Assembly (NCBI GenBank): GCA_028707125.1
Contig: JAQTUX010000002.1
Coordinates: 144,355 to 208,354, forward strand
Source of the DNA: Candidatus Omnitrophota bacterium
Lineage (GTDB): Bacteria > Omnitrophota > Gorgyraeia > Gygaellales > JAQTUX01
Direction of reading: 5' to 3'
DNA length: 64,000 nucleotides
Each line of letters starts with the position of its first letter. The first letter of the stretch is position 1. A model generated the notes under the pieces. That model saw nothing but the letters and a program-made list of their open reading frames with translations. It searched no databases and was not told the origin of the DNA. This document shows, piece after piece, positions 1 through 64,000 of the stretch. A program made the translations under genes and the position numbers.

Positions 1-1131
1 ATGCAGCCCATTGTCGCCCATATATTCCGCGTTGGGAAAATCTCCGATCTTGTGCCCGAGATGATCAAAGCCGGCGCACTGCGTGGGCATGGAAAGAAAA
101 AGATTGCGGCTGTCGATCCCGTGCTCCTCCAGATAACAGACCAGTTTATCCCTTTTAAACCCGGCGCCCTGTCTCAATATGATCGCAAAGGCGTGAGGGC
201 CTATCTGTTCATCAGGGCCCTCTTTAATAGTATAAAGCTCGGGCTCAAACTCCTTGAACCGCTTCATCATATACAGAAGATTTCCGCGCCTTTTTTTCAA
301 GATATCCTGGTATATTTCCATATTGCCTAAACCGATCGCCGCCTCCAGCTCATTCATTTTTGCCGAAAATCCAACGCGCTCGAATATGAAACGTATATCC
401 CTGTTGCCGCCCTGCTGAAAACGTTTCCGGCAATGGCCGGAGGCGGTATTCAACAGACAGCTCTCGCATTTACAGGCGCGCCCATGAGAGCGCAAAGACC
501 TCAGGATCTCCGCGAAATCATCCCTGTCGGTGGTGACCATCCCTCCCTCGGCAGTGGTGATCATATGCGCCACATAAAGGCTGAATGCCGCCATATCGCC
601 GAGCCTTCCTACCGGCTTGCCCTTATACACCGCCCCATATGCCTCAGCCGCGTCCTCAATGACAAATAATTTATGTTTTTTTGCTATGGAATTTATCGTA
701 TCCATATCAGCCGGCTTTCCCATAAGGTGAACCGGCATTATAGCCCTTGTTTTTCCGGTTATCGCGGATTCGATCTTTTCCGGTTCGATATTCAACGTAT
801 TCCTGCCGATATCAACAAATACAGGGGTAAATCCGGCCTGCAGTACCGCGTTACCCGTGGCAACAAAAGACAGCGCGGGAACTATGATCTCATCGCTTCT
901 CTTTGCCCCGAAATCGTATAAAACTGCCAACGCCAGGGCGTCCGCGTCCGTGCCGCTGCTTACCGCTACCGCTTCTTTTGTACCTATGAGCCCGGCAAAC
1001 CTCTTTTCCAATTCCCTCACATATTTGCCGCTTGAAACGCGGTTTGAATCAAGGATATCCCTTATTAGATCTTTTGATCTCCGGGTAATAGATATTGTGC
1101 CGAAGGCAACCCTCATTCTTTCTTTGATCAT
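1..1131 (-). CDS. DegT/DnrJ/EryC1/StrS-family PLP-dependent sugar aminotransferase. The C-terminus runs off the window edge, so the 3' end is partial.
   Basis: Not in the ORF track because there is no stop inside the window. The minus-strand frame starts with ATG at 1131 (MIKERMRVAFGTISITRR...). It has AAT-I-fold motifs, including ...IVPALSFVATGNAV... and DAAEAYGAVYKGKPVGRLGDMAAFSLY. It lies directly downstream of the FAD oxidoreductase on the same strand. Confidence 0.8.
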   Translation of the reverse strand, partial: MIKERMRVAFGTISITRRSKDLIRDILDSNRVSSGKYVRELEKRFAGLIGTKEAVAVSSGTDADALALAVLYDFGAKRSDEIIVPALSFVATGNAVLQAGFTPVFVDIGRNTLNIEPEKIESAITGKTRAIMPVHLMGKPADMDTINSIAKKHKLFVIEDAAEAYGAVYKGKPVGRLGDMAAFSLYVAHMITTAEGGMVTTDRDDFAEILRSLRSHGRACKCESCLLNTASGHCRKRFQQGGNRDIRFIFERVGFSAKMNELEAAIGLGNMEIYQDILKKRRGNLLYMMKRFKEFEPELYTIKEGPDEQIGPHAFAIILRQGAGFKRDKLVCYLEEHGIDSRNLFLSMPTQCAGFDHLGHKIGDFPNAEYMGDNGLH

Positions 1132-1133
1132 TT

Positions 1134-2267
1134 CTAACCTATCCTTTCAACAATATCTTCAACGTATTCAGCTATGGCAGGGGCAGCTGTCAGGCCCGGG
1201 GACTCTATGCCGATAAGATTGATAAGGCCGGGAAACCCGATCCGGCTCTCCTCCTGGATTACAAAATCACGGAATCCTTCGCCTTTACCTTGAAGTTTTG
1301 GCCGGATGCCCGCGGTGTCAGGAACTAAATCCTGCTCTTCTAAAAAAGGAAGCAACCCTGCCGCGGAATTTAAGAATTTTCCCTTCTCCGCGACATCAAC
1401 ATTGTAGTCAAACCTGTCTCTTTCAACGTAGCGGCTGTCAGGCCCTAACCGCAGGCCTCCCGCTAAATCCAATGTAGCATGGACGCCCAGTCCGCCGTTA
1501 TTCTCCGGCACAGGGTATATCAAACGATTAATTAATCCGCATTTCTGCGGGGAATTCACCCTGAAATACTGTCCCTTGCAATATTTCAATCTATAATCCC
1601 GGTCTTCTATATTGATCCCCGCCATCTTCGCTATATTATCTGATTCAAGGCCGGCGCTGTTGATCACGATCTTGGCGTGAAATTTAAAAGTATCTCCTGA
1701 AGAACCCTCTATGGCAACCTCATAACCGTCGGTTGACCTGCGCAGGCCGGCCACATTGGAATCATAAGCGATATCCCCCCTGTTATCTTTCAGCCGCTGA
1801 ACAAAATACTTCATTAAACTGTGCGAATCAATTATTCCCGTCGCAGGAGAGAATAATGCCGCCTCGGCTTTAATATTCGGCTCCATCCTCGCGATTTCGG
1901 TCTTTGTCAAGATCTTAAGCTCTCTGGCGCCGCTGGCGCCGCCTTGTTTTAAAAGCTCTTCCAACGCGCTCGTCTCTTTATCATTTACTGCTACGATCAG
2001 TTTTCCCGTCTGCCTGTAAGGGATCTTATTTTTTGCGCAGATCTCATAAAGCATTCTATTCCCCTCAACGCACGCCTTTGCCTTTAAAGAGCCGGGATCA
2101 TAATATATACCTCCGTGAATAACCTCGCTATTGCGGCTGCTTGTCTCCTGACCGAAAGACTTATGCCGTTCTAAAACGTAGACCGACCGATTTTGTTCAG
2201 AAACCTTTGCGGCTATACCTAAACCTACAACGCCCGCTCCGATAATAACTATACCTGCACGCTCCAT
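1134..2267 (-). CDS. FAD-dependent oxidoreductase of the DAO/L-2-hydroxyglutarate-oxidase type.
   Basis: 377 aa. The N-terminus has a dinucleotide-binding motif, VIIGAGVVGLGIAAK...VLER. It is tightly coupled to the neighbouring genes. Confidence 0.65.
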   Translation of the reverse strand: MERAGIVIIGAGVVGLGIAAKVSEQNRSVYVLERHKSFGQETSSRNSEVIHGGIYYDPGSLKAKACVEGNRMLYEICAKNKIPYRQTGKLIVAVNDKETSALEELLKQGGASGARELKILTKTEIARMEPNIKAEAALFSPATGIIDSHSLMKYFVQRLKDNRGDIAYDSNVAGLRRSTDGYEVAIEGSSGDTFKFHAKIVINSAGLESDNIAKMAGINIEDRDYRLKYCKGQYFRVNSPQKCGLINRLIYPVPENNGGLGVHATLDLAGGLRLGPDSRYVERDRFDYNVDVAEKGKFLNSAAGLLPFLEEQDLVPDTAGIRPKLQGKGEGFRDFVIQEESRIGFPGLINLIGIESPGLTAAPAIAEYVEDIVERIG

Positions 2268-3332
2268 CTATTCTGCCAGCTCCACCGCCGCATTCACGAC
2301 TTCCCGGACGCCGGGATAGAACTTACGCTCCAGGACGTATCCCGACGGGGTAGGGATATCAGGCGCGGCGATCCTTTTAACCGGCTTCTTTAGAAAATTC
2401 AGCCCCTTTTCAGATACCATCGCCGCGATCTCAGCTGTAACCCCTGCCGTCTTCCATCCGGTATCAACTATAATAAGCCTTCCTGTCTTCTTCAGAGAGG
2501 TCAATATAATATCCTCATCCAGAGGGTTCAACGTTCTTAAATCTATGACCTCCGCTTCAATACCCCTGGTTCTTAGCTCCTCTGCCGCGCGCAATGCTTC
2601 TATGACCATATAAGAAGCGCCTACGATCGTAACGTCGCCGCCCTCTTTTCTTATAACTCCCTTGCCGAAAGGTATGGCATATAATTTATCCGGAACGTAA
2701 CCCGTATGCTTAAACGCCCATCGGTGTTCGATGAACACTACCGGATCGTCATCAAGTACGCTTGACACCAATAGGCCCTTCGCGTCATAGGGGGTGCTGG
2801 GCATAACAAGCTTAAGCCCCGGCACATGCATAAATAATCCCTGGAGCGCCTGGGAATGCTGCGCCCCCGAGCCCCAGCCGCGGCCGATGACCGCCCATAT
2901 TACGATCGGGACATTGCTCCTGCCTCCGAACATATAACGCCACTTTGAGGCATGATTAACGATCTGATCCATCGCCAACAGAAGAAAGTCGGGCCGGTTG
3001 TGCATATAAATCGGGCGCATGCCTACAAGCGCCGCCCCTACCGCGACCCCTGTCAACGCGTCCTCTGACAAAGGCGTATCAAATATTCTCTGTGAGCCGT
3101 ATTTTTTATGCAGATTCAATGTCGCGCCGAACATGCCCGATGGGTCGTCCACCCCCTGCCCCATTATAAAAACACGGCTGTCTATGGCAAGTATCTGTTC
3201 AAGCGTCTCATAAATGGCCTGTGTATAAGGTATGTTCCTGGCCTCTGATTTACCGCTATGATCAAAGCCGGGCTCCTCTTTTTCTATACTCTTCTTGTCC
3301 CAGTCAAAACTTATTTTTGATCTATTCGCCAT
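2268..3332 (-). CDS. E1 beta-like subunit of a TPP-dependent enzyme (2-oxoacid dehydrogenase E1 beta / transketolase C-terminal family).
   Basis: It has the pyrimidine-binding and C-terminal transketolase-like domains. The ORF track extends it to 3395. I prefer the ATG at 3332 (MANRSK...) because it nearly removes the 74-nt overlap with the upstream gene, but the start is uncertain. Confidence 0.75.
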   Translation of the reverse strand: MANRSKISFDWDKKSIEKEEPGFDHSGKSEARNIPYTQAIYETLEQILAIDSRVFIMGQGVDDPSGMFGATLNLHKKYGSQRIFDTPLSEDALTGVAVGAALVGMRPIYMHNRPDFLLLAMDQIVNHASKWRYMFGGRSNVPIVIWAVIGRGWGSGAQHSQALQGLFMHVPGLKLVMPSTPYDAKGLLVSSVLDDDPVVFIEHRWAFKHTGYVPDKLYAIPFGKGVIRKEGGDVTIVGASYMVIEALRAAEELRTRGIEAEVIDLRTLNPLDEDIILTSLKKTGRLIIVDTGWKTAGVTAEIAAMVSEKGLNFLKKPVKRIAAPDIPTPSGYVLERKFYPGVREVVNAAVELAE

Positions 3333-4338
3333 CGCTATAAAGATATTTTGATACTTCCGCCTCATCGGGAAACGGGCTATTCCGGGCAAACTCAAATGCC
3401 TCGTCTATCTCTTTATCAAAGGCCTGATTAAAACAAGTGATATCTGATCCGCTTATTACCTGTCTATCCAGCAAGAAGAGCTCAAAATTTTTAAGCGGGC
3501 ACCTTTCCATCCAGGCGTCCAATTCTTCCTGTGTCCTGTACCCCAACTCTATATCGGTGCCGCCCCCCGAATGCCCGCACCATCTGTAAGTGCAAAATTC
3601 TATAAAAGAAGGCCCTTTACCGCGGCGCGCGTCCTCAACCGCCCTTCTGCCTACGCAGTAAACATCGACCACATTGTTGCCGTCCGCCTTGTAACGCGAA
3701 ATACCGAAGCCGTCAAAACGCTCATATATATCTTTGGAAGGCTGACGATTACTCCTGTGAGAGCATACCGCATAAAGATTATTCTCACAGACGTATATCA
3801 CAGGCAGTCTTTTAAGCATCGCGAAATTAATACTTTCATATAATACGCCCTCGTCAACCGCCCCATCGCCGAATAATACCATCGTCACCCGCTTATTTCC
3901 CTGCAACAAAGAACCGAGGGCGGCCCCTGTGGCAATAGGTATACCGCCGGCTACGATCGAAGAAGAACCCAGTAATCCCACTGAGTTATCGATCAAATGC
4001 ATTGAGCCGCCCCTGCCGCGGGAACAACCGGTTTCCCTGCCGTATAATTCGGCAATAAGCGATTTTAAGTCCCCGCCCTTAGCAAGATAATGGCCGTGCC
4101 CTCTGTAATTACTAAGAAGGTAATCCTCCTTATCCAGATGGGCGCACATACCGGCAGGTATTGCCTCCTGCCCCTTGCAGAGATGAACCGGCGTCTTCAT
4201 TTCGTCTTTGGGATACTCCTCTTCTATCCTGACCTGCACCTTTCTTATCCTCAACATCTGTTTATAAAGCCGGACCAAATGCTCCCGGGGGATATCCCCG
4301 ATATTCTTATCGTAATTGATCATGGGGCCTTTTTCCAT
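3322..4338 (-). CDS. E1 alpha subunit of a TPP-dependent dehydrogenase (pyruvate or acetoin dehydrogenase E1 alpha family).
   Basis: YRGHGH...GRGGSMHL and CENNLYA motifs are typical of E1 alpha. Its start overlaps the stop of the upstream B12 radical SAM gene (TAATG at 4336-4340). No E2 or E3 gene lies nearby. Confidence 0.8.
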   Translation of the reverse strand: MEKGPMINYDKNIGDIPREHLVRLYKQMLRIRKVQVRIEEEYPKDEMKTPVHLCKGQEAIPAGMCAHLDKEDYLLSNYRGHGHYLAKGGDLKSLIAELYGRETGCSRGRGGSMHLIDNSVGLLGSSSIVAGGIPIATGAALGSLLQGNKRVTMVLFGDGAVDEGVLYESINFAMLKRLPVIYVCENNLYAVCSHRSNRQPSKDIYERFDGFGISRYKADGNNVVDVYCVGRRAVEDARRGKGPSFIEFCTYRWCGHSGGGTDIELGYRTQEELDAWMERCPLKNFELFLLDRQVISGSDITCFNQAFDKEIDEAFEFARNSPFPDEAEVSKYLYSDGE

Positions 4339-5810
4339 TACGCGTATTTCCTGCGTATTGTTGTCCTTAACATATCTTTGATATGATCCACAACCTTCGA
4401 TCCGAACCTTTTCCGGATCATTTCTATATATGCCGGATCGCTGAAATATTCACGGAAGGCGCTGTCCCTGAAGCGCAGAACCTCCGCGGATGAAAGGTGC
4501 TTGGTCGCCAGCGCCAAAGTATCTTCCGCATACTGGCCATACGCATGCCATTGCCCCGGAAGCTCTCTGCCGTCTCTTACGGCATCCCTGTACAGGTCTG
4601 ACCCGGGATAGGCCATGGCTACATAAAAATTCACGTATTCAAAATTAAGCTCCTTTGACATATCCAGGGTCTTCCGCATGGATTCCAGAGTATCATCAGG
4701 CAGCCCGAATATAAAATTGCCGAGCGTATGAATACCCGCGCGCTTTGTCATATCAACGGCCTCTGATATTTTATCCTGGGATATCCTTTTTGCGACACCT
4801 TCACGGACACCGCCGCTCGCGGACTCAACGCCAAAGCAAAGCCAGTTGATCCCCGCCCGTTTCATCGCCGGCAGTATATCGCCGCTAACCGTATCAACGC
4901 GCGCGTATGCCCAGATATTGAGCCTGTACCCCCTTTGGATAATAAGCTCGCATATACGCGTAAGGCGCTCTTTCTTGATCACAAACAACTCATCAAGGAT
5001 CTTGATATTGCGCACATTATAATTTTTAACTAAAATATCTATCTCCTCTATTACCTTCTCCGGGCTGCGAAAACGAATGCCGCATTTACCATAGAAGGCA
5101 TGTATGGGACAATAGCTGCAATTAAACGGGCATCCCAAACTGGTGAAGATCACCGCATAGGGGCTTCTTTTGTCTAAATCCTCGAAGCAGTGCCAGTTAT
5201 GGGCCTTATACTTATGCATAGGTAAAAGATCCCAGGCGGCAAAAGGAAGGCGGTCAAGATCCTCGATCAAAGATGCGGGCGCGGGCGCTCTTACGCCGGT
5301 ATCATCCATATACCAAAGCCCTTCTATTCCGCAATCTTCCGGCCTTTTCCCGGATCTTAATGCCTCCAGGGTTTTAAGAAAGGTATAAAATCCCTCGCCC
5401 TGGCATACAAAATCTACCTTCTCCTCCCTGATGGTTTGTTCAGGAAGCGCGGAAGGATGAAGCCCGGAAAGGATCGTTTTCACAGCGCTACCCTTGCTAT
5501 GCAGGACGTTCAGGAGTTCGCTCACCGCGGTCATTTTAGGCGTGGAAGAAGCGGATGGATTGGTCCCCAAAACAACGATACCGGCCAAAAGCGGATTTAA
5601 CTCGGCGATCTTCTCTGCCGTGTATTCCGGGCTCCAGTTCTCCGCATCCGCGTCAATGATCCCTACAGAATATCCCTGCTCGCGGATGAACCCGGCGATC
5701 AACCCGCACCACAGAGGAGGTTCGATGCCGGCCAGAGACTCGCCTAATCTGCCGTACATCTGAGCGCGATTACCGGGGTTTACCAGCAATAGGTCTAACC
5801 GCTTATCCAC
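4338..5810 (-). CDS. Cobalamin-binding (class B) radical SAM enzyme, paralogue 1 of 7.
   Basis: 490 aa. The N-terminus is a Rossmann-like B12-binding domain (LLLVNPG...GIIDAD...IVVLGT). The radical SAM cluster motif is SLGCPFNCSYCP. Confidence 0.85.
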   Translation of the reverse strand: MDKRLDLLLVNPGNRAQMYGRLGESLAGIEPPLWCGLIAGFIREQGYSVGIIDADAENWSPEYTAEKIAELNPLLAGIVVLGTNPSASSTPKMTAVSELLNVLHSKGSAVKTILSGLHPSALPEQTIREEKVDFVCQGEGFYTFLKTLEALRSGKRPEDCGIEGLWYMDDTGVRAPAPASLIEDLDRLPFAAWDLLPMHKYKAHNWHCFEDLDKRSPYAVIFTSLGCPFNCSYCPIHAFYGKCGIRFRSPEKVIEEIDILVKNYNVRNIKILDELFVIKKERLTRICELIIQRGYRLNIWAYARVDTVSGDILPAMKRAGINWLCFGVESASGGVREGVAKRISQDKISEAVDMTKRAGIHTLGNFIFGLPDDTLESMRKTLDMSKELNFEYVNFYVAMAYPGSDLYRDAVRDGRELPGQWHAYGQYAEDTLALATKHLSSAEVLRFRDSAFREYFSDPAYIEMIRKRFGSKVVDHIKDMLRTTIRRKYA

Positions 5811-6526
5811 AAAGTCCTCCTCAGGATCTTCTCAGCCTGCTTAAGCCTTTCCGGAGTTCCGATATCTATAAAACCGCCCTCGGCCAAATACCCGTAAAAC
5901 TCCCTCTTCACCATAACCGGGAAAAAATCATTCTCCAAAGAAAAGTTCTTATCTTCCGGCATTTCAGACAATATCTCCTTGCGGAACAAATAAATGCCGC
6001 CGTTGACAAAACCATCGCCCTTAACGGATTTCTCGCTGAACGCGTTGATACGCTGCGACTCACCCAAAATTATACTGCCATAATCGCTGCTGTCTGATTC
6101 AGGCGAAACGACTATGGAACAGTACGCCTTCTTCCGGGTATGGAACTCTAAAAACTTGCCCAGATCTACGTCGCAGAAAGAATCTCCGTTCATAACCAGG
6201 AATATATCGCTTCCAATCTTTGAGGAGGCATTTTTGATACACCCCCCGGTGCCCATTAACGCCTTCTCCTCAGAGAATACAATATCATAATTGCCCTTTC
6301 CGCCCTTATAATATCGTTTAATAAATTCAGCCCCGTACCCTATACAGAGAATAAAACGCCTGAATCCAAAACGCGCGGCATAATCGATAAGAATATCCAG
6401 AAAAGGACGGCCGCCGATCTCTATCATCGGTTTAGGCAAATCCCCTGCAACCGGCCTGATGCGCCTGCCTTCTCCCCCGCAAAGTATTACCGCGTCTATA
6501 TCCTCAAATGCCGGCCTTTTGCTCAT
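5795..6526 (-). CDS. Sugar-1-phosphate nucleotidyltransferase, resembling the D-glycero-alpha-D-manno-heptose-1-P guanylyltransferase HddC.
   Basis: NTP_transferase N-terminus: AVILCGGEGRRIRPVAGDLPKPMIEIGGRPFLD. It sits next to a GHMP kinase. Confidence 0.6.
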   Translation of the reverse strand: MSKRPAFEDIDAVILCGGEGRRIRPVAGDLPKPMIEIGGRPFLDILIDYAARFGFRRFILCIGYGAEFIKRYYKGGKGNYDIVFSEEKALMGTGGCIKNASSKIGSDIFLVMNGDSFCDVDLGKFLEFHTRKKAYCSIVVSPESDSSDYGSIILGESQRINAFSEKSVKGDGFVNGGIYLFRKEILSEMPEDKNFSLENDFFPVMVKREFYGYLAEGGFIDIGTPERLKQAEKILRRTLWISG

Positions 6527-7527
6527 TATGTTGTCAATGAATCCCCCGGGCTGTAAAATATAATCTGGCTGCCTAAATTCTCAAACCTGAAAGGCACATG
6601 TAAAAGATCCTTTAAGCTCTCGCGGATCTTTGGCTGGGCATCAGGCCGGGCAAAAAACAAGATAAATCCTCCGCCGCCTGCGCCTAATACCTTTCCTCCC
6701 CGCGCGCCTGCCCTGATCGCCGCAGAGTAGATATCATCTATTAAGGGCGTGGCTATCTTGCTTGACAGGCTGCGTTTCAGCATCCAGTTTTCATGTAAAA
6801 GTTTCCCGAAATCCGATAAATCGGAGTTGCTGTTTAATATGCTCAAGGCCTTATCTACCAAGCCATACATGGCGCGCAGTTCTTTCTGCTTATGCGGCGT
6901 CTTCTCTATCTGCTCCCGGGCGATCTCTGATGCCGTGCGGGAAAACCCGGTAAAGAAAAGCATCAAATGGGACTGGAATACCCTGAGGCGCTCGACGTCT
7001 ATAGTCACAGGCCTGACCTGAATATGATCCTTGCCTCCGAATTCTATAAGGCTAAACCCCCCAAAGGCGGCTAACGCCTGATCCTGCGAACCGACGTTTT
7101 CCTTCATAACCTCCTGCTCAAGATGAATGGCATCCAATACCAGCTGCCGCTTAGTCGGCATGACGCCCTTAAGCGCGTAAAGCGCGTGAAGCAGGCCAAC
7201 GGTAAAGGCGGAACTCGACCCCATACCCGTGCGCGCGGGCAGATCGCCGTCGTGATGAACCTCCACCCCTTTATCTATGCCTATAAACTTCAGGCAGGCC
7301 CTGACGGAGGGATGCTGGATCTCATCGATCTCCTTTACGAATTCCATCCTGGAATATATTATCCTTGACTTATGTTCAAAGAAAGGAGGCAGATGCCTGC
7401 AGCTAAGATAGCAGTACTTATTTATCGTCGTAGCCAATACGGCTCCGCCGTTATCTCTATACCATACGGGATAGTCCGTACCCCCGCCAAAAAAAGAAAT
7501 GCGAAAAGGCGTTCGGCTGATAACCAT
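6526..7527 (-). CDS. GHMP-family sugar kinase, resembling the heptose 7-phosphate kinase HddA.
   Basis: The N-terminus (TPFRISFFGGGTDYP) and the GHMP motif (PARTGMGSSSAF), then GAGGGGF near the C-terminus. It shares one nucleotide with the downstream nucleotidyltransferase ORF. Confidence 0.6.
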   Translation of the reverse strand: MVISRTPFRISFFGGGTDYPVWYRDNGGAVLATTINKYCYLSCRHLPPFFEHKSRIIYSRMEFVKEIDEIQHPSVRACLKFIGIDKGVEVHHDGDLPARTGMGSSSAFTVGLLHALYALKGVMPTKRQLVLDAIHLEQEVMKENVGSQDQALAAFGGFSLIEFGGKDHIQVRPVTIDVERLRVFQSHLMLFFTGFSRTASEIAREQIEKTPHKQKELRAMYGLVDKALSILNSNSDLSDFGKLLHENWMLKRSLSSKIATPLIDDIYSAAIRAGARGGKVLGAGGGGFILFFARPDAQPKIRESLKDLLHVPFRFENLGSQIIFYSPGDSLTT

Positions 7528-7535
7528 ATCTCTCC

Positions 7536-8468
7536 TTAAACGTTGGAAAACTGATTTCTTCTTACGACCTGGTATCCTTTGATCAATTCTGAAATACCTT
7601 CTGGGAGCGAAATATCGGGTTTATATCCTGTGCCTTTGATCTTTCCGTTGCTTACGATATAATCCCTCTTGTCGGGATCCTCGCCTACCTCTGCCTCGGT
7701 AAAATAAAAATCGGGCGCCTGTTTCTTGATCTCCTCGCACAACTCCCGCTTGCTAAGGTTGGCATTGCTTAAACCCACATTATATGTTTGATTTTTCATC
7801 CGTTCAAAATTATTCAAACAGTGGATGAATGCCTTGGCAACATCCCGCACGTGAATATAGTTTCTTTTAAAATGCGCCTCAAAAATAACCAGAAACCTGT
7901 CCGTTACCGCGCGATAAGTAAAATCATTCACCAAGAGGTCCAGCCGCATGCGGGGACTGACGCCGAATGCCGTAGCCAGCCTCAAAGTGATGCTGTTGCC
8001 CGCGTCCAATATGGCCTTCTCCGCCTCAACCTTCAAATTACCGTAAAGGGAAACCGGACGTAAGGGCGTCTCTTCGGTACAGAAGATGCCCTTTTCTCCC
8101 ACCCCATATCCGCTGTTAGTGGTAGGGTAAATAACAATCTGCTCCCTGCTGCGCAAACCCAGTATTGTCTTCACCGCATCCACGATAATCGTCCTGGCCT
8201 CGATAGGGCGCATCTTACAGAGCGGGGCGCCGGTCAGGCAGGCCAGGGGAAAGACGGCATCCGCCCCCTTTAGATGACGAGATATCAAATCCCTGTCTCG
8301 CGCATCGCCCCTGATTATGGCCAGATTACCGTAATGGCAGCAATCCAACAGAGGGCTCTGATTATACATGAAATTGTCAATAACCGTCACTTCAAAATCA
8401 TTGGCCAATAATTGCGGGACCAATACAGAACCTATATAACCCGCTCCTCCAGTTACCAATATCTTCAT
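7536..8468 (-). CDS. NAD-dependent epimerase/dehydratase (extended SDR).
   Basis: MKILVTGGAGYIGS and a YxxxK motif. I moved the start to the ATG at 8468, which follows a GGGAGG RBS. The ORF track extends it to 8495. Confidence 0.75.
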   Translation of the reverse strand: MKILVTGGAGYIGSVLVPQLLANDFEVTVIDNFMYNQSPLLDCCHYGNLAIIRGDARDRDLISRHLKGADAVFPLACLTGAPLCKMRPIEARTIIVDAVKTILGLRSREQIVIYPTTNSGYGVGEKGIFCTEETPLRPVSLYGNLKVEAEKAILDAGNSITLRLATAFGVSPRMRLDLLVNDFTYRAVTDRFLVIFEAHFKRNYIHVRDVAKAFIHCLNNFERMKNQTYNVGLSNANLSKRELCEEIKKQAPDFYFTEAEVGEDPDKRDYIVSNGKIKGTGYKPDISLPEGISELIKGYQVVRRNQFSNV

Positions 8469-8481
8469 GGTCTTCCTCCCA

Positions 8482-9186
8482 TTAACGCCAAACAAATACC
8501 TCCTTTAAAACCTGAGTCAAATAAGCCGAGCCCCAGCGCACTATCTGTAATTTTCGCTTACCCCATAACCTGCGCGGCTCATCAGCAGGAATCTCGGTAA
8601 TCCTTAATTTTCTCTTTGCGGCCCTAACCGAAAGAAGAGGCATAATACATATCTTTGTATGAAACAATGCCTCCTCCCGGGAATAATTTTCATCCCTGTC
8701 AAGCTCTAAGTCGCGTATCAACTCCTTTTTAAAAGCGCGGAACATATTCATCGCGTCTGTATACTTGCCTCCGTGAAGCACGTTAATCAAAGAGGTGAAC
8801 ATCCAATTACCGAACGAAGTTATTAAACTGTCATCGTAGCTCCTGGCATCTTTTAAATATCGGGAGGCGATCACCATATCATATCCTTCCTCCATTTTCT
8901 TAACCAGCTGGGGTATGACCTCGGGTTTGCAATTACCGTCCGGACTGAATGGAATGATCACATCCCCTGTTATGCGGCCCAACGCCTCAATGTAGGCGTT
9001 CCTTATACCGGGTTTTTTCTGGACGATAACTGAATAACCGTTCTTCATGGCGTATTCAGCGGTTCCGTCGGTGGATCTTCCATCCACCACGAAAATCTCA
9101 TCCACCCATTCCCTTTTAATCTGCGGCATGATCTGCTTCATGCCGTCTATCTCATTCAAGGTCAATACAAGTAAGGTTGTCTTCAT
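8482..9186 (-). CDS. Family-2 glycosyltransferase, Dpm1/polyprenol-phosphate sugar synthase-like, soluble form.
   Basis: 234 aa. N-terminal GT-A motifs: LLVLTLNE, VVDGRSTDGT. No C-terminal transmembrane segments. Confidence 0.65.
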   Translation of the reverse strand: MKTTLLVLTLNEIDGMKQIMPQIKREWVDEIFVVDGRSTDGTAEYAMKNGYSVIVQKKPGIRNAYIEALGRITGDVIIPFSPDGNCKPEVIPQLVKKMEEGYDMVIASRYLKDARSYDDSLITSFGNWMFTSLINVLHGGKYTDAMNMFRAFKKELIRDLELDRDENYSREEALFHTKICIMPLLSVRAAKRKLRITEIPADEPRRLWGKRKLQIVRWGSAYLTQVLKEVFVWR

Positions 9187-10729
9187 TAAAACTCCTCCGG
9201 TCTGATTTATAAAAGATCTTGTTTCTCAGGTACTTAATAATCGCCAGATCGCCGAAGAACGTGTAGTATTTATTCTTCAGCCTGAATCTGTAATAACGGC
9301 TTATCGGCACATAGGCGATCTTCAACACAGCCCTTAAGAAGGCGTTCCTGATAGAATTGATGACATTAGGCACGGCATTGGCGAGGATGCTCATATAGGA
9401 TATATTTCCCAGCCGTATCCTGTCCTTACGATCAAACCAGGGATTCTTTCTGCCTTCCAGATCATAATCATCGTAAATCCAGTCGATCCACCCCTCCAGC
9501 TGCCGGGGCGCCTTGAGGCCGTTTTTAAGCGCCGACTCATACATTGGCGTCGCCGGCAGGGCCGTATAAATGGCCATGGTCTCAAACAGGGCGTTGGGAT
9601 TATCCCTTTTGAGGCGGAAAGAAAGGTCTATGGTCTTATCGATATCTTCAAATGTTTCACCGGGAAAACCGATCATTAACGCAAAGGCGGGAGTGATCCC
9701 CGCGGCCTTTGCCTTGAGATTGGCCCTGATCGTATCTTCTACCTTTATGCCCTTATTGGAAAGCTCCAGCACCCTGTCTGAACCGGACTCGGCGCCGAAT
9801 TTCAGAACATAGGCGCCGCTCTTTTTTAGAAGCGCCGTCTGCTCATCGCTGGCCTTATTAAAAACATCTACCCGGGTTCCGGATGTATACCAATGGATCT
9901 TCAGGTCATTCCGGATGATCCCTTCGCATATCCTCTGGGCCCTTTCCCGATTGATGTAGAACTCATCGTCCCTTATCCAGATGCCGCTGAGCCCGAATCT
10001 CTTCACCGTATCTACGATGATCCCGAGGCTCTTTTCAACAGACATATCGCGCCATTTCCTCTTTCGCAAACTTGCGCTGCTGCAAAAGCCGCAGTTAAAC
10101 GGGCACCCCCTGCTGGTCTGGCCTATGTCAAGGGTCCTTAAACTTTCCTTTAAATACATATCGGGATGTATGTACTTTTCCACGTCGATCAATCCCCATG
10201 GGACAGGCAATAATCCCTCAACGTCAATCAATGCCCGATCCGGGTTTCTTACGGCCCTGCCGCCGTCCTTGTAGGCAATGCCTTCTATCCCGGAAAGCGA
10301 GCCGCCTGAGGCCAGCGCCCCTACTAACTCCCGGAAGGTAACATCGCCTTCGCCAACGCAGACTATATCCACGTATTCGCTCATCAGGGTTTGCTCCGGC
10401 AGTATAGACGGATGCGGCCCGCCCCAGACTATCGGGACCTTGCCGCCCGCGGCCCTTCGCACGACCTTTGCCGCTTCAATCGCAAAGTGGATCTGCGTGC
10501 CTGTCATTGAAGAGATGCCTACGCATACGGGGCCGGACTTCAATGCCTCGGTTAAATTGCGGCCCCAATCCTTATCCACCCGCTGGTCTATTATACTGAC
10601 CTTATAACCGCCCTTCTGAAGCGGCGCGGCTATGGTTAAAAGAGAATGCGGCACGGCAACGGTTGAGCCGAAATCCATCCCTGTCTTGGGATAAACAAGG
10701 ACTACATCTGCGGCTTTATTTTCCTGCAT
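9152..10729 (-). CDS. Cobalamin-binding (class B) radical SAM enzyme, paralogue 2 of 7.
   Basis: 525 aa. B12-binding N-terminus (VVLVYPKTG...IIDQR...VWGGPHPS) and radical SAM motif TSRGCPFNCGFCS. Confidence 0.85.
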   Translation of the reverse strand: MQENKAADVVLVYPKTGMDFGSTVAVPHSLLTIAAPLQKGGYKVSIIDQRVDKDWGRNLTEALKSGPVCVGISSMTGTQIHFAIEAAKVVRRAAGGKVPIVWGGPHPSILPEQTLMSEYVDIVCVGEGDVTFRELVGALASGGSLSGIEGIAYKDGGRAVRNPDRALIDVEGLLPVPWGLIDVEKYIHPDMYLKESLRTLDIGQTSRGCPFNCGFCSSASLRKRKWRDMSVEKSLGIIVDTVKRFGLSGIWIRDDEFYINRERAQRICEGIIRNDLKIHWYTSGTRVDVFNKASDEQTALLKKSGAYVLKFGAESGSDRVLELSNKGIKVEDTIRANLKAKAAGITPAFALMIGFPGETFEDIDKTIDLSFRLKRDNPNALFETMAIYTALPATPMYESALKNGLKAPRQLEGWIDWIYDDYDLEGRKNPWFDRKDRIRLGNISYMSILANAVPNVINSIRNAFLRAVLKIAYVPISRYYRFRLKNKYYTFFGDLAIIKYLRNKIFYKSDRRSFNEDNLTCIDLE

Positions 10730-10736
10730 AGCTCTC

Positions 10737-12095
10737 CTAAAGAATAAAGGCCAGATTATTCCTGACCCAGCTCAGAATCGGGACGGCCATCACATAGAAT
10801 AAAAGGTTCAACGCCATAATAACGCCTATTATTGCCAATGACAGGTATTTATTTTTGAACTTGCCCCAGATAGTAAATATACCCAGGCTGGCGAATATTA
10901 TCAAATATGGCTCCAGAGGGTAACGATGCCTGGTGTCGCCTGAAAAGATCATAACCATAAAACTGGCATACAAAAATGATAACAGCAGTAATGCGGTGTT
11001 TACGTTCAACCCGGGCCTCACGGCTTTGATTATGCCGACTATACCGAACATAAGAATAATTGAATACCAGATATTATATATCCTCTGCATACCGTTATTA
11101 TAATGCGTCTGAAATACATCCCATAGGCACAATACTTTCTTAAGCAGCAATTTCGGCATGCGCTTATAATCAGCGGCTATAAATTTAATGGCGGTATTCT
11201 TATAGAATTTATCCTGCTCCACTTCGTTCATCCGGCTGATCTGCTTCATTTCTTCATTCGTAAATATCCGGCTGAAATCGCCGAAGGAGCTCCCCTTTGC
11301 ATAAGGGTTATTGCTGTTAAGCAGGGCGCCTCCGCCCATTGTGGAAAAAGGGACGAGCGCCCTGTGCACAAGATAATTTCTAAATGCCCATGGCGAAATA
11401 GTCAGCGTGAAAACAGCGCACATAACCAATATCCCTCTTAACGCGAGCTTAAGCGGATAACGGTATATCAACAATCCGGACAAAAATAGAGGGAAAAAGG
11501 CATTAAACGGCCTTGTTAAGGCAAGCAGGCCCAGAAAAACCCCGGATATAACCGCTCCTTTCATCTTAAGATTTACGAAGAAACCGCTTATCAGGAATAA
11601 TACAAATAAACCATACAAAATGTTGAACAGATTCTCCGAATACAGGAATCCCGGGCCGCCATAAAAGGCATAAGATATATACGGCTGATAAAAGGCAAGT
11701 ATAAGTGCCGACAATAGCCCTATGCGTTCATCAAAGATCTTCCGGCCGATATAATAGATAATAACGCACAATAAAGCGCCCATAATGCTCTGAATGACCC
11801 TTACCGCGACATAATTATGGCCAAAGGCCCGATAGATAGATGCCAGAAACAAGGGATATAAAGGGGTGCGCAAAGATGTCGGCCCCTTTTCCGGATCCAT
11901 GGAATAACCATTGCCTGACGCTAAATTGACGGCTATAGTGTCGTAATCCAGCGCATCAGCTCCCGGTTTTTGCAGGTATCGCGGCAGATTCAAAACAGCC
12001 GCTATGCGCAAAGATAAGGCGGCAACGAAAATTAACAACAAAAGCCGCTTCCTATATCTTGTCCAATTTGAGAATACTGAATTTACCATCATCAT
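10737..12095 (-). CDS. GT-C membrane glycosyltransferase, ArnT/PMT (GT39/GT83-like, PMT_2) family.
   Basis: 452 aa with about 11 predicted transmembrane segments. First-loop signature: ADALDYDTIAVNLASGNGYS...RTPLYPLFLASIY. Confidence 0.6.
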   Translation of the reverse strand: MMMVNSVFSNWTRYRKRLLLLIFVAALSLRIAAVLNLPRYLQKPGADALDYDTIAVNLASGNGYSMDPEKGPTSLRTPLYPLFLASIYRAFGHNYVAVRVIQSIMGALLCVIIYYIGRKIFDERIGLLSALILAFYQPYISYAFYGGPGFLYSENLFNILYGLFVLFLISGFFVNLKMKGAVISGVFLGLLALTRPFNAFFPLFLSGLLIYRYPLKLALRGILVMCAVFTLTISPWAFRNYLVHRALVPFSTMGGGALLNSNNPYAKGSSFGDFSRIFTNEEMKQISRMNEVEQDKFYKNTAIKFIAADYKRMPKLLLKKVLCLWDVFQTHYNNGMQRIYNIWYSIILMFGIVGIIKAVRPGLNVNTALLLLSFLYASFMVMIFSGDTRHRYPLEPYLIIFASLGIFTIWGKFKNKYLSLAIIGVIMALNLLFYVMAVPILSWVRNNLAFIL

Positions 12096-13806
12096 AAACT
12101 TCTGATATCCCTATGTTATTTCTTAAAACAGATTCTTCAACCCTGGATTTTCTTTCCTCATTTCTTACCAGGATGTGATTAAGACGGTATTTACTTAATT
12201 TATCTGCCAGATACTTTCCGTTCAGAAACAGCTTAGATTTTCCCTTGAGATAATCGATATATTCCTGATCTATGCCTCTGCCCCCATATTCTTTGATAGC
12301 GCCCATACAAACAAAATGCGCCCCGTTACCATGTCGGATAAATTCCTCGGCATCTCTGCTGTCATAACCAAACAGCGATAAAGCGATAAAATATCTGTCC
12401 TCCAGTTCTTCTTTAGATCTTATGGTCCCGATAAATAACGGTAGGAATATAAAATTATTTGTATAAAGGAGTATATCGCCTGGTGTCGGGTCTGCCTGCT
12501 TCAATTCATTGAAGGGATCAACAAGCACGACATCATCTTGGCCGGCATGCTCCTTTAGCCAGGAAAACGGCGCTGATAAGGATTGTCTCTGCGCGTATCT
12601 CGCCTTATACACATGATAATAGTGGGTCTGTTGGCTAAGCGCGGATACAGCCATAAGAACCAATATCACTCTAAATGACAATTCCTGCAATAACCTGCTG
12701 CTAACTATCCCTGCCGGCAGCCTCAGGCCGTTTAAGGATGAGAACAGCGCGATTATCAAGAATGTCTTATTGCTGTAACCGAGCCAGTGCCCGGGGAATA
12801 AAGTCATCCCGGAAATCAAATGCTGGTTCGAACAGATCAATCCTCCAGCCAGGAAAGAAACAATGAAAGCAAATCGGATGCTCCTTTTTTCTCTGTAGAA
12901 TGACATGATAAGCAATGTCGGAATTAAATAGAAAGCCGGCAATATCAGTTTGCGGGAATACACAACATCGTTAAAATATCGCAAGGCATCGTAATGAGGA
13001 TGATGCATAACCTGCCGTAAATTCAGCCAGTAAGGAATCGATATTATAAACGATACCGCGATTATCAGCATCATTCTTCGTAACAAAGCGTATTCCTTCT
13101 TTAGTGCGAGCAATATCATTAACACAAACAGGCCGGCATAAATAAACGTCCAATAATATATAAACGCGTAAAATAACGACCCTACCGCAGCTGCGGCAGC
13201 CCACGGGATGAGGCGGCCTCGTGAATAAAGCGCCTTATATACCAAAAGAAGGGATAAAATAAGCATAACATGATTAAACTGCGGGGAAACCGGCCTTAAA
13301 AACCACAATGGTTCAGCATATTTCAAGGTTAATAACTCTTTTAGTATCCATATTTTCCCCGTAAAGAAGCGATAGGCCAGCAATATACCGGCTGAACCCA
13401 GAATGCCAAGGTTCTGCGAACCGCAAAGTTCAAATATGAGACGGTAAATTAACAAAAACAGGACCGCGGGCAAAATAAAGCTCAACAAAATGTCCACCCG
13501 GACAACAGAGAGGCCCAAAACCCTGCCCACAACCCCTGAGAAGGCCTCCGGGAGAAAGCCGAATGTCCATGGCTGCCGGACGTGTTCATAGTTGTCAAAG
13601 CCGGAAAGCGTAGGATTACCTCCTTTATAAAAGGCGTTTACCCTGCCTAAATATTTGTCTTCATCAGAGGTCGTGGTTAAAGAGATACCGCGGTAATCAT
13701 CGCCCAGCTCATAACGGAACCGCATATCCGGATATATGTATATGCACCCGATCACGGCCGCAAGCGCAAGCAATAATACAATCTTCCGCAGTCCTTTACC
13801 CGGCAT
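12052..13806 (-). CDS. Integral membrane protein of unknown function, possibly a GT-C-like glycosyltransferase or a polymerase.
   Basis: 584 aa. It has an N-terminal signal or transmembrane segment, then about 10 hydrophobic helices, then a ~150-aa soluble C-terminal domain. It lies between two ArnT-like genes. Confidence 0.4.
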   Translation of the reverse strand: MPGKGLRKIVLLLALAAVIGCIYIYPDMRFRYELGDDYRGISLTTTSDEDKYLGRVNAFYKGGNPTLSGFDNYEHVRQPWTFGFLPEAFSGVVGRVLGLSVVRVDILLSFILPAVLFLLIYRLIFELCGSQNLGILGSAGILLAYRFFTGKIWILKELLTLKYAEPLWFLRPVSPQFNHVMLILSLLLVYKALYSRGRLIPWAAAAAVGSLFYAFIYYWTFIYAGLFVLMILLALKKEYALLRRMMLIIAVSFIISIPYWLNLRQVMHHPHYDALRYFNDVVYSRKLILPAFYLIPTLLIMSFYREKRSIRFAFIVSFLAGGLICSNQHLISGMTLFPGHWLGYSNKTFLIIALFSSLNGLRLPAGIVSSRLLQELSFRVILVLMAVSALSQQTHYYHVYKARYAQRQSLSAPFSWLKEHAGQDDVVLVDPFNELKQADPTPGDILLYTNNFIFLPLFIGTIRSKEELEDRYFIALSLFGYDSRDAEEFIRHGNGAHFVCMGAIKEYGGRGIDQEYIDYLKGKSKLFLNGKYLADKLSKYRLNHILVRNEERKSRVEESVLRNNIGISEVYDDGKFSILKLDKI

Positions 13807-13815
13807 ATCTATCGA

Positions 13816-15111
13816 TCACCATAAATGAATCTTTTCCATAAATGACCTTGCGAATATCTTCGCCTGATAAGAGTTAAAATATATGAAAAGATTCAGAAGA
13901 AGATACGACCCCGTCAACAGGACACCGTAAATCCTCCTGGAAAACCTTAAAACAAAATAGTAGATTCCCGCCGAAGCGATAATAATGATATACGGCTCCA
14001 CCGGCAGGCGGAACCTGGGAGAGCCGTACATGATCAATGTGATGAAAACGGCGTAGATTACAGGCAGATACACGGGCAGCAGTTCCTTGAGCCTCCTGCG
14101 CGTGATAAATATACCATAGATAAAAAACGGCATTATAAAAACGTACATAAAATTATATATCCCGTATCCGATGATCTCCCAGTCAAACGGAGACCAGAAA
14201 AATCCGAGCTTTAACAGCTCCAGCTTAAGTACCTTCAGCGGATTGCGCCTGATATATTTCAACGCCTCCCTTGCCAGAAAGTCGCTTCGTTCTGCTTCGG
14301 AATCCAACAGGTCGGCCTTTTTAGTCGTATCGTCCTTAGGGTGCAGCCCGAATAATTTACCGTTCTGCGGAACATATGAGCCGTATAGGCCCATGCCCGT
14401 CTTATTGGTGATCAATGTAAATCTATGATGCAGCTGAGAATTCCTTATTATCCAGGGCAATATCGGCAGCAGGAAAAAGGCCACAAAAATAAGTACCCCT
14501 GCCAAAATTTGCCTGATATTATACCATTTGGGGAACATCGCCCTGCCTGATAACGATAAAATAAACAGGGGGAATAAAACCAGCATATCGCGGACCATAA
14601 CAGCAAGCCCTAATACTATGCCAAGGACGACTAGATTCCTGAAAGTATGTTTCCGAAGCTGCCTTAGCAAAAGAAACATCGCTATAACGAGCAGAAAAGT
14701 AAAAAGATTTTCATTTCTCAGGTACTGCGAAATCTTGACAAACCCCGGGTTGAAACAGGCGATCAAGGCGCTTATCAGGGCAACCCTTGTATTAAAGATA
14801 TCCTTTGATATTAAGAATATTACGGCGCAGACCACTGCCCCTGATAATATCTGGATAATTATCAACGCGGAATAATTATGGTTAAATGAATAAAGCACCG
14901 AGGCGATAAAGAACGGGTAAAGCGGCGGATGGCATGAGGTTGCCTGCCCGTTGATCGAATAGCCCCGCCCATCAAGGACATTCTGCGCCAATTCCCCATA
15001 CCCCTCCACGTCGCCCGGCGTTATATGTAAAACGGGGAGAAGCAAAATCAACCTTACCAAGAACGCGCCGACGATGATCACGAATATAAGCCTTGCGTCT
15101 TTCATGGTCAT
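13816..15111 (-). CDS. GT-C membrane glycosyltransferase, ArnT/PMT_2-like; paralogue of the gene at 10737-12095.
   Basis: 431 aa, multi-pass membrane protein. Loop signature: GDVEGYGELAQNVLDGRGYS...HPPLYPFFIASVLY. Confidence 0.6.
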   Translation of the reverse strand: MTMKDARLIFVIIVGAFLVRLILLLPVLHITPGDVEGYGELAQNVLDGRGYSINGQATSCHPPLYPFFIASVLYSFNHNYSALIIIQILSGAVVCAVIFLISKDIFNTRVALISALIACFNPGFVKISQYLRNENLFTFLLVIAMFLLLRQLRKHTFRNLVVLGIVLGLAVMVRDMLVLFPLFILSLSGRAMFPKWYNIRQILAGVLIFVAFFLLPILPWIIRNSQLHHRFTLITNKTGMGLYGSYVPQNGKLFGLHPKDDTTKKADLLDSEAERSDFLAREALKYIRRNPLKVLKLELLKLGFFWSPFDWEIIGYGIYNFMYVFIMPFFIYGIFITRRRLKELLPVYLPVIYAVFITLIMYGSPRFRLPVEPYIIIIASAGIYYFVLRFSRRIYGVLLTGSYLLLNLFIYFNSYQAKIFARSFMEKIHLW

Positions 15112-16103
15112 AAGATACCTTCTAACCCCGAATATATTATCTGCGCCATCTTTTCGTTGCCTTGATCTGAGAAATGGGCGATATCGCTGAAATATTTACA
15201 GCGAGATTCATAATCCAGGGATTCAAAAAATGAAGAACAATCCAGCAGGCGGGCGTTATTTTCCCCGCAGACACCCTCGATTATATCGATAGTATCCCTG
15301 TATCTCTGCGAATCATAATCCCTGGCAGGATACTTAACTACTATGGGCATTATATTGTTTTGCCTGCATATCATTATCATCTCTCTCAGATCTCCGGCAA
15401 AGACCGGCAAAAGGTCCTTATAGACCTCATCAAATTTACCCGCCCCGGACGCGTTCTGTCTGTTGTTAAACAGGCCGCCGATGGCGTTTTTCAGTTTTAA
15501 ATAAACAATGCTGTTATCTACCAGGAAATTGTTAACCCTCGCGGAAATGGGCAATCCTTTAAAGTAGACATTTCCCGGCACCCAGCTGTATTTCGACTTC
15601 AGGCAGCCGACCAGGTTCCAACCGGTAAAGATAATCACCGCATCCGGCTCAAGCGCCAATATGTCTTTCCTCAACCTGGCAGCCAGATTGCTCGAACCAT
15701 AGCCGCAGACGCCCGCATTCAATACTTCGTAGTCCGGCGGCTGCGAGCCATTATTAAGGAGCCCTTCCAGGATCTGCGGCCAGACCTTCGCGTTGTCAAA
15801 CTGCTCCTGGCCAAAGGTAGTGGATTCTCCCAGGCAGACGATCCTGACCTTATTGCCTTTATTTATATCAAAATGGCCTTTTCTCATACCCCGATAGCAT
15901 AATCCATGCTTACCTTTATATTGAGCGCTTATCTTATAACCTAAGGCCTCATCGCCCTCATAAAGAAAGGATTCCTTATAACCGAAATGGTGTTTTTGAT
16001 AAAAATACCATCTCCCTGAAAGCTCTAATAGAAACAGGAAAAGAAATGTAAAGGCCAAAGACATTAAAAGTACCCTGATATTCTTCATTTCATTATTATC
16101 CAA
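15108..16103 (-). CDS. SGNH/GDSL-family hydrolase, a candidate sugar O-acyl esterase or transferase, with an N-terminal membrane anchor.
   Basis: GDS(L) block IVCLGESTTFG. The D..H catalytic block appears as DIAHFSDQGNEKMA. The N-terminus is a hydrophobic helix. Confidence 0.55.
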   Translation of the reverse strand: MDNNEMKNIRVLLMSLAFTFLFLFLLELSGRWYFYQKHHFGYKESFLYEGDEALGYKISAQYKGKHGLCYRGMRKGHFDINKGNKVRIVCLGESTTFGQEQFDNAKVWPQILEGLLNNGSQPPDYEVLNAGVCGYGSSNLAARLRKDILALEPDAVIIFTGWNLVGCLKSKYSWVPGNVYFKGLPISARVNNFLVDNSIVYLKLKNAIGGLFNNRQNASGAGKFDEVYKDLLPVFAGDLREMIMICRQNNIMPIVVKYPARDYDSQRYRDTIDIIEGVCGENNARLLDCSSFFESLDYESRCKYFSDIAHFSDQGNEKMAQIIYSGLEGIL

Positions 16104-17473
16104 TGAAAGAACCTCTTTAAGAGGAACCCGAAATGCCTGAAGGACTTGATCCCCAAAAGATTCTTCAATATTATGCGCGGCCTGGTATAAAACTTCAGGA
16201 ACGCCGATCGCTGTAATGACCTGAGCTGCTTATTGGATAATCCCCCATGGCTGTAAGGGGCGCTCATAAAATAAAATCTGTCCCAGTTAACCTTATTGAT
16301 CTCGCCGCTAGAAACCAGCCCGCTGTAACTTTCGGTCCCGGGAAACGGCAGATACGTGAAATAATTAGCCCGAATCAAGCCAAGGTCCAATGAGAAGCGT
16401 ATCGTCTTTTTTATATCTTCGACGGTCTCTCCGGGAAAACCGATAATAAAAAATCCTGCTATATCTATACCGAAGCGGTGTATCAACTCTATGCCTTCGC
16501 GGATCTTCTTGAGCGTTACGTTCTTTTTCATAAGGCCCAGGACCCTGTCGGAACCGGATTCTATGCCTAAAGATATTAAATAAAGCCCGCTCTCCTTCAT
16601 CAACTTCAGCAATTCTTCGTCCAGGCTGTCGATACGCACCCCGTTGGGAGTAGCCCAGCTGATATCCAGGCCCAGGTCAATAAGTTTCCTCAAGAACTCT
16701 TTGGCGTAAACCTTATCAAAAATAAAGTTATCATCGATAATATGGAACTCCCTGATCTTGTGCCTGTCATACAAATATTTTATCTGGTTAATTATAAAAT
16801 CCGGGCTATGTCTTCGTATCCGCCTCCCCGATACGATATGCCCCGCGCAAAAGGTGCAGGCAAATGGGCATCCGCGCGTAAGCATGATCGGGGCAATGGG
16901 GAATTTCTTGAAAAACGCCCCATGCTGGGACTCAGGGTATTCTTCCGGCCGGATCAGGTCCCAGGCCGGCATGCCTAAAGTATCCAGATCGTCGACAAAT
17001 TCCCGCTGGTTTATCTTAATCGTGCCGTCGTCCCTGAAGGCCAGCCCGGGAATGCCGGAGATGCCGGCCGACGAACTGCCGCTCAATTTATCAAGCAATA
17101 ACGGCAGCGCCCTTTCCGCTTCTCCCACAAAAATAAAATCCAAAGAATCGTTAAAATACTCAAAACTTTCCCTGGGAAGCGCCGAAGGATGCGGCCCTCC
17201 TATCGCCGTAATAATCCCCCTCCTGTAACTCCTGCACTCGCACAATGCCTCTCTGATAAAGTCCATGTCAAAGGTATAACATTGGAAACCCACAAAATCG
17301 GGATTATAGCTTTTAAGCGCGTTCTTAAACTGACCTATTTTTATATTCTCCTTTATACAGTCCAGTATCCTGACGTCGCCCCTGCTCCTTATGGCTCCGG
17401 CCAGATAGCCCAGGCCCAGCGACGGTTGTATATGGTCGGTTAAGTTATACGGTTTTACCAATAGCGTCTTCAT
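16085..17473 (-). CDS. Cobalamin-binding (class B) radical SAM enzyme, paralogue 3 of 7.
   Basis: 462 aa. The N-terminus is MKTLLVKPYN...ILDC...AIGGPHPS. Radical SAM motif: TRGCPFACTFCA. Confidence 0.85.
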   Translation of the reverse strand: MKTLLVKPYNLTDHIQPSLGLGYLAGAIRSRGDVRILDCIKENIKIGQFKNALKSYNPDFVGFQCYTFDMDFIREALCECRSYRRGIITAIGGPHPSALPRESFEYFNDSLDFIFVGEAERALPLLLDKLSGSSSAGISGIPGLAFRDDGTIKINQREFVDDLDTLGMPAWDLIRPEEYPESQHGAFFKKFPIAPIMLTRGCPFACTFCAGHIVSGRRIRRHSPDFIINQIKYLYDRHKIREFHIIDDNFIFDKVYAKEFLRKLIDLGLDISWATPNGVRIDSLDEELLKLMKESGLYLISLGIESGSDRVLGLMKKNVTLKKIREGIELIHRFGIDIAGFFIIGFPGETVEDIKKTIRFSLDLGLIRANYFTYLPFPGTESYSGLVSSGEINKVNWDRFYFMSAPYSHGGLSNKQLRSLQRSAFLKFYTRPRIILKNLLGIKSFRHFGFLLKRFFHWIIMK

Positions 17474-18980
17474 TGCTCTGTGATAATGCCTTATCTTGCG
17501 CGAGTGAATATATATACTGCGATCTGATAAACATGGTTATCGATTCTTTCATGCGAATATAAAGGTTCCTGCCGATAGATAAAAAGAATATGGAAACTAC
17601 CCTGGTAAAGGCATTGATGGGTATCCTTTTTATCAAAGGATGCAGGAAATCCGGCGTCTTTGTCAGTATCGGTATCAACACCTGCAGCCTTTTGGCCTCC
17701 TCTACCTCCACATTCTGCAACAGGCTGCCTTCTTTCATATTCCTAAGGTCGGTATCTTTCCTGAGGGCGCTTTCGCCGTTACAGATCCTTTCATAAATGT
17801 CCTTACGCAAAAACCCGTTTTGAAGGCAAAAATCGGTCAATTCCGTGTGGGGAAACGGGTAAAAGATGGTCATGATCGTGCCGTCGGGTTTTATCCGCCT
17901 GTTCAGATCATATGTCTGCCACATCTGTTCGCGCGTTTCAGTCGGGAAACCGACTATGTTTAACGTGCAGAACCTGATCCCGACCTCCTTCAATGTTCTG
18001 GACGTATTAACGATATCCTCGTTGCTCATATTTCTTTTAAGCAGCTTGCGCCTGAGCTCTTCATTACCCGACTCTATGCCGATATCCGTATAGATGCATC
18101 CGGCCTCCGCCAGCTGCCTCATCGTGTCTTTCTTCACGGCCTGAGGGTGCACCATTATCTTGAAGGGAAGCCGTATATCTCTTTTATAGATCTCGCAGAA
18201 TCTCCTTACCCAGTCCTCGTTTATGGTGAATATGTCATCGTAGAAGAATACCTCTTTTATCTTATACCTGTCCTTGAAGAACCTGAGCTCGCTGATAACG
18301 TTTTCCACGCTTCTGCGGCGGACGTATGGTTTGCCGCTGATATTAAATAACTTTCTGTAGTGCGAATTGAAACAGTAAGTGCACTGATGAGGGCATCCCC
18401 TGCCGCTCATCACATATAACCTGTCGGAAAAGCAACCGTATTTCCTGAAGCCGTCTTTGTCCGGGAACGGCAGCGAATCCAGGTCCTGAATAAGCGGCCG
18501 CGACGGATTACGCACGACCTCGCCGTCGCGCTTAAACCATATATTTCTTGTAGAATAGTCCACATCACCCTTCTGCATGCCGTTGACGAGTTCAAGCATC
18601 GCCTCCTCGCCTTCGCCCACGCATATCATATCAATATTGGGGTTTTTTATGACATATGCAGGCAGTATAGTCGGATGTATCCCTCCCACTATAATCGGGA
18701 CATCCATACGCTGCTTTATAAGACCTGCCATTTTGGATACCCAGGGATATAGATTGGTCAGGCAGGAAAAGGCTATTAAATCGGGGGAATACTCCTCGGC
18801 CCTTCTGACCATCTTCTCGCCGACGTCAAAGAACCTGTCCAGGACTTTAAACCTGTATTCTATGTCCCCTGAACCCGGGTCAAAAAGCAGCTCTGTCTGG
18901 TGCCCGGCATTCTTAAGGACGCTGGATAAATATTCTATGCCCAGCCACTCAGCGTTCCTGTGAAAAAATAACACCTTCAT
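17445..18980 (-). CDS. Cobalamin-binding (class B) radical SAM enzyme, paralogue 4 of 7, in tandem with paralogue 3.
   Basis: 511 aa. The N-terminus is MKVLFFHRN...IVGGIHPT. Radical SAM motif: SGRGCPHQCTYCF. Confidence 0.85.
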   Translation of the reverse strand: MKVLFFHRNAEWLGIEYLSSVLKNAGHQTELLFDPGSGDIEYRFKVLDRFFDVGEKMVRRAEEYSPDLIAFSCLTNLYPWVSKMAGLIKQRMDVPIIVGGIHPTILPAYVIKNPNIDMICVGEGEEAMLELVNGMQKGDVDYSTRNIWFKRDGEVVRNPSRPLIQDLDSLPFPDKDGFRKYGCFSDRLYVMSGRGCPHQCTYCFNSHYRKLFNISGKPYVRRRSVENVISELRFFKDRYKIKEVFFYDDIFTINEDWVRRFCEIYKRDIRLPFKIMVHPQAVKKDTMRQLAEAGCIYTDIGIESGNEELRRKLLKRNMSNEDIVNTSRTLKEVGIRFCTLNIVGFPTETREQMWQTYDLNRRIKPDGTIMTIFYPFPHTELTDFCLQNGFLRKDIYERICNGESALRKDTDLRNMKEGSLLQNVEVEEAKRLQVLIPILTKTPDFLHPLIKRIPINAFTRVVSIFFLSIGRNLYIRMKESITMFIRSQYIYSLAQDKALSQSNEDAIGKTV

Positions 18981-19682
18981 CTAACCCTCTCTCTCTAATC
19001 TATGTTTCAATATGACAAATACCGCCATAAATCCGTCTCTCCATGAGATCTTCTTGCCCTCCCTGTATCCGCGGGGACGATATGAAATCGGGACTTCATG
19101 GATCCGGAACCCTTTCTTGATCAGCTTAACGGTTATTTCCGGTTCCATCTCAAACCCCTGCGCCGTTAAATTTATTTTTTTTAACGCGTCCCTCTTGATC
19201 AATTTGTAACATGTCTCCATATCAGTGATCTTTGTGCCGAAAAGCAAATTGACCAGGAAATTGAGAAACTTATTGCCAAAAAGATGAGTAAAATGAAACA
19301 ACCGCCTGCATGACAACAAGCTATTCTTATTCAAAAACCTTGAGCCGTATACGACATCCGCGCCCTCTTCAAGGATTGGCCTTAATAACCGCGGATATTC
19401 CCGAGGGTCATATTCAAGGTCCGCGTCCTGGATGATCAGGGCATCGCCGGTTGCGTGCTTGAAGCCGGTGCTTAAGGCAGCGCCCTTTCCCCTGTTTTTA
19501 TCATGAAAGAACACCTTTATCCCGTCCTCCTTAAATCCCTGCAGCAGCTCTTTTGTGCCGTCTGCGGAGCAATCATCCACCACAATGATCTCTTTTTCTA
19601 TGCCGACGTCCCTGACCCTGCGGATGACCTCGCTTATGGTATTTACTTCGTTATAAACGGGGATGACAACCGATATCTTCAT
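18981..19682 (-). CDS. Family-2 glycosyltransferase, Dpm1-like polyprenol-phosphate sugar synthase.
   Basis: MKISVVIPVYNEVNTI...VVDDCSADGT, with DAD/DxD-like motifs. 233 aa. Confidence 0.7.
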   Translation of the reverse strand: MKISVVIPVYNEVNTISEVIRRVRDVGIEKEIIVVDDCSADGTKELLQGFKEDGIKVFFHDKNRGKGAALSTGFKHATGDALIIQDADLEYDPREYPRLLRPILEEGADVVYGSRFLNKNSLLSCRRLFHFTHLFGNKFLNFLVNLLFGTKITDMETCYKLIKRDALKKINLTAQGFEMEPEITVKLIKKGFRIHEVPISYRPRGYREGKKISWRDGFMAVFVILKHRLEREG

Positions 19683-19683
19683 T

Positions 19684-20622
19684 TCAGGCGCCCTTTGTTC
19701 CCATCATAGTTATCTCATTCTCCAGGATCTTGATCTTCCCGAACCCCGATTCCTCAAACCAGCGAAATACCTCCCAGTGGGTATGCTTTGATTGATACTT
19801 CGGGGAATACCAATCAAAGGTATCCAGGACCCTCCATCTCCAGTCCTTCCACATGGGTATGACAAACAGCATCTTGCAGATGCTGCCTAAAACCGGGATC
19901 CTGTAAAGATAATAAAGAGGCACGGCAATAAAACTCAGGTAATAAAGGATCCTTTTCGGCAGCCTGGTCGTAAAAAAACGCCAGAATGCCGAAGAGTAGA
20001 CGATCCCTTTATTATAGGAACTATAAACAAAAATAGACATTTCGCCGCGCGGCTTTACTAATCCGGCTATGTGCCTGAATGCCTTCGCCGCGTCAGGCGT
20101 GTGATGCAGCACGCCAAAACTGAAGATAAAGTCAAAGGCCTCTTCGGCAAAAGGAAGGTTAAACAGGTCGGCCTGAATAAAATGCGCGCAAGGATGCCTG
20201 CCCATGTTCTTAAATGCCACATCTACGGAAAAACTCAAGTCCACTCCCACTACCGTCGCTCCGTTCTTAAGGGCCACCTCCGAAAATCTTCCCGTGCCGC
20301 AACCCGCATCCAAAACCAGTTTTCCCTTTAACTGCGACAGAGGAAAATCAACCCTGCCCTGGAATTGGCGCGATGAAATATCATATCCGCTGAAACTGTC
20401 TACCTGCGTCCTGTTATGCACCTGCCACTCAAAACTGAAGCTCTTCACATACTTGTCTTCCGAAACGAACCGCGGGATGAAATCGACTATGTTGAACTTC
20501 TTTCCGCAGCCGCTTATAAGAAGCCCTGTTTTCACCTCTGCTTGCTCCATGACCTCATCGCGCAGCGTCAGAGGGCCTTTGCATTCCGGGCAGACCAGAT
20601 GATCAAGCAATCCCTTCTTCAT
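19684..20622 (-). CDS. Class I SAM-dependent methyltransferase with an N-terminal Trm112-like zinc-ribbon.
   Basis: HLVCPECKGPL (Trm112-like) is followed by motif I, VLDAGCGTGRF. The C-terminal ~90 aa are hydrophobic. Confidence 0.65.
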   Translation of the reverse strand: MKKGLLDHLVCPECKGPLTLRDEVMEQAEVKTGLLISGCGKKFNIVDFIPRFVSEDKYVKSFSFEWQVHNRTQVDSFSGYDISSRQFQGRVDFPLSQLKGKLVLDAGCGTGRFSEVALKNGATVVGVDLSFSVDVAFKNMGRHPCAHFIQADLFNLPFAEEAFDFIFSFGVLHHTPDAAKAFRHIAGLVKPRGEMSIFVYSSYNKGIVYSSAFWRFFTTRLPKRILYYLSFIAVPLYYLYRIPVLGSICKMLFVIPMWKDWRWRVLDTFDWYSPKYQSKHTHWEVFRWFEESGFGKIKILENEITMMGTKGA

Positions 20623-21731
20623 TGCCCCAGCAATCCTTTGTATAGAGCCACGACCCTGTTAACATAGTCAGACGGCTTAAAATTATTTAATACGTGACGG
20701 CGCGCGGCCGAACCGAGCACGCGCCTTAGATCACCATCATCAATGACCCGTTTCAAAGCGCCGGTCAGCCCCGCGATATCCCCGGGAGCGAAAAGCAGTC
20801 CCGTAACCGCATCCTCTATTACTTCCGTTATGCCTCCAGCGCGGCTGGCAACGCAGGCCAACCCCGCTGACATCGCTTCAAGCAGACATATAGGCAGCCC
20901 CTCGCTCAATGAAGGGAGCGCGAAGATATCAAAAGCATTAAGCATATCGGCTACGTCATCGCGCGGCCCGGTGAAACGCACCCTGTTGCCGACGCCGAGT
21001 TTTTGCGCGTAATTTTTCAGATCATCCTTTAACGGACCGTCTCCGGACATAACCAGGAAAAGATTATTTTTATTTAAATCCCTGACGGCGTCAATAAGGA
21101 TCTTTTGATTCTTTATCCAATATAATGAAGATATTGTCCCGATGACAACCGCATCAAAAGGTATATCCAGCCCGGATCTGACTTCTTCTTTAGGGCGCTT
21201 GATCTCATTCCTTTTATCATCTATCAAATTCTTAAGCACTATCATATTATCGCCCTTGAGGCCGTAAGTGCGCCGAACTCCCTGTTTAACATAATCGCTG
21301 CAACAAATAACCATACTGCTTCTTTGAGCCGTCTTTTGCCCCACAACGCGATAGATAAAATGCCTTATGCCCGAATGCAGGTAGTGTTCACCGTGCTCCT
21401 CGGTGATCAAAAAAGGTATTCCGGCCATTCTCGCGGCTAAGGCGCCGTGATAATTCGCGTAAAAAAGAGCGGAGTGGACGATATCAAAATGATTATTTTT
21501 TATATAATTATACAGTTTAAGTGTGGTGGAAAACCGCGATAAACCATACGGCTCATTTAATGCCTTCACTCTATAGCCCAGGCGCTCTATTTTTTCGCCG
21601 ATCTTTCCCTTACGGCCCAGGCAACATACATCCACGCCTGAGACCTTTGAGTCCAGGTGCTTTAAAAACATATAGCGTACGGACTGTACCCCGCCCAGGT
21701 CCAGAGAATTATGCACATACAATACCTTCAT
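20619..21731 (-). CDS. Family-4 (GT-B) glycosyltransferase.
   Basis: The C-terminus has the EX7E-type region (PSLSEGLPICLLEAMSAGLACVAS) after VMSGDGP...RFTG. Confidence 0.75.
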   Translation of the reverse strand: MKVLYVHNSLDLGGVQSVRYMFLKHLDSKVSGVDVCCLGRKGKIGEKIERLGYRVKALNEPYGLSRFSTTLKLYNYIKNNHFDIVHSALFYANYHGALAARMAGIPFLITEEHGEHYLHSGIRHFIYRVVGQKTAQRSSMVICCSDYVKQGVRRTYGLKGDNMIVLKNLIDDKRNEIKRPKEEVRSGLDIPFDAVVIGTISSLYWIKNQKILIDAVRDLNKNNLFLVMSGDGPLKDDLKNYAQKLGVGNRVRFTGPRDDVADMLNAFDIFALPSLSEGLPICLLEAMSAGLACVASRAGGITEVIEDAVTGLLFAPGDIAGLTGALKRVIDDGDLRRVLGSAARRHVLNNFKPSDYVNRVVALYKGLLGQ

Positions 21732-22642
21732 CCTGCCCTGCCTGACCCCAGGATCAATTTAACGCTCAATTTAACGGCGTTCATGTTAAAGGCCCTCTGC
21801 CTGAAAGAATCAAGGGCAGCCCTACGGGACTCTGCTTTATTACCGCGCTCCAAAAGCATAAGGCCCTTTTTATAAAACAGCTGCGCGTATCTGTTTCTTA
21901 ACTGCCTTTTATACCGCCTGAGTATTTCCGGATCTTTCGCTATCCAGTCATCCAATATGCGGAAACTCTCCTCTATGAATCTTTGAGATTTAGACATGAT
22001 CGTATTGCCCCCATGAATATGATAGACGGCTAAGGGCTCATCTATATAATCAAACCTATACTTACGCGCCACCTTAAGAAATATGTCAAATTCCTCATTC
22101 ACTTCGTAGTCCGGGCTAAACGGCAGAAACTCATAGAGGATGCTTCTTGGCATCATAACCGTGAATAAAGGGGCAAAGTTATCGGAAAACAGGTACTGAT
22201 AAAAGACATCCCCTCTGAAAGGCCTTCTTTCCTTAAAACAAGTGGCGATCGTCCTGCCGTATTTCTTAATGTAGGCGTCGGAGAATACCAAGCCTGTTTG
22301 CCCGCCTTTTTCAAAGAGCCCCAACTGCTTTCCAATCTTTTCCGGCAGCCATTCATCATCATGGTCTAGAAAAGCGATAAATTCGCCTTTTGCCAAAGCT
22401 GCCAGCCGGTTACGGGTATGCGATAAGCCCTTATTTGCCTGATAAAAATAACTTATCCTTGAATCACTGCTGCCTGCCTGCCTGACGATATCTGCGGTCT
22501 TATCGCTTGAACCGTCGTCTACCACTATCAATTCCAAATCCCTGAACGTCTGATTCAGAACGCTGTCAATAGTACGCTGAATAAACTTTTCAGCATTGTA
22601 AGCCGGTATCAAGACGCTGACCTTCGGGTTATCTGTGCCCAT
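21728..22642 (-). CDS. Family-2 glycosyltransferase.
   Basis: VSVLIPAYNAEKFI...VVDDGSSDKT...FLDHDDEW. Confidence 0.75.
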   Translation of the reverse strand: MGTDNPKVSVLIPAYNAEKFIQRTIDSVLNQTFRDLELIVVDDGSSDKTADIVRQAGSSDSRISYFYQANKGLSHTRNRLAALAKGEFIAFLDHDDEWLPEKIGKQLGLFEKGGQTGLVFSDAYIKKYGRTIATCFKERRPFRGDVFYQYLFSDNFAPLFTVMMPRSILYEFLPFSPDYEVNEEFDIFLKVARKYRFDYIDEPLAVYHIHGGNTIMSKSQRFIEESFRILDDWIAKDPEILRRYKRQLRNRYAQLFYKKGLMLLERGNKAESRRAALDSFRQRAFNMNAVKLSVKLILGSGRAG

Positions 22643-22647
22643 AATAC

Positions 22648-23772
22648 CTATTTAAAAAAATCCTTCACTGCGCCTACGACCTTATTGAGGTCCTCTTCGC
22701 TCATCTCGCTATATAAGGGCAGGGTGAGCATTTCCTGCCAGACCATTTCCGTCACCGGTAAAACCGACTTATAGGGCTCAAAAAACGGCTGAATATGATT
22801 TGGGATATAGTGCACCCCCGAATCAATGCCGCGTTCTTTTAAGAACTCTATCAGGCGGTCCCTTTCTCTCTTTACCCTCAAAACATAATTAAAAGGCGCG
22901 GTTTCTGCATAGTCGCGTTTAAGCAGGAGGATATCGGCGATACCCCTGAACTCGTTATCGTATCTCTGGACTATCTGTTTTTTTCTATCGATAAAACCCT
23001 CTATCTTCCTGAGTTGCACCAGGCCTATCGCGGCGTTGATATTGCTCATATGGTATCTGTAGCCCGAGGTGGTCACATTATAGAACCATTCCCTTTTATG
23101 TTTATACCTGCTCCAGGTATCCTTATCTATTCCCAGGATGCGTTTTTTATACATAACCTGCATAAGTTCTTTGTCGACGGTAACTACCGCCCCTCCCTCT
23201 CCGCAGGTGATATTCTTGATAGGGTCAAAACTGAAACAGGTCACATCGCCGAAAGAGCCGATCTTTTTCCCTTTATAAGACGAGCCGAACGCGTGCGCCG
23301 CGTCCTCTACGACCCTGATCCCCTTCTCGCGGCTGATCTCCAATATCCTGTCCATATCGCAGGCAAGCCCGCCGTAATGCACGGGCATTACCGCCCTGGT
23401 GCGCGCGCTGATGCGACGCTGCATATCGCCGACGTCCATATTAAAAGTGTCCTCTTCTATATCGCAGAAAACCGGCCTTGCGCCGGCTGCGATAATCGCC
23501 TGGGCCGAGGCGGCAAAGGTCAGCGAAGGCACGATCACTTCATCACCCTTGTTTATCCCGATGGAATCCAGGGCAAGGTGCAGCGCGGTTGTACCGGTAT
23601 TGACGGCGATGGCATTGTCTGCCCCTAAAAACCGCTTTAACTCTTCCTCAAACCTCAATGTCCACGCCCCTAGTCCTAGCCAACGAGAGACAAACACCTT
23701 TTCCACCTCGTTAATCTCCTCTCTGCCTATCGATGGCCTGGATATCGGTATTAAATCCTTATATGTTGACAT
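22648..23772 (-). CDS. DegT/DnrJ/EryC1-family sugar aminotransferase.
   Basis: 374 aa. Motifs: IPISRPSIG, DAAHAFGSSYKGKKIGSFGDVTCFSFDPIKNIT. Confidence 0.85.
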   Translation of the reverse strand: MSTYKDLIPISRPSIGREEINEVEKVFVSRWLGLGAWTLRFEEELKRFLGADNAIAVNTGTTALHLALDSIGINKGDEVIVPSLTFAASAQAIIAAGARPVFCDIEEDTFNMDVGDMQRRISARTRAVMPVHYGGLACDMDRILEISREKGIRVVEDAAHAFGSSYKGKKIGSFGDVTCFSFDPIKNITCGEGGAVVTVDKELMQVMYKKRILGIDKDTWSRYKHKREWFYNVTTSGYRYHMSNINAAIGLVQLRKIEGFIDRKKQIVQRYDNEFRGIADILLLKRDYAETAPFNYVLRVKRERDRLIEFLKERGIDSGVHYIPNHIQPFFEPYKSVLPVTEMVWQEMLTLPLYSEMSEEDLNKVVGAVKDFFK

Positions 23773-23786
23773 AGTGCCTTTCAGAA

Positions 23787-24581
23787 TTACGGATTGCCAT
23801 GCAATATAGATACATACCTATAACTTCCCGCCGATAGCTCTTTAAATATTCTCAGGCCTGCCTTTTTATAGAGTCTTCTGCATTCTCCGCGGCTCCTGAG
23901 ATAACCGCTGAACTTCCCCTTATAACTGTCTTTTTTAACCAGAGGCTTCCCCAACATCATCCTAATAAAAGAAGATTCTTTAAGAGGCCACAATAAATAT
24001 GAATTAAAAAGTTTGTCTAAACAGATTACCCCTCCTTGAAAATCCATTATTTCTTTACACCCTATTTCTTTCAATCTCTTAAACAGGAGGATAAAATTAT
24101 CGTCATCCATAACGTATGAAGAGCCTAAAAAAACTGCCAAATCAATTCCACCGGGCAGCAGTTTATCTTTAATCTCTCTCACGTCATCTTTAAAAAAGTC
24201 AAACCTGACAGGAGTTATACCGGGCAACAATTCTTTTGCCTTATCAATCAAATAAGGGTCAAAATCAGCCGCCACAACTTTGGAATTCCCAGGAAGTCCG
24301 AATCTAAGTAAATATTCCGAAATACAGTTGCCGGCGCCCAACGAAAGGATATTCGTAAATCCCTTTTTATTAATATAGTCCATTAAAAAGCCTATGTCAG
24401 AAAGCCTTTTGCCATCTCCGGACAAGGCCCAAAACAAAAGGCCCTCCCTTGATTTAAATCTATCGGCAAACTCTTTCTCCATTACATAGGCATGTTCTTC
24501 GGCACTGAATATCTCCCCTTTATTATCTACCTGCCTGAGTAGATCCAGATTATGACCTTTAGTATAATATTTTATTTTCAT
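23787..24581 (-). CDS. Probable class I SAM-dependent methyltransferase.
   Basis: NILSLGAGNCISEYLL fits motif I. VVAADFD fits the acidic motif II. It otherwise has no recognisable family. Confidence 0.4.
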   Translation of the reverse strand: MKIKYYTKGHNLDLLRQVDNKGEIFSAEEHAYVMEKEFADRFKSREGLLFWALSGDGKRLSDIGFLMDYINKKGFTNILSLGAGNCISEYLLRFGLPGNSKVVAADFDPYLIDKAKELLPGITPVRFDFFKDDVREIKDKLLPGGIDLAVFLGSSYVMDDDNFILLFKRLKEIGCKEIMDFQGGVICLDKLFNSYLLWPLKESSFIRMMLGKPLVKKDSYKGKFSGYLRSRGECRRLYKKAGLRIFKELSAGSYRYVSILHGNP

Positions 24582-26011
24582 CGGAGAATCTTCTCAATGA
24601 GTCTGTTTAATAACAATACGGGGTGTTTTCTATACAATTTTAGCCTGAGACGATTGTAACCTTGTTTAAAAACTCTCCTGATATCCTCTCCATCCCAAGC
24701 ATCCGTAGAAATACTGCAACTTGTAATATATAGATCGTCCAAAAAATCATTACTGATATAACCCTTCTTCAAACAAATAGTATAAAGTTCTGAACCTGGA
24801 TAGGGAGCAGCCACGGAAACAAAGGGATCGTAAATACCTAAATCTTCTGCAAAGCGATAACTTTCTTTCATCTGCTGAATCGTTTCCCCCGGCATGCCGA
24901 TTATGAGAAAGATATTAACATCAAGATCTATGCTCTTTGCATATTTGATTAACGACTTAACCTTTTTTAAATCTACCGGCTTTTTTAGGATGTTCTTAAG
25001 GACATCCTCGCTTCCCGACTCAACCGCGATATTCAACTTATAGCAGCCCGCCGCCTGCATCTTATCGATCGTGGGCTCATCCAGAGAAAAGGCAGCGACC
25101 CCGTTTGGGGTATCCCACTTAAAACCCATCTTCTCCTTTATCATCAGGTCAAATATCTCATTGCTGCGTTTGACGTCCAAAGTAACATTGTCATCTTCGA
25201 ACAGGAGCTCCTCGATGCCGTATTTATTCTTCAGTTCCGCCATTTCGTCAATGACGTTCCTCGGGCTTCTTTTGCGGAACATCTTTCCCCATACCCTGTG
25301 GGCGCTGCAGAATGTGCAGCCTATGGGGCAGCCGCGGGAGGTAATGATGGGAGAGAACCTTTCACAGCGCCTCATTCCGTGCGAGGACTTCAAGCCAAAA
25401 TATTTCTCCATGGCCAGCAAGTGGCGCGCGGGAAAAGGCAACGCATCTAAATCCTGTATAAATCTTGTTTTTGGTATAAGTTTTACGCTGCCGTTATCTC
25501 TATATGCTATTCCGTCAAGGCCCGAGACCTCTTTCTCGCCTTCTATGGCCCTGATCAATTCAAGGAACGTCTGTTCACCCTCGCCGATCACCACAAAATC
25601 GACATTCTTGTCGGATAAGACCGCCTCCGGCATAACAGTAGGGTGCGCGCCGCCGGCAACGGTAATAATGCCCCCGCTTATTTTCTTGGCTAATTTGTAA
25701 ATGGCATGCCCGTTTTCCCTCTGCCTTGTGAATAGATTATTCACCCCTACTATATCAGGCGAAAAATCTTTGATAAACCCGGCGATCTCATCAAAGCCCA
25801 AACCAACCCTTATGATGTTATCTTTTATTTCTGCCCTGTTATCCCATCCCTCCATTAAACAATCTACGATCTTCACCTTTATGTTCTCATTTTCCAGGAC
25901 CGCGGCAAGATATGCCAGCCCTAACGGAGGAAGCGGATTGATATCCGGATCATCCTTAAAGGTAAACGCCGGAGGAACAAATAAAAGTACCTTTTTAATT
26001 TGTCTTTTCAT
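24578..26011 (-). CDS. Cobalamin-binding (class B) radical SAM enzyme, paralogue 5 of 7.
   Basis: B12-binding N-terminus, radical SAM motif TSRGCPIGCTFCS. I moved the start to the ATG at 26011 (MKRQIKKVLLFVPP). A GGTGA RBS precedes it, and the change removes the overlap with the cyclase gene. The ORF track extends it to 26047. Confidence 0.8.
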   Translation of the reverse strand: MKRQIKKVLLFVPPAFTFKDDPDINPLPPLGLAYLAAVLENENIKVKIVDCLMEGWDNRAEIKDNIIRVGLGFDEIAGFIKDFSPDIVGVNNLFTRQRENGHAIYKLAKKISGGIITVAGGAHPTVMPEAVLSDKNVDFVVIGEGEQTFLELIRAIEGEKEVSGLDGIAYRDNGSVKLIPKTRFIQDLDALPFPARHLLAMEKYFGLKSSHGMRRCERFSPIITSRGCPIGCTFCSAHRVWGKMFRKRSPRNVIDEMAELKNKYGIEELLFEDDNVTLDVKRSNEIFDLMIKEKMGFKWDTPNGVAAFSLDEPTIDKMQAAGCYKLNIAVESGSEDVLKNILKKPVDLKKVKSLIKYAKSIDLDVNIFLIIGMPGETIQQMKESYRFAEDLGIYDPFVSVAAPYPGSELYTICLKKGYISNDFLDDLYITSCSISTDAWDGEDIRRVFKQGYNRLRLKLYRKHPVLLLNRLIEKILR

Positions 26012-26675
26012 AAAATTCACCGAAAACAGTGCAGGGGGCGCTGTCAACGCCCTTTATAAATAATGGGACCGCGTATACAGCCCTCAGATCATCAAACCTG
26101 CCTTCAAGATTCAAGCCCTCTATTAAAAACAATGGGCCGCCGGGGAAACCATCTTCCTTTAACAATATCCCGTGGGCCTGCCTTCCGGCCTCGCGGTTTT
26201 GGAAGGCGGAAAATGAGATCGCGTCTATGCCGGCCGCCTTGAGAAAGGGATATTCCGATCTAAGCAGCCTTGCCGCTTCAGCGGATATGCCGGGATTATG
26301 CTTCATATATTTCTCATCCTTCCTGTATTTATAAAACCCCGTCCTGAATAGAACCAGGTCGCATCCATCTGGTATCCCGCGCACATCATCCTCGGATATC
26401 AACTCGTCCTTATCCTTCGGGCGATCTATGATATGCGGACGGCTGAAAATAAAATCGGTTATTGGAAATTCCGCTATCGGCCTGCCCGTATCATAAAAAT
26501 GCCTGGGCGCGTCAATATGAGTGCCGGCATGGTTTGAAAGACCGACCTCAAATGTGTTGCAGGAGTCATTTCTCTTTATCTGTTTGTCCGGTTTTATTTC
26601 AAATAACCCGGCTCCGCCGTAGAAGGGCATGCCCTCTTCTAATGGATACGATAGCAATCTATACTTTCCGGCCAT
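25995..26675 (-). CDS. Cyclase-family protein (putative metal-dependent hydrolase, kynurenine-formamidase-like).
   Basis: The HxGTHxDxPxH motif is present as SNHAGTHIDAPRHF. 226 aa. Confidence 0.6.
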   Translation of the reverse strand: MAGKYRLLSYPLEEGMPFYGGAGLFEIKPDKQIKRNDSCNTFEVGLSNHAGTHIDAPRHFYDTGRPIAEFPITDFIFSRPHIIDRPKDKDELISEDDVRGIPDGCDLVLFRTGFYKYRKDEKYMKHNPGISAEAARLLRSEYPFLKAAGIDAISFSAFQNREAGRQAHGILLKEDGFPGGPLFLIEGLNLEGRFDDLRAVYAVPLFIKGVDSAPCTVFGEFYEKTN

Positions 26676-27303
26676 TGATCAATTTTTCCAGATCAAACAT
26701 ATCATTAATAAGCGAATCTGCCTCTAATCCTGAAAAACGTTGTCCCTCCCGTACCCGGCCGATAAACCTGATGCCCGCCTTTTGCGCCGCCTCATGATCA
26801 TCTATGGAATCGCCTACAAAAACCGCCTCTCGCGCAGCTAAGCCGTATTTCTCAAGGACCCCAGAAATCAGGTTCTGCTTTTTAGCGGGCGAACCAAAGA
26901 CCTCGCAAAAAAATTTCTCCAATCCGCGCTCCTTTACAATAAAGGCGATCTCTTCCTGCGGAGTGCCCGAAACAACAAACAGCGATATCTTTTTATAATA
27001 CTTGGCTAAAAATTCCTGAGCGCCTTTAACAAAGGGGCATCTTATTACCTCCTGGCACACATAGTCCTTGAATTTAATGCCAAGTTCCTCGCTCAACCCT
27101 TCAGAAAAAGGCAGGCGGAGGATATTCTTGTAAATATGCTCAAACTTTTCAAAGCGCGATATGCCGCCGTGAAGCAAGTGCCACTCAACGATAGCGTCTA
27201 TGTGCCGGGGATAATCCTTGAATAAATGAGCGAACGCCCTCGTCTTTATATCCACCGACTCCACGATGACGCCGTCAAAGTCAAAAATAACCGCCTTAAT
27301 CAT
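26659..27303 (-). CDS. HAD-superfamily hydrolase or phosphatase (beta-phosphoglucomutase-like subfamily).
   Basis: The DxDGV motif appears as VIFDFDGVIVES. The C-terminus has VFVGDSIDDHEAAQKAG. Confidence 0.75.
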   Translation of the reverse strand: MIKAVIFDFDGVIVESVDIKTRAFAHLFKDYPRHIDAIVEWHLLHGGISRFEKFEHIYKNILRLPFSEGLSEELGIKFKDYVCQEVIRCPFVKGAQEFLAKYYKKISLFVVSGTPQEEIAFIVKERGLEKFFCEVFGSPAKKQNLISGVLEKYGLAAREAVFVGDSIDDHEAAQKAGIRFIGRVREGQRFSGLEADSLINDMFDLEKLINGRKV

Positions 27304-28184
27304 GCCACCTTCTCGCCGACGTCTTTTGATATCTCCTCAATGCACTCAAGCAGGCCGGCTCCGAGGTCGATGAACTGGTCGCTGACCAGCTTCCTCCCCG
27401 GCTCAGGCTTCTTATAGTTATAGTTTGTGAGCTTGTAATGGGTCTCGTTGTCTTTGCGGGTATATACTACCTCTATTTTGTTGCCCAGCATCTCGTTTAT
27501 CATATCCAGGATATCCCTGTAGCGCATGGGATAATTGCCCGTTAACATGATATTCTTATTCTCATATTCCGGGGCGAGCACCTTAACGCTCAGCGCCGCG
27601 GCGTCTCTGGCATGTATATATTCTCTTACCTCATCACCGCTCCCATGATAGGTTATCTTCCCGGTTGAGACCGCCTCCTTCAGGATCTTGTAGATACTAT
27701 TGCCGGCGTTGGCCCTGTCTCCGTAAAGCGAACCGTATCTCAAAATAGTATAGGGCAGGCCGTATTTTTCGTGATAGCTGTGTATAAATAACTCACAGGC
27801 CTGCTTGCTGCTCTTGTAAAAAGAACCGTAGTTGCTGTATACATAGCTAGAGCTGGCGAAAAGGTACCTTCTGATCTTCGCTGATTTGGCCGCTTCTAAG
27901 ATCACGGAATTACCCATGACGTTATATCTTGCCACCTCCAGCGGCTTTACCGCGCATTCGTCTATATCGGATATGGCGGCGAAATTATAGGCGATCTCGC
28001 AGCCATCCAGGGCCTTATTGACCAGCGCCTCATCCAGGATGTCTCCGACTACCATTTGCTGCTTTTTATTCAAATACCTGGATTTCTTCAGGTCGTATAT
28101 CGTGACCTCATGCCCCTTTTCGCTAAGCATATCCGCGACATGGCTGCCTAAGAAACCCGAACCGCCGAATACCACGATCTTCAT
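27300..28184 (-). CDS. NAD-dependent nucleotide-sugar epimerase/dehydratase or reductase (extended SDR).
   Basis: MKIVVFGGSGFLGSHV and a YxxxK motif (YKSSKQACE). 294 aa. Confidence 0.75.
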   Translation of the reverse strand: MKIVVFGGSGFLGSHVADMLSEKGHEVTIYDLKKSRYLNKKQQMVVGDILDEALVNKALDGCEIAYNFAAISDIDECAVKPLEVARYNVMGNSVILEAAKSAKIRRYLFASSSYVYSNYGSFYKSSKQACELFIHSYHEKYGLPYTILRYGSLYGDRANAGNSIYKILKEAVSTGKITYHGSGDEVREYIHARDAAALSVKVLAPEYENKNIMLTGNYPMRYRDILDMINEMLGNKIEVVYTRKDNETHYKLTNYNYKKPEPGRKLVSDQFIDLGAGLLECIEEISKDVGEKVA

Positions 28185-28185
28185 T

Positions 28186-29094
28186 TTATTCCTCCTCCAA
28201 ACCTTTTATAAGATTCTTAACGGCCTGTAACTCCATATCAATCCTTGCCTCCCGCGCGTAGGAACCGGCGTGAGGCGTAAGAATAACGTTATCAAGATCC
28301 CTTAACTGGCCGGTATACGGCTCCTGCTCAAAGACGTCGATAGCCGCCCCTGATAAATATCCCGACTTGAGCGCCTGGTAAAGGGCGTCGTGATCCACCG
28401 CCCCACCCCGGGACAGATTCAACAGGTATGAGCCCTTCTTCATGGTCCGGATCTCCGCCTGGCCGATAATCTGCCCGGCAAAAGAGGCGTGGACGGACAC
28501 GATATCAGCCCATGCGAGCAGTTCATCCAATGCCGCCCTCTTAAAACCGCGTATGCCGTCGTCCTTCTGCGGATCGGTATATCTTATCTCGCAGCCAAAG
28601 CCATTCAATAGCTGCGCCACCCTGCTCCCGATACTCCCGAACCCCACTATCCCCACTTTTTTTCCGCAAAGCAGATTGCCTGTTATCTTTTTCCAGCCGC
28701 CGCTTCTTATCGCGCTGTCCATGGGAACTATCCGTCTTAAAAGGGCGATGGCCAGGCCAACCGTCAATTCGGCGACCGCCAGAGCCGGCGCATCGGGCGT
28801 GTTGTATATCTTGATCTTAAGCCGTTGTGCGGCGCGCGTGTCTATATTGTCCAGGCCCGCTCCGCAGCGGGAAATGACCTTAAGGCCGGGTAAGCCCTTA
28901 AGGACCTCCTCGTCAAACATCTCGGTTCCGGCTATAATACCGCAGGCGCCTTTACAGATACCGCCGATCTCTTCCTTCTTTAATTTCCTCCCCAAAGAAT
29001 TCATCGTTATCTGAAAACCCCCGCCCCTGAGCAGGATGACCGGCTCTTCGCTGCCCTGCCCAAAGGTCGTGGTGGTAATGGCCACTTTTTTCAT
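28186..29094 (-). CDS. D-isomer-specific 2-hydroxyacid dehydrogenase-family NAD-dependent oxidoreductase.
   Basis: GIVGFGSIGSRVAQLL NAD-binding motif with an overall PGDH-like layout. 302 aa. Confidence 0.7.
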   Translation of the reverse strand: MKKVAITTTTFGQGSEEPVILLRGGGFQITMNSLGRKLKKEEIGGICKGACGIIAGTEMFDEEVLKGLPGLKVISRCGAGLDNIDTRAAQRLKIKIYNTPDAPALAVAELTVGLAIALLRRIVPMDSAIRSGGWKKITGNLLCGKKVGIVGFGSIGSRVAQLLNGFGCEIRYTDPQKDDGIRGFKRAALDELLAWADIVSVHASFAGQIIGQAEIRTMKKGSYLLNLSRGGAVDHDALYQALKSGYLSGAAIDVFEQEPYTGQLRDLDNVILTPHAGSYAREARIDMELQAVKNLIKGLEEE

Positions 29095-29106
29095 GCCGCG
29101 CCTTTC

Positions 29107-30843
29107 TCAGAGAAAGCTTGCCAGTCTTTCATCGGTGATCTCCGAAAAATAATCACTAATATAACCCCTGTTGTAATCCTCTGTTTCTTTGGTTTCCGCG
29201 GCGCTTTTTGCCGGATCCCGATTATAATATATATTCAAATAATCTTTGAATCCCTCCACTGAGCTGACCACTATTTTATTCCGCTTATAACCGAATAAAC
29301 GGTCTGTATTATACATCTGCCCGTTAAGCGCGAAATATCCCACAGTGATATTGTGTTTCAGCGCCTCAATGCACAGGGTATTATCGTCATAAAGCAATAT
29401 GTCTATCTCTTTGAATATGTCCTGCCAGGGGATGCCCCTGGCATCAATAAAGTTTTCAGGCAGCATATGCCCGAAATCTATATTGTGGACAAAATCCGGA
29501 TGAAATTTAAGATAGACGGTATATTCACTGCTGTCAAAGATCCGCATAAGATGAAATAAAATCGTCTCATAATTTTTAAAATCGAAAGAGAAGGCGTAGG
29601 CGACCTTTTTAGCCGAGCCCATCCTGCCGGTAAACGGCTGCCCGCGGAAAAGATGCTGGTAACGCAGGCCGCAGCCCTCCTCCACGATACCGGGGGCAAA
29701 ATGCCCCCTGGCCTCCATCGTGTCTTTCAATATCCTGCCCCCCGTAAATATCTTGTCCGGCATAAAGGCGGCCCCCTTTTCATGCCTGCCGGGAAAATAC
29801 TGCAGGAGCTTGTAAGATACGCTTGAATGTTGAAAAGCGGTCAATTTTACAGGCGAAGACATCTCATTCCTGGCTGATATAAATGCCTTTTCCCAGGGAT
29901 GATTCTCAAAAGGATAGAATATCCTGCCTATTGAAAACCTGCTTAAGATATCTTTGGCAAAAAAGTAATCCAGATACGCCTTGATCCAGCCCAGGCCGTA
30001 AAAATCTTCCCTTAAGGACAGCCGCGCCAGAGCGGATATATCATACCCCTTGAACAGCATCCCGCCTGCGATCTTCGGCCTTTTAGAAATTCCGTACACC
30101 AAAGATAAAAATAAATCTTTAAATGTCAAATACCTGTAATTCACGGTATTCCTGTAAGGGGTACGGGTTCTGGATATGTCAAAATAATGCCGTAAAATGA
30201 CATTTATCTTGTTGTGGTGCATGATCTGATTGAATACCATAATACGCTTGCCTTTTGCGGCCAGCCATTTCAGGAGCGGGTCAAAATATTCATCCCTGTG
30301 CCCGCCCTCCTGATAAGAGCGGTAATCGCAAAATGAATAAAACGCGCAGTCAAATGCCGCCTCATGCGGTATCTTAAAGAAAAACCTTGAACTGACGATG
30401 GCAAAGGTATTGACTATAATGACCTTGACGGCGTCGCGGATAAACTTCATGCCCGCGGCCAGGCCGAATAACTTCAAACGGTATGGATTATAGCCGACCT
30501 CGATGCCCCTGCCCGCGGCATAGGCGATCAAGGCCCTGATAACTTTATAGTCAAGATTATTAAAGACGATGTTCTCCCCTGTTTTATCAATGAGTTCAAG
30601 GCAATAGATGAACCTGCAGACCTTGTCATAAAACAAAGTCATCCCCTCTATCCTGGTAAGAGTAGGCGATACCAGATATTCTATGGCGCTGCTATTCCTG
30701 CCAACGACCTCAGAGAATAAATCATTGTATTCCCATATATCGTCCTCTTTTATGCAGGGGATATCGGAAACCCTGATCTTGCCGATATCCACGGCCCTAT
30801 AGCGCTTATCCTGACTGTCTTTTAATATCTTCAGCGTAAACAT
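29107..30843 (-). CDS. Hypothetical soluble protein, possibly a GT-B ulosonic-acid (sialyl/Kdo-type) transferase-like enzyme.
   Basis: 578 aa. I recognise no family. It contains a KFHPDF HP motif of the kind found in bacterial sialyl- and Kdo-transferases. The call is speculative. Confidence 0.3.
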   Translation of the reverse strand: MFTLKILKDSQDKRYRAVDIGKIRVSDIPCIKEDDIWEYNDLFSEVVGRNSSAIEYLVSPTLTRIEGMTLFYDKVCRFIYCLELIDKTGENIVFNNLDYKVIRALIAYAAGRGIEVGYNPYRLKLFGLAAGMKFIRDAVKVIIVNTFAIVSSRFFFKIPHEAAFDCAFYSFCDYRSYQEGGHRDEYFDPLLKWLAAKGKRIMVFNQIMHHNKINVILRHYFDISRTRTPYRNTVNYRYLTFKDLFLSLVYGISKRPKIAGGMLFKGYDISALARLSLREDFYGLGWIKAYLDYFFAKDILSRFSIGRIFYPFENHPWEKAFISARNEMSSPVKLTAFQHSSVSYKLLQYFPGRHEKGAAFMPDKIFTGGRILKDTMEARGHFAPGIVEEGCGLRYQHLFRGQPFTGRMGSAKKVAYAFSFDFKNYETILFHLMRIFDSSEYTVYLKFHPDFVHNIDFGHMLPENFIDARGIPWQDIFKEIDILLYDDNTLCIEALKHNITVGYFALNGQMYNTDRLFGYKRNKIVVSSVEGFKDYLNIYYNRDPAKSAAETKETEDYNRGYISDYFSEITDERLASFL

Positions 30844-31775
30844 TTTTCTTTCTGTTTGGCGATACCCACCGGTTGATACCTGGGCTCATAGATCCCAAAA
30901 GGCAGACCGCTATCGGCTGTGCCGAGATAATACCTGGAGACCCTCTTTTTTATCTCGTTGGAATCCTTTAATTTTTTAAACAGGTTGTCATAATCGACAA
31001 AATTTGCCGGACAGCCGTCTAAGGCGAATATCTTCCTTATGGAATCCTCGCAAAAACACCAGCCCCGCGCAGGATGAAAATACCAGTCCTTGTCCTTTGC
31101 CGCGCTGACGGTTAAAAACATATACGCCGACTTCTTCAAGATACGGTTAAATTCCCCCGCTGCCTTGCTGATATCCGCGTGGTCGGCATGTTCAAGCGCG
31201 GAAACGGAGATAATACAATCCAGCTCCCCATCCGCAAACTCCTTCAGATTCGTAAAGTCCCCCAGGACACGCACTATCTTTCCGTAGGCGTTGCTGCCGA
31301 ACCTGGACTTGAATGCCTCCTTCCACATATTCAGGTTAATATAGGTGGGCGCGAATTCATAAACGAGATATTTTATAATACCCTTAACACCCCAATCCGG
31401 CTTCTTTTTCTTATGGCTTATAAATTTTCTATAACGGTGTTCAAAATTATCCAGACCGTGCCTGCGCTGTTCCACATTGAAGATCATGCCTGCCGCGGGC
31501 GGCAGGTCCCTTTCCGCGAAATCCAGACTAATGACGTTGTATCCGCGCGCCGCCAGAATAAACTGCAGCACGCCGTTACCTGCCCCGGCATCCATTATCC
31601 ATGAACCCCTGGGCAGTTTGATCTTTTCTAAATGATCCAATATCCATATAAAATCCAGCCAATAATGCCAGCCCATCGGATAATGGGTCACGCCTGCCCA
31701 GTATTCGACCAGCTTAAGTTTATCCGGGTGATCTTTCATAAGGTCAGCGCTAAGTATCTCTATCTTATCCTGCAT
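30831..31775 (-). CDS. Class I SAM-dependent methyltransferase.
   Basis: Motif I is WIMDAGAGNGVLQFILAARGYNVISLDF. 314 aa. Confidence 0.7.
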   Translation of the reverse strand: MQDKIEILSADLMKDHPDKLKLVEYWAGVTHYPMGWHYWLDFIWILDHLEKIKLPRGSWIMDAGAGNGVLQFILAARGYNVISLDFAERDLPPAAGMIFNVEQRRHGLDNFEHRYRKFISHKKKKPDWGVKGIIKYLVYEFAPTYINLNMWKEAFKSRFGSNAYGKIVRVLGDFTNLKEFADGELDCIISVSALEHADHADISKAAGEFNRILKKSAYMFLTVSAAKDKDWYFHPARGWCFCEDSIRKIFALDGCPANFVDYDNLFKKLKDSNEIKKRVSRYYLGTADSGLPFGIYEPRYQPVGIAKQKEKCLR

Positions 31776-31781
31776 GATCTT

Positions 31782-33308
31782 TTACTCCGTAGGTACGGGC
31801 GCCTTCAAACGCGTAAGCCGCTGCATAAATAGGTAAGATGACGCCAGAAGCCGCGTAAATACCCTGCGCCTCCCTATAAAGACCACTAACCTGTTTGTAA
31901 AGAACCTGTAGAACGCATTATGAAAGCGCCTTAACGAATGCGACCTCTTCATAAAGTAGATGATCATGGAGCAGACCGTGTAATAATCAGCGCGGTGTAT
32001 CTCTTCCAACTGGTTTAATCCGGCTCCAGCCAGATAGCGAAGATATGTGTCTTCCTTTATCAGTCCTGCCTTCCTGGCCATTTCATAGAGGGCAGTGCCT
32101 GGGAAATGGACCAGAGGGAAAAACCTGATATTGAAAAACGGGTCTATCCTGTGAACAAAATCCAGTGTTTCGCGCGTGCTGCTTGCCGGCTCCATTTCAT
32201 TACAGACGATCAAATGCACAAAACAGGACCTTACCTTATCCTTATAGGACCTGATGACCTCCAGCACCTCATAGACCTTTTCGATCTTCATATGCCGCTG
32301 ATACATATCCCTGTTTGTTCGGTCGCAAGCGGTCTGGACCCCTATCAGGCATTCCACGGCTCCGGCATCCACCAATAATTTGAACTTATCCTCATTAAAC
32401 GCCGAAGGGGTAAACTCTATTTTAAAAGGCAGGTTGATCCTTGACTTGTATAAGCCGGCAAATTGCTTGATGAAATCCAGCGGTTGGGCAAAAAGGTCCT
32501 CATCGCTTAAAAAGATATAATTAATGAAGGGATGCCTTTTCAATACCGCCTCGATCTCCCTGATAACATTCTCCGCGCTTTTTCTCCTGGAACTTATCCC
32601 GCCGTAGAGCTGCTGCAGGCCGTTATTACAGCAGTAGGCACAGCGATAAGGGCATCCTCGCGACGTTGCCACGTAATAATCAATGCGGCCTCCCCAGGTA
32701 TTGCCGCTGGTCATATATTTCTTCATCAATTCCGGCGTTATCCGCTTTAACGCCCCTTCTTCCACTATCAGATGCGACTGAAAATCATTATCAGGATAGG
32801 GCAGGCTGTCCAGGTCTTTCAGCAATGGACGCAGGGGGTTCTCCTTGATGGCCTCATTTCCGTTACCATCGTGTGTGCGGACCCAAAGGTTCTTGATATC
32901 GGAGTAATCCTCTCCTCTGGAAACACGCTCCATTAACTCCAGCAGGGCCTCCTCTGATTCGCCGCGGGAAATGATATCCGCTTCTTTGATACAGCCCTCC
33001 GGGAATAAGCTGGGGTGCACGCCGCCCCAGACAATGGGTTTACCCAATTTCCTGATCTTCTTTGTGGCCTTTGCCGCCTCTAAATGATAGTTTGAGGTCA
33101 CCGACAGGCCGATCAGATCGGAATCACTGCAGGCATCCATTACCTGTTCATACACGCTGTCGGGGAAGATATCGAGAAAACGGTCATAAGGAGAAAGCAT
33201 ATAAATGATCTGCGCCTGGTGGCCCCTGGCCTTCAAGTAGGCGCTGAGGCTGGTAATGCCGACCGTATTGAGCTGATAGGTATAAAAGATCAAACTGACT
33301 TTAGCCAT
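31782..33308 (-). CDS. Cobalamin-binding (class B) radical SAM enzyme, paralogue 6 of 7.
   Basis: 508 aa. The N-terminal B12-binding domain includes KVSLIFYTY...IVWGGVHPS. Radical SAM motif: TSRGCPYRCAYCC. Confidence 0.85.
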   Translation of the reverse strand: MAKVSLIFYTYQLNTVGITSLSAYLKARGHQAQIIYMLSPYDRFLDIFPDSVYEQVMDACSDSDLIGLSVTSNYHLEAAKATKKIRKLGKPIVWGGVHPSLFPEGCIKEADIISRGESEEALLELMERVSRGEDYSDIKNLWVRTHDGNGNEAIKENPLRPLLKDLDSLPYPDNDFQSHLIVEEGALKRITPELMKKYMTSGNTWGGRIDYYVATSRGCPYRCAYCCNNGLQQLYGGISSRRKSAENVIREIEAVLKRHPFINYIFLSDEDLFAQPLDFIKQFAGLYKSRINLPFKIEFTPSAFNEDKFKLLVDAGAVECLIGVQTACDRTNRDMYQRHMKIEKVYEVLEVIRSYKDKVRSCFVHLIVCNEMEPASSTRETLDFVHRIDPFFNIRFFPLVHFPGTALYEMARKAGLIKEDTYLRYLAGAGLNQLEEIHRADYYTVCSMIIYFMKRSHSLRRFHNAFYRFFTNRLVVFIGRRRVFTRLLASSYLFMQRLTRLKAPVPTE

Positions 33309-34002
33309 TTTTTACCCTCGCTTGCCGTTTAAGCACCCCCGACTTGAAGATCGATTCCGCCATCCGGAAATCCTCTTCTTCGTCAATATCTATCGCCTCG
33401 ATCCTGTTCATTTTATACAGATACGGTTTCAAGCCGATCCTGCGGCCCTTATTTTCAAAACTGCTTCTGGAAAAAATGTAAAAGTTTGAATTCTCTTCAT
33501 ATACGGGAGAAAGATCCTGGGTGCGTATAAGCCTGCGGGGATCATGATTAAGAGGATGGAAATCATCATCATAGAACCTCGCCCTGTGCTCTGTCACGGA
33601 AAACAATGAATCATATCCGTCTTTTAAAGAGGCAAAGTATGTTTTCACAGCATCCTCTATTGTGGCCGGCATTAAAAGCGGGTTTGTGCTATGTGTCTGC
33701 AGGAAGTGCTCTCCCTCCAACAGCGAAATATCGTGGCCGATGATCTTATTCATGGAAACATGGTCGCCGCTAAGGCGGACAGGCCTGTCTATGAGCAGGA
33801 CTGAAGGATAGCCGCTTTTAATGAGCTGTTTGATCTTCCCGCTGTCTGTATCCACTACTATCGCCTCAACGCAGTTTACCTTCAACAGCGCGTCAAATAT
33901 CCTGTGGAACAGCGGCCTTCCGCAGAAATCGCGTATATTCTTATTCGGCACCCTCTCGCTGTGTCCCCTCATCGGGACCAACACCTTAATCTTCACAGCC
34001 AT
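33301..34002 (-). CDS. CMP-ulosonic-acid cytidylyltransferase, of the acylneuraminate cytidylyltransferase (NeuA/KdsB/CTP_transf_3) family. This is the second such gene in the locus.
   Basis: VLVPMRGHSERVPNKNIRDFCGRPL is the typical N-terminal motif of this family. 233 aa. Confidence 0.7.
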   Translation of the reverse strand: MAVKIKVLVPMRGHSERVPNKNIRDFCGRPLFHRIFDALLKVNCVEAIVVDTDSGKIKQLIKSGYPSVLLIDRPVRLSGDHVSMNKIIGHDISLLEGEHFLQTHSTNPLLMPATIEDAVKTYFASLKDGYDSLFSVTEHRARFYDDDFHPLNHDPRRLIRTQDLSPVYEENSNFYIFSRSSFENKGRRIGLKPYLYKMNRIEAIDIDEEEDFRMAESIFKSGVLKRQARVKNG

Positions 34003-35059
34003 GGAATCCCCTTTTCAATAATTTAAGGAGCCCGCTCTTTATTCTGGAGGCGGACCTTATCAGCCTGCCTGCCCTGCTTTTGTTCATGCTCAGGCGTTTT
34101 TCTTCCAACTGTTTCAGCGTACTTATGATAGTAAAATAATTATTTGAAAGATCGAGGCCGCAGACATGAGACGGCTGGCACCGGAACAGGCTGCGCACGT
34201 ATTCGTCACCCGCGATGAATTTAAAACCCAACGGCTCTATGACGGAACGCAGGGAAAGAAGGTTAAAATTATAATTATGGACAAAGGCCGAATAAACTAT
34301 ATAGTTATAATCGTAGTCCTTTAAGTAACAGACGCCGGGGACCTCGACATATAAATACCCGCCCTCTTTGACAAGGGGCTTGATCTTGTTAAACTCGCTT
34401 TTTATATCGCCGAAATGCTCAACCACATGGCTCAAGATCACGATATCCGCCTTTTTCCCGGCTAATGACTCTGCCAGCCCCTTATAAACATCAATGCCTC
34501 TGCTACGGGCCATCTGCGAGGCATCTTCCGAAGGTTCGCAACCGCATACATCTACAGCGATCCCGTCTTTTTCCAGCAGGTTCCTGACCTTGTCCAATAA
34601 AGCTCCCCTGCCGCAGCCGATCTCTATGATCTCAAGGCGCCTGCCCGCCTCTTTACGCGTAACGTATCTGTCCAGATATTCGTATATCTTTTCGGCAGAA
34701 TCGGGTTTGACCGTCATCAGGTCCCTTATTGACTCGCCCAATATCAGGTCATAGTAAACCTTCTCATAGAATTCCGGCAGGTCATTGAAAGAAAGCCGGG
34801 GTGATACCTGGATCAGGCCGCATTGCCTGCAGATCTTTGTCCCGAATGGCAGTACGAACCTGTCCTGCACGCTCAAGACCTCAAGGTCATCAGAGCCGCA
34901 GAGGCATTTCTTAACGTGCTCCAGGCGGTATTTACCGTCAAAGATATACTTCAACAATGTAAAATAGGCCCTGCGCCTTTTCGGGTCCAGCTTAAAGCCG
35001 TAATAAAAAGGAAATTCAACCGCTGCCTGTCCGGACGTTTTGTCTTTCATTGCCATCAT
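33986..35059 (-). CDS. Class I SAM-dependent methyltransferase with an N-terminal C4 zinc-ribbon.
   Basis: CLCGSDDL...CRQCGL, then motif I RRLEIIEIGCGRGALLD. I trimmed the start to the ATG at 35059, which forms an ATGA overlap with the TGA stop of the upstream gene. The ORF track extends it to 35119. Confidence 0.7.
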   Translation of the reverse strand: MMAMKDKTSGQAAVEFPFYYGFKLDPKRRRAYFTLLKYIFDGKYRLEHVKKCLCGSDDLEVLSVQDRFVLPFGTKICRQCGLIQVSPRLSFNDLPEFYEKVYYDLILGESIRDLMTVKPDSAEKIYEYLDRYVTRKEAGRRLEIIEIGCGRGALLDKVRNLLEKDGIAVDVCGCEPSEDASQMARSRGIDVYKGLAESLAGKKADIVILSHVVEHFGDIKSEFNKIKPLVKEGGYLYVEVPGVCYLKDYDYNYIVYSAFVHNYNFNLLSLRSVIEPLGFKFIAGDEYVRSLFRCQPSHVCGLDLSNNYFTIISTLKQLEEKRLSMNKSRAGRLIRSASRIKSGLLKLLKRGFHGCED

Positions 35060-36237
35060 ACCTGTTTCAGGCGATTTGCCAGTATCTGCCAAAGGGGCAG
35101 ATTTTCCGACCAATCGCACTTAAGAAATTGCTGCCGGTAATGCCGATAATGCGGCTGGCTGACCTTCAATTCGTTTTCCCAGTCGATCTTCGATTCCTTA
35201 TCTATATACACCGCCCTTTTACCGTGCAACTGGGCCAACACTTCAATAAACTTGCTGTCCTGCATGCCGTCGTACGCGAGAAAGACAACCGGCTTTAGAA
35301 AAAGATTTGCCAGGCTGACAGCGGTGCTGGATTGGGTCAACACCAATTTCGCTTCCCTTATCAGCTCTGCGGTCTTGCCCTTGATACACTTGCGCCCTTT
35401 ATAATAATCCGGCAGTTCATCGTAACGGGAACGCGGATGGGCCGCGATAACAACCTCGAGTTTCAAGTCCCTCTCTACCGCGCCAAAAAAATCGTCGAGA
35501 AGCCCGTAATACCTGTCTATATCATAATTGCTCTTCACGCCTTCATAAAAATAATTCCAGTCCAGCGCCGGACAGATGTCCAGAAATACCGCGATATCGC
35601 GCTCCCGCGATGTCTTTTTTGACTCCTCAAGATAAACGTCGTAATCAAGGTTGTGTCCCCAGACCAATTCCGTATTTTTACCCAGCGGCAGCCGATGCTT
35701 GTTGACCGAGCCTTCGCCGCCGGCCATAAAAAACCGCGCCGGTTTTACGCCGAACAATCCAAGCGGCAGCAGGGGCAGTATCAATCTCTTATAAAGCCCT
35801 GAAGGAGTATGCCGCGACAATGACTTTAATTTTCTCATAATGACGGAAGCGCGCCTATGCCCGTTGAGCCGGTCAATGTCCCTCACGTCCGGCATGGCGT
35901 TGAGCAGCGCCACGATATATTCCGCCTTTGCCCTGCTTATTACCCTGTATAGATCGAGCAGCTTGAATTGAAAGGTTATGGCGTCAAAGATCACGCTATC
36001 CTGATCCAGATCCAATAATTGGCCATATAATGTCTTCGCGTCGTAAAAGAACTTCGTCCCCTTAAAGTCAACGTAATCCGAGGCCTTGTATTGCTTAAAG
36101 AGCTCCGGATGCAAGAAAGGTGTAATATCCCAATACTCCACCTTAAAACCGTTATCTTCCAGCGTCTTTATGCCGTAACGCCGGAAATTCCATTCGTTCA
36201 GGTTCTGCCTGGCCAATATTATTATATTTTTTATCAT
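35056..36237 (-). CDS. Hypothetical protein, possibly a GT-B ulosonic-acid (sialyl/Kdo-type) transferase-like enzyme.
   Basis: 393 aa. It has an HP motif (AAHPRSRYDELPDYY) followed about 33 aa later by TQSSTA. This spacing resembles the HP and S motifs of bacterial sialyltransferase and KpsS-like enzymes. It has no strong family match otherwise. Confidence 0.35.
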   Translation of the reverse strand: MIKNIIILARQNLNEWNFRRYGIKTLEDNGFKVEYWDITPFLHPELFKQYKASDYVDFKGTKFFYDAKTLYGQLLDLDQDSVIFDAITFQFKLLDLYRVISRAKAEYIVALLNAMPDVRDIDRLNGHRRASVIMRKLKSLSRHTPSGLYKRLILPLLPLGLFGVKPARFFMAGGEGSVNKHRLPLGKNTELVWGHNLDYDVYLEESKKTSRERDIAVFLDICPALDWNYFYEGVKSNYDIDRYYGLLDDFFGAVERDLKLEVVIAAHPRSRYDELPDYYKGRKCIKGKTAELIREAKLVLTQSSTAVSLANLFLKPVVFLAYDGMQDSKFIEVLAQLHGKRAVYIDKESKIDWENELKVSQPHYRHYRQQFLKCDWSENLPLWQILANRLKQV

Positions 36238-36998
36238 TTAATCTTTTTTATCTTCTTGATCAGTTCTCTGCAGGTATGTCCCAGGAATAACGTATCAAGG
36301 CTGAATGCCAGGAACCTGTATCCTTCATCGATCTTCTCTGTAAGCAGCTCCGCCTGCGGAGGTATCAGGTGGAATCCGGCTGTCTTTTTCATATCCCTGG
36401 CGACCTTCATAATGCGCGCCAGGGCGGCCTTAACCCGCGGATGCTCAAACTCTCCAGGCCTGCCGATAGAACCTGAAAGGTCATAGGGTCCGACGATAAA
36501 CCCGTCCACGCCTTCAACCTTCAGTATTTCCTCCAGATTATCCACCGCCTTGATGTGCTCTATCTGCGCGATCACCACGCTGCCCTTATTAACCCAATTC
36601 TTATACTTCTCAAATCCCATCCCATACCCCTGAGCCCTGGCAAGGCCCACCCCTCTTCTTCCTTCCGGAGGGTATCTGACGGCGCTTACCGCCGCAACCG
36701 CGTCCTCTTTGCTGTTTACCATAGGGACGATCACGCCGTGAGAACCGGCATCCATAACTCGCTTGATAAGGACCGGGTTGTTTTCGCCCACCCTTACCAG
36801 AGGCAGGCAGCCGGACAATTCGATTATCTGGATAAGCGCCTGGGCCTGATCAAGTGTTATCGCGCTGTGCTCCATATCTACTGTCAACCAGTCAAAGCCC
36901 GCCCTGGCCATGATCTCCGCGATTGAAGCATGGCCCACGGTGATCCAGGAACCCACGGTAAGAAGCCCTTTTCTTAATCTCTCTTTTAGGTCTATCAT
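36234..36998 (-). CDS. HpcH/HpaI-family class II (metal-dependent) pyruvate aldolase.
   Basis: 254 aa with a TIM-barrel aldolase layout: LRVGENNPVLIKRVMDAGSHGVIVPMV...PEGRRGVG...VIAQIE. Confidence 0.75.
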   Translation of the reverse strand: MIDLKERLRKGLLTVGSWITVGHASIAEIMARAGFDWLTVDMEHSAITLDQAQALIQIIELSGCLPLVRVGENNPVLIKRVMDAGSHGVIVPMVNSKEDAVAAVSAVRYPPEGRRGVGLARAQGYGMGFEKYKNWVNKGSVVIAQIEHIKAVDNLEEILKVEGVDGFIVGPYDLSGSIGRPGEFEHPRVKAALARIMKVARDMKKTAGFHLIPPQAELLTEKIDEGYRFLAFSLDTLFLGHTCRELIKKIKKIK

Positions 36999-37015
36999 CT
37001 CTGATCTCCTGATTT

Positions 37016-38569
37016 TTAATACCCCAGCTTGCTGCTCACGGCCTTAGTGGCCCTTGATATTAAAATCCGCACATCCTGTTTATTCATGCCAAAAATAAGG
37101 GGAAAATAATAAATAACGGCTAAAACTATCAGAGAATATAGAAAACCGGCGGATAAAAACCTGAGAATAACGGCTTCGCTGCCCTTCAACAATATTTTGT
37201 CTATACAGGCAGTCGCCAATACAGCGGCCAGAACAAATAACACGATACTCGCTATCTGATGCTCCAGATATTTCCAAAAATTTATCTTGATGAGTTTCAT
37301 ATTAAAGAACAGATAGGTATTGACTGTGATCAACTGTATCAATAATGTCTTAACGGCCAGGCCTGTGGCGCCGGCATCAACACCCCAGAGATGCCTGGGG
37401 GCGATCAAAAGATATGTGATCGGCAATCCGATCAACATGAATATTACGTCTATATTCCTGTGCAATTTAGTCCTTCCTGCCGCGAGGATGACAGAACTGC
37501 TTATCTGTCCGTAGGTCTGGTGTATGGGGGCAAAGGCCATGACCGTTACCGGGATCAACGCCTGGTAATATTTATCCCCCCCGATTATATATATTACTTT
37601 GGCCGCCTGTATGGCCAGGAAACAGGAAAAAAACGCGGTGATAGAATACATTAAGGGCACATACTTCCTGAAAAGCGAAGATATCTGCCCTAAATCTTTA
37701 TTTTCAAATCCGATGGCGAACTCCCTCATAAGCAGCGGCGTCATCGCCCCGACAAAAAGGAAACAGAGCGTGCCTATCTGATAGGCGAAGCCATAGAAAC
37801 CCTGTTGTATGCTGCCCCCGAAAACCTGCAATAACCATCTGTCTAATATGCCCACGGCTAAACCGACTATGGAAGTCATAAAAAGCGGATGACTGTAATG
37901 ATAAAACTCTTTTGAGTACTGTTTTAGTTTTAATGATCCGATCCTCCAGCCCTGCCTGAAAGAGTATCCGTTCGACCCCATGATCCAGATAAATACAGCG
38001 CCTATAAATATCAAGGTAAAATACTGATAATAAAAATAACTGCTCAAAGACAATTTGCCGGAAATATACAGAAGTATCAATAAAATAGCCCCTAAGAATT
38101 TCTGCACGATCCTCGCCTTCTCCGCGGGAACGGTCAGGCCGTAGGCATCCGTCATCTTATTGAATAAATTGACGGCCCAATTACAGATGCCCCATCCAGC
38201 GGCCAGATAGATATAGAATATTTTCTGCCCGGGCCAGAGATTAATATGCAGCGAAGTCAAATGGGCAAAGGCCACAAAAGCCAATGTGATCAAAGTGACG
38301 CATGCCATAAAATACCTGTAAAAGGCGGCCAGGCTGTGATCCTTCGGCCTTTGTGACAGCTTATTATAAAAACACATGGATGTGCCCATATCGAGAAAGC
38401 CGGTGATCTGGGAGAAAAAATTAGTCAAAAAGCTGAAGTTACCGTATAGTTTAGGGCCCAGGCCTCTCGGCGCAATAGCGGCGGTGACAAAACTCAAAAT
38501 AAATCCCGCGATATTGGTTGAAAGTTTATAAAAATATCTCTTATTTAATGAATCCATCTTTAAAATCAA
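37016..38569 (-). CDS. Wzx-like oligosaccharide/polysaccharide flippase (MOP superfamily, Polysacc_synt).
   Basis: 517 aa with about 12-14 predicted transmembrane helices. The N-terminus (KLSTNIAGFILSFVTAAIAPRGLGPKLYGNFSF) is typical of Wzx/RfbX. Confidence 0.7.
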   Translation of the reverse strand: MILKMDSLNKRYFYKLSTNIAGFILSFVTAAIAPRGLGPKLYGNFSFLTNFFSQITGFLDMGTSMCFYNKLSQRPKDHSLAAFYRYFMACVTLITLAFVAFAHLTSLHINLWPGQKIFYIYLAAGWGICNWAVNLFNKMTDAYGLTVPAEKARIVQKFLGAILLILLYISGKLSLSSYFYYQYFTLIFIGAVFIWIMGSNGYSFRQGWRIGSLKLKQYSKEFYHYSHPLFMTSIVGLAVGILDRWLLQVFGGSIQQGFYGFAYQIGTLCFLFVGAMTPLLMREFAIGFENKDLGQISSLFRKYVPLMYSITAFFSCFLAIQAAKVIYIIGGDKYYQALIPVTVMAFAPIHQTYGQISSSVILAAGRTKLHRNIDVIFMLIGLPITYLLIAPRHLWGVDAGATGLAVKTLLIQLITVNTYLFFNMKLIKINFWKYLEHQIASIVLFVLAAVLATACIDKILLKGSEAVILRFLSAGFLYSLIVLAVIYYFPLIFGMNKQDVRILISRATKAVSSKLGY

Positions 38570-39438
38570 AATTTAAAATGCGCCAACTTATCTTCCTCCG
38601 TAAGTTTATACGCTTCTAATCCTATGGTCGCCTCGCCCGGGCGAGGCAAAACATAAGCGACTACTTTATCAAGAAATCCCATACGCACTCCGGCGCGAAA
38701 CATTCGGTCCTGCAAGTCGGTATCGTTAACGCGATTCCAGTTTTTTCTCCAACAGTTAATATTGTATCTGAAAAACCTCAAATAAGAACGATATAGCCAC
38801 GTCTGGGTCCCGCCGATCCTTGGGTTCTCATTAGCGGCGTTATTGACCATCCTGTTGCCGCGGCGCTCTTCCACATAAGCGGCCGACACGAATTCATAAT
38901 CTCCTTCTCGGGCAAAACGCAGTAAGGCATCGAGGTGGTCGGCCGTCCACGTATCGTCATCATCTATACGGGCGATCCACCTGCCCCTGACGGACTCCAG
39001 CGCCTTATTGGCCGGCACAACAGGGCCGGCAAGCCAATGATTCTCGGCCGTAGGCGGGTATCTATACCGCCTTCGGGATAAATTATAGAACCGTATCCTG
39101 GGATCGTTGATCCTGGAAACCAGCTCTTCGGTATTATCCGTGCAACAGTCCCCGACAATTATGAATTCGAAATTCTTATATGTCTGGCTCAACACCGAAG
39201 ATACGGCCCTTTCCATAAGCAGGGAGCCGCGATTATAAGTGGGGACATAGACAGAAATAAGCGGATCCTCCTTAATAGATGCGTACAGGTTTCCGTACCG
39301 TATGCGGTCGATCCTCAGCCTTATCGGCTCGGCGAAGCCATAATACAGCGAATCCCTCATGCTGATCAACCTGTCTTCAACGCCCCGTTTGCGCTTAACA
39401 GGCCTTATACCGGAATTATTTTTCTCTCTTACGATCAT
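38566..39438 (-). CDS. Family-2 glycosyltransferase.
   Basis: ISVYVPTYNRGSLL...IIVGDCCTDNT...ARIDDDD. Confidence 0.75.
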   Translation of the reverse strand: MIVREKNNSGIRPVKRKRGVEDRLISMRDSLYYGFAEPIRLRIDRIRYGNLYASIKEDPLISVYVPTYNRGSLLMERAVSSVLSQTYKNFEFIIVGDCCTDNTEELVSRINDPRIRFYNLSRRRYRYPPTAENHWLAGPVVPANKALESVRGRWIARIDDDDTWTADHLDALLRFAREGDYEFVSAAYVEERRGNRMVNNAANENPRIGGTQTWLYRSYLRFFRYNINCWRKNWNRVNDTDLQDRMFRAGVRMGFLDKVVAYVLPRPGEATIGLEAYKLTEEDKLAHFKF

Positions 39439-40315
39439 TTATGTTAACCAGTTGGTTATTCTCGTCTAAACACAGCTCCGGAGTGCACTGCTTGAAATCC
39501 CTATGGCTCCACGGGGTCCAGCCTTTTTTAACGGCCTTTTGGATATCCTCTTCGGTGATCTTTTTGTCAAAGATATTAACCTTACCTTGCAGATATTTTG
39601 GCGCCTTGGCCTTTTCCATCCTTAAGGCGTTGCTTTTCGATACCATATCGGATGCCGCGCCGCTGCTCGGCCGGGGCATGGGGATGGCAGCGCCGCACAT
39701 CGGGCAATGCCGTTTAACCTGATCTACGAATTCTTCCGGATTCTTATCCCACCACCTCTTCTCAACAGGATAGCCCCCAGGGCCGTCAAACAGATGATCC
39801 ATTGCCGCGGCTACTTCGCAGAAGAACCCTCCCTTGGGGGTAATGGAAGCGGACCACCTGTATTGGATCCAGCAGCTTCCGATAAGCCTCCACATAAGCG
39901 CCTTATCTTCTATTATATCATCCGCGGCTATCAACAGCGGCTGATGCGCCCCTGCCGGGCTGCTGTGGTCGTTATATACTATGTTCTCCGGACAAAATGT
40001 ATCGTAAATCTTGTCTTCATACTCTTTCCACTTGTATCCATTGCTCCAAAGCTGCCTGTGTCCTTTATCCGGTATCATTTCCTTAAAAATATCGCATATT
40101 TCGGGAAATTTCGGATGCAGGGTGGGCTCGCCGCCCATCAGCCCTATATTGCCCTCATATCCCTCAAGCGAATCTATCGCCTTTCTGACCATGTCCAGAT
40201 CCATGAAAAATGGTTTGCTATGGTGGCCTACGAACCTGGTGCAATTCGCGCACTGCATATTACAGGCATTTGTTACTTCAATTTGTATGGTTTTAACTCT
40301 GTAAATAGGAATCAT
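39416..40315 (-). CDS. Radical SAM enzyme without a B12 domain, with an extra C-terminal cysteine cluster.
   Basis: CNMQCANC (CxxxCxxC) near the N-terminus, GGEPTLHP glycine-rich SAM motif, and a C-terminal CPMCG. 299 aa. Confidence 0.7.
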   Translation of the reverse strand: MIPIYRVKTIQIEVTNACNMQCANCTRFVGHHSKPFFMDLDMVRKAIDSLEGYEGNIGLMGGEPTLHPKFPEICDIFKEMIPDKGHRQLWSNGYKWKEYEDKIYDTFCPENIVYNDHSSPAGAHQPLLIAADDIIEDKALMWRLIGSCWIQYRWSASITPKGGFFCEVAAAMDHLFDGPGGYPVEKRWWDKNPEEFVDQVKRHCPMCGAAIPMPRPSSGAASDMVSKSNALRMEKAKAPKYLQGKVNIFDKKITEEDIQKAVKKGWTPWSHRDFKQCTPELCLDENNQLVNINDRKREK

Positions 40316-40347
40316 GCCCGCCCCTTTTTGGTTGTGCCGCCATCATC

Positions 40348-41559
40348 TCAATCGTCTACGCCGCCGCCCCAGACCGTATGCCTTAGCCCCCACTCATTGT
40401 TGACCTTGGTCCATACATGAGGCGATAACGACCTGTAAAAATCGACTACTTCGTGAAATTCTTCTTCGGTTATACCGAGATATCTCAAAAACCATTGAAA
40501 ATACTTCTTCGGGAAAGCCCCGTCGTAACGCTTGACAAGGGCAACCCCTTCCTCGCGGGTAATATGGCCGTCCCTGATCTCATGCGCGGCATCCGAGGTG
40601 GCCCTGGCGATACCGAACTTCATGTAAGCAAGATAAAAATGGAAACCGTCCTGCTTATCATCCAGGCTGGCATACTTGGAATAGGTCCCTTCTGAATGTT
40701 CGGGGTTAGGCTTAAATCCGGTATTCTCTACACAATAATAATAATTTTCCTGCGGGACCCATTTCTTGTAAAAGGAAAACCAATGCATCTGCGCCCCTAT
40801 CTTGCTCAACTCTTCCAGTTCCGGCGGCCTATACAAGCGGAATGAATCAGCGTTTATCTCCTCCTTCTTGAAGACCCCCGCCTCTAAGCCATGCCGGATC
40901 AGATCGTCTATGCCGGAACCCTTATAATAAAGTTCTTGCCAGTCCTCAGGCCTCTCATAGGCATTCTTGATATTTTTGCTGGACCCGCCGTATTCGATCT
41001 CTCCGCTTTCGCCATAAAACATCAAAGGGATCTTAAACCTTACCGCCATCTGAAACGCATATGCCTTTTGCCCATAGGCAAAGGGCTCCCACGCGTCACC
41101 CAGAAGCTCGAAGGACAATCTGGATAATTTTCTATGTAAAACACCATCGGGAAAGCATAATAAATTATCAAAACCGGAATCTTTAAAACTCAAATAATTC
41201 TGCCAACCGATATCCGTGTACTCAAAAGGGGCCCAGGTCACGGTCAAAGGATGCATGCCGTATTTATATTTCAGTTGGTGCGCGACGTAACCGGAATCCT
41301 TGCCTCCGCTGCCGGGGACAATACAATCATAGCTCCCGTCCTTTGAACGGTACCTGTTCAGCAGATCAACGAGCATCTTCTCTCTTTCTTTCCAATCTAT
41401 CGTGTTATGTTTCAAGTACGCATAACGACAGGCGCTGCAAACGCCATTCTCGTCAAAAGTGATCCTCGGCCTCTGATTCGAAACAACGCAGCTTTTGCAG
41501 AATCTGGTCTCTTTTGGAAGTCTGCCCAGCTGTTTATCTAACGTTTTTCTGAATAACAT
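40348..41559 (-). CDS. N-acetyl-sugar amidotransferase (PP-loop ATPase, WbuX/PseA-like) that makes an acetimidoyl (acetamidino) group.
   Basis: N-terminal zinc-ribbon (CKSC...CSAC) and PP-loop SGGKDS. The next two genes downstream are a HisH/HisF-like pair, as in the wbuXYZ arrangement. Confidence 0.7.
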   Translation of the reverse strand: MLFRKTLDKQLGRLPKETRFCKSCVVSNQRPRITFDENGVCSACRYAYLKHNTIDWKEREKMLVDLLNRYRSKDGSYDCIVPGSGGKDSGYVAHQLKYKYGMHPLTVTWAPFEYTDIGWQNYLSFKDSGFDNLLCFPDGVLHRKLSRLSFELLGDAWEPFAYGQKAYAFQMAVRFKIPLMFYGESGEIEYGGSSKNIKNAYERPEDWQELYYKGSGIDDLIRHGLEAGVFKKEEINADSFRLYRPPELEELSKIGAQMHWFSFYKKWVPQENYYYCVENTGFKPNPEHSEGTYSKYASLDDKQDGFHFYLAYMKFGIARATSDAAHEIRDGHITREEGVALVKRYDGAFPKKYFQWFLRYLGITEEEFHEVVDFYRSLSPHVWTKVNNEWGLRHTVWGGGVDD

Positions 41560-41589
41560 GCCCTGCCTCCAATGTGCCGGATAAAAAAA

Positions 41590-42234
41590 CTACATCTTAA
41601 GGAAATTCTCAAATATTTTTAAACCGCCTCTGGCGCTCTTTTCCGGATGGAACTGGCATCCCCATATATTATCTTTGCAAAGTACGCTGCAGAATCTATC
41701 CTTGCCATATTCCGACTCCGCTATTATGTTGTTATCTTCATTCGGCGAACAGATAAAAGAATGCACGAAATAGAAATGGCTCCCGTCGGCAACATCCCTT
41801 AAAATAGACCTGCCCGGATTCAAAGCGCCCTCCTTAAAATAAATTTCTCTCCAGCCAACGTGAGGGATCTTAAACGAATTATCCTTTTCCGGTTTCTCCA
41901 GGATCCGGACTCTTCCCTTTATTAAATTCAGGCCGTTGCAAAGACCGAATTCATCGCTTTCGCTCATAAGCAGCTGCATACCTAAACAGATACCCAATAA
42001 TGGCCTGCCGCTTCCAGAAAATTCACAGATCGCATCGCTTAAGGACCTGTCTTTTAACTCGCGCATCCCCTCACGAAAGGCGCCCACTCCCGGCAATATC
42101 AATCTTTGCGCGGAGCGGACTTTCACAGGGTCGCCGGTGATCTCGGTTTCGCCTCCGATATAGGCCATCGCCCTTTCAATACTGAAGAGATTGCCCATTC
42201 CATAATCAACTATGGTGGCCTTATTATTGTTCAT
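41590..42234 (-). CDS. hisH: Imidazole-glycerol-phosphate-synthase HisH-like glutamine amidotransferase subunit (WbuY-like).
   Basis: Class I glutaminase triad region LLGICLGMQLL...HVGW...CQFHPEKS. 214 aa. Confidence 0.8.
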   Translation of the reverse strand: MNNNKATIVDYGMGNLFSIERAMAYIGGETEITGDPVKVRSAQRLILPGVGAFREGMRELKDRSLSDAICEFSGSGRPLLGICLGMQLLMSESDEFGLCNGLNLIKGRVRILEKPEKDNSFKIPHVGWREIYFKEGALNPGRSILRDVADGSHFYFVHSFICSPNEDNNIIAESEYGKDRFCSVLCKDNIWGCQFHPEKSARGGLKIFENFLKM

Positions 42235-43118
42235 TATGGATTAACCGCTCCCTGCAGCATGCACCTGCAACTGACCCCTGCTTCGCTCAGTCTCTTTTTC
42301 ACTTCTGCTATAGAATCGGGCTTGATCCTGTTAGGCATAAAATTCAAACTGCCTCTGCTCCTCTTTATAAACTCTATATTGCCTTCTTCTTTAAAATCAA
42401 CGGGGTCGATATCCCGCTCCATATATTGATAGTGGAAAATAGACGCCGCGCTTACAGCATCGGCATGCCCATGCCTTATGGCCTCCAGGATATGCTCAAA
42501 TTTACCGCATCCTCCGCAGGCAATGACCGGTATGGGCGACTCTTTCGCTATCGGGCTTACCAGACCTAAATCATACCCTAAGCCGGTGCCTTCATTATCA
42601 AGGGAAGTCAAAAGGATCTCTCCCGCGCCCAAGGCGACTACTTCCTTTGCCCAATTAAACACCTCTTTGCCGCTCGCCTCTCTTCCGTTGTCGGTCATGG
42701 CTATATATGCATTATTGATCAGTTTTGCCTGAATAGATACCACGATACACTGAGAACCGAACGTCTCGGCCGCTTCCCGGATAAAATCCGGGTTATGGAT
42801 GGCCGCCGTATTGATAGCGACTTTATCGGCTCCGGAGCGCAATATCCTCTTGATATCCTCAATCGACCTTATGCCGCCGCCTACTGTCAGAGGAATAAAG
42901 ATATTTTTTGCGGTCTTCTCTACGATCTCTAAAAGATTATTCCTTCCGTAAAGGCTGGCAACCGCGTCTATGTAGATCAACTCATCCGCTCCGTCCAGAT
43001 AATACTTACAGGCGAAATCCCACGGCTTTCCCAAAACGCGCAGGCCTTCCAGATGAATGCCCTTGACTAAGTTAGGGCCCTTGATATCCAGTCTCGGTAT
43101 AATCCTCACATTAGCCAT
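42234..43118 (-). CDS. hisF: HisF-like cyclase subunit (WbuZ-like) with a C-terminal extension.
   Basis: (beta/alpha)8 HisF motifs: RIIPRLDIKGPNLVKG...TVGGGIRS...GADKV...GAGEILLTS. Its stop shares one nucleotide with the hisH-like start. Confidence 0.8.
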   Translation of the reverse strand: MANVRIIPRLDIKGPNLVKGIHLEGLRVLGKPWDFACKYYLDGADELIYIDAVASLYGRNNLLEIVEKTAKNIFIPLTVGGGIRSIEDIKRILRSGADKVAINTAAIHNPDFIREAAETFGSQCIVVSIQAKLINNAYIAMTDNGREASGKEVFNWAKEVVALGAGEILLTSLDNEGTGLGYDLGLVSPIAKESPIPVIACGGCGKFEHILEAIRHGHADAVSAASIFHYQYMERDIDPVDFKEEGNIEFIKRSRGSLNFMPNRIKPDSIAEVKKRLSEAGVSCRCMLQGAVNP

Positions 43119-43119
43119 A

Positions 43120-43860
43120 TCAGACCGCGGTCCACCCTCCGTCTACGACAAGGTTGTGCCCCGTTACATAGCCCGACGCGTCGGATGCCAGGTATATTGC
43201 CGCTCCCGCTATATCAACCGCCTTTGCCATCCTTCCCAGAGGGGTCTTGTCTGAATATCTTTTCACAAAGGCATCCGCCTGCCTGTCGCGCACACCGCCC
43301 GGAGAAATACAATTAACCCTGACCCCATGCCCGCCGTAGTAGGAAGCGAGGTATCTCGTGAAAGCGATTATTCCGCCCTTAATAGCGGAATAGGCTCCGG
43401 GGCAGGTCATTTTGGTATTCTTATAAATAGAGAAATCCGGCCCGACCATGCCATAAATAGAAGCAAGGTTAATAATGGACCCGCCTCCCTTCTTTTTCAT
43501 ATACTCGGCGGCATTCCGGCAGCAGATAAAATACCCGTTAAGGTGCGTATCGATATTCTTTCTCCAGGACGATACCGGCACATCCTCAAACTTCAAGGCC
43601 CAATCGCCGGTCCTGGGATAAGCGCTGTTGACCCATATATCCATACGGCCATATTTCTTATCCACAAACTTGATCAAAGAAGAGACCGACCGCTCATTGG
43701 CGATATCCACATGCCGGCCGGCGTTTTTATTGATATCGGCGGCCACAACAGAGGCGCCAAATGCCGACAGGCCGCGCGCTATTTCCTTTCCAATCAACCC
43801 CGCGCCCCCCGCTACAACCGCTACCTTGCCTTTCAGGCAGAAAAGATCATCGTATTTCAT
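43120..43860 (-). CDS. Short-chain dehydrogenase/reductase (classical SDR), possibly a PtmA-like accessory enzyme of the nonulosonic acid module.
   Basis: KVAVVAGGAGLIGKEIA glycine-rich motif and YSAIK (YxxxK). Confidence 0.75.
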   Translation of the reverse strand: MKYDDLFCLKGKVAVVAGGAGLIGKEIARGLSAFGASVVAADINKNAGRHVDIANERSVSSLIKFVDKKYGRMDIWVNSAYPRTGDWALKFEDVPVSSWRKNIDTHLNGYFICCRNAAEYMKKKGGGSIINLASIYGMVGPDFSIYKNTKMTCPGAYSAIKGGIIAFTRYLASYYGGHGVRVNCISPGGVRDRQADAFVKRYSDKTPLGRMAKAVDIAGAAIYLASDASGYVTGHNLVVDGGWTAV

Positions 43861-44581
43861 TTTTCCACAGTCCTTCCTTGATCAGGAACTCAATAAATTT
43901 AAAATCCATCTCGCTGTCTATGTCGTATCGTGACAACGCGCCCATAATATAGATCTCCGTCCTGCCGGCAAAAGGCATGGAATGCCTGGTATCAAGCAGA
44001 AAATCCCTGGAGTAAAAATATATCGAGGCATTCATATCAAATACCTCAGGAGCCGCCTGCCTGCCGGAAACCTTCCTGGACAGGGCCTTACAACGCCTGA
44101 CCGATCCGTCCCCTTTCCTTTCAACCATATTAAAATACGGATTCCTGTGCGCCCTGACCACGCTGAAAAGTATCGCGGGCTTACTTCTAAGAAATAACTT
44201 CAGGCATTCATCCAGGTCTTTGATCCTCCTGATCGGAGACGTAACATCCAGATCCACGACAATATCGTATCGTTCCTTGAATATCTTTTCGCTCTGGACA
44301 AGCGCGTGCCTTATGCTCAAAAGCTTGGGGGCGCTATCCGCGGCCAACTTATCCGGCCGCATAAAAGGCACCTGCGCCCCAAAATCCTTCGCGATATCAG
44401 ATATCTTTTCTGAGTCGGTAGACACGACAACCCGCCCAGCCCCGCCCCATCTCAATGCCTGCTCTATCGTATAGGCGATCAGCGGTTTACCCATTAAAGG
44501 GCGGATATTCTTATCCTTGAGCCCTTTGGACCCGCCTCGCGCGCAAATCGTGCATAATATATTGGGCCTGCCTGCCGCCAT
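43847..44581 (-). CDS. legF: CMP-nonulosonic acid synthetase (acylneuraminate cytidylyltransferase family, NeuA/LegF-like).
   Basis: ILCTICARGGSKGLKDKNIRPLMGKPLIAYTI. I moved the start to the ATG at 44581 (MAAGRPN...), which sits just downstream of the upstream gene's stop at 44584 and follows a GGAG/AGGGG RBS. The ORF track extends it to 44632. Confidence 0.75.
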   Translation of the reverse strand: MAAGRPNILCTICARGGSKGLKDKNIRPLMGKPLIAYTIEQALRWGGAGRVVVSTDSEKISDIAKDFGAQVPFMRPDKLAADSAPKLLSIRHALVQSEKIFKERYDIVVDLDVTSPIRRIKDLDECLKLFLRSKPAILFSVVRAHRNPYFNMVERKGDGSVRRCKALSRKVSGRQAAPEVFDMNASIYFYSRDFLLDTRHSMPFAGRTEIYIMGALSRYDIDSEMDFKFIEFLIKEGLWKNEIR

Positions 44582-44583
44582 AT

Positions 44584-45507
44584 CTACACCCCTAAAACTC
44601 CTAACACATCCAACGCCTGATCCAGAGAGCACAGCCTGGGCTTCAACCGGCGGTCAAGGCCCAGGAATACCCTGAGCATACTGATGTAGGATCCATCAAT
44701 CGCATCATTCCTCAGGACTGTCTTTCCCGATATCTCCAGCCGGCCGGTGATAAGGTCATAATAAAGATTCCTGGAGTTATCGCAGATTATCTTTAAATAC
44801 CTCTCAGCCGGCTTTCTTATATAATCCAGAGTTATATCCACAATAAATTCACGGTAATCTAAGATCAATTTAAAGGTATCCGGCGCGTGGATATCCAGGC
44901 CGCTGATCTTAGCCCTGTATAAAAACCTTTTCTTGAAGGCGCTGCCAAATAGCCATAACGCGTAGTCGATCTCGTGGGAAAGGTCCAGATCAACGCCTCC
45001 CCCCAGGCGCCTGTGCGCGCTGTAAGAATCCCCTGTTTCCCTTCCCGGCCGCCATTCCCTCAAGTCCTGCCCGGCCGCTATTTCAACGATCTTGATGCTA
45101 CGCCTTTGCCCTGCTATAAAATCGGCGATCATGTCAAATGCCCTGAGAAACCTCAGATTGTAAGCGACAAATACCCCGACGCCTGAGCCGGCTGCCAGCC
45201 TTTTTATCTCTCTGCCTTTTAAGGCCGAGGATTCAACCGGCTTCTCAATGAGCACGCCCTTCAGCCGCTTCAAATTACGCAGGCAACTTTTAAAATCAGC
45301 CAAATGCCTGGACGTGACGGAAGAAATAACGCAATATTTGATATCTCTGGATGTGAGGCCCTTGATGCTGTCAACAAACCTGGCGCCTGATCCATCGGGA
45401 TGCCTCGTCAGCACGTAAGGATTGATCCCCAGCGACATTAGATTCCCGACATGACGCTTCCCTGCAGAGCCGTAACCGGCCACTAAAACTTCAACGCGCC
45501 TATTCAC
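44584..45507 (-). CDS. Gfo/Idh/MocA-family NAD(P)-dependent oxidoreductase (PtmF/WbpB-like accessory sugar oxidoreductase).
   Basis: N-terminal Rossmann VLVAGYGSAGKRHV...EKP. 307 aa. Confidence 0.7.
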   Translation of the reverse strand: MNRRVEVLVAGYGSAGKRHVGNLMSLGINPYVLTRHPDGSGARFVDSIKGLTSRDIKYCVISSVTSRHLADFKSCLRNLKRLKGVLIEKPVESSALKGREIKRLAAGSGVGVFVAYNLRFLRAFDMIADFIAGQRRSIKIVEIAAGQDLREWRPGRETGDSYSAHRRLGGGVDLDLSHEIDYALWLFGSAFKKRFLYRAKISGLDIHAPDTFKLILDYREFIVDITLDYIRKPAERYLKIICDNSRNLYYDLITGRLEISGKTVLRNDAIDGSYISMLRVFLGLDRRLKPRLCSLDQALDVLGVLGV

Positions 45508-46495
45508 AAATATCCTCTTTCAACAATTCCCTTATTTCCCCGGCCGCCATGACCTTGCCTTCATTGGATCTATATACGATACGGCTGCCTTTATCGCTGT
45601 GTTTGCCGTGATTTAGCGTGGAAAGAATGTACATATCATCCAGTTCGTTCACTATCGCCGCCTCATCGTCATTCATCAACTCCTCATGCATCTTCTCCCC
45701 GTCTCTCCTGCCGATGAAATCAATCTTGACCTCTTCCTTACCGCGCCCGTATTTAGGGGCGAATTCCTCAATGACCGCTTTAGCCAGGTCCTGAATAAGC
45801 AGGGCGGGCATTTTCAGTATGAATGTCTCTCCCCCTTTTGAGATGTGCGCTGCCTTAAGCACCAGCTCGGTGGCCTTATCAATGCTCATCACGAATCTGG
45901 TCATTGACCCGTCGGTAACAGTGACCGGGCCTCCTTTCTTTACCTGCTCCTTGAACAAAGGCAGGACAGACCCCCGGGAATTCAAGACGTTGCCGAATCT
46001 CACGCAGGAAAAAACCGTCCGCCTTTCCCCCTTGTATAAATTAGCCGATACTGTTAACCTTTCAGCAAGCAATTTAGACGCGCCCAGGACGTTGATCGGG
46101 TTTACCGCCTTATCCGTGCTGATAGTGATGAATCTATCGATCTTTTCATCCATAGCGGCTTCTATCAGATTCTTGGTCCCTAAGACATTTGTCTGAACCG
46201 CCTCAAAGGGGTTAAGTTCGCATAACGGCACGTGCTTGAGCGCTGCAGAGTGGAATACTATATCTATGCCTTCAACAGCCCTTCTCAGCCGCTCCTTATC
46301 CCTGATGTCCCCTATCAGAAGCCGTATCTTATCGCGTGGCAGCTTACGCCCAAGGTGGAACAGCTCTGTCTCATCCGTATCCATGATCCTTACGGTATTT
46401 GGGTTGTACTCCAGCAGCTTCTTGACAAGCGCGCTGCCTATGGAGCCGGCTCCGCCGGTCACAAGGATCATCTTATTTTCATAAAAATTCTTCAT
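45500..46495 (-). CDS. legB: NDP-N-acetylhexosamine 4,6-dehydratase (PseB/LegB/CapD short-form family).
   Basis: MILVTGGAGSIGSALV...DKAVNPINVLGASKLLAERL. 331 aa. It begins the nonulosonic acid module. Confidence 0.75.
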   Translation of the reverse strand: MKNFYENKMILVTGGAGSIGSALVKKLLEYNPNTVRIMDTDETELFHLGRKLPRDKIRLLIGDIRDKERLRRAVEGIDIVFHSAALKHVPLCELNPFEAVQTNVLGTKNLIEAAMDEKIDRFITISTDKAVNPINVLGASKLLAERLTVSANLYKGERRTVFSCVRFGNVLNSRGSVLPLFKEQVKKGGPVTVTDGSMTRFVMSIDKATELVLKAAHISKGGETFILKMPALLIQDLAKAVIEEFAPKYGRGKEEVKIDFIGRRDGEKMHEELMNDDEAAIVNELDDMYILSTLNHGKHSDKGSRIVYRSNEGKVMAAGEIRELLKEDICE

Positions 46496-47622
46496 TTATT
46501 CCTCCTGAAAAATGTCTTTATTGTTTTTACAATATGATCCATTTCCTCGCAGGATAATCCCGGATGTATGGGCAGCGACAAGACCTGCCTTGATATCCTC
46601 TCGGTAACCGGCAGCCGGGCCGCCTGTTTTGAACGGCCCGCGTAAAAGCGGCTACGGTGCACAGGATCAAAATATACCTTTGTGGCGATACCTTTTGAAG
46701 CAAGGTATTCCCTCAGCTGCTCCCTGCGCCTTTTGACTATCACGGAGTACAGTTGATATACGTTAAAATGGCCCTTCGGCGGCTCAAAGACAGCGATCTC
46801 CTCGATCTGTCCTAATCCGCCGGACATATACTCGGCCTTCTGCCGCCTCAGCGCGATAATCTTAGCGGCCCTTCTCAACTGGGACATGCCGACTGCCGCC
46901 GCGATGCTTGACATCCTGAAATTATAACCCAGGGAAACGTAGTCAAACGACTCTGAAGAAGCAAAATAATTGCCCGCCCCGGACCTGCCGTGCGACCTTA
47001 TAAGTTTCAATTTCTCATATATCCTAGGAGAATCTGTCAGAGCCGCGCCGCCTTCGCCCGTGGTGATTATTTTATTCTGGCAGAAACTAAGCATGGCGCA
47101 ATCGCCGAAGGCGCCGGCCATTTTACCGCCTGCCATCGCGCCGAATGATTCGGCGGCGTCCTCTATAAGGAACAGGCCGCGCCTCTTTGATATCTTTTTT
47201 AATTCCTCTATGCCGCAAGGGCAGCCGCCATAATGAACGGGGATTATCGCCCTGGTCCTGGGAGTGATCCTCTTCTTGACATCCTCCGGATCCAGGCCAA
47301 AGGTTTCCTCTTCTATATCCGCGAATACCGGCCTGGCCCCGACAAAAAGCGGGGCGTTGGCTGTAGCAATGAATGTAAAAGAAGGGACGATAACCTCATC
47401 ACCCTCCCCGATCCCATAAGCCAATAAAGCGGCGTGCAGAGCTGAAGTGCCGGAATTGAAGGCCAGGCAATACTTAACGCCGATGTACCGGGCCAGCTCA
47501 TTCTCAAACGCCCTTATAGCCGGCCCCTCTGCCCAGTACATCCCTGACCTGATAACAGAGGCAGCAGCCCTTACATCGTCTTCATTCCAATCTATCTTAA
47601 ATAAAGGCACCTTCTGCTTCAT
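46492..47622 (-). CDS. legC: DegT-family aminotransferase of the nonulosonic acid pathway (LegC/PseC-like).
   Basis: DegT motifs IVPSFTFIATANA and DAAESFGA. It is adjacent to the dehydratase and the NeuB/NeuC homologues. Confidence 0.8.
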   Translation of the reverse strand: MKQKVPLFKIDWNEDDVRAAASVIRSGMYWAEGPAIRAFENELARYIGVKYCLAFNSGTSALHAALLAYGIGEGDEVIVPSFTFIATANAPLFVGARPVFADIEEETFGLDPEDVKKRITPRTRAIIPVHYGGCPCGIEELKKISKRRGLFLIEDAAESFGAMAGGKMAGAFGDCAMLSFCQNKIITTGEGGAALTDSPRIYEKLKLIRSHGRSGAGNYFASSESFDYVSLGYNFRMSSIAAAVGMSQLRRAAKIIALRRQKAEYMSGGLGQIEEIAVFEPPKGHFNVYQLYSVIVKRRREQLREYLASKGIATKVYFDPVHRSRFYAGRSKQAARLPVTERISRQVLSLPIHPGLSCEEMDHIVKTIKTFFRRNK

Positions 47623-47626
47623 ATCC

Positions 47627-48067
47627 CTACCTTGAAAATGTTTCTATTTCTTTCCTGGTCAATTTCCTCGCTACCTTTGCCGGAACCCCGTAGGCCAGCA
47701 CATTGGCCGGTATATCTTTATTTACAAAACTGAAGGCGCCGATGACCGAATTCTCACCGATCTTTACCGCCGGCATTATCACGCTGTGGCTGCCGATCCT
47801 GCAATTCCTGCTCAAGGTAACCGGCCCCTGTTTATTGTCAATAGTAGAAACGGAGTATACGGAGCAATGAGACCCTATCTGGACATAATCCTCTATGGCC
47901 ACGCCCTTCTTGGCGTTAATATACGTATAGGCCCCTATATCGGTCTTGTAACCCAACTTAAAATTGCCCTTATGCTGAACCAACCAGTTGAATTTCGTAG
48001 GCCTGCCTTCTTCTATTTTCGGGTATTTCCAATCCTTGAATCTTGCGCCCATGTCGCTCCTCATCAA
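47627..48067 (-). CDS. Hexapeptide-repeat (left-handed beta-helix) acyl/acetyltransferase.
   Basis: 146 aa with isoleucine-patch repeats (VQIGSHCSVYSV...CRIGSHSVIMPAVKIGENSVIGAFSFV). Confidence 0.7.
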   Translation of the reverse strand: MMRSDMGARFKDWKYPKIEEGRPTKFNWLVQHKGNFKLGYKTDIGAYTYINAKKGVAIEDYVQIGSHCSVYSVSTIDNKQGPVTLSRNCRIGSHSVIMPAVKIGENSVIGAFSFVNKDIPANVLAYGVPAKVARKLTRKEIETFSR

Positions 48068-49209
48068 TAAGAAATCCTTTTGTTTAATAACCTGCTGTTT
48101 ATCCTGAGCCCTTTCAAGATCTTTGTTATTCTTTCAGACGCCCTGCCGTCGCCGTATGGATTCCTATCCTTCATAAGCCGCCTTCTAAAATTCATATCAA
48201 AAATCGCCTTCTTAATCGCGGACTTGATCTCGTTCTTATCATACCCCGTATCTATCACGTTAGCCGCCCTTTCCCTGCCTTGCTGCCTTGCGCCTACATT
48301 AACTGCCGGCAGATGAAATGACGGGGCCTCAATGATCCCAGAACTGGAATTCCCGACCAGGGCGCCTGCCAGACCCATAAGCCCCAGGTAATCTCCATAA
48401 GGGATACTCCTGAATATCCGTATAAAGGGATACCTTCTATATTTTTCAATAATGCCTATAATGTCCCTGCTGCCGGCATCCGCGTTAGGGTAAATTACGA
48501 TCGTCTGATGCCCCAATTCTTTGAGGGCCTCCATTGTCTGTTTCATTTGACGCCCGGCATTATCAACATCCATAGTAACCGGATGTTGGATCGCCAAAAT
48601 AACCGGCTTAGAGAGGTCCAGATCATACCTGCGCGGCAGGCCCTCCCTGGAAGTCGCGAACCTGCCGTTGACGATATTATCCAGGCCAGGCGCGCCCACA
48701 ACATTTATGCGCCAGGCATCCTCCCCCATCCTTTTTATCCTCCCGGCTGCCTGGCGGGTAGCCGCCAAATGAAAATGAGAAAGTTTAGTTATCGCGTGCC
48801 GGACGGTCTCGTCAACCGTGGAAGTAACCTCTCCTCCGTGAATATGGACCACGGGTATTGACATATAGGAGCCTGTAATCGCCGCCCCCAGCATCTCCGC
48901 TCTGTCTCCCAATATAAGAATAATGTCGGGGGCGATCCTGCCGATACCCCTGGCAAACTTTGAGGTAAAATCGCCTATAAATCCGGCCATGGACCGCTTA
49001 TCATTGCCCTTGTATACCGCCCTGATTATGTGGACGGGAATATTATCCTTTCTTATCTCGTTAACCGTCTTGCCGAATTCCGGCATCAGATGCATGCCCG
49101 TGGCAACGATATCCAGCTTAAGGCCGGGATGCCCCTTAATGGCAGACAATGTATTCCTCATCAGTCCATACTCAGCCCGCGTACCGGAAACATACAGGAT
49201 ATTTCTCAT
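48064..49209 (-). CDS. legG: Hydrolysing NDP-N-acetylhexosamine 2-epimerase (NeuC/LegG family).
   Basis: MRNILYVSGTRAEYGLM...HIHGGEVT...GNSSSGIIEAP matches NeuC-type epimerase_2 motifs. 381 aa. Confidence 0.8.
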   Translation of the reverse strand: MRNILYVSGTRAEYGLMRNTLSAIKGHPGLKLDIVATGMHLMPEFGKTVNEIRKDNIPVHIIRAVYKGNDKRSMAGFIGDFTSKFARGIGRIAPDIILILGDRAEMLGAAITGSYMSIPVVHIHGGEVTSTVDETVRHAITKLSHFHLAATRQAAGRIKRMGEDAWRINVVGAPGLDNIVNGRFATSREGLPRRYDLDLSKPVILAIQHPVTMDVDNAGRQMKQTMEALKELGHQTIVIYPNADAGSRDIIGIIEKYRRYPFIRIFRSIPYGDYLGLMGLAGALVGNSSSGIIEAPSFHLPAVNVGARQQGRERAANVIDTGYDKNEIKSAIKKAIFDMNFRRRLMKDRNPYGDGRASERITKILKGLRINSRLLNKRISY

Positions 49210-50222
49210 ATTAAATCATGAAACCTTATCAAGGAATCCTTCTTAAGGCCCCTTCTGGCTTCTCTGCCTATTATTCTATCTAAGTATTTTGGGGCGACTC
49301 CGATGCCCGGCCTTTTAATATCGATCGCGTCATTCGTTATCTTGGCGCCCTTGGGTATATCTATTTTCGCCACTATGCTTTTCCTGACATGTCTTTTGAT
49401 CCTTTTCTCATCCCTGGTGGGCGCCTTGACCCCGTTACCGATGGCCTTCTCGGTATTCCGTATCCCATCCACCAAGCTCTTTAACTGGTCCGGCTCAAGG
49501 CTCATCATGTGGTCCGGCCCTTTCATATTCCTGTCTAAGGTAAAATGTTTCTCTATTACTGTGGCGCCCAGGGCAACTGCCGCGATAGAGATCTCGATGC
49601 CTTCCGTATGGTCGGAATATCCCACGTTGACACCCAGGGCGTCTCTTATGGTAAGCATGGCCAGAAGATTGACATCCCTATAGGCAGCCGGATAAGCCGT
49701 TGTGCAGTGCAAAAAGGTTATATTGTTTTTAGAAACACCTGAACGCACCAGAATATTTAACGCCTGTCTGGCCTCGTCCAGGTCTGCCATGCCGGTAGAG
49801 ACAATGACCCTTTTCCCTATACCTCCTATCTTTCTTAGATAGGGAATATTCGTTATTTCTCCCGAAGGTATCTTGAATATCCTCAGCCCCAGCCCGTTAA
49901 GCAGGTCTATGCTCTCCAAATCGAACGGGCTTGATAAAAACGCTATCCGTTTCTGCCGGCAATGACGGATAAGTTCTCTGTGGGCATCCAGGCCAAGCTC
50001 CAGCTTTTCTAACATCTGAAGCTGCGATTCATTTCTGGCTGTGGCCCGGAGCTGATACCCTGCCTTCAGAGCGAGTCTGCTGGCCAGCCGGCGCGCCCGG
50101 AATGTCTGAAATTTGACCGCGTCGGCTCCGGCATAAGAAGCGGCGTCTATCAGCCGTTTGGCCAATTTAACGCTTCCGTTGTGGTTAACCCCTGCCTCTG
50201 CTATTATAAAAACCTTACTCAT
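49206..50222 (-). CDS. legI: Nonulosonic acid synthase (NeuB family; N-acetylneuraminate/legionaminate synthase).
   Basis: [26 protein letters not shown]...KFQTF...SSPFD motifs. 338 aa. Confidence 0.85.
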   Translation of the reverse strand: MSKVFIIAEAGVNHNGSVKLAKRLIDAASYAGADAVKFQTFRARRLASRLALKAGYQLRATARNESQLQMLEKLELGLDAHRELIRHCRQKRIAFLSSPFDLESIDLLNGLGLRIFKIPSGEITNIPYLRKIGGIGKRVIVSTGMADLDEARQALNILVRSGVSKNNITFLHCTTAYPAAYRDVNLLAMLTIRDALGVNVGYSDHTEGIEISIAAVALGATVIEKHFTLDRNMKGPDHMMSLEPDQLKSLVDGIRNTEKAIGNGVKAPTRDEKRIKRHVRKSIVAKIDIPKGAKITNDAIDIKRPGIGVAPKYLDRIIGREARRGLKKDSLIRFHDLI

Positions 50223-51931
50223 AAGCGGCCTTCAAATTTATGCCTCAAGGGATAAAAAGAAACAGCCGGCAATTCAGGCAAACCTTTATCAAGCCATCTA
50301 CGATAGGGGACGTCGGGATATTTTAAAAGGATCTCCCGATTTACCAATAACTCCCCTTCCCTGTAATGTATGAATATCAACTTCCTGAAATCAAAGGCAT
50401 CCTCTCCCCAATGCGAAAGCCGCCTCAATCTGCCGTCATCCGGGCCGCCGGGCAATCTTCTCTTTTTAAGTTCGGCGGCAGTGCATACCTTGTATCTCCG
50501 GAATGACTCCGGCTGCCCTGATGCCGCATACAACAGGTTCAGGGGAAACTCAAAATCATAATAATTATTCAGGTCGGCATAAAAATAGCCGTTCTCCATA
50601 TTAAAAAACGGTATGGCGGCCTGGGCGTCCGCAAAGAACATCGCCTCCGGCGGAAGGGCGGGAAAACGCTCCCTAAACGCCTGAAAAAATCTGCTTTCTT
50701 CCTGCCATCCCCTGAAATACAAGTCAAGGTTAACATTGTTGAAAAAGACGCCCAACCCGAAAAAAGACGCCAGAAAAACACGATACAGCCTCGCCCTGAT
50801 ATTTGAGCCGGCAGACGCCCTGAATATCAAGTATAAAAAGGCGGCGGCTAAAACAGACCAGCCAAACTGCAGTATTATGCCATGCCTTGAGCTTGAGCCA
50901 GGGGCACCGGCATTGCCGACATATAAATACATAATCATCGGAAAGACCAGCAATACAGAGCCAAACAACATAGAAAACCCGAACCAACCACCGTCATCCT
51001 TGCGCTGCTCTGCAATAATTATCCGCCTCAAAGCATAAAAGCTCAAAATTCCGGCAGTTACCCCCAATAGCACCGACCAGCCGTTTACAGACGGAAAATG
51101 CCTTGCGAAAATATACCAACTCTGGAATAAAAGATATTTTAACGCCTGCGGATATTTGGCTAAATTAAGCATCCCCGAAAAATTCCCCGCGTATGCCCCT
51201 TCGTAGATACCGTAGGGGCTGAATTTTAATTTATATACGACCAAGGGTGCGCACAACAACAGAAATGGCGACCAGGCGGTCATCGCCTTCTTCAGTGACC
51301 TTCTCCAGCTCCCTGTATCCAGGGCAAGCAGGCGGCATATCAAAATAAACCTTGCCGGTTCCAAAGCCACTGTCCCCTCCATAAGCAGATAGGCAACCGC
51401 TGAAATCCCCAGTGCCGCGGACAAAAACCGCAGCCGCCCGCTGCCTGTAAATGCCCTGTATGTCAAATAAAAGGAAATGACGCTCAAGCATACACCCAGG
51501 CGATAATAAAGATTGGCGTAAACAGGCATTGAGCTATCCAAAGGGGATGCCAGAAAACAACCGGCAGCCAAAAAGGCCAAAAGGCGGCTTTTCCCGGACA
51601 GACCCCTGATAAAAATATAAATAAAGGCCGCTGACACGACCTCTATGAATATGGCGGCGGAATGCCATATCATATAAGCATGGTCCGATACCTTATGAAG
51701 ATTAAAAAGATAATACAGGAATGCGCCTTGCGGTATCCTTCTCATCTGCGCAAAACCCATATTGATAAATTCACCCGGGCTGCCGCTTGAATATGCCGAT
51801 ATAAGCCAGCAATTATCGTCCCAGGCGGCGTTATGGAACAAATATAACCTGCCGTAGCTTAACAGCGCCAGAAATACAATAAATACCGGAGTATAAAAAT
51901 CGCCTCTTTTAGACATCATAACCGGCAGCAA
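50219..51931 (-). CDS. Multi-pass integral membrane protein, probably a GT-C-like glycosyltransferase. Function unknown.
   Basis: 570 aa. It has about 11 hydrophobic helices and a ~130-aa soluble C-terminus. The first loop ([21 protein letters not shown]) resembles the ArnT/PMT-like paralogues. Confidence 0.4.
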
Positions 51932-53031
51932 AACTCCTTCACCGCTTCCGCAACCGCAGTAATTTCCTCCTTAGTGATCTCCGGATACAAAGGCAGAGAA
52001 ATAACCTCCTCTGCCGCTAATTCCGCGTTAGGCAGATCGCCCTTTTTGTAAGACAGCTCCTTATATATCTCCTGGAGGTGCAAAGGCAGGGGATAATGAA
52101 CCGCGCCGATAATATCTTTCGCCTTTAAGAACTTGAGGAGCTCGTCCCTCTGTTTAAGCCGGATAACGTAAAGGTGAAAAACATGCCTGCCTTCTCTGAT
52201 CGTCCCGGGAATGGCCAGCTCCTCAGACAGGCCGGACTTTTTGAAAAGCTCATTGTATACCTCGGCCTTCTCTATCCTCTGCTCATTCCATTTATTCAGA
52301 TATCTTAATTTCACGCGTAAGATCGCCGCCTGCAATTCATCCAGGCGGCTGTTGCGGCCGCGGGTAACACAGTAATACCTCTCCCTGCAGCCATGGACAC
52401 GCAGCACGCGCAGCCTGTCGGCGATATCTTGATTGTCTGTGACCGCTACTCCGCCGTCTCCGTAAGCGCCAAGGTTCTTGCTGGGGTAAAAACTGAAACA
52501 GCCGCAGTCGCCGAAAGAGCCGACTTTTCTGCCCTTATATTCGGCCCCTATTGCCTGGGCGCAGTCCTCAATGATCATCAAATTATGATCCCTGGCGATC
52601 TTGATCAGCTCATCCATCCGGCAGGGCTGGCCGTAAAGATGCACGGGGATTATGGCTTTTGTCTTTTTGGTGACTTTCCTCCTTACTTCCTCAGGGTCAA
52701 TATTATATGTATCAAGGTCTATATCGGCAAAGACCGGGCGCGCGCCCACCGAACAAACTGCCTCGGAGGTGGCAAGAAAGGTAAAAGGCGTAGTAATGAC
52801 TTCGTCATTCTCACCGATATTTAAAGCCCTGAGGGCCAATTCCAACGCGTCTGTGCCGGATGCGACCCCTACCGCGAACTTAACGCCCAGAAAAGAGGCC
52901 ACCTCCTCTTCCAGGCGCCGCACATTTTCCCCTAAAATGAATGAGCCGCTATCCAGCACCCTCTGGATAGCCCCGTCTATCTCCCCTTTAATGCTCTGGT
53001 ATTGCAGTCTTAAATCCAGCGGCGGAATCAT
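51916..53031 (-). CDS. DegT/DnrJ/EryC1-family sugar aminotransferase.
   Basis: 371 aa. Motifs: [42 protein letters not shown]. Confidence 0.85.
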
Positions 53032-53080
53032 TATCGCTAACCTCTCCTTTCTCTAAAGCACATTCTCCGGCGTCAATATT

Positions 53081-53704
53081 TTACGCCATTGAATAAAAAC
53101 TGATCCCTGACAACTCCTTGTCGTTATTGAGCCTGTGTAAGATCTCGTCATTATATCTTATTGACGTAACCAATACCGCGTCCGGCCTTAATTCCTTTAT
53201 GATCCGCGGGGGCTGCACAATAAATCCGAACATCTTATTGTTATGCTTATTTTCATCATCATCTGTTATGCCTAAAACCGAAAACTCAAAACCAGAGCCA
53301 TTTATAATAATAAACACCACTTCTAAGACCTCGCCCGCCCCATAGCATACTATGCGCTTATGCCCCGCGGTAGAAAGCGTGTTAAGGCTGGCAGTTACCT
53401 TATCTCTTAAGGCGGAATAATAGCTGACGGTGTGTTGAAGAAAATGATAGGCCAGTCTGGCTTTTTCGCTGAAACCTTTAGGGGTAAGATAGTAACCTAT
53501 CCGCTTGTGATTAATGCCTTGGGCCTTTACCAGCCCTTTGCTGACCATCTTTTTCAGGCAGGCATTGGTCACACCCAGGGCTACGCCTAAACGCTGGGAA
53601 AGTTTGCGCTGTGAAACAGTGGAGTCCTTAGCTATCTCCTCCAATAACTGAAGATTGCGTAAGTTTTCGGTAGGTTTTAAAAACTTGTCTTGCAATTCCG
53701 GCAT
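53081..53704 (-). CDS. Putative transcriptional regulator with an N-terminal winged-helix and a C-terminal Rossmann-like domain (a Rex-like layout).
   Basis: The N-terminus reads as a helix-turn-helix (TVSQRKLSQRLGVALGVTNACLKKMVSKGLV). The C-terminus (KRIVCYGAGEVLEVV...GFIVQPP...DAVLVTS) resembles a CoA/NAD-binding Rossmann domain. It is the first gene after the only large intergenic gap. Confidence 0.45.
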   Translation of the reverse strand: MPELQDKFLKPTENLRNLQLLEEIAKDSTVSQRKLSQRLGVALGVTNACLKKMVSKGLVKAQGINHKRIGYYLTPKGFSEKARLAYHFLQHTVSYYSALRDKVTASLNTLSTAGHKRIVCYGAGEVLEVVFIIINGSGFEFSVLGITDDDENKHNNKMFGFIVQPPRIIKELRPDAVLVTSIRYNDEILHRLNNDKELSGISFYSMA

Positions 53705-53900
53705 GTAATTTTGGCCTGTTGCCCTGAAAAACCCGAGTTTTCCGGGGGGTGGCGTTCTAAAAATGAACGATTACCATTTTACGGCTTTTGCCCTGCTTTG
53801 TCAAGTGACTTCTGCGTTCAAATCAGCCGGAAAAAGCCGCTATCTTAAGCTCGTATCTTCTTCAAATGCAATTGGTTTTGCTCCTGTAGAAAAGGCGGGA
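53705..53900 (-). promoter_or_regulatory. Largest intergenic region in the window; candidate promoter/operator or attenuator for the regulator gene and the downstream nonulosonic-acid genes.
   Basis: It is a 196 bp non-coding gap in an otherwise gap-free locus. It contains a weak stem followed by a T-run (CCCGGAAAACTCGGGTTTTT on the transcribed strand) about 30 nt upstream of the regulator start. Confidence 0.3.
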
Positions 53901-55439
53901 TTAAGCGCGCTGCATAAGGCGGTTGAGGATCTTGATCTTTCTGAATTTGGACAAAATAAACCTTTCCGTTTTTAGTTCCTGCCTGCCTGACAGGACATTC
54001 AATACCACGCGGCCGGTTTTAACCGGATGGAAGGCCGCCTTGACTCCATGGAACAAAAGGTAACCGGAGATCTGGTAGACCTTTAATTCCCAATCAGCGA
54101 TATCCTCTGACCAGGACCTGGCCTTACCGATGTCGCCCATTGATATCAATGAGGCGAAGAATGCCTCGTCTACCTTTATTTTTCCTGCTTTGCGGAGTTT
54201 ATCAAACAATTTTGCTCCCGGCAAAGGGGCAAACAGCCCTGCCACACATTCATCAACGCCGTTCTTCGCCAGCCGCATCATCAAGCCTAATGTCTTAAAA
54301 ATATCGCCTTTTTTCTCTCCGGGGAACCCCATAATGAAGTATACCGACGTCTTGATCTTGGCCCTATTCGCGATCCTGGCGACCTTGATGATCTCCTCCA
54401 GATCCAGGGACTTGCCGATGATCTCATCAAGCACCCTTTTTGAGCCGGATTCCGGAGCCAGGATAATATTGGTGCATCCTGCCTCAACCATCCTGGAGAT
54501 GATCTCCGCGTTCATCCTATGCGGCCTTATTCCGTTTGCCGGCTGCCAGTTGATCTTAACCCCCTGCCTGATAAGCTCATCGCAAAATGCCAGCAATCTG
54601 CCCGGCTCAGTATTCATGTTCTCATCTTCAAAGTGGACCTCTTCGATCCCGTACTTCTTTTGCAGGAATATTATTTCCTCAACCACCTTTTTAGGGTCCC
54701 GTGGGCGCCATTTCCTTCTCCAGATCCCGGGGGTGGTGCAAAATGAACAATCATAGGGGCAGCCCCTTGAAAATAACATGACTGTCCACTTGTCAGACCT
54801 CGTGCAGCCGTGCGGCTCCCTGAACCTGAAATAATTATTCATGGGAACGGCATCCCAATCCGGATAAGGCAGGGAATCCACATCCTGCAATAACTCAATA
54901 TCCTTATTGATAATAAGCCCGGAACCATGCTTAAAACATAACCCGGGGATATCCTTCAAATCAGAAAGATCGACTTCCCATTGATTTCCAGCCAATGCCC
55001 GGCATAGCTTAAGGAAGGTGATCTCCGCCTCTCCCACGCAAACAAAATCAACGCATCCGGACATCAGCATGTATTCGGGCAGGGCCGATGCATGCGCCCC
55101 TCCCAGGACCAGGACCGCCTTAGGCAGCCTCTCTTTGATCGATCTGCATAGGTCCATTACAAACGCGTGCGCTATTGAGAATAAACAGGAGATCCCTATG
55201 ACCCTGGTTGCAGGATGGATCTTTTCTATAAGTTCCGAAGGCCGCAAGCCCCTATAGGCGCTGCCTTTATATTTATAATACTGGCCGGGATTCTCGCCAA
55301 GGCCGTCGATCAGATGCACTCTAAAATTATTTTTTTTAAGAATCGATGAGATGTACAGCAGGCCAAGCGGAGGTGTGACCCCGTCGGTAACCTGCGTAGG
55401 GGAAGAAAATTGCGCGGGATTGATAAGCGTTATGTCCAT
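53901..55439 (-). CDS. Cobalamin-binding (class B) radical SAM enzyme, paralogue 7 of 7.
   Basis: 512 aa. The N-terminus is MDITLINPAQF...LIDG...LGGAHAS. Radical SAM motif: FSRGCPYDCSFCT. Confidence 0.85.
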   Translation of the reverse strand: MDITLINPAQFSSPTQVTDGVTPPLGLLYISSILKKNNFRVHLIDGLGENPGQYYKYKGSAYRGLRPSELIEKIHPATRVIGISCLFSIAHAFVMDLCRSIKERLPKAVLVLGGAHASALPEYMLMSGCVDFVCVGEAEITFLKLCRALAGNQWEVDLSDLKDIPGLCFKHGSGLIINKDIELLQDVDSLPYPDWDAVPMNNYFRFREPHGCTRSDKWTVMLFSRGCPYDCSFCTTPGIWRRKWRPRDPKKVVEEIIFLQKKYGIEEVHFEDENMNTEPGRLLAFCDELIRQGVKINWQPANGIRPHRMNAEIISRMVEAGCTNIILAPESGSKRVLDEIIGKSLDLEEIIKVARIANRAKIKTSVYFIMGFPGEKKGDIFKTLGLMMRLAKNGVDECVAGLFAPLPGAKLFDKLRKAGKIKVDEAFFASLISMGDIGKARSWSEDIADWELKVYQISGYLLFHGVKAAFHPVKTGRVVLNVLSGRQELKTERFILSKFRKIKILNRLMQRA

Positions 55440-55463
55440 AAGCGCTGCGGCCCCGTTTATATT

Positions 55464-56393
55464 CTAGAAATTGACCTTTTTCTCTATTATATACTCAGGA
55501 CGGCCCTTTACTTCATCAAAGATACTTCCAATATACGACCCCAATATGCCTACGGTCAAAAGCTGGATCCCGCCGAAGAAAATGATTATGACCAAAGTAG
55601 AGGCCCAGCCGGAGGTCCTTCTGAAATCAGATAAAAATACATAAGCGACCAGGCAAAAAGACAAGATTATGCTGGCAAACCCCATTCCCATGGCCAGCTG
55701 CAGGGGTTTCTTGGTAAAATAAAATATGCCTGTCCCCGCGAACTTCACCATCCTGCGGAACGGATACTTTGTCCTGCCTGCGGCGCGCAGATCACGCTGG
55801 TAATAGATCGGGGCCTGTTTAAACCCCACCCAGCTTATTAAACCGCGGATATATTTATTCTTTTCCCGTAAATTCTTGAATTCTTCGATCACCTTTCTAT
55901 CGATCAACCTGAAATCGCCGGTATCTAAGGGCAGCCTTACCTCAGACAGGCTGTTAAGTATCCTGTAAAAGAACTTTGCCGTAAATTTCTTAAAAAAACC
56001 CTCCCCCTTCCTGCTTGTCCTTACCCCGTATACCACATTGCATTTCTCTTCATCATGTTTTTTTATCATCTCAGGGATAAGCTCAGGAGGGTCCTGCAGG
56101 TCCGCGTCTATAATGACGGCTATGTCGCCGCTGCAATTCTTAATGCCGGACGATACCGCGGCCTGATGCCCGAAATTCCTGGAAAAACTGATCACCTTTA
56201 CGCCCTTGTCCTGCGCCGCTATCTGTTCTAAAATACCCGGCGTGCCGTCTTTACTCCCATCGTCGATAAATATGATCTCGCGGCTGTTGTAACCGTTGGC
56301 GTCCAGGACCCCCTTGACCCTTACGTAGGTTTCCCGGATCACCGGCTCTTCATTATAACAAGGTATCAGGATAGAAATCTTATGTTCAGGCAT
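55464..56393 (-). CDS. Family-2 polyprenol-phosphate glycosyltransferase (ArnC/GtrB/DPM-synthase-like) with two C-terminal transmembrane helices.
   Basis: ISILIPCYNEEPVI...FIDDGSKDGT...IDADLQDPPE, plus a hydrophobic C-terminal pair. This layout is typical of ArnC/GtrB. Confidence 0.75.
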   Translation of the reverse strand: MPEHKISILIPCYNEEPVIRETYVRVKGVLDANGYNSREIIFIDDGSKDGTPGILEQIAAQDKGVKVISFSRNFGHQAAVSSGIKNCSGDIAVIIDADLQDPPELIPEMIKKHDEEKCNVVYGVRTSRKGEGFFKKFTAKFFYRILNSLSEVRLPLDTGDFRLIDRKVIEEFKNLREKNKYIRGLISWVGFKQAPIYYQRDLRAAGRTKYPFRRMVKFAGTGIFYFTKKPLQLAMGMGFASIILSFCLVAYVFLSDFRRTSGWASTLVIIIFFGGIQLLTVGILGSYIGSIFDEVKGRPEYIIEKKVNF

Positions 56394-56395
56394 TC

Positions 56396-58105
56396 TTAAT
56401 CTCCTCCGAGTTTAACCAGCGTTCCCAGGCCCGGTATTTCATATACGCCGGCCCCCTGCTTCTGTAATAGTTTGACATAGGGCTTTATGTAATTCCGGTA
56501 GCGTATACCGAAATTCGTCGCGCATCCTGAATTTTCGGCCAGATTACGGGATACAAGAACACAGTCAACGCGCTCAGGCCGCAGCCCATTATAATGCGGA
56601 GTTTCCAGAGAACCGAAGGGCGGGATCTCCCATATATCGTATACCCTGTCTAAAGGCAGCTCCATAAATGCGCCGATGAATGTGTGCTCAAGCGACATTA
56701 TCCCCCTGCAATCCCTTACCAGAGGGCCAAGCATTTCAAAAGAGGCCTTCATCGGATAAGCGGAGTTCTGCATCAGGCGAAGATCGCCTTGACGGACGTC
56801 CTTAACAAGATCCTTTATCAGGTTTATCCTCAGGCGTGAATAACCGTCCGCGTTAGAAAAGAAAAAAAGCATTATGGGCACGGCTAAACACCCCAGAGAC
56901 GCGGCCATTTTATTCTTCGAGAAGGCGTTACGCAAATTAGCGCCATACCAGGAGGCGCCGATGATAAACACGGGGATAACGGGCACCATATATCTTGTCT
57001 TTGGCATAGAGATAACCGTGCTGGCAACGAGCAAAATACTGCCGAGTAAAAACAGCAGCATCGGCCTGCTGCCCCCTACCGCGCGAAACGCGCCATACAG
57101 GACCAGCGCAACCATAAATAAAGAGCAAAGCCAGCTGACAACCCTCAAGAAAATACCCGCGCGCGCGGTCCGGGGAAATTCCGTCATGCCGGCTATTATG
57201 GGAACAAGATATTTGATATTCCTTATGACCTGCCCCGCTACAAATGACGGATTGGCGCGGATGGCCCCGGTAATGGTCGCGGCCCCGCCAAAGATCTCCC
57301 GATTTGTAAAATAAATGTCCTTATCAGCGCATGTTCCGTATTTGAGCCGGATGAATTCCTCGTTATAGTTTTGAATAAAGGCGCCGTCTGAGAGCCTCTT
57401 GTTGTCTCCGGGAAACCACGTCCCGGTAAACAATGATGTATTGTTCCAACGGTGCGTTGACTGCATACCTATAAAATATGCCGACAACGCCATTACTAGA
57501 ATGACCGGCCAATCGGAATGCCGGGGAATCAATTGCGCGAATAAATTCTTCGCGCCTTTTTGTCTTAAAAAATTAAAGGTATCCCATATTACAAATATAA
57601 AGATAAAAATTATGTACGTGCAGCGGAACATATACGCCAGGCCAAACAAGGCATATGAACTTGCCAGCCGGAACCTGCCTGCCTGTTCCCTTCTGGCTGC
57701 GATAGCCAGGCAGCTAAATGCCAGAGCCAATTTTTGCACAGGGGGTTCCGCGCTCTGCAGGAAAGGGATCCACAGCAGGACTGCAAAGGCAGATAAATAA
57801 GGCCCCAGATATGGCCTGAATAATACAATCAGGGCTATGGCTGTAATTAATGTGGTTATAAAGTATTCGCTTGTTACCGAAAGCGGATATCCCAGCCAGC
57901 TGAAAAGGTTCAGGTATAGCGCGTAAAGCGGGCTTCTGTCAAGAACGACAAACCTGCCTGACTCAGCGAACATCCTGGCAGACAACCAGTATCCCCATCC
58001 TTCCCCGCTTATTTCCCAATGGCTGAGAAGGCTTAGCGCAAGCGCGCCCAGGACTATCAGTATAACTACGGCGGTCTTAAACGGGGTAACGGTTGAATGC
58101 TCCAT
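56396..58105 (-). CDS. GT-C-like multi-pass membrane glycosyltransferase (ArnT/PMT-like), the likely partner of the adjacent ArnC-like GT2.
   Basis: 569 aa. It has about 11 transmembrane helices followed by a C-terminal soluble domain of ~100 aa. Loop signature: GEGWGYWLSARMFAESGRF...DRSPLYALYLNLF. Confidence 0.5.
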   Translation of the reverse strand: MEHSTVTPFKTAVVILIVLGALALSLLSHWEISGEGWGYWLSARMFAESGRFVVLDRSPLYALYLNLFSWLGYPLSVTSEYFITTLITAIALIVLFRPYLGPYLSAFAVLLWIPFLQSAEPPVQKLALAFSCLAIAARREQAGRFRLASSYALFGLAYMFRCTYIIFIFIFVIWDTFNFLRQKGAKNLFAQLIPRHSDWPVILVMALSAYFIGMQSTHRWNNTSLFTGTWFPGDNKRLSDGAFIQNYNEEFIRLKYGTCADKDIYFTNREIFGGAATITGAIRANPSFVAGQVIRNIKYLVPIIAGMTEFPRTARAGIFLRVVSWLCSLFMVALVLYGAFRAVGGSRPMLLFLLGSILLVASTVISMPKTRYMVPVIPVFIIGASWYGANLRNAFSKNKMAASLGCLAVPIMLFFFSNADGYSRLRINLIKDLVKDVRQGDLRLMQNSAYPMKASFEMLGPLVRDCRGIMSLEHTFIGAFMELPLDRVYDIWEIPPFGSLETPHYNGLRPERVDCVLVSRNLAENSGCATNFGIRYRNYIKPYVKLLQKQGAGVYEIPGLGTLVKLGGD

Positions 58106-58116
58106 ATCCGGAGGCC

Positions 58117-59406
58117 TTAGATTCTGGATAACTTCTTATCGGTAAGATTATTGTAGATATTCCTGCAGTCGAATATCCTCTTCGCATGTCGCAGGACATA
58201 ACCGTAATCTATCCGCGAATGATCAGTCGCTATAACTACCATATCCTGCGATCTTAATAATCCGGCGGTCAATCTTTTTGCCTTTAAATTGATGCCGTTT
58301 ATTTTCAGGAAAGGGATGAGGGGATCGTAATAGGCAACCTTTGCGCCTGCCTTCTGGAAATATTCGATCGCGTCAAGCGAAGGGGACTTACGCAAATCCC
58401 TGACATCTTTTTTATACGTCACACCGATAATCAAAATATTTTTATCTTTTAAATCTCCGACGGCCTCCCGAGTCCTTTCAACCACGTACCTGGGCATATA
58501 TGTTATTATGTCTGACGCCAATTTTATGAATTTTGACTTGAATCCGTATTTCTTCGCCTTCCAATAAAGATACAGGGGGTCTTTTGGGATACAGTGGCCG
58601 CCTACGCCGGGGCCGGGATAAAACGGCATAAAACCGAACGGCTTGGTCCTGGCGGCATCAATGACCTCCCAGATATTAATGGACATCTTGTGCGCCATCA
58701 TCGCAAGCTCATCTATAAGCCCGATATTCACCAACCGGAAGGTATTTTCCAGCAGCTTCACCATCTCGGCAACCCGCGCCGAGGATACCGGCACTGTCCT
58801 GGCAAGGGCGCTGCCGTAAAATAACCGGGTCATGCGGGTGGCCTCAATAGTAGTGCCGCCGATAACCTTTGGTATCTTATTTACGTGGAATTTTTTATTG
58901 CCCGGGTCGATACGCTCGGGAGAAAATGCCAGCAGAAAATCCTTGCCGCAAACAAGCCCCTTGCTTTCAAGTATGGGCTGTATCACCTCTTCGGTGGTCC
59001 CGGGATACGTGGTGCTCTCCAGGATCACCAGGCTCCCGCTCTTCTGGTATCCGGCTATCTGCCGCACCGCCTTCAAAATATAAGATATATCCGGGTGGTA
59101 TTTTCTTTTAAGGGGGGTAGGAACGCATATGAGCATCACGTCAAGCTTCCCTATCTGCCTGAAATCCTGCGTAGCGTGAAACATGCCTGCCTTTACCACG
59201 GCCTTGAGGTCGGCGTCTTTTACGTCGGAGATATAGTTTACCCGCGCGTTGATGTTATCAACTCTGCCCCTGTCGGTATCTATACCGAGCACCTTAAAGC
59301 CCTTTTTCGCGAACGTCACGGCAAGGGGCAGGCCCACATATCCCAACCCCACCACCCCCACAAGCGCGCTCTTATTCCCTATCTTCTTCTCTAATTCACG
59401 TAGCAT
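58117..59406 (-). CDS. Nucleotide-sugar 6-dehydrogenase (UDP-ManNAc/UDP-GlcNAc dehydrogenase WecC/WbpA/Cap5O-like).
   Basis: VGVVGLGYVGLPLA N-terminus and the catalytic motif GPGVGGHCIPKD. Confidence 0.75.
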   Translation of the reverse strand: MLRELEKKIGNKSALVGVVGLGYVGLPLAVTFAKKGFKVLGIDTDRGRVDNINARVNYISDVKDADLKAVVKAGMFHATQDFRQIGKLDVMLICVPTPLKRKYHPDISYILKAVRQIAGYQKSGSLVILESTTYPGTTEEVIQPILESKGLVCGKDFLLAFSPERIDPGNKKFHVNKIPKVIGGTTIEATRMTRLFYGSALARTVPVSSARVAEMVKLLENTFRLVNIGLIDELAMMAHKMSINIWEVIDAARTKPFGFMPFYPGPGVGGHCIPKDPLYLYWKAKKYGFKSKFIKLASDIITYMPRYVVERTREAVGDLKDKNILIIGVTYKKDVRDLRKSPSLDAIEYFQKAGAKVAYYDPLIPFLKINGINLKAKRLTAGLLRSQDMVVIATDHSRIDYGYVLRHAKRIFDCRNIYNNLTDKKLSRI

Positions 59407-60281
59407 TTCTCAATATACTCCTTTAGCGCTTCCTGCCACGGCCTCAGCCTGTAACCCGCCGCCCGCGCGAATCTCTTATTTTCCAACACCGTGCATCTGG
59501 GCCTCTTCGCGGCAAAGCCGTATTCATCCAGCCTGGTTGAAGAAATATTCACGCCGTTATGCCCGTAGAATTCCTTTATCTTCAAGGCGAATTCATACCA
59601 GGAGCACTTGCCTGAATTCGTGATATGATAAATCCCCCGCGGATCACCGCCGCGCCCTCCGCGAAGCATCCCTATGAGGCCGGCGATAGCGCCGCTCAAA
59701 TCAACGCTATACGTCGGAATGCTGTATTTATCGCCTATTATATTAAAATCCGCGCCCTGCCTTATCTTCTTTATCACGGTATCTACAAAGTCCTTGTGCC
59801 GCGCGCCGAAAAGCCAGCTTGTCCTGATGATCAAATACTCCTTGAGCGTCATCGCGCATATTTTTTCCGCTTCAAATTTTGACTGCGCGTATACATTTAT
59901 GGGCTTCGGCTCATCATCCTCTGTATAGGCAGACAGCTTGGTACCGTCAAAAACATAATCCGTGCTTATGAATATAAGTACGGTCCCTGATCCCGCGCAG
60001 GCCTGAGCTATGTTACGCGTCCCCTCCGCGTTGATATTGAACGCTGATCGCGGGTCTTTTTCGCAAGCATCAACGTCTGTCAGCGCTGCCGCGTGGATCA
60101 CGACCCGCGGGGACTCGCGGATAAATACCTCTTGTACCTTTTTGGCATCCGTGATATCGCAGTCAGAGCGCCCGATACCCTTTACTATATATTTATCTGA
60201 AAGCGCGCTGGTAAGGCAGCTGCCCAGAAGGCCGCCGGCCCCGGTAACCAGTATCTTTATATTATTCTTTTTTTCCACCAA
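59391..60281 (-). CDS. rfbD: dTDP-4-dehydrorhamnose reductase (RmlD family) or a related 4-ketoreductase.
   Basis: ILVTGAGGLLGS...YAQSKFEAE (YxxxK). It sits in the RmlABD gene block. Confidence 0.75.
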   Translation of the reverse strand: MVEKKNNIKILVTGAGGLLGSCLTSALSDKYIVKGIGRSDCDITDAKKVQEVFIRESPRVVIHAAALTDVDACEKDPRSAFNINAEGTRNIAQACAGSGTVLIFISTDYVFDGTKLSAYTEDDEPKPINVYAQSKFEAEKICAMTLKEYLIIRTSWLFGARHKDFVDTVIKKIRQGADFNIIGDKYSIPTYSVDLSGAIAGLIGMLRGGRGGDPRGIYHITNSGKCSWYEFALKIKEFYGHNGVNISSTRLDEYGFAAKRPRCTVLENKRFARAAGYRLRPWQEALKEYIEKCYVN

Positions 60282-61213
60282 TCAAAATTTCCGGAATACC
60301 AGCCTATAGTCAGATTTAACGCGTCATTAAAATTATATTCTGGCCGCCAGCCCAAGGTCCGGATTTTATGCGTGTCAAGGCTGTATCTAAAATCGTGGCC
60401 GAGGCGATCTTTCACGCGCCTTATCATATTATGGCCCTTATTCATTTTCTTCAATATGAGTTTTGTGAGATTCAAATTGGTAATCTCGGAATTGCTGGCA
60501 ATATTGTAAACCCCTTCTTTCCTGCCCTTACGGATAACCGTATCTATTGCGGCGCAGTTATCGTACACATAAATCCAGTCCCTGATATTCTCCCCCCGGC
60601 TGTAAAGCGGGACCTTCTTGTTCCTAAGTAAATTGGTGATAAAAAGCGGGATTACCTTCTCAGGATATTGATACGGCCCGAAATTATTGCCGCTCCTGGT
60701 GATTATAACGGGAAGTCCGTAGGTGTTGGCGTAAGACATGCAGAGCAGGTCCGCTCCTGCCTTGCTTGCTGAATAGGGATTGCCCGGAGCAAGAGGAGAA
60801 TCTTCACGGAACCTGCCCCTTTTTATGCTCCCGTAGACTTCGTCGGTAGATATCTGAACGAATAGCCCGGCGCCGCTTCCCTTGCATGCCTCAAGCAGAT
60901 TGCGCACACCCGCTATGTTGGTGTCAATAAAACAGCTTGAATCATTAATGGAACGGTCAACGTGCGTCTCGGCCGCGAAATTAACTATAACATCCGCCTT
61001 CCCGGCCAATCCCGTAACCAGGCGCCTGTCGCGTATATCCCCTTTTACAAACCTGTGCCTCTTATCGGCCTTAAGCGAGGCAATATTATCTATGTTGCCG
61101 GCATATGTAAGCTTATCCAGATTGATTACCTCTGCCGCCTTGTATTTATTCAATATGAATTTAACAAAATTGGAGCCGATGAATCCGGCTCCGCCCGTGA
61201 TCAGATATCTCAT
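60257..61213 (-). CDS. rfbB: dTDP-glucose 4,6-dehydratase (RmlB).
   Basis: MRYLITGGAGFIGSNFV...STDEVYG...YSASKAGADLL. 318 aa. Confidence 0.85.
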   Translation of the reverse strand: MRYLITGGAGFIGSNFVKFILNKYKAAEVINLDKLTYAGNIDNIASLKADKRHRFVKGDIRDRRLVTGLAGKADVIVNFAAETHVDRSINDSSCFIDTNIAGVRNLLEACKGSGAGLFVQISTDEVYGSIKRGRFREDSPLAPGNPYSASKAGADLLCMSYANTYGLPVIITRSGNNFGPYQYPEKVIPLFITNLLRNKKVPLYSRGENIRDWIYVYDNCAAIDTVIRKGRKEGVYNIASNSEITNLNLTKLILKKMNKGHNMIRRVKDRLGHDFRYSLDTHKIRTLGWRPEYNFNDALNLTIGWYSGNFDWWKKRII

Positions 61214-61932
61214 TTCCGCTCTTTTCTCGCGATAAGATTATTGGCCCTGAGAAGCGATTCGTGCGTCCCGCAGTCAGTCCACCATCCGCTTAATATATCA
61301 AAAAACATCTCCTGTCTCTCTATATAGGCATTATTTACATCCGTTATCTCCAGCTCGCCCCGCTTAGACGGCTTGAGAGTGCGTATAATATCAAAGACCC
61401 GTGGATCATACATATATATGCCGGTGACTATATAATCGGACTTGGGATTCCTGGGCTTCTCCTGGATTGAAACTATCCGCCTGCCCCTTAATTCCACCAC
61501 TCCGAAACGTTCAGGGTCCGGCGCCTTCTTTATCAATATCCTCGCCCCTCTTCTCTGCCGCCTGAATTTTTCAACATAACGCTTTATGGATTTCTCCACG
61601 ACATTATCTCCCAGGATAACCGCTATTTTGTCTCCGTCGGCAAAATGCTCCGTAAGGGCCAGCGCCGCGGCGATCCCGCCCTCGCCTTGCTGATAAGTAT
61701 AGTTAATATGTTTTAAGCCGAAATCCGAACCGTTTCCCAGAAGCCGCAGGAAATCTCCGGCGTTATTGCCGCCCGTAACGATCATGATATCCGTAATGCC
61801 TGCCTCAACAAGGGCCATGATAGGGTAATACACCATCGGCCGGCAATAGACAGGTAGAAGGTGCTTGTTTGTGATGCGGGTCAACGGCTCTAAACGCTTA
61901 CCCAACCCGCCTGCCAAAATTACGCCTTTCAT
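61210..61932 (-). CDS. rfbA: Glucose-1-phosphate thymidylyltransferase-like nucleotidyltransferase (short-form RmlA).
   Basis: MKGVILAGGLGKRLEPLT...KHLLPV. 240 aa. It is adjacent to rmlB and rmlD. Confidence 0.6.
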   Translation of the reverse strand: MKGVILAGGLGKRLEPLTRITNKHLLPVYCRPMVYYPIMALVEAGITDIMIVTGGNNAGDFLRLLGNGSDFGLKHINYTYQQGEGGIAAALALTEHFADGDKIAVILGDNVVEKSIKRYVEKFRRQRRGARILIKKAPDPERFGVVELRGRRIVSIQEKPRNPKSDYIVTGIYMYDPRVFDIIRTLKPSKRGELEITDVNNAYIERQEMFFDILSGWWTDCGTHESLLRANNLIARKERK

Positions 61933-61945
61933 ATTATCACGCGTC

Positions 61946-62006
61946 CATTTTCCTCTACAGGCTTACGCCTGTAGAATCCTCATTCCCCACACGTAAGTGT
62001 GGGGTC
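61946..62006 (-). repeat. Copy A of a ~60 bp double-hairpin intergenic element, between the rmlC-like and rmlA genes.
   Basis: On the transcribed strand it reads GACCCCACACTTACGTGTGGGG-n10-CTACAGGCGTAAGCCTGTAG-AGGAAAATG. That is two perfect 8 bp stems with 4 nt loops. It is about 90% identical to copy B at 62465-62524. Confidence 0.8.
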
Positions 62007-62459
62007 CGGATGTAACGGCCTCAAATTATCCCAGTCGTAATATTCATTCTTTATGCGGAATTCATCCGGTTTGTTTCTATCGTACTCGGGATCAATGCAG
62101 TTTATTATAAATGCCTCTCCCGCTAAACTCTTAAATGCGTGGAGCACGCCTTTGGGGATACCTACAAGGCAAAAGTTTCCCTCGCCGATCTCGAATTCGT
62201 TGAGCTCGTTCTTTGTCCTGCTGTTATCGCGTATATCGACTAAAACGAGCTTTATCTTTCCTTTGATGCAGCAGAAGAAATCGGCCTGATCTTTATGCAG
62301 ATGGAACTTGTCCTTGTCCTTCGTGACCCCTTCAAATGCCGTTGTCAGATATACCTGCCGCGGCTGGATACCTGTTTCCGATACCCGGAATATCTCCATA
62401 AGCCGCCCGCGCTCGTCGGAGATCACCTTAAGCTTCTTAATCCTGACGCCTTCTATCAT
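61980..62459 (-). CDS. RmlC-like cupin: a dTDP-4-keto-6-deoxyhexose 3,5-epimerase, or more likely an FdtA/QdtA-type 3,4-ketoisomerase.
   Basis: 159 aa. It has DERGRLMEI, FHLHKDQADFFCCIKGKIKLVLVD (the HxH(K) pattern of FdtA-type isomerases, against RGLHFQ in RmlC) and GIPKGVLHAF. The last ~10 codons overlap repeat copy A. Confidence 0.55.
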   Translation of the reverse strand: MIEGVRIKKLKVISDERGRLMEIFRVSETGIQPRQVYLTTAFEGVTKDKDKFHLHKDQADFFCCIKGKIKLVLVDIRDNSRTKNELNEFEIGEGNFCLVGIPKGVLHAFKSLAGEAFIINCIDPEYDRNKPDEFRIKNEYYDWDNLRPLHPDPTLTCGE

Positions 62460-62464
62460 ACGCT

Positions 62465-62524
62465 CATTTCCTCTACAGGCTTACGCCTGTAGTATCATCA
62501 TGCCCCACACGTAAGTGTGGGGTC
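62465..62524 (-). repeat. Copy B of the double-hairpin element, between ugd and the rmlC-like gene.
   Basis: It has the same two stems and the same AGGAAATG tail. It begins immediately after the ugd TAG stop and ends at the mini-ORF and the rmlC-like start. Confidence 0.8.
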
Positions 62525-63816
62525 TATCTCCTGCCGATCCCGCAATAATGGAACCCCATCTTCTTCATTTTATCGGGTTCGTAAATATTCCTCCCGTCTA
62601 CAATTATGGGGTGCCTCATAAGTTTCTTTATCCTGGCGAGATCCAGCTCTTTAAACTGCGGCCATTCCGTAATAAATACCGCGCAATCGCAGGAACGGAA
62701 ACAACCGTAGAGGTCGCGGGAAAATTCCACGCCCGCGATCATATCCTTTGCCTTGCGCATGGCATGCGGGTCGTACGCCTTGATCTTTGCCCCTTCGCTC
62801 TGAAGGCGCCTTATTATGTCAATGGAAGGCGCGTTGCGCAGGTCATCGGTGTCCGGCTTAAAGGCCAGGCCCAATACCGCGATGGTCTTCCCCCTTACGA
62901 TCCAGAGCATACTTTCGATCTTTTTCATGATATTTATCTTCTGTTCCTCGTTCACCCGTTCCACCGCCTTTAATAATTCAAAGTCATACCCTATTTTCTG
63001 CGCGATATTGATAAATGCCTGAACGTCTTTGGGAAAACAACTGCCTCCGTATCCTGCTCCGGCGTCAAGAAAGGAGCGCCCTATCCTCCTGTCCAGCCCC
63101 ATTCCCTCCGCGACCTTGACCACGTCCGCCCCTACCCTGTCGCAAACCTGCGATACGGCATTTATAAAAGATATCTTCGCGGCCAGGAAAGAATTACTGG
63201 CATGCTTTATTATCTCGGCGGACTTGATATCGGTTACTATGATCGGGCAATCAAGCGGCTCATAAAGATCCCTTAATATCCTCTCCGCGCGTTTTGATTC
63301 TACGCCGATAACGACCCTGTCCGGATGCATAAAGTCGGATATCGCCTGGCCTTCCCGCAGGAATTCCGGATTGGATGCGATGTCAAACTTGACCTTTCTT
63401 TTATTATTCAGCCCCACTGTATGCTCTACCCATTTGCCTGTCTCAACCGGGACCGTGGACTTCTCCACTATGAGCCGATAGGAACGCATATATTTGGCGA
63501 TATTACGCGCGACCTTTTCCACGCCGCTTAAATCCGCCTCTCCACTTTCCCGCGAGGGAGTACCTACCGTTATAAATATTACCTGCGAGCTATCTACCGC
63601 CTCCTTGATGCTGGAAGAAAAAAACAGGCGCCTGCCGCGCGCGTTATCCCTGACCATCTCTTCTAAGCCGGGTTCATATATGGGGATATCCATCCTTTTC
63701 AGGCGCTTGATCTTCTTTTCATCGTTGTCCACGCATATGACACGGTTACCCAATTGAGCAAAGCAGGCGCCCGTAACCAGGCCCACATAACCCGTCCCGA
63801 CGATCGCGATATCCAT
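62524..63816 (-). CDS. ugd: UDP-glucose 6-dehydrogenase.
   Basis: MDIAIVGTGYVGLVTGACFA and the catalytic motif GAGYGGSCFPKD. An AAGGAGAG RBS lies 5 nt upstream. 430 aa. Confidence 0.85.
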   Translation of the reverse strand: MDIAIVGTGYVGLVTGACFAQLGNRVICVDNDEKKIKRLKRMDIPIYEPGLEEMVRDNARGRRLFFSSSIKEAVDSSQVIFITVGTPSRESGEADLSGVEKVARNIAKYMRSYRLIVEKSTVPVETGKWVEHTVGLNNKRKVKFDIASNPEFLREGQAISDFMHPDRVVIGVESKRAERILRDLYEPLDCPIIVTDIKSAEIIKHASNSFLAAKISFINAVSQVCDRVGADVVKVAEGMGLDRRIGRSFLDAGAGYGGSCFPKDVQAFINIAQKIGYDFELLKAVERVNEEQKINIMKKIESMLWIVRGKTIAVLGLAFKPDTDDLRNAPSIDIIRRLQSEGAKIKAYDPHAMRKAKDMIAGVEFSRDLYGCFRSCDCAVFITEWPQFKELDLARIKKLMRHPIIVDGRNIYEPDKMKKMGFHYCGIGRR

Positions 63817-63833
63817 GACTCTCCTTATTAAAA

Positions 63834-64000
63834 CTAACTCCCCGGCTTCGGCTGATGGTACTCTTTATTGTATTCAAATTCCATTTCCGGGAACGCCTTT
63901 AACCTGTAAATGAACCACAATGCCTCTCCCTTATTCCTGGTCACATTATAGGTAATGTCCAATTCCCCGCAGTGCAGATCGCGCGTGAGCACATATTCCT
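63834..64000 (-). CDS. 3' end of an upstream gene of unknown function; the 5' part lies outside the window.
   Basis: The open minus-strand frame ends ...EYVLTRDLHCGELDITYNVTRNKGEALWFIYRLKAFPEMEFEYNKEYHQPKPGS, with a stop at 63834-63836. I recognise no family. Confidence 0.4.
   Translation of the reverse strand, partial: EYVLTRDLHCGELDITYNVTRNKGEALWFIYRLKAFPEMEFEYNKEYHQPKPGS

Follow-up and report, generated by a model that had tools for sequence, protein, structure and literature searches.

The segment at positions 8482-15111 of the window (the whole 64,000-nt stretch of DNA that was analysed) is read here, with fair though not strong confidence, as the point where two recurrent gene blocks, A and B, meet within an Omnitrophota surface-glycan locus. 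Block A (left window edge to 10729) is probably a conserved rare-sugar cassette, and block B (10737-19682) is probably a periplasmic-face glycosylation arm; the best reading is that of an Arn/Gtr-like periplasmic glycosylation arm supplied by the cassette. This reading draws on domain and fold assignments, gene linkage, block conservation, and retained metal- and phosphate-binding residues of DPMS, all observed here. The five open reading frames listed by the initial annotation were all found on the minus strand where it had placed them, tightly packed, with overlaps or 7-9 bp between neighbours, and its family calls (GT2, class B radical SAM, and two PMT_2 GT-C) agreed with Pfam matches above the cut-offs. 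These genes belong to a locus of more than 62 kb with 59 co-directional genes and a largest gap of 196 bp, in which promoter- and terminator-like sites occurred at chance level. The locus contained polysaccharide-cluster genes, including a Wzx flippase (37016-38569) and nonulosonic acid and rhamnose genes, and further glycosyltransferase genes (two other GT2 and one GT4). No protein here reached an NCBIfam equivalog cut-off.

Apart from the two genes of the segment that fall within it, block A contained seven genes in the window (1134-8495, all on the minus strand), which were assigned with Pfam and NCBIfam. In transcription order, these are an SDR (7536-8495), a GHMP kinase (6526-7527; NCBIfam best match, HddA), a nucleotidyltransferase (5795-6526; HddC), the second B12 radical SAM of the cassette (B12rSAM_a, 4338-5810), a PDH-E1-like alpha and beta pair (3322-4338 and 2268-3395; PDH-E1 in both cases), and an FAD oxidoreductase (1134-2267). 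The cassette runs on beyond the window edge into an aminotransferase, and a DegT gene was seen downstream in locus L001. The whole cassette was also present in L003 and L007, without the GT-C trio.

GT2_234 (8482..9186, minus strand) is a 234-aa DPM1/AglJ-like GT2 (Glycos_transf_2, PF00535, 62.1 bits, cut-off 23.3) and, judging from sequence, probably the synthase that links the cassette sugar to polyprenyl phosphate. Its top NCBIfam matches were AglJ (91.9 bits, cut-off 325), Dol-P hexose transferase, and ArnC, none of which reached its cut-off, and its nearest solved structures were PfDPMS (5mlz, 3.7e-10), three ArnC entries, and GtrB. A divergent FSPDGN motif, found in 24 of the 31 distinct orthologues, replaces DADLQ. 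In the solved-structure alignment, the equivalents of PfDPMS D38, D91, and R117 were retained, with N in place of Q93, and the A-loop R202 and K208 were retained in a MAFFT alignment with GT2_233; the metal-binding Asp, one of the catalytic acidic residues on which the initial annotation had made its GT2 assignment depend, is in place. The positions of D39, D89, and H94 were altered, with Gly at the D39 position. In PfDPMS, D39 binds guanine, whereas D89 and H94 contact sugar hydroxyls (PMC5526996). Retained metal- and phosphate-binding residues together with altered base and sugar contacts are consistent with the use of another donor rather than with loss of activity.

No TM helix was predicted in GT2_234, and the first Asp of DXD is missing (S-P-D), so that an ordinary glycan-elongating role is possible. 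GT2_234, and possibly GT2_233, would then be a peripheral GT2 that adds the rare sugar to a cytoplasmic Und-PP-oligosaccharide, with the GT-C trio acting independently on donors from elsewhere, such as those of the GT2 at 55464-56393. This is considered quite improbable. The Gly at the base-recognition position and NCBIfam matches far under cut-off are consistent with such a role, and Wzx, the two additional GT2, and the GT4 would fit a Wzx/Wzy-type repeat unit. However, the top solved-structure matches of both GT2_233 and GT2_234 were exclusively polyprenyl-phosphate glycosyltransferases (PfDPMS, ArnC, and GtrB first), in line with the Arn/Gtr/Dpm-Pmt logic proposed by the initial annotation, which therefore appears reasonable. 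The Arg and Ser/Thr with which PfDPMS positions the acceptor phosphate are retained, as is the A-loop R...G..K, and without TM the PfDPMS catalytic domain (residues 1-229) is targeted to the membrane and has full activity (PMC5526996). Close spacing of GT2 and GT-C orthologues also argues against a peripheral role, with 44 bp between GTC452 and GT2_234 in L014 and 7 bp between GT2_233 and GTC431 in L015.

The neighbouring gene encodes rSAM* (9152..10729, minus strand), a class B (cobalamin-binding) radical SAM protein with Pfam B12-binding (64.5 bits, cut-off 32.1) and Radical_SAM (86.9 bits, cut-off 29.5) domains. Among 22 orthologues, C209, C213, and C216 were invariant, and column identity averaged 73%. 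Its relatives form more than 120 clusters at 60-75% identity, and orthologues (55-72% identity) came from Omnitrophota and from Patescibacteria- and Planctomycetales-labelled records. rSAM* and GT2_234 form a conserved pair that is often coupled in translation: in the window, their genes overlap over 35 nt, and of 46 loci a GT2_234 orthologue was in reach of the rSAM* orthologue in 20, immediately adjacent (<200 bp) in nine, and overlapping by 4 nt in five. Soluble nucleotide-sugar enzymes were the commonest rSAM* neighbours in 40 metagenome loci (co-occurrence counts for the cassette as a whole: E1b, 20; B12rSAM_a, 20; E1a, 18; GT2_234, 18; SDR, 15; GHMP, 12; NTP transferase, 12). PMT_2-like GT-C genes were near rSAM* orthologues in six of these 40 loci, whereas mem584 was absent from all 40. 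In many rSAM* loci (L008, L010, L011, L051, L065, and L069), the available DNA, in which many flanks are incomplete, contained no GT2_234 and no recognisable GT-C. The loci do not represent phylogenetically independent samples, and all of them are dense in B12 radical SAM genes; therefore, the linkage statistics overstate independence. rSAM* belongs to block A, and its constant partners are GT2_234 and sugar-nucleotide enzymes, not GT-C.

The initial annotation had suggested that the radical SAM enzyme might be a step inserted between the donor synthase and the GT-C. This idea is not supported because it rests on a gene order that was found in no other locus examined. The window contained eight B12 radical SAM genes, and at this density the GT2-radical SAM-GT-C sandwich arose in 6.9% of shuffled gene orders; thus, gene order alone is not beyond chance. 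In L014, a counter-example, the trio abuts GT2_234, and the rSAM* orthologue lies 5 kb away, after E1-beta and beside the GHMP kinase.

rSAM* may act on a nucleotide sugar or on a lipid-linked sugar. That it tailors, on the cytoplasmic side, a polyprenyl-phosphate-linked monosaccharide from GT2_234 ahead of flipping and of transfer by a GT-C, as a dedicated modification at the lipid-linked stage, is unlikely. Its coupling to GT2_234 is consistent with this timing, as are the rSAM*/GT2_234/GT-C triads within approximately six genes in the window, L014, L021, L025, L033, and L044. At least four GT-C families were located directly beside rSAM* orthologues, namely PMT_2 (window and L061), TMEM260-like (L085), DUF6044/YfhO-like (L064), and a Pfam-less family, c1 (six loci). 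Radical SAM enzymes that act on lipid-linked sugars also have precedents in HpnJ and Cds (PMC13459092). On the other hand, proximity to rSAM* is weak evidence, given how common GT-C genes are across these loci, and the prevailing neighbours are the soluble enzymes described above. Furthermore, the basic, aromatic C-terminal tail of rSAM* is common to all eight paralogues and is therefore not discriminating.

Block B contains the three GT-C genes, all on the minus strand. GTC452 (10737..12095; PF13231, 40.6 bits, cut-off 26.1) is a PMT_2-type GT-C, and GTC431 (13816..15111; PF13231, 64.5 bits; PF02366, 38.2 bits) is a PMT_2/PMT-type GT-C with approximately 10-11 hydrophobic segments. The two are paralogues (33% identity over 429 aa). 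The shared first-loop signature that had been predicted was recovered in both PMT_2 proteins and their orthologues as an acidic residue ... Y ... A ... G.G[YF] ... PP[LVF]Y, and positive residues before helix 1 in all three GT-C proteins place the acidic loop outside. Between the two PMT_2 genes lies mem584 (12052..13806), a 584-aa membrane protein with a predicted GT-C fold and a C-terminal periplasmic domain. It had no significant Pfam or NCBIfam match, and its homologues form only 17 clusters. The initial annotation had left its fold unassigned; its AF2 model (pLDDT 85.5, pTM 0.88) had GT-C proteins as all of its top 21 Foldseek matches in the PDB (STT3, AftA, DPY19, PglB, AftD, and AglB), with TM-scores of 0.42-0.53 that set fold class and not acceptor specificity, and hhalign matched it to the PMT_2-like profile at 87.7%. 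By these matches, mem584 is the third GT-C of the segment, and its small family has no Pfam model. A PMT_2-like gene adjoined the mem584 homologue (>=35% identity), or was one methyltransferase away, in six of six loci. The membrane proteins, for which Wzy, ligase, or transporter identities had been raised as the alternative, were found to be GT-C.

The three GT-Cs might instead be protein O-glycosyltransferases that act in the manner of PMT or TMEM260 on a pilin or on a protein of the surface or S-layer rather than on a lipid or glycan, although this appears improbable. The PF02366 PMT match of GTC431, the TMEM260-like GT-C that adjoins the radical SAM orthologue in L085, and the protein glycosyltransferases STT3, PglB, and DPY19 among the mem584 model matches all point in this direction, as does the occurrence of the rSAM* family in Patescibacteria-labelled records. 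Patescibacteria are not known to possess an outer membrane or LPS. However, the PMT_2 family also spans ArnT-like lipid and glycan transferases, and the Foldseek scores speak to fold class only. The context is that of a classic polysaccharide cluster, with Wzx, nonulosonic acid, and rhamnose genes, and no candidate acceptor protein was encoded within the window.

The other members of block B, also on the minus strand, recur with the GT-C genes. They comprise an SGNH/GDSL hydrolase or acyltransferase (15108..16103; PF13472, 48.3 bits), which has one N-terminal helix, is membrane-anchored, and probably faces the periplasm, two class B radical SAM proteins assigned with Pfam (B12rSAM_d, 16085..17473; B12rSAM_e, 17445..18980), and GT2_233 (18981..19682). 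The last, which the initial annotation had called a third polyprenol-P-type GT2, is a canonical DPM1/AglJ-like GT2 of 233 aa (PF00535, 137.8 bits; AglJ, 141 bits in NCBIfam) with no membrane helix. Its match to PfDPMS (2.9e-22, residues 1-210) included DADLE and the A-loop R/E/K. By these similarities, GT2_233 probably serves the GT-C block as its polyprenyl-phosphate sugar synthase. Gene order in L097 was rSAM_d (77%)-SGNH (65%)-GTC431 (61%)-mem584 (54%)-GTC452 (59%), with the SGNH orthologue in the equivalent position and rSAM_d beside SGNH-GTC431. The orders were GTC431-mem584-GTC452-GT2_234 in L014, GT2_233 (52%)-GTC431-MT-mem584 in L015, and rSAM_e (68%)-GTC431-mem584 in L016, where rSAM_e is directly upstream of the pair. 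Thus, GTC452 orthologues (59-66% identity) held the equivalent position in L014 and L097, GTC431 orthologues (44-63%) adjoined mem584 homologues in L014, L015, L016, and L097, and GT2_233 orthologues (52-55%) were near GTC431/mem584 in L015 and L097. B12rSAM_d recurred with both the GT-C block and GT2_233, with further orthologues in L015 (63%) and, beside a GT2_233 orthologue, in L009 (51%).

A second set of this kind, which had been described as an ArnC-like GT2 and GT-C pair next to a radical SAM gene, is located on the minus strand at 53901-58105. It consists of B12rSAM_h (53901-55439; B12 radical SAM, Pfam), a GtrB/ArnC-type GT2 (55464-56393) with two predicted C-terminal helices and NCBIfam scores of 293 bits for PgfS and 140 bits for ArnC, and mem569 (56396-58105). 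The mem569 family (290 representatives) had no Pfam match, and hhalign identified mem569 as a PMT_2-like GT-C (92.4% over 345 columns). The protein at 50219..51931 (mem570, minus strand) was less clear: it is a multi-pass membrane protein, whereas its assignment by the initial annotation as a fourth ArnT-like GT-C is unproven. It had no Pfam, NCBIfam, or PDB sequence match and reached 57% against the mem584 profile in hhalign, and is only possibly a GT-C. A mem570 homologue at 24% identity adjoined the cassette in L007/L019.

In the preferred reading, the cassette sugar would be activated by the HddA-like kinase and the HddC-like nucleotidyltransferase, and tailored by the SDR, the PDH-E1-like thiamine enzyme pair, the FAD oxidase, and the aminotransferase. 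The two class B radical SAM enzymes of block A would add radical chemistry, most likely cobalamin-dependent C-methylation, and rSAM* might act before or after lipid transfer. GT2_234 would pass the finished sugar, a putative rare sugar, to a lipid carrier for a GT-C such as GTC452 (10737-12095), and, on the cytoplasmic side, GT2_233 would transfer a sugar to polyprenyl phosphate; we infer polyprenyl phosphate as the acceptor of the GT2s and lipid-linked sugars as the donors of the GT-Cs. After flipping, these sugars would be passed by the three consecutive GT-Cs, two PMT_2 paralogues on either side of a GT-C from a new Pfam-less family, to a periplasmic acceptor that may be a surface protein or a glycan (LPS, O-antigen, or capsule), with the anchored SGNH enzyme beside the trio; the three transferases thereby probably modify the cell surface.

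Several known systems resemble parts of this locus. HpnI/HpnK/HpnJ and Cds, in which a glycosyltransferase makes a lipid-linked sugar that a radical SAM enzyme then remodels, are the nearest precedent for lipid-linked tailoring by rSAM*, and HpnJ was among the best NCBIfam matches of the B12 radical SAM proteins in the window (115-154 bits, cut-off 577.6). HpnJ acts after HpnI and HpnK, a step inferred from deletion of the gene together with a ring contraction that has been proposed (PMC13459092). In contrast to the present locus, which contains no hopanoid genes, the lipid in these systems is a hopanoid or GDGT rather than a polyprenyl phosphate carrier, and the product is an end-point lipid rather than a GT-C donor. 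PDH-E1-like alpha/beta pairs occur in branched-chain deoxysugar pathways, namely AviB1/AviB2 (avilamycin) and AlmDI/DII (aldgamycin), where, as here, the pair stands without E2 or E3 among NDP-sugar tailoring genes. By this analogy, the cassette pair suggests a thiamine-dependent two-carbon transfer to a keto-sugar, a lead only. The pathways concerned make actinomycete antibiotics and include neither a lipid-carrier GT2 nor a B12 radical SAM.

In sequence, GT2_233 and GT2_234 are closest to members of the DPMS (DPM1/PfDPMS)-PMT and archaeal AglJ/AglD systems, for which PMT/PMT_2 is the cognate GT-C family. In human DPM1 and truncated PfDPMS, a TM-less catalytic domain of approximately 230 aa is sufficient (PMC5526996). 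Unlike DPMS, GT2_234 has SPDGN(C/S) for DADLQH and Gly for the guanine-binding Asp39, no DPM2-/DPM3-like partner is evident here, the context is a bacterial polysaccharide locus, and the short GT2s score far under the AglJ cut-off. The Arn system likewise combines an SDR and a DegT-type aminotransferase that tailor a nucleotide sugar, a GT2 that loads undecaprenyl phosphate, and a PMT_2/ArnT-type GT-C that transfers in the periplasm, and ArnC structures were among the best matches of both short GT2s. ArnD exemplifies the editing of a lipid-linked sugar ahead of flipping. However, ArnC has two C-terminal helices that the short GT2s do not, the ArnC equivalog score was 42.8 bits (cut-off 529), and there are three GT-Cs here rather than one. 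Arn is also without the GHMP kinase, NTP transferase, PDH-E1-like pair, FAD oxidase, and two B12 radical SAM enzymes of the cassette. No GtrA- or ArnE/F-like small flippase was encoded on the coding strand of the whole window, which distinguishes the locus from both Arn and Gtr. The focal GT2s are TM-less and DPM1-like rather than GtrB-like, and every donor synthase in the window has flanking B12 radical SAM genes, also in contrast to Gtr. GtrA/GtrB/Gtr and PgfS share with the locus the use of a polyprenyl-phosphate glucose synthase with a poorly conserved, serotype-specific GT-C, and the pair at 55464-58105, with its PgfS score, two C-terminal helices, and adjacent GT-C, fits this pattern closely.

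The focal class B radical SAM gene (9152-10729) belongs to a single co-directional array of 59 minus-strand genes, with no intergenic gap longer than 196 bp. A 104-kb Logan contig carries the same DNA, and NCBI annotates an identical protein as the product of a Candidatus Omnitrophica metagenome-assembled genome. Every gene in the window was scanned against Pfam and NCBIfam, which identified a surface-glycan locus containing rhamnose and UDP-sugar dehydrogenase genes, a nonulosonic-acid set (NeuB, NeuC, PseB-like, and CMP-transferases), a Wzx flippase, GT2 and GT4 transferases, and several methyltransferases. Within 1134-63816, the array harbored eight B12-binding radical SAM genes, as well as one small radical SAM gene (39416-40315). 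These radical SAM proteins shared 23-32% pairwise identity and are thus old paralogues rather than recent duplicates. The five genes singled out by the initial annotation, namely a GT2 glycosyltransferase (GT2_234, 8482-9186), the focal radical SAM gene, and the membrane proteins GTC452 (10737-12095), mem584 (12052-13806), and GTC431 (13816-15111), are real, carry the domains assigned to them, and overlap their neighbors or lie 7-9 bp from them.

A scan of the window for promoter-like and terminator-like sites gave results at chance level. The only sizeable non-coding gap in the array, 196 bp at 53704-53901, separates the 3' end of a radical SAM gene (53901-55439) from the winged-helix/MarR-like gene (53081-53704) directly downstream, and the product of the latter also has a weak C-methyltransferase C-terminal match; this gap may be an internal regulatory point. 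Within the nonulosonic-acid genes, a HisH/HisF-like glutamine amidotransferase/cyclase pair (41590-43118) adjoins a 403-aa protein that matched nothing in Pfam (40348-41559), and a HisH/HisF-like pair with such a neighbor is an arrangement for placing acetamidino groups on nonulosonic-acid-type sugars. The gene at 29107-30843 encodes a 578-aa protein that lacked a Pfam match and weakly matched TIGR04326 (Leptospira LIC13510-type surface carbohydrate biosynthesis protein), and GTC431 weakly matched the Leptospira LA_3751/LA_3752 family. These weak matches may be echoes of the long, one-strand LPS loci of Leptospira.

The focal radical SAM protein consists of an N-terminal B12-binding domain (PF02310, 64.5 bits) followed by a radical SAM core (PF04055, 86.9 bits), and the cysteines of its CxxxCxxC motif (C209, C213, and C216) were invariant in 22 orthologues. 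No NCBIfam cut-off was reached, including those of the characterized subfamilies BchE, HpnJ, HpnR, PhpK, AprD4, ApyD, and others; the best match was BchE (133 bits, cut-off 481), and HpnJ scored 114.8 bits (cut-off 577.6). By these profiles, the protein belongs to an uncharacterized class B subfamily. The orthologue family is large and tight, with more than 120 clusters at 60-75% identity and a mean column identity of 73%, and among the labels of its source records are Omnitrophota, Patescibacteria, and a Planctomycetales MAG. The most likely chemistry of the cobalamin radical SAM enzymes in the window is the C-methylation of unactivated carbons, and for the focal enzyme C-methylation is the default assumption, drawn from its enzyme class alone. 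A basic, aromatic C-terminal tail was considered as a mark of membrane association and rejected because it is common to all eight paralogues. Another locus, L096, encodes an 891-aa fusion of a B12-binding radical SAM domain with a GT4 glycosyltransferase domain (11141-13816), adjoining a mem584-like GT-C gene and three further B12 radical SAM genes; this covalent fusion hints that these radical SAM enzymes work directly with glycosyl transfer.

Both GT2_234 and a second polyprenyl-phosphate-type GT2 (GT2_233, 18981-19682) contained a GT-A GT2 domain (PF00535; 62.1 and 137.8 bits, respectively, cut-off 23.3), and their top PDB matches were PfDPMS, three ArnC entries, and GtrB, which for GT2_234 were the only significant solved relatives. 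The best NCBIfam matches of the two proteins were AglJ, Dol-P hexose transferase, ArnC, PgfS, and PpgS. The equivalog cut-offs of AglJ (325; 91.9 bits for GT2_234 and 141.4 bits for GT2_233) and ArnC (529; 42.8 and 71.8 bits, respectively) were not reached, so that both proteins are assigned to a clade and not to a named enzyme. GT2_233 belongs to the DPM1/AglJ clade and is canonical for it. Aligned by HMMER with Pyrococcus DPMS (5mlz; E 2.9e-22), it matched over residues 1 to 210, with a full DXD motif (DADLE) and aligned A-loop residues R202, E206, and K208 (PfDPMS numbering).

GT2_234 is more divergent. When aligned to its solved relatives, it retained the equivalents of D38, the metal-binding D91, and R117 (in 'ASRY'), as well as a Ser/Thr near S135 (in 'ITSFGNW'), with Q93 replaced by N, D89 by S, and D39 and H94 likewise replaced. 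The A-loop residues R202 and K208 were also retained, as judged from the alignment with GT2_233 (MAFFT and by eye), and the corresponding 'EIPxDEPxRxxGxRK' segment occurred in 27 of 31 GT2_234 orthologues. The family hallmark 'FSPDGN' was found in 24 of the 31 distinct orthologues. In PfDPMS, D91 and Q93 bind the metal, D89 touches the sugar but not the metal, the guanine base and sugar hydroxyls are recognized by D39, D89, and H94, and R117 and S135 position the acceptor phosphate (PMC5526996). The substitutions in GT2_234 look like those of an enzyme with a changed donor substrate rather than a dead enzyme. No transmembrane helices were predicted in GT2_233 or GT2_234; the catalytic domain of PfDPMS (229 residues) is membrane-targeted and fully active when it lacks transmembrane segments (PMC5526996). 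Amphipathic C-terminal segments were present but are non-diagnostic.

GTC431 (64.5 bits) and GTC452 (40.6 bits) exceeded the PMT_2 gathering cut-off of 26.1, which was not reached by mem584, mem570 (50219-51931), or mem569 (56396-58105). The two are paralogues with 33% identity, the sole paralogy found by BLASTP among the membrane proteins of the window, and they share the first-loop signature D...Y...A...G.G...PPLY, as had been expected for ArnT/PMT-like enzymes. Thus, two of the three consecutive membrane proteins were correctly called, whereas the third, mem584, previously described as of unknown fold, is predicted to be a third GT-C. It had no sequence match in Pfam, NCBIfam, or the PDB and only 17 homologue clusters. 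An AlphaFold2 model built from the family alignment (pLDDT 85.5, pTM 0.88) retrieved only GT-C structures as its first 21 PDB matches in Foldseek (STT3, AftA, DPY19, PglB, AftD, and AglB), after which the E-value jumped from 7e-3 to 0.1. Furthermore, residues 48-268 of mem584 matched residues 34-229 of a PMT_2-like profile with 87.7% probability (hhalign). The protein has Lys and Arg before its N-terminal helix, a nearly invariant E49/Y52 loop, and a soluble C-terminal domain. An identity of the GT-C trio as O-antigen polymerases, ligases, or transporters was rejected on the Pfam, NCBIfam, and Foldseek results; Wzy_C and O-antigen ligase/polymerase profiles of Pfam and NCBIfam had no match in the trio, and Wzy_C was found in another locus (L003).

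PDB sequence searches with GTC431, mem569, and mem570 and with the mem584 and mem569 profiles yielded nothing useful, and fold and profile-profile methods were therefore needed for the membrane proteins. The mem569 family, with 290 representatives and no Pfam model, matched the PMT_2-like profile at 92.4% over 345 columns (hhalign). The match of mem570 to the mem584 profile was only 57%, and its GT-C status is unproven. Another Pfam-less family, c1, comprised 14 genes of 552-586 aa in six loci (L030, L035, L040, L042, L062, and L086), each of which carried one to four of them within the fetched DNA (in L035 at 11556-16702 and 3061-4767), and its homologues were labeled Patescibacteria or Paceibacterota. 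In five of the six loci, the c1 genes were convergent to, and immediately after, the orthologue of the focal radical SAM gene. The c1 proteins contain an invariant Asp in 'GPTDDF' after helix 1. Comparison of c1 with the PMT_2 and mem584 profiles in hhalign was negative (5-10%). Despite this, the AlphaFold2 model (pLDDT 86.7) had only GT-C structures among its top 33 PDB matches, and c1 is likewise a predicted GT-C. The use of a polyprenyl-phosphate-linked donor on the periplasmic face by these enzymes is inferred from family only.

The initial annotation had proposed that a radical SAM enzyme is inserted between the donor-synthase GT2 and a GT-C, an arrangement of which literature searches returned no description. 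Conservation of this order was assessed in 7 genome loci (the whole yield of the genome-collection scan), 79 metagenome loci, and loci from exact-protein look-up, with ORFs annotated by BLASTP against the window proteins. Neighbors were counted in the 40 metagenome loci of at least 8 kb that contained an orthologue of the focal radical SAM gene with at least 50% identity. The most frequent neighbors were E1-beta of a PDH-E1-like pair (2268-4338) and the B12 radical SAM gene B12rSAM_a (4338-5810), each in 20 of 40 loci, followed by E1-alpha and GT2_234 (18 each), the SDR gene epim319 (15), and the GHMP kinase and NTP transferase genes (12 each). A PMT_2-like GT-C was a neighbor in 6 of the 40 loci, and mem584 in none. 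The decisive counter-example is L014, with the order GTC431(63%)-mem584(52%)-GTC452(66%)-GT2_234(58%)-SDR-SDR-rSAM-E1a-E1b-focal radical SAM(66%)-GHMP-NTP transferase, in which the GT-C and the GT2 are separated by 44 bp and the focal orthologue lies 5 kb away amid sugar genes. In addition, 6.9% of random gene orders of the window are expected to give such a sandwich. The insertion is therefore a matter of local gene order rather than a design shared across loci. A second sugar module in L014 (2886-7974), upstream of the same GT-C trio, encodes GHMP kinase, SIS isomerase, B12 radical SAM, HAD phosphatase, transaldolase (TAL_FSA), and GT2 proteins. Its similarity to the nucleotide-sugar pathways of heptoses or octoses suggests that higher-carbon sugars are substrates in these loci.

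What is conserved is the pair formed by the focal radical SAM gene and GT2_234, together with a rare-sugar cassette. A GT2_234 orthologue was present in 20 of 46 loci with the focal orthologue, lying within 200 bp of it in nine loci, five of which had a 4-nt overlap, and within 1 kb in four more. All three polyprenyl-phosphate-type GT2 genes of the window, including the one at 55464-56393, were adjacent to a B12 radical SAM gene (1.5% by permutation). In other loci, with the focal orthologue excluded, this adjacency was 22%, compared with 7-35% for other gene classes; a general GT2/B12 radical SAM pairing was therefore dropped, and only the pair of the focal gene and GT2_234 stands. L003 and L007 contained the complete cassette (FAD oxidase, radical SAM, GT2_234, both E1 subunits, SDR, GHMP kinase, NTP transferase, and DegT) but lacked the GT-C trio, and the cassette of L003 additionally contained B12rSAM_a. 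The E1 pair, 55-70% identical in many loci, scored just below the NCBIfam pyruvate dehydrogenase cut-offs (319.3 versus 393.85 and 318.7 versus 321), and no E2 or E3 was found in the sugar cassette; it may catalyze a thiamine-dependent two-carbon branching of a keto-sugar.

The GT-C side of the window (10737-19682) also recurred as a block. L097 contained rSAM_d(77%)-SGNH(65%)-GTC431(61%)-mem584(54%)-GTC452(59%), where rSAM_d (16085-17473) and SGNH (15108-16103) are a radical SAM gene and an SGNH enzyme gene in the window. L015 contained GT2_233(52%)-GTC431-MT-mem584, and L016 contained rSAM_e(68%)-GTC431-mem584-MT-GtrB-like GT2, rSAM_e being the radical SAM gene at 17445-18980. In L096, a GtrB-like GT2 and mem584(35%) were followed by a 446-aa protein weakly resembling GTC452 (28% over 150 aa, 47 bits). 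Each of the six loci whose mem584 homologue had at least 35% identity contained a PMT_2-like gene next to that homologue or one methyltransferase gene away, as well as a polyprenyl-phosphate-type GT2 at a distance of 0.1 to about 7 kb within the fetched DNA. Around the focal orthologue, a large multi-pass ORF was present in 34 of 40 loci; membrane proteins of 735-1081 aa (clusters c3 and c4) also lay next to such orthologues. The GT-C proteins immediately adjacent to it included PMT_2 (L061), TMEM260-like (L085), and DUF6044/YfhO-like (L064) members. With c1 included, at least 14 of 40 loci thus carried a demonstrable GT-C. The recurrence of GT-C enzymes from different families near the focal orthologue is suggestive, since the loci are interrelated and clusters of this kind often contain GT-C genes.

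These findings are read most economically as an Arn/Gtr/Dpm-Pmt-type pathway; the enzyme families and this logic of the earlier interpretation are supported, but the radical SAM enzyme as a conserved inserted step is not. In the rare-sugar cassette (left window edge to 10729), a sugar would be activated by an HddA-like kinase and an HddC-like nucleotidyltransferase, and tailored by the SDR, the PDH-E1-like thiamine pair, the FAD oxidase, an aminotransferase, and two B12 radical SAM enzymes. GT2_234 would then transfer the product to polyprenyl phosphate for periplasmic delivery by a GT-C. The second block would provide an equivalent route through GT2_233, the GT-C pair or trio, and the membrane-anchored SGNH enzyme. 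Linkage to soluble sugar enzymes favors action of the focal radical SAM enzyme on a nucleotide sugar. On the other hand, action on a lipid-linked sugar is favored by its coupled GT2 partner and by the precedent of the HpnI/HpnK/HpnJ and Cds systems, whose radical SAM enzymes are described as working on lipid-linked sugars (PMC13459092). With low confidence, we propose that the focal enzyme and the 'SPD' DPM1-like GT2 form a unit that makes and then radically tailors, by C-methylation or rearrangement, a polyprenyl-phosphate monosaccharide on the cytoplasmic face, and that interchangeable GT-C enzymes deliver the modified donor to the surface in Omnitrophota and Patescibacteria-labeled lineages.

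The surface glycans of uncultured, host-dependent phyla such as Omnitrophota and Patescibacteria are essentially uncharacterized, and eight cobalamin radical SAM enzymes amid sugar genes point to a surface-sugar chemistry that has no studied example. New here are the radical SAM/'SPD'-GT2 pair, which is tightly conserved and uncharacterized, together with its rare-sugar cassette, and the dense association of cobalamin radical SAM genes with periplasmic glycosylation machinery in these lineages. Predicted new GT-C-fold families outside Pfam are mem584 and c1, from their structural models, and mem569, related to PMT_2 by profile comparison. The pair and its cassette, the Pfam-less GT-C families, and the choice between nucleotide-linked and lipid-linked substrates are starting points for experimenters. 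Three-component Gtr/Arn systems have a dedicated small flippase beside the GT2 and the GT-C, whereas the coding strand of the window contained no GtrA- or ArnE/F-type candidate (an ORF of 50-200 aa with at least two hydrophobic segments), although it encodes up to three polyprenyl-phosphate-type GT2s and four or five GT-C enzymes. A review with coverage of the field up to 2025 makes no mention of polyprenyl, undecaprenyl, or dolichol substrates (PMC13459092). The unit of the focal enzyme and GT2_234, if it acts as proposed, would be the first case of a radical SAM enzyme acting on a sugar carried by polyprenyl phosphate. Action on the lipid-linked sugar would extend the Arn/Gtr/Dpm paradigm by a new kind of step.

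Follow-up and report, generated by a model that had tools for sequence, protein, structure and literature searches.

What is the role of two overlapping genes for B12-binding radical SAM proteins, here called R4 and R3, and of the SGNH hydrolase gene that follows them in a glycan locus of an uncultured Omnitrophota bacterium? A sequence-only reading of this DNA had proposed that R4 and R3 may form a two-step radical unit and that the SGNH protein beside them points to a glycan tailored by both radical chemistry and acylation. We analyzed the three genes together with their neighbors in the window, that is, in the whole 64-kb stretch of DNA, and compared them with homologous loci in other genomes (designated L001, L002, and so on). 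The genes considered here are listed from upstream to downstream.

19684-20622, minus strand: class I SAM methyltransferase, 312 aa (Pfam Methyltransf_11, E 4.6e-22), upstream of the GT2 gene
18981-19682, minus strand: GT2_233, small Dpm1/AglJ/ArnC/PpgS-like GT2 (Pfam Glycos_transf_2, E 4.4e-40)
17445-18980, minus strand: R4, B12-binding radical SAM protein, 511 aa (Radical_SAM, E 7.6e-28; B12-binding, E 1.1e-20)
16085-17473, minus strand: R3, B12-binding radical SAM protein, 462 aa (Radical_SAM, E 9.9e-27; B12-binding, E 2e-16)
15108-16088, minus strand: SGNH/GDSL hydrolase, most likely 326 aa (Pfam Lipase_GDSL_2, E 2.2e-12)
13816-15111, minus strand: GTC_431, PMT_2-type GT-C glycosyltransferase (PMT_2, E 1.7e-17; PMT, E 1.5e-09)
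12052-13806, minus strand: MEM_584, polytopic membrane protein, family not assigned, with orthologues beside GT-C
10737-12095, minus strand: PMT2_452, second PMT_2-type GT-C glycosyltransferase (Pfam PMT_2, E 4.1e-10)

The three central genes overlap and are translationally coupled. The TAG stop codon of GT2_233 abuts the ATG of R4, the R4 and R3 open reading frames share 29 nt (17445-17473), and ATGA overlaps are found at both the R3/SGNH and the SGNH/GT-C junctions. The 29-nt overlap arises because this R4, unlike its orthologues, carries about 20 additional aa at its C terminus; in other genomes, R4 and R3 meet in a 4-nt ATGA overlap (L010) or are separated by 4 nt (L011). The start codon of R3 is backed by an invariant M1 and a conserved N terminus among its orthologues. 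The SGNH open reading frame extends from 15108 to 16103. The ATG at 16088 most probably serves as its start, rather than the TTG at 16103, because this ATG overlaps the stop codon of R3 (ATGA) and agrees with the database gene call.

R3 and R4 both combine an N-terminal B12-binding domain (PF02310; R3, residues 16 to 126, 60.4 bits; R4, residues 11 to 131, 74.1 bits; cut-off, 32.1) with a radical SAM core (PF04055; 94.6 and 98.2 bits, respectively; cut-off, 29.5). The CX3CX2C motif reads CPFACTFC in R3 and CPHQCTYC in R4, and its cysteines (C202/C206/C209 and C196/C200/C203) are invariant across the orthologue alignments. R4 is 100% identical to a protein of a Candidatus Omnitrophica MAG named radical SAM protein by NCBI. 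The window holds seven B12-radical SAM genes, the number given in the sequence-only reading, plus one non-B12 radical SAM gene. The same reading had raised the possibility that R3 and R4 are closest relatives, and the tree of the paralogues speaks against it: R3 grouped with R5 in 82 of 100 bootstraps and R4 with R6 in all 100, while R3 and R4 were never sisters (0/100). R5 and R6 are also their respective closest paralogues, and R3 and R4 share 26% identity (115 to 118 bits), in line with the mutual divergence noted earlier. By sequence, the two proteins thus belong to different, anciently separated subfamilies and are not a duplicated pair.

The domain layout is that of the class B radical SAM enzymes (QCMT/MgmA, TokK, CysS, TsrM, and GenK, as well as the nonmethylating BchE, HpnJ, OxsB, and AprD4). 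Neither protein reached the cut-off of a curated NCBIfam equivalog (HpnJ, BchE, the Sden_1168/PhpK P-methyltransferases, ApyD, MgmA, HpnR, or BzaD). The top scores were 167 bits against 575 for R3 (Sden_1168) and 140.7 against 750 for R4 (ApyD), with the others lower, so that, unlike the members of the named class B families, R3 and R4 score 3- to 5-fold below every cut-off. The best sequence relatives in the PDB were 9CCB for R3 (E 3e-29) and AprD4 for R4 (E 4e-24). The nearest solved relatives as a whole (9CCB, which is QCMT/MgmA, TokK, CysS, and AprD4) comprise cobalamin C-methyltransferases and a sugar-modifying enzyme. Taking the class B enzymes as a prior, C-methylation would be the most likely reaction of R3 and R4, but BchE, HpnJ, OxsB, and AprD4 carry out chemistry other than methylation, which counts against assuming it. 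AprD4 shares the domain layout of R3 and R4, yet it does not use cobalamin. Two further features set R3 and R4 apart from class B enzymes, namely, a context of cell-surface glycan assembly and conserved basic/hydrophobic C-terminal tails, which suggest membrane association; no TM helix is predicted in either protein. A 2026 review of B12 radical SAM enzymes nowhere uses the words "glycan," "polysaccharide," or "sugar."

The R3 family is large and found chiefly in Omnitrophota, with more than 120 clusters at ≥58% identity. A search returned 2,446 database proteins at an E value of ≤1e-30, and the best 120 of these 2,446 all had at least 58% identity and 456 to 472 aa. We took a census of the context of 76 R3 orthologues in species-representative genomes. 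An orthologue of GT2_233 (45 to 53% identity, about 232 aa) lay directly 5' of R3 in 31 of the 76 genomes, and a PMT_2-type GT-C followed within 3 kb in 24 of the 25 GT2-R3 loci having at least 2.5 kb of downstream sequence. A small N-terminally anchored protein was encoded directly 3' of R3 in 27 of the 76 loci; this neighbor in the common R3 module has one TM helix and no Pfam match, and presumably it resembles PpgS/Rv3632. The GT2 neighbor is missing beside many R3 orthologues, with examples in Nitrospinota and Phycisphaerae. Within the module, R3 is the core radical enzyme and the conserved partner of the GT2 and the GT-C.

R4 behaves differently from R3 in this census: it was directly 5' of R3 in only 1 of the 76 genomes, so that about 75 of them have R3 without R4. 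Its orthologues (62 to 72% identity, 484 to 496 aa) share a conserved basic/hydrophobic C-terminal region, which in our R4 is followed by the unique tail of about 20 aa. We considered whether R4 and R3 are an obligate two-step radical pair, with the SGNH protein as their dedicated partner that adds or removes O-acyl groups on the same sugar. The overlapping and coupled genes and the intact catalytic residues of the SGNH protein (see below) would fit such a unit, and the gene order GT2-methyltransferase-R4-R3-GT-C recurs in L010, L011, and L059. However, the SGNH gene is absent from these three loci, L012 and L093 carry an R4 orthologue but no R3, and the two enzymes fall into different clades. 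In L001, the closest syntenic relative, R4 is replaced by four unrelated genes (an SDR-GNAT-DegT-cytidylyltransferase cassette), and R3-SGNH-GT-C is kept. Finally, SGNH homologues in L002 to L005 and L173 have no adjoining radical SAM gene. Overall, the comparative data weigh against obligate R4-R3 pairing, and we regard this explanation as very unlikely. The adjacency on which the proposed two-step unit was based is thus real and repeated in a few genomes, but it is not the rule, and the trio is not a dedicated unit. R4 is instead an optional accessory cassette that different genomes include or omit.

We then turned to the SGNH protein. It matches Lipase_GDSL_2 (48.3 bits; cut-off, 32.9), and the N-terminal anchor and the strings IVCLGESTTFG and DIAHFSDQG described in the sequence-only reading are all present, the anchor being a single hydrophobic helix at residues 6 to 24. 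The catalytic set (CLGxSTT, NAGVxG, GWN, and DxxH) is complete. In block I, CLGES(89)TT, Ser89 is invariant in nine of nine aligned homologues, as is G129 of block II, NAGVCG(129)YG. G156, W, and N158 of block III are all invariant in five of five close homologues, and D302 and H305 of block V (D302-I-A-H305) are invariant in the five close homologues and present in three distant full-length ones. An AF2 model (mean pLDDT, 74.8; pTM, 0.75) superposes on GDSL and acetyl-xylan esterases, consistent with a three-layer alpha/beta/alpha SGNH fold; in a Foldseek search of the PDB, the probability was 1.00 and the target-normalized TM-scores to GDSL esterases were 0.63 to 0.82 (best 50 hits). The protein thus resembles the SGNH/GDSL carbohydrate esterases Axe2, AlAXEase, and TesA in all four blocks and in predicted fold. 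It differs from known SGNH esterases by an identity of only 12 to 18% to any solved structure, by a two-helix insertion of about 60 residues (positions 180 to 243), and by its constant GT-C partner. The subfamily is rare: we found 6 close clusters in a set of 5.8 billion proteins and, in one of 1.84 billion, 15 representative clusters at an E value of ≤1e-30.

This GT-C partner was seen in every context: a GT-C or GT-C-like membrane protein is encoded directly 3' of the SGNH gene in five of five, while only two of the five have a radical SAM gene before the SGNH gene. In the window, L001, and L173, the downstream gene is GTC_431 or its orthologue (51 to 60% identity). In L002 and L005, its product is a membrane protein, and hhalign aligned the profile of this protein to the GT-C core with a probability of 86% (E 5e-6); in L002 to L005 and L173 the SGNH gene lies between a GT2 gene and a membrane protein gene. 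The SGNH gene therefore goes with the GT-C, independently of the radical SAM genes. We found no published description of such a constant pairing. The protein is a putative accessory acyl esterase or transferase, encoded by an optional cassette.

Its membrane anchor raised another explanation, in which the SGNH protein forms the periplasmic part of a two-component system for O-acetylation (PatA/PatB, AlgI/AlgJ/AlgX, or OafA type) and transfers to the glycan the acetyl groups that it receives from a membrane acyl-translocase. The single N-terminal anchor is shared with membrane-anchored AlgJ, PatB, and OafA-SGNH, and anchor and domain together may resemble AlgJ, PatB, and the OafA SGNH domain. 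A single anchor was also found in 118 relatives of 300 to 420 aa among the best 150 SGNH representatives. The topology of our protein is ambiguous by the positive-inside rule (K/R, 3 versus 3); in the wider SGNH family, an N-in/domain-out topology is favored (63 versus 28), as this explanation would have it, and there is a marginal profile match to AlgX (4knc, E 0.026). However, unlike in two-component systems, the SGNH protein has no MBOAT or AT3 (Acyl_transf_3) partner: Pfam detected neither in the 58 minus-strand open reading frames of ≥150 aa that were scanned, nor are they among the gene calls of the SGNH-bearing loci L001, L002, L005, and L173. Furthermore, soluble acetyl esterases and thioesterases, and not PatB or AlgX, were nearest in structure. 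We hence consider an O-acetylation system of this kind unlikely.

The genes flanking the trio were examined next. The best NCBIfam matches of GT2_233 were AglJ (141 bits), ArnC-type (72), dolichyl-P hexose transferase (68), and PpgS (65), all below the equivalog cut-offs (for AglJ, 141 against 325), and no TM helix is predicted. GT2_233 is probably a polyprenyl-phosphate sugar synthase, for which a lipid phosphate would be the acceptor. In L001, an orthologue of the methyltransferase (77%) occupies the same position, and a methyltransferase gene adjoins the GT2 in L007, L008, L010, L011, and L173. GTC_431 and PMT2_452 match PMT_2 with 64.5 and 40.6 bits, respectively (cut-off, 26.1), with about 10 TM helices predicted in the former and about 7 in the latter. 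Orthologues of GTC_431 follow the SGNH gene in L001 (60%) and L173 (51%) and directly follow R3 in L010, L011, and L059; the protein is probably a periplasmic transferase using the lipid-linked sugar. At the position of PMT2_452, L001 encodes an orthologue of it (58%), and L010 and L011 have a PMT_2 protein in the equivalent place. MEM_584 has about eight TM helices and a C-terminal domain of about 190 aa. It gave no significant Pfam match (ETR1_N, E 0.0075, 17 bits against 27), no NCBIfam or PDB sequence match, and no significant hhalign alignment to the GT-C profile, and its orthologues in L001 (54%) and L076 (37%) are conserved beside the GT-C.

On which sugar would the radical enzymes act? 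They may act on soluble nucleotide-sugars, as GenK and AprD4 do on aminoglycoside sugars, rather than on lipid-linked ones; GT2_233 would then use the modified NDP-sugar, and the SGNH protein would act later on the finished glycan. Nucleotide-sugar genes are indeed abundant in the window (DegT aminotransferases, epimerases, cytidylyltransferases, and NeuB), the sugar-modifying AprD4 is among the closest solved relatives, and no TM helix is predicted for R3 or R4. The adjacency of GT2 and radical SAM genes as such would fit action of the radical enzymes on a nucleotide-sugar donor just as well, as an enzyme of donor synthesis would also be expected to adjoin the GT2. What argues against this explanation is the kind of GT2 concerned: all three Dpm1/GtrB-type GT2s in the window abut a B12-radical SAM gene (R4, R2, and R7), while the two TuaG/WcaA-type GT2s abut none. 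Moreover, R3 lies between GT2 and GT-C, away from NDP-sugar genes, in at least 24 genomes, and the conserved tails suggest that R3 and R4 associate with the membrane. Action on nucleotide-sugars is therefore conceivable but rather doubtful in our view.

The locus can be compared with pathways in which, as in the case of ArnD, an auxiliary enzyme stands between synthase and transferase. In the three-component periplasmic systems (GtrA/GtrB/Gtr*, ArnC/ArnD/ArnEF/ArnT, mycobacterial PpgS/Rv3632/Rv3779, and Citrobacter ORF15/14/12/13) (PMC11127046), as here, a small Dpm1-like GT2 adjoins PMT_2-type GT-C transferases. Editing of the polyprenyl-phosphate sugar between synthase and GT-C has a precedent in the ORF13 epimerase and DprE1/E2 (PMC11127046). 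The auxiliaries of our module, cobalamin radical SAM proteins and an SGNH hydrolase, are both missing from the systems described there, which employ epimerases. The module also differs from the known systems in encoding two or three GT-C-like membrane proteins one after another and in lacking an adjacent flippase gene. By Pfam, no GtrA, SMR, or MATE family member was found within 10737-20622, and the sole Wzx-like gene (37016-38569) lies about 20 kb from the module.

Taken together, the sequence-level observations of the earlier reading were confirmed, and its interpretation as a whole was partly supported. Our best explanation, to which we give an even chance, is that R4, R3, and the SGNH protein are translated together and belong to a side-branch glycosylation module that works with a lipid carrier and is of the three-component type. 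At the cytoplasmic face, GT2_233 would charge polyprenyl phosphate with a sugar, and R3, here together with R4, would alter this lipid-linked sugar by radical chemistry before export. The membrane-anchored SGNH protein might remove or transfer an acyl group on the donor or the product, and GTC_431 and PMT2_452 would transfer the tailored sugar to an acceptor outside the cytoplasm. The domains, the complete motifs, the coupling of the genes, and their recurring neighborhoods are direct observations; in this scheme, we infer the lipid-linked substrate, the types of reaction, the order of the steps, and the side of the membrane on which the SGNH protein acts. Because R3 usually occurs without R4, R4 occurs without R3, and the SGNH gene is not tied to radical SAM genes, the trio is a mix-and-match assembly of swappable add-ons within a larger GT2-to-GT-C module and not a fixed three-gene unit. 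This module probably adds a lipid-carried, altered sugar to the cell surface of this uncultured Omnitrophota bacterium.

All 58 credible genes of the window (minus-strand ORFs of at least 150 aa) lie on the minus strand, stop and start codons overlap or abut at many of the junctions, and GC skew is negative in each 2-kb bin. These genes make up a single, tightly packed array for glycan biosynthesis that is co-directional over at least 63 kb. A Pfam scan identified dTDP-rhamnose genes, a set of nonulosonic-acid genes (NeuB, UDP-GlcNAc 2-epimerase, a PseB-like dehydratase, three DegT aminotransferases, two CMP-type cytidylyltransferases and a HisH/HisF-like pair), a Wzx-like flippase, many GT2 and GT4 glycosyltransferases, and methyltransferases. 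The radical SAM complement found by the same scan consists of seven proteins with a B12-binding domain, named R1 to R7, and one without.

B12-binding radical SAM genes (Pfam) and genes neighboring R3 and R4
R1, 4338-5810, minus strand, B12-binding radical SAM protein
R2, 9152-10729, minus strand, B12-binding radical SAM protein
R3, 16085-17473, minus strand, B12-binding radical SAM protein, 462 aa
R4, 17445-18980, minus strand, B12-binding radical SAM protein, 511 aa
R5, 24578-26047, minus strand, B12-binding radical SAM protein
R6, 31782-33308, minus strand, B12-binding radical SAM protein
R7, 53901-55439, minus strand, B12-binding radical SAM protein
GT2_233, 18981-19682, minus strand, GT2 glycosyltransferase
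SGNH, 15108-16088, minus strand, GDSL-family hydrolase
GTC_431, 13816-15111, minus strand, PMT_2-type GT-C protein
MEM_584, 12052-13806, minus strand, membrane protein
PMT2_452, 10737-12095, minus strand, second PMT_2-type GT-C protein

The sequence-only reading had described R4 and R3 as an overlapping, mutually diverged pair of B12 radical SAM genes. Both domains indeed score well above the Pfam thresholds, the 29-nt overlap was confirmed, and the two proteins share 26% identity (115 to 118 bits). Their CX3CX2C motifs are canonical and invariant across orthologues, and R4 is 100% identical to the NCBI entry [quoted passage not shown]. We rejected the overlap itself as a special feature. R4 ends in a stretch of about 20 aa without counterpart in its orthologues (484 to 496 aa), the R4/R3 junction of another locus (L010) overlaps by 4 nt only, and the 29 nt represent a lineage-specific extension of the R4 C terminus. 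The GT2_233 stop codon abuts the R4 start and ATGA overlaps are found at both junctions of the SGNH gene, so that these genes appear translationally coupled.

A phylogeny of the seven paralogues had been suggested to see whether R3 and R4 are closest relatives; they are not. In a BLAST matrix, the best paralogue of R3 is R5 (32%, 228 bits) and that of R4 is R6 (31%, 183 bits). When the window paralogues and their orthologues were placed in a neighbor-joining tree (100 bootstraps), R3 grouped with its own orthologues in 100/100 replicates and this clade joined R5 in 82/100, while the R4 clade joined R6 in 100/100 and R3 and R4 were sisters in 0/100. The matrix and the tree together reject a recent tandem duplication. 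Orthologues elsewhere (62 to 72% identity for R4, 54 to 77% for R3) are far nearer to each protein than R3 and R4 are to one another. NCBIfam equivalog scans, run to name the radical SAM enzymes, gave scores far below cut-off for all of them, R3 and R4 included; among solved structures, sequence comparison placed QCMT/MgmA (9CCB, a glutamine C-methyltransferase), AprD4, TokK and CysS nearest.

The R3 family is large and unusually well conserved, with 2446 database proteins at E<=1e-30. The best 120 of these are all at least 58% identical to R3 and 456 to 472 aa long, and those among them with a source name come mostly from Omnitrophota. We then annotated 80 R3-type loci against the window proteins. 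These loci were taken from species-representative genomes of Omnitrophota, Nitrospinota, Planctomycetota/Phycisphaerae, Elusimicrobiota, Spirochaetota and other groups, and they gave 76 R3 orthologues. A GT2_233 orthologue (45 to 53% identity, about 232 aa) lies directly upstream of R3 in 31/76, and 24 of the 25 R3 loci with this orthologue and at least 2.5 kb of downstream sequence harbor a PMT_2-type GT-C within 3 kb. In NCBIfam, GT2_233 scored highest against polyprenyl-phosphate sugar synthases (AglJ, ArnC-type, dolichyl-phosphate hexose transferase and PpgS), in each case below the equivalog cut-off. These neighbor counts and matches indicate that R3 is a conserved radical enzyme between a Dpm1-like GT2 and a GT-C. 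The GT2-R3-GT-C association is widespread and uncharacterized.

Directly after R3, 27 of the 76 loci encode a small protein of 117 to 135 aa with one N-terminal TM helix and no Pfam match. This family has a conserved EGSIxKRRAxYYLYP region and sits between R3 and GT-C (for example L046:11464-11868, L026:11383-11736, L031:11380-11757 and L053:11445-11852), a slot that is held by the small TM protein in 27 species-representative genomes and by SGNH in the window.

R4 is directly upstream of R3 in only 1/76 loci (L059, Omnitrophica WOR_2 GWF2_43_52). The order GT2-methyltransferase-R4-R3-GT-C recurs there, in L010 (GCA_041643015.1) and in a JGI metagenome locus (L011). A further candidate, L095, was rejected as an independent case, its identity values being exactly those of L059, and the two were counted once. 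SGNH is absent from all of these loci. R4 orthologues also occur without R3 (L012 and L093), and more distant R4 relatives (35 to 50% identity) are dispersed over many uncultured lineages, where they lie in glycan loci and often form tandems with further B12-radical SAM genes. The closest syntenic relative of the window, L001, has the order GT2...R3 (77%)-SGNH (66%)-GT-C (60%)-MEM (54%)-PMT_2 (58%). Between its GT2 and R3 (L001:5205-8604) lie an SDR, a GNAT acetyltransferase, a DegT aminotransferase and a CMP-type cytidylyltransferase, while the corresponding slot in the window (17445-18980) is R4. The two loci thus differ by a cassette swap at one junction, the remainder being syntenic at 54 to 77% identity. 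R4 and SGNH are optional components. Of the suggested tailoring by an R4-R3 unit together with SGNH, the R4-R3 adjacency stands, as it recurs elsewhere, but the trio as a whole is a contingent assembly whose members also occur separately.

The description of SGNH as an anchored GDSL/SGNH protein held up: Lipase_GDSL_2 was matched at E 2.2e-12, there is one N-terminal hydrophobic helix, and the serine and histidine blocks quoted earlier are present. Its best start is the ATG at 16088, giving 326 aa in agreement with the public gene call. On alignment the catalytic set, whose completeness had been in question, is complete and conserved, comprising Ser89 (CLGxSTT), Gly129 (NAGVxG), Asn158 (GWN) and Asp302/His305 (DxxH). 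AlphaFold2 predicted the SGNH fold (mean pLDDT 74.8) with an extra two-helix insertion of about 60 residues. The model superposes on GDSL esterases, acetyl-xylan esterases and TesA at 12 to 18% identity, and a profile search of PDB sequences agrees with these matches.

This subfamily is rare, with 6 close clusters among 5.8 billion proteins and 15 representative clusters at E<=1e-30 among 1.84 billion. When the SGNH alignment was run against 185,579 species-representative genomes, there were 70 pattern matches and 0 confirmed members, indicating that the subfamily is absent or rare in such genomes. The wider group of N-terminally anchored SGNH proteins around it counts 2575 at E<=1e-10. In all five SGNH contexts recovered (the window, L001, L173, L002 and L005), a GT-C or GT-C-like membrane protein is encoded immediately downstream: a GTC_431 orthologue (51 to 60% identity) in the window, L001 and L173, and in L002 and L005 a membrane protein of 436 to 438 aa that aligns to the GT-C core at the profile level (hhalign 86%, E 5e-6). 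On the upstream side, the window, L001, L002 and L173 have a Dpm1-like GT2 at a short distance from SGNH, and in L005 SGNH is abutted by a C-terminal GT2 fragment. A radical SAM gene is directly upstream in only 2/5. No MBOAT/AT3 acyl-translocase was detected in the window or in the SGNH-containing relatives, which argues against an O-acetylation pair of the PatA/PatB or AlgI/AlgJ type. By the positive-inside rule, SGNH topology is ambiguous: the close family gives a tie (3 vs 3), and the wider family leans weakly towards N-in (63 to 28, with 27 ties).

Several R3-containing glycan loci also carry more distant SGNH paralogues with an N-terminal anchor, away from R3 (L020:19194-20489, L023:6673-7581, L024:3368-4552, L046:1324-2388, L054:5253-6425, and the ends of L008 and L012). 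Anchored, predicted SGNH esterases appear to be recurrent accessories of such loci.

Each of the three Dpm1/GtrB-type GT2s in the window directly adjoins a B12-radical SAM gene (GT2_233/R4, GT2_234/R2 and the PgfS-like GT2_309/R7); neither of the two TuaG/WcaA-type GT2s does. The AglJ-like GT2_234 (8482-9186) is preceded by R2, and GT2_309 (55464-56393; PgfS-like at 293 bits, two C-terminal TM helices) is followed by R7, with a 569-aa, 6-TM protein of no matching family (56396-58105) just upstream of GT2_309. This one locus may therefore contain the combination of GT2, radical SAM and membrane protein three times, at 8482-10729, at 53901-58105 and around GT2_233. MEM_584, a protein of about 8 TM helices whose C-terminal part is a soluble domain of about 190 aa, is kept beside GT-C in L001 (54%) and L076 (37%). 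It gave no significant Pfam match (ETR1_N at a sub-threshold E of 0.0075) and no NCBIfam or PDB sequence match, and its alignment to the GT-C profile was not significant (hhalign probability 1.9%).

Elsewhere, R5 (region 24578-29094) comes closest of the paralogues to the Sden_1168 family of B12-radical SAM P-methyltransferases (320 bits against a cut-off of 575). After R5 come genes for a cyclase, a HAD phosphatase, an epimerase and a D-2-hydroxyacid dehydrogenase, and parts of this set recur in L011 and L020; this hints at a separate tailoring pathway, possibly phosphonate-related. Genes for a nucleotidyltransferase, a GHMP kinase and an epimerase precede R1 (region 1134-5810), and those for TPP-dependent E1 alpha and beta subunits and a DAO-type FAD oxidoreductase follow it; a branched or otherwise unusual sugar could be the product of this region. 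Four more ORFs of 393 to 578 aa have no Pfam match (29107-30843, 35056-36237, 40348-41559 and 50219-51931). The last has 6 predicted TM helices and no NCBIfam match either, and the 578-aa protein has homologues at 26% identity in the Omnitrophota loci L008 and L020.

Lipid-carrier, or three-component, glycosylation is a general route for bacterial surface glycan decoration. To our knowledge, the auxiliary enzymes described for it are epimerases and a deformylase. ArnD is one case of an auxiliary editing a lipid-linked donor. There is further precedent in the ORF13 epimerase and DprE1/E2 (PMC11127046). Our best reading of the region studied here is a side-branch glycosylation module that works through a lipid carrier and is of the three-component kind (PMC11127046). 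Its gene content, motifs, coupling and neighborhood statistics are direct results; we infer the lipid-linked substrate, the type of reaction, the sequence of steps and how SGNH is oriented. GT2_233 would make a polyprenyl-phosphate sugar, which R3, and in the window also R4, would edit by radical chemistry, methylation being the class prior. SGNH would then edit an acyl group on the donor or product, and the GT-C proteins would transfer the sugar outside the cytoplasm. According to the main rival explanation, the radical enzymes act on the NDP-sugar donor instead, and gene adjacency by itself is compatible with this too. The C-terminal tails of R3 and R4 are basic/hydrophobic and conserved, which is consistent with action at the membrane. 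Like the Gtr, Arn, PpgS and Citrobacter systems, the lipid-carrier module proposed here combines a GT2 with a GT-C; unlike them, it has no adjacent flippase, its auxiliaries are cobalamin radical SAM and SGNH enzymes, and it includes several GT-C-like proteins in series.

The literature searched contained no paper that connects B12-radical SAM enzymes with polyprenyl-linked or GT-C-dependent glycosylation or with polysaccharides, which is weak evidence given incomplete literature coverage. The words glycan, polysaccharide and sugar are absent from a 2026 review on B12 radical SAM enzymes, and in an Omnitrophota genome preprint radical SAM domains appear only as a Pfam count. We tentatively propose, as a possibility that we still regard as doubtful, that R3-type proteins, a large uncharacterized orthologous family (Omnitrophota, Nitrospinota, Planctomycetota, Elusimicrobiota and other phyla; 50 to 77% identity), are cobalamin radical SAM enzymes acting between a Dpm1-like synthase and a GT-C, where they would modify a polyprenyl-phosphate-linked sugar donor, C-methylation being one example. 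R4-type proteins would be optional extra editing modules and the GT-C-coupled SGNH a second optional module for acyl editing.

If this is true, R3-type enzymes would be the first example of radical SAM tailoring in a lipid-carrier pathway for cell-surface glycosylation, and a very abundant unnamed radical SAM family (>2400 database proteins at E<=1e-30) would gain a function. With a cobalamin radical SAM enzyme and an SGNH esterase as auxiliaries, a wider chemistry would be reachable on lipid-linked sugar donors, and C-methylated or otherwise radical-modified cell-surface sugars would become possible. The testable minimal unit comprises four genes, encoding the GT2, R3, the small anchor protein and the GT-C. 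Such a pathway would also help to explain the many B12-radical SAM paralogues in Omnitrophota glycan loci.

Follow-up and report, generated by a model that had tools for sequence, protein, structure and literature searches.

An uncultured Omnitrophota bacterium carries a giant surface-sugar gene cluster, two unannotated genes of which probably encode members of two unclassified, distantly related glycosyltransferase families. According to our assessment (probability about 0.6), their products of 393 and 578 amino acids are cytoplasmic GT-B enzymes that use as donor a CMP-activated 2-keto-3-deoxy sugar acid (nonulosonic acid or a related ulosonic acid); the families would be new and the kind of enzyme known. 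Few enzymes are known for the attachment of sialic-acid-like sugars to cell-surface glycans. The fold (from models), the conservation and position of motifs, remote homology and the gene neighbourhood were established for both proteins. The original prediction had proposed both as the best candidates for the missing transferases of the window, i.e., the whole analysed stretch of 64,000 nucleotides. The analysis supported this proposal: GT-B folds were predicted, the HP motif was invariant, and cytidylyltransferase genes were tied to both families.

Reading frames and gene neighbourhood

Both open reading frames exist as described and begin with ATG. They lie on the minus strand, which had been left unsaid.

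35056..36237, minus strand: soluble GT-B protein of 393 aa, candidate CMP-nonulosonic acid (NulO) glycosyltransferase (reading frame, model, genomic association)
29107..30843, minus strand: protein of 578 aa, candidate transferase using what the adjacent cytidylyltransferase makes (reading frame, model, superfamily links)

The quoted motifs were recovered as well: KFHPDF begins at residue 446 of the 578-aa protein (H448-P449), AAHPRSRYD at residue 265 of the 393-aa protein (H267-P268) and TQSSTA at residue 301 of the latter, 33 residues past P268. The description of both proteins as soluble suits the 393-aa protein, which lacks hydrophobic segments, whereas the 578-aa protein carries one borderline hydrophobic helix (residues 138–156). 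Similarly, the absence of a recognisable family was borne out by Pfam for both proteins and by NCBIfam for the 393-aa protein, but the 578-aa protein gave a sub-threshold match to TIGR04326. The 56 relatives of the 393-aa protein likewise matched no Pfam or NCBIfam family, and every one of its 168 homologues is labelled 'hypothetical'.

Both CTP_transf_3 cytidylyltransferase genes of the window proved real. For type 2, the start assumed earlier (44581) is an inner one, and the gene is taken as 43847..44632. The surrounding genes, assigned by family matches, are as follows.

25995-26675, minus strand: cyclase/arylformamidase-like protein, companion of the 578-aa gene
26659-27303, minus strand: HAD phosphatase, companion of the 578-aa gene
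27300-28184, minus strand: extended SDR, companion of the 578-aa gene
28186-29094, minus strand: 2-hydroxyacid dehydrogenase, companion of the 578-aa gene
30831-31775, minus strand: tailoring methyltransferase, 13-base overlap with the start of the 578-aa gene
31782-33308, minus strand: tailoring B12-binding radical SAM protein, between both target genes
33301..34002, minus strand: 'type 1' cytidylyltransferase, 233 aa, CTP_transf_3 (PF02348, 6e-24)
33986-35119 (probable start 35059), minus strand: tailoring methyltransferase, between or beside both targets
36234..36998, minus strand: HpcH/HpaI class II pyruvate aldolase (PF03328, 2e-36)
40348..50222, minus strand: NeuB-dependent nonulosonic-acid pathway with acetamidino tailoring, comprising the entries that follow
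40348-43118, minus strand: HisF/HisH/WbuX-like genes
43120-43860, minus strand: SDR
43847..44632, minus strand: 'type 2' cytidylyltransferase of this legionaminic-type pathway (PseF model, 120 bits)
44584-45507, minus strand: GFO oxidoreductase
45500-46495, minus strand: PseB-like
46492-47622, minus strand: PseC/LegC-like
47627-48067, minus strand: acetyltransferase
48064-49209, minus strand: NeuC-like
49206-50222, minus strand: NeuB

No open reading frame of the window matched a known sialyl-, Kdo- or Maf-type family, in agreement with the earlier statement that no other obvious sialyl- or Kdo-transferase is encoded.

The 393-aa family occurs in bacteria and archaea and is tied to NulO gene clusters. 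A NeuB and/or CTP_transf_3 homologue lay within 10 kb of the family gene in 44 of 54 loci, and in 32 of the 35 loci with flanks of at least 5 kb each. In the 36 loci with a cytidylyltransferase nearby, this was mostly type 2; in 10 of them the two genes were directly adjacent, nearly always on the same strand. The family gene usually comes after the Leg-type CMP synthetase. In the window, the 393-aa gene start overlaps the aldolase gene by 4 bases, and aldolase orthologues were found in loci L001, L006, L062, L063, L066, L069, L071, L072, L074, L076 and L077.

The 578-aa family accompanies the other cytidylyltransferase together with the HpcH-aldolase module, usually without NeuB nearby. The type-1 enzyme scored 98.7 bits against the PseF model (cutoff 205.7) and far lower against KdsB models. 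Its orthologues lay upstream of the 578-family gene in 11 loci, with scores of 177–335 bits in L001, L006, L061-L064, L069, L071, L072 and L075; type 1 is the conserved partner of this family. The companion set at 25995..29094 adjoins 578-family genes in L001, L006, L062, L063, L064, L069 and L072, and a homologous methyltransferase overlaps the family gene start in L006, L061, L063 and L072.

Synteny makes it most likely that the 393-aa family takes the NeuB-derived CMP-sugar of legionaminic type and the 578-aa family the type-1 product. A simple pairing of one synthetase with one transferase fits only in part: both genes here, as in the closest relatives, lie within the module of the first cytidylyltransferase.

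Predicted folds and conserved residues

AlphaFold2 produced confident GT-B models for the 393-aa protein (pLDDT 92.6) and for the 578-aa protein (pLDDT 91.0), in which the GT-B core is preceded by an extension of roughly 160 residues at the N-terminus. In Foldseek, more than 200 PDB matches at E ≤ 1e-3 were GT-B enzymes, spanning both Rossmann domains. The best matches were GT1 enzymes, UDP-GlcNAc 2-epimerases, MurG, BshA and TagF, at low TM-scores (0.3–0.55). Those of the 393-aa model, all GT-B, included OleD, YojK, UDP-GlcNAc 2-epimerases and MurG; those of the 578-aa model, also GT-B, included TagF, TarL, Cps3D, NeuC and BshA. No GT38, GT52, GT80, GT107 or GT118 structure was among the top 50 for either model.

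The HP dipeptide alone is uninformative: it occurs in 26 of the 59 window reading frames and twice in each target protein, with 0.3–0.44 expected per protein. The two quoted copies rise above chance because they are conserved among homologues. The residues that stood out by conservation and by position in the models are listed below.

35434..35439, minus strand: codons of H267-P268, HP motif of the 393-aa protein (translation-checked coordinates; invariance, model position)
35323..35331, minus strand: codons of S303-S304-T305 (TQSSTA), candidate CMP-phosphate-binding S/T pair (conservation, model)
35578..35646, minus strand: acidic residues near the domain junction, from D198-Y-D200 (35638-35646) through D220 (35578-35580)
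29497..29508, minus strand: codons of K446-F-H448-P449, K-x-H-P motif of the 578-aa protein (translation-checked coordinates; conservation)
29365..29391, minus strand: codons of Y485-D-D-N-T489-L-C-I-E493, strand-to-helix turn 37–45 residues past HP
29887..29907, minus strand: codons of E313-N-H-P-W-E318-K319, candidate catalytic-base loop (conservation and model position; putative role)
29827-29832, minus strand: codons of Q338-H339, about 97–99% conserved
29662-29664, minus strand: codon of R394, about 97–99% conserved

In both models, the second beta-strand of the C-terminal Rossmann domain ends in HP, and a helix started by Ser/Thr follows 36–41 residues on. H267 and P268, at the end of strand 261–266, were invariant across 56 homologues with 26–46% identity, and the second dipeptide of this protein, H43-P44, was not conserved. 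S303-S304-T305 are located at the N-terminus of helix 307–312; S304 was at least 90% conserved in the 56 sequences, with the family consensus HxSTA. D198, D200 and D220 were invariant in the same set, and D220 terminates the first strand (215–219) of the C-terminal domain. These acids could supply the catalytic base, and D220 could alternatively act as a nucleophile.

The 578-aa protein showed the same layout. Its K-x-H-P closes strand 442–446; K446, H448 and P449 were invariant in 19 homologues, and the superfamily HP was 99–100% conserved (134–155 representative sequences). The other dipeptide, H315-P316, was conserved in the close family only; it lies in the E313–K319 loop, the most conserved motif of the N-terminal Rossmann domain. 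Conservation across 155 sequences reached 100% for E313, 98% for N314, 99% for E318, 97% for Q338, 98% for H339, 99% for R394, 98% for Y485 and 93% for E493. T/S489 and E493 may serve to bind the phosphate and either the ribose or the sugar. No conserved D/E-D/E-G motif was identified, and the QXXXD nucleophile motif was absent from both families.

Remote homology and known transferases

Judged by profile similarity, the 578-aa protein belongs, as a divergent member, to the TIGR04326-like 'surface carbohydrate biosynthesis' superfamily, and 4613 representative relatives were collected. One superfamily member is fused to a PseH-like acetyltransferase. Among 61 superfamily representatives, 60 matched TIGR04326 (O_ant_LIC13510), 33 TIGR04396 and 31 NF046086, the BFO_1060 family glycosyltransferase. 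The TIGR families share the length class (about 600 aa) and the O-antigen or surface-glycan loci; scores of the 578-aa protein (33.8 bits) and of the representatives (up to 130 bits) were far under the TIGR04326 cutoff of 250. Since the TIGR families are uncharacterised, membership would assign no function. In hhalign comparisons, the 393-aa family aligned with this superfamily HP on HP (H267-P268 with H448-P449; probability 71–74%, E ~3e-5), and the link was absent with the narrow A2 profile. With moderate confidence, the 393-aa family can be regarded as a remote relative.

When all PDB sequences were searched with the superfamily (A4) profile, the four best hits were KpsC beta-Kdo transferases (E 0.003–0.014); the match was weak (17–19 bits over 78 residues), with HP and the S/T-helix aligned. 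Searches of the PDB with profiles of both close families gave no match. KpsC (GT107) aligns with the superfamily on K-x-H-P, where it reads 'VKVHP', and on the following S/T-x-x-x-E-x-L helix; the Y485–E493 segment aligns with KpsC 'YTVSSQMGFEGL' and with 'LTQSSTAVSL' of the 393-aa family. The comparison set of retaining CMP-ulosonate transferases comprised KpsC/KpsS, GT99 (WbbB), GT118 (KpsS1, Pse) and GT140 (KrkA). The nucleophile motif QXXXD defines these enzymes (PMC12887879); the invariant D220 of the 393-aa family occupies a topologically similar position but has no Gln four residues earlier. PF05159 was practically unmatched (1 of 61 representatives, E 0.07), and both models have full-size N-terminal Rossmann domains, whereas those of GT99 and GT107 are described as reduced and displaced.

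The inverting GT38 (MhPST, NeuS), GT52 (NST/Lst) and GT80 (PmST1) enzymes have the GT-B fold and HP in common with the window proteins, although sequence or profile similarity was not detectable. In MhPST, K289 binds cytosine and H291 the phosphate, and S339/T340 form the S/T pair (PMC5517516); in PmST1 the pair is S355/S356 (PMC4202792). S303-S304-T305 may be analogous to these pairs. The spacing of K289-x-H291-P equals that of K-x-H-P in the 578-aa protein, while the Ser/Thr lies 44–48 residues past HP in PmST1 and MhPST, further than the 36–41 residues seen here. The acidic catalytic base of GT38/52/80 resides in the N-terminal domain, and the conserved-residue layout of both window proteins fits this. 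In both window proteins HP occupies the place of the CMP-phosphate-binding HP of GT38/52/80/107 enzymes, in line with the resemblance to sialyl- and Kdo-transferase HP and S motifs noted earlier.

A functional precedent comes from Tannerella forsythia. Tanf_01245, TFUB4_00887 and BFO_1060 (NF046086) are likewise soluble, have a GT-B fold and carry an HP motif (PMC5420450). The Pse/Leg-derivative transferases of this organism were genetically validated by Tomek et al. 2017, and BFO_1060 is their orthologue (PMC5420450). Their genes adjoin a CMP-NulO pathway, and the sugars are acetamidino- and glyceroyl-tailored. The 31 superfamily representatives matched NF046086 over the C-terminal domain (best E 1e-10), whereas the two window proteins themselves did not. 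The T. forsythia enzymes are TagB-like proteins of 442–445 aa, compared with 393 aa, or 578 aa including the 160-aa extension, and no DXD motif is conserved here. [quoted passage not shown]

From these comparisons we infer catalytic activity, donors, acceptors and stereochemistry for both proteins. The C-terminal Rossmann domain would bind CMP, with K446 contacting cytosine in the 578-aa protein. The invariant HP histidine (H267 or H448) would contact and stabilise the departing phosphate, helped by Ser/Thr at the N-terminus of the next helix (S303/S304/T305, or T489). Conserved cleft-facing acids (D198/D200/D220, or E313/E318) would activate the hydroxyl group of the acceptor. The sugar acid would be joined to the growing surface glycan, which a Wzx-like protein (37016-38569) would flip.

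Alternative activities

It is rather unlikely that the 578-aa protein, possibly together with the 393-aa protein, is a TagF/TagB-like phosphotransferase of a phospho-alcohol or phospho-hydroxy-acid. Such a unit could, for instance, derive from glycerate through the neighbouring 2-hydroxyacid dehydrogenase and HAD phosphatase; the type-1 enzyme would supply a CDP-linked donor, and the reaction would release CMP and yield a phosphodiester substituent in place of a glycoside. TagF, TarL and TagB are GT-B-like, have catalytic histidines and release CMP. The 578-aa model has TagF, TarL and the TagF-like capsule polymerase Cps3D among its structural matches, although TM-scores to TagF were low (0.31–0.42). 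The superfamily-linked T. forsythia transferases were first recognised as TagB-like (PMC5420450), the phosphoglycerate-dehydrogenase-like enzyme and HAD phosphatase suit a small hydroxy-acid metabolite, and NeuB is mostly missing near 578-family genes. However, no member matched Glyphos_transf (PF04464) at E ≤ 0.1, and the best solved-structure sequence match is a CMP-Kdo transferase, not TagF. The partner nucleotidyltransferase is a CTP_transf_3 CMP-sugar-acid synthetase, full-length PseF-like and not TagD- or IspD-like.

We also consider it improbable that one or both proteins are non-transferase GT-B enzymes, hydrolysing or epimerising nucleotide sugars in the manner of PseG, NeuC or LegG, or acting on the CMP-sugar. 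In structure, UDP-GlcNAc 2-epimerases and NeuC rank with the best matches, and one superfamily member weakly matched the PseG model; however, 2-epimerase and PseG models detected no catalytic signatures. The 393-aa family shows unusual conservation of its N-terminal domain across phyla, in bacteria and archaea alike, despite necessarily differing acceptor glycans, which fits a nucleotide-sugar-acting enzyme as well as a transferase. The gene often lies directly behind the last gene of the pathway, but a position behind the CMP-synthetase is also expected for the transferase that consumes its product. A NeuC/LegG-type enzyme is already encoded in the window and in 23 related loci, so this step is not missing, and invariant HP with an S/T-helix is a hallmark of transferases with a CMP leaving group.

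Ordinary GT-B glycosyltransferases using UDP-, GDP- or dTDP-sugars, with the cytidylyltransferases nearby only as a by-product of a dense glycan cluster, are very improbable. Enzymes for dTDP-, GDP- and UDP-sugars are encoded in the locus, Foldseek ranked NDP-sugar GT1 and GT4 enzymes at the top, and a few superfamily members weakly matched GT4/GT1 Pfam models. However, the cytidylyltransferase association holds in 54 and more than 15 independent loci spread over many phyla, where the genes can be directly adjacent and translationally coupled. In NDP-sugar GT-B families no HP is conserved at this position, and the Pfam models of these families are unmatched by the window proteins.

Conserved HP motifs and predicted folds

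The two candidate CMP-sugar-acid glycosyltransferases are encoded by real open reading frames, established by translation:

29107–30843, minus strand, 578-aa protein
35056–36237, minus strand, 393-aa protein

The peptides named in the original prediction are present in both, KFHPDF at residues 446–451 of the 578-aa protein and AAHPRSRYD at residues 265–273 of the 393-aa protein; TQSSTA of the latter occupies residues 301–306, 33 residues past P268, as claimed. The proteins had also been described as soluble and without a recognisable family. The second description holds: neither matches Pfam, the 393-aa protein has no NCBIfam match, and the 578-aa protein gives only a sub-threshold match to TIGR04326. 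Solubility was borne out for the 393-aa protein, which lacks hydrophobic segments, but less clearly for the 578-aa protein, with one borderline hydrophobic helix (residues 138–156). The 393-aa protein is 100% identical to the record 'MAG: hypothetical protein PHR44_07205', and the window contains exactly one member of each family.

The HP dipeptide per se was discarded as evidence, as it is carried by 26 of the 59 window ORFs; each target protein has two, with 0.3–0.44 expected per protein. It is conservation in homologues, on which the prediction depended, that raises the motif above chance. Only nine columns are invariant in the alignment of 56 homologues of the 393-aa protein (26–46% identity), H267 and P268 among them; conservation is 90% or higher at A266, R269, S270 and S304. 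All 19 aligned homologues of the 578-aa protein keep K446, H448 and P449. Position 489 is T or S. Across the wider superfamily of its TIGR04326-like relatives (134–155 representatives, 17–64% identity), H448 is conserved at 99% and P449 at 100%. The other HP dipeptides of the two proteins are unconserved (H43-P44) or kept in the close family only (H315-P316).

AlphaFold2 models built from the homologue alignments had a mean pLDDT of 92.6 and pTM of 0.90 for the 393-aa protein, and 91.0 and 0.89 for the 578-aa protein. Foldseek searches against the PDB gave more than 200 matches per model at E ≤ 1e-3, all to GT-B enzymes and across both Rossmann-like domains; the two-domain GT-B fold of GT38, GT52 and GT80 is thus present in both predicted models. 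Matches of the 393-aa model included OleD, YojK, GtfA, UDP-GlcNAc 2-epimerases and MurG; the 578-aa model additionally matched BshA, MshA, NeuC and the CDP-alcohol transferases TagF, TarL and Cps3D.

In both models the HP motif caps the second strand of the C-terminal Rossmann domain at its C-terminal end (strand 261–266 followed by H267; strand 442–446 followed by H448). Two strands further on, a helix is begun by Ser/Thr (LVLT-QSSTA with helix 307–312 in the 393-aa model; ILLY-DDNT with helix 490–496 in the 578-aa model). Alignments and models therefore agree in placing an HP motif and a Ser/Thr at a helix N-terminus in both proteins, as in GT38, GT52 and GT80. This layout matches that of CMP-dependent GT-B enzymes. 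In the polysialyltransferase MhPST, cytosine is bound by K289 and phosphate by H291 of the HP motif, with S339/T340 assisting (PMC5517516), and the PmST1 counterparts are H311 and S355/S356 (PMC4202792). The K-x-H-P spacing of MhPST is also found in the 578-aa protein. From sequence position and secondary structure, we infer that the HP and S/T sites would correspond to the CMP-phosphate sites of these two enzymes.

Catalytic residues are suggested by the same alignments. On its N-terminal-domain face, the cleft of the 578-aa superfamily carries a nearly invariant E313-N-x-x-W-E318 loop together with Q338-H339 and R394, a pattern that would fit an inverting mechanism with a carboxylate base. 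In the 393-aa family D198, D200 and D220 are invariant; the last of these closes strand one of the C-terminal domain, so that it might conceivably act as a nucleophile. Most family members carry a second motif, LDE-x-x-PFHPD, right behind D220 (alignments A1, the close-family profile, and A3). It is lost in the window protein, which has ICPALDWNY in this region (residues 220–228, window ~35554–35580).

Relation to defined glycosyltransferase families

Searched exhaustively by profile, the 578-aa family returned 4613 representative clusters, 1136 of them at E ≤ 1e-30 and mostly of ~600 aa. Among 61 sampled superfamily representatives, 60 matched TIGR04326 below its cutoff (best 6.9e-38), 33 matched TIGR04396 'surface carbohydrate biosynthesis protein' and 31 matched NF046086 'BFO_1060 family glycosyltransferase' (best 1e-10). 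Tanf_01245 and TFUB4_00887 are Tannerella forsythia proteins, with BFO_1060 as their orthologue in strain 92A2; they are reported to have HP motifs, and their deletion removed the terminal pseudaminic (Pse) or legionaminic (Leg) acid derivative from the S-layer O-glycan (PMC5420450). One superfamily member (P0277, 749 aa) has a GT-B domain with a C-terminal fusion to a PseH-like GNAT acetyltransferase, and this natural fusion ties the superfamily to pseudaminic-acid metabolism.

When the 134-sequence superfamily profile was compared with all PDB chain sequences, the top four matches were KpsC β-Kdo transferases of GT107 (E 0.003–0.014). Over 78 aligned residues, the K-x-H-P of the superfamily ('kfHP') fell on 'VKVHP' of KpsC, the HP motif of GT107 and its retaining allies, and 'YtdsTvalEAL' fell on 'YTVSSQMGFEGL'. 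The match is weak, yet specific and centred on the HP motif itself. It was obtained with this profile only; single-protein and close-family-profile searches against solved-structure sequences gave nothing meaningful.

When 56 members of the 393-aa family were scanned with Pfam and NCBIfam models, they gave isolated noise-level matches only, the best to TIGR04331 (4 members, E 0.003). Profile–profile comparison with the broad superfamily gave a probability of 71–74% (E ~3e-5); it paired AAHPRS with (K)xHP and the two S/T-helices with each other, whereas hhalign of A1 against A2, the narrow close-family profile of the 578-aa protein, was not significant (probability 0.6%). Because the relationship is detectable with the broad profile and not with A2, the two proteins were treated as distant kin in a single assemblage of HP-bearing GT-B proteins, and the 393-aa family as its compact form lacking the 160-residue N-terminal extension of the 578-aa type. 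The A1/A2 alignment, which wrongly set KFHPD on a second, non-invariant PFHPD that most 393-family members have and the window protein has lost, was discarded in favour of the broader-profile result. Literature searches on TIGR04326, TIGR04331, LIC12162 and LIC13510 returned nothing relevant.

Neither protein belongs to a defined family, as each comparison failed on profile score or defining motif. The GT38, GT52 and GT80 Pfam models (PF07388, PF07922 and PF11477) gave no match, and neither the single proteins nor the close-family or superfamily profiles matched members of these families among PDB sequences even at E ≤ 10. In those sialyltransferases a D/E-D/E-G motif of the N-terminal domain carries the catalytic base. 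No conserved counterpart was found here: E387-E388-G389, near the domain linker, is kept in the 578-aa close family and not across the superfamily. Other invariant or near-invariant acidic residues are D198/D200 in the 393-aa protein and E313/E318 in the 578-aa protein. The retaining CMP-ulosonate transferases GT99, GT107, GT118 and GT140 combine HP with a QXXXD nucleophile motif (PMC12887879). No such motif, with its nucleophilic Asp and carboxylate-binding Gln, is conserved in the alignment of either family: A216-V-F-L-D220 of the 393-aa family includes the invariant D220 but no Gln, and the equivalent 578-aa superfamily segment ('ILVALS' / 'AYAFSFD') has no conserved Asp.

PF05159 (Capsule_synth) was matched by one of 61 superfamily members, at E 0.07, and by none of the 393-aa family. 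The 250-bit cutoff of TIGR04326 (O_ant_LIC13510) was not reached by the 578-aa protein (33.8 bits) or its best relatives (130 bits), which indicates that the protein is related to this family but lies outside it as defined. Homology to NF046086 (cutoff 200 bits) is likewise remote and short of membership, with 18–38 bits for the 31 matching superfamily representatives and no match for the window proteins. Resemblance to TagF/TagB is structural only, PF04464 giving no match at E ≤ 0.1, and the Maf/MptE-like model PF01973 matched neither protein nor any scanned window ORF.

Gene neighbourhoods in the window and in other genomes

The window is one long co-directional gene array, with all 59 substantial ORFs on the minus strand, overlaps at many gene junctions and uniformly negative GC skew. 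The following genes are relevant to the donor sugars:

43847–44632, minus strand, type-2 cytidylyltransferase (CTP_transf_3)
36234–36998, minus strand, HpcH aldolase
33301–34002, minus strand, type-1 cytidylyltransferase (CTP_transf_3)
25995–29094, minus strand, genes behind the 578-aa gene

A NeuB-dependent legionaminic-type pathway is encoded by NeuB, a NeuC-like enzyme, an acetyltransferase, PseC/LegC-like and PseB-like proteins, a GFO oxidoreductase, the type-2 cytidylyltransferase, an SDR and HisF/HisH/WbuX acetamidino genes. Downstream in transcription order come a radical SAM gene, GT2, Wzx-like flippase, HpcH aldolase, the 393-aa gene, a methyltransferase, the type-1 cytidylyltransferase, a B12-radical-SAM gene, another methyltransferase and the 578-aa gene, followed by a 2-hydroxyacid dehydrogenase, an extended SDR, a HAD phosphatase and a cyclase-like hydrolase. 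Most junctions from the radical SAM gene to the cyclase-like hydrolase overlap by 4–17 bases.

Relatives of the 393-aa gene were sought with a 15-sequence family alignment in one genome per species, which yielded 54 loci, and six-frame ORFs of these loci were compared with the window proteins. The bacterial hosts include Omnitrophota, Nitrospirae, Syntrophales, Desulfovibrionaceae, Alpha-, Gamma- (including Colwellia hornerae) and Zetaproteobacteria, the cyanobacterium Raphidiopsis brookii, Firmicutes (among them Schaedlerella and Veillonellaceae), Bacteroidetes, Spirochaetia and Patescibacteria; the archaeal hosts are Methanoregula, Woesearchaeota and Thermoplasmatales. A NeuB and/or CTP_transf_3 homologue lies within 10 kb in 44 of the 54 loci. 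Where at least 5 kb was available on both sides (n = 35), either gene was found in 32 loci, both in 24 and NeuB in 29. With few exceptions these neighbours share the strand of the 393-family gene. The cytidylyltransferase, type 2 in almost every case, abuts the 393-family gene in 10 loci, and in two loci (L003, L005) it is the final gene of a complete legionaminic-type pathway. The link is strong, though uncalibrated against random glycosyltransferases. The closest relatives of the window protein (43–46% identity; L001, L062, L065, L074) lie within the type-1 module, between aldolase and cytidylyltransferase.

The surroundings of the 578-aa family differ. NeuB was absent within 10 kb from all five fully flanked 578-type loci (L071, L072, L076, L077, L080), against its presence in 29/35 loci of the 393-aa family. 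A type-1 cytidylyltransferase orthologue (177–335 bits) is encoded a few genes upstream of every well-flanked close homologue examined (L001, L006, L061, L062, L063, L064, L069, L071, L072, L075 and the window). A methyltransferase gene usually overlaps the start of the 578-family gene, and most of these loci also encode the HpcH aldolase, 2-hydroxyacid dehydrogenase, SDR and HAD phosphatase, in some cases together with the cyclase. The module recurring beside these genes, usually with NeuB missing from the surrounding 10 kb, consists of an HpcH/HpaI aldolase, D-2-hydroxyacid dehydrogenase, extended SDR, HAD phosphatase, cyclase/arylformamidase-like protein and a distinct, short CTP_transf_3 cytidylyltransferase; its parts lie at 25995–29094, 33301–34002 and 36234–36998 in the window, and it is also found in L001, L006, L062, L063, L064, L069 and L072.

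Proposed assignment of function

In outline, the original prediction that a pair of transferases serves the pair of CMP-synthetases is well supported, and synteny sharpens the pairing: it links the 578-aa family to the type-1 enzyme with its aldolase module, and the 393-aa family overall to a NeuB/Leg-type CMP-sugar. Because the window 393-aa gene lies physically inside the type-1 module, there is less certainty about its donor in this locus. CMP-ulosonate transferases of GT-B fold with HP motifs are a known kind of enzyme. The transferase reading of both proteins is backed by every available test, yet it is a prediction, to which we assign a probability near 0.6. Confidence is held at this level by the precedent of B. 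subtilis SpsB, an HP-bearing, TagB-like protein dispensable for Leg transfer (PMC7439481).

The type-1 cytidylyltransferase is full-length PseF/NeuA-like and not KdsB-like (98.7 vs 39 bits), which argues for a CMP-linked sugar acid. This nucleotidyltransferase type, together with the KpsC match, makes it unlikely that the proteins are TagF-like phosphotransferases using a CDP-linked hydroxy-acid or alcohol, an alternative that draws on the structural matches and on the phosphoglycerate-dehydrogenase and HAD companions. A PseG/NeuC-like enzyme processing a nucleotide sugar is improbable, given the NeuC-like gene already in the window and the HP/S-T signature, and an ordinary NDP-sugar glycosyltransferase is very unlikely in view of the cross-phylum adjacency to cytidylyltransferases.

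Within the CMP-sugar-acid transferase reading, the steady class II pyruvate aldolase partner of the type-1 enzyme and its independence of NeuB suggest a pathway undescribed in the searched literature; a search on HpcH together with nonulosonic acids (NulOs) found nothing relevant. The recurring module may make an undescribed CMP-activated 2-keto-3-deoxy acid. An HpcH-type pyruvate aldolase would build this acid in place of a PEP-dependent NeuB or KdsA synthase; the 2-hydroxyacid dehydrogenase, extended SDR, HAD phosphatase, cyclase-like hydrolase, and SAM and B12-radical-SAM methyltransferases would tailor it; the type-1 enzyme would activate it with CMP; and the 578-aa family would be its dedicated transferase. 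That the 578-aa family serves such a NeuB-independent pathway and the 393-aa family is a bacterial and archaeal Leg-type glycosyltransferase family, both new, is a tentative proposal that we consider possible though doubtful. If true, it would add a new kind of CMP-activated sugar acid to microbial surfaces.

Many bacteria and archaea display nonulosonic acids (sialic, legionaminic, pseudaminic and relatives) on their surfaces, and the biosynthetic genes for these sugars are readily recognised; to our knowledge, the enzymes attaching the sugars to glycans are known from a handful of organisms only. New CMP-ulosonate transferase families, GT118 and GT140, were still being defined in 2024–2026 (PMC12887879). 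The 393-aa family is unmodelled, phylogenetically broad and tightly NulO-linked, and is thus a good candidate for a new glycosyltransferase family. Its genes adjoin CMP-synthetase genes from Omnitrophota to cyanobacteria, Colwellia, Firmicutes and methanogens; if confirmed, this family of ~390 residues without a Pfam or NCBIfam model would give candidate 'missing' transferases for many genomes and extend the set of enzymes with which legionaminic-acid glycans could be made chemoenzymatically. The 578-aa family offers a functional handle on the uncharacterised TIGR04326-like superfamily (more than 4600 representative clusters) and hints that a new CMP-activated sugar acid may be made by way of an aldolase.

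Loci of the 393-aa family often hold further candidate NulO transferases (L003, L004, L005, L020, L022, L047, L056, L059). These include an MptE/Maf-like domain fused to an HMGL-like domain in L003 (21124–21173 and neighbours), and TIGR04326-like superfamily members occur in eight loci (for example, L004 20415–21218; L005 1–517 and 20557–21173). Several transferase types seem to co-exist in one NulO locus.

The window array, over 60 kb, is almost wholly devoted to surface-glycan synthesis, with dTDP-, GDP-heptose-like and UDP-sugar genes, four GT2, one GT4 and a Wzx. It contains seven paralogous B12-binding radical SAM genes (4338–5810, 9152–10729, 16085–17473, 17445–18980, 24578–26047, 31782–33308, 53901–55439), an extra non-B12 radical SAM gene (39416–40315) and many SAM methyltransferases; B12-binding radical SAM genes also occur in the related loci L001, L004 and L062. 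Such a set represents an unusually heavy investment in what is probably C-methylation of sugars.

Three further family-less minus-strand ORFs of ~570–584 aa (50219–51931, 56396–58105 and 12052–13806), with no Pfam or NCBIfam match, were rejected as paralogous transferases: they encode polytopic membrane proteins with 6–12 hydrophobic segments and are dissimilar by BLAST and HMM. GT-C/STT3-like membrane proteins (10737–12095 and 13816–15111) adjoin family-less polytopic ORFs. The three are possibly polymerases, ligases or oligosaccharyltransferases of the window glycan system. At the edge of the glycan locus (2268–4338, minus strand) lie pyruvate-dehydrogenase-E1-like alpha and beta genes, and L062 has a split transketolase-like pair at a comparable position (698–2408); thiamine-dependent two-carbon transfer onto a sugar, giving a branched-chain sugar, is a possibility.
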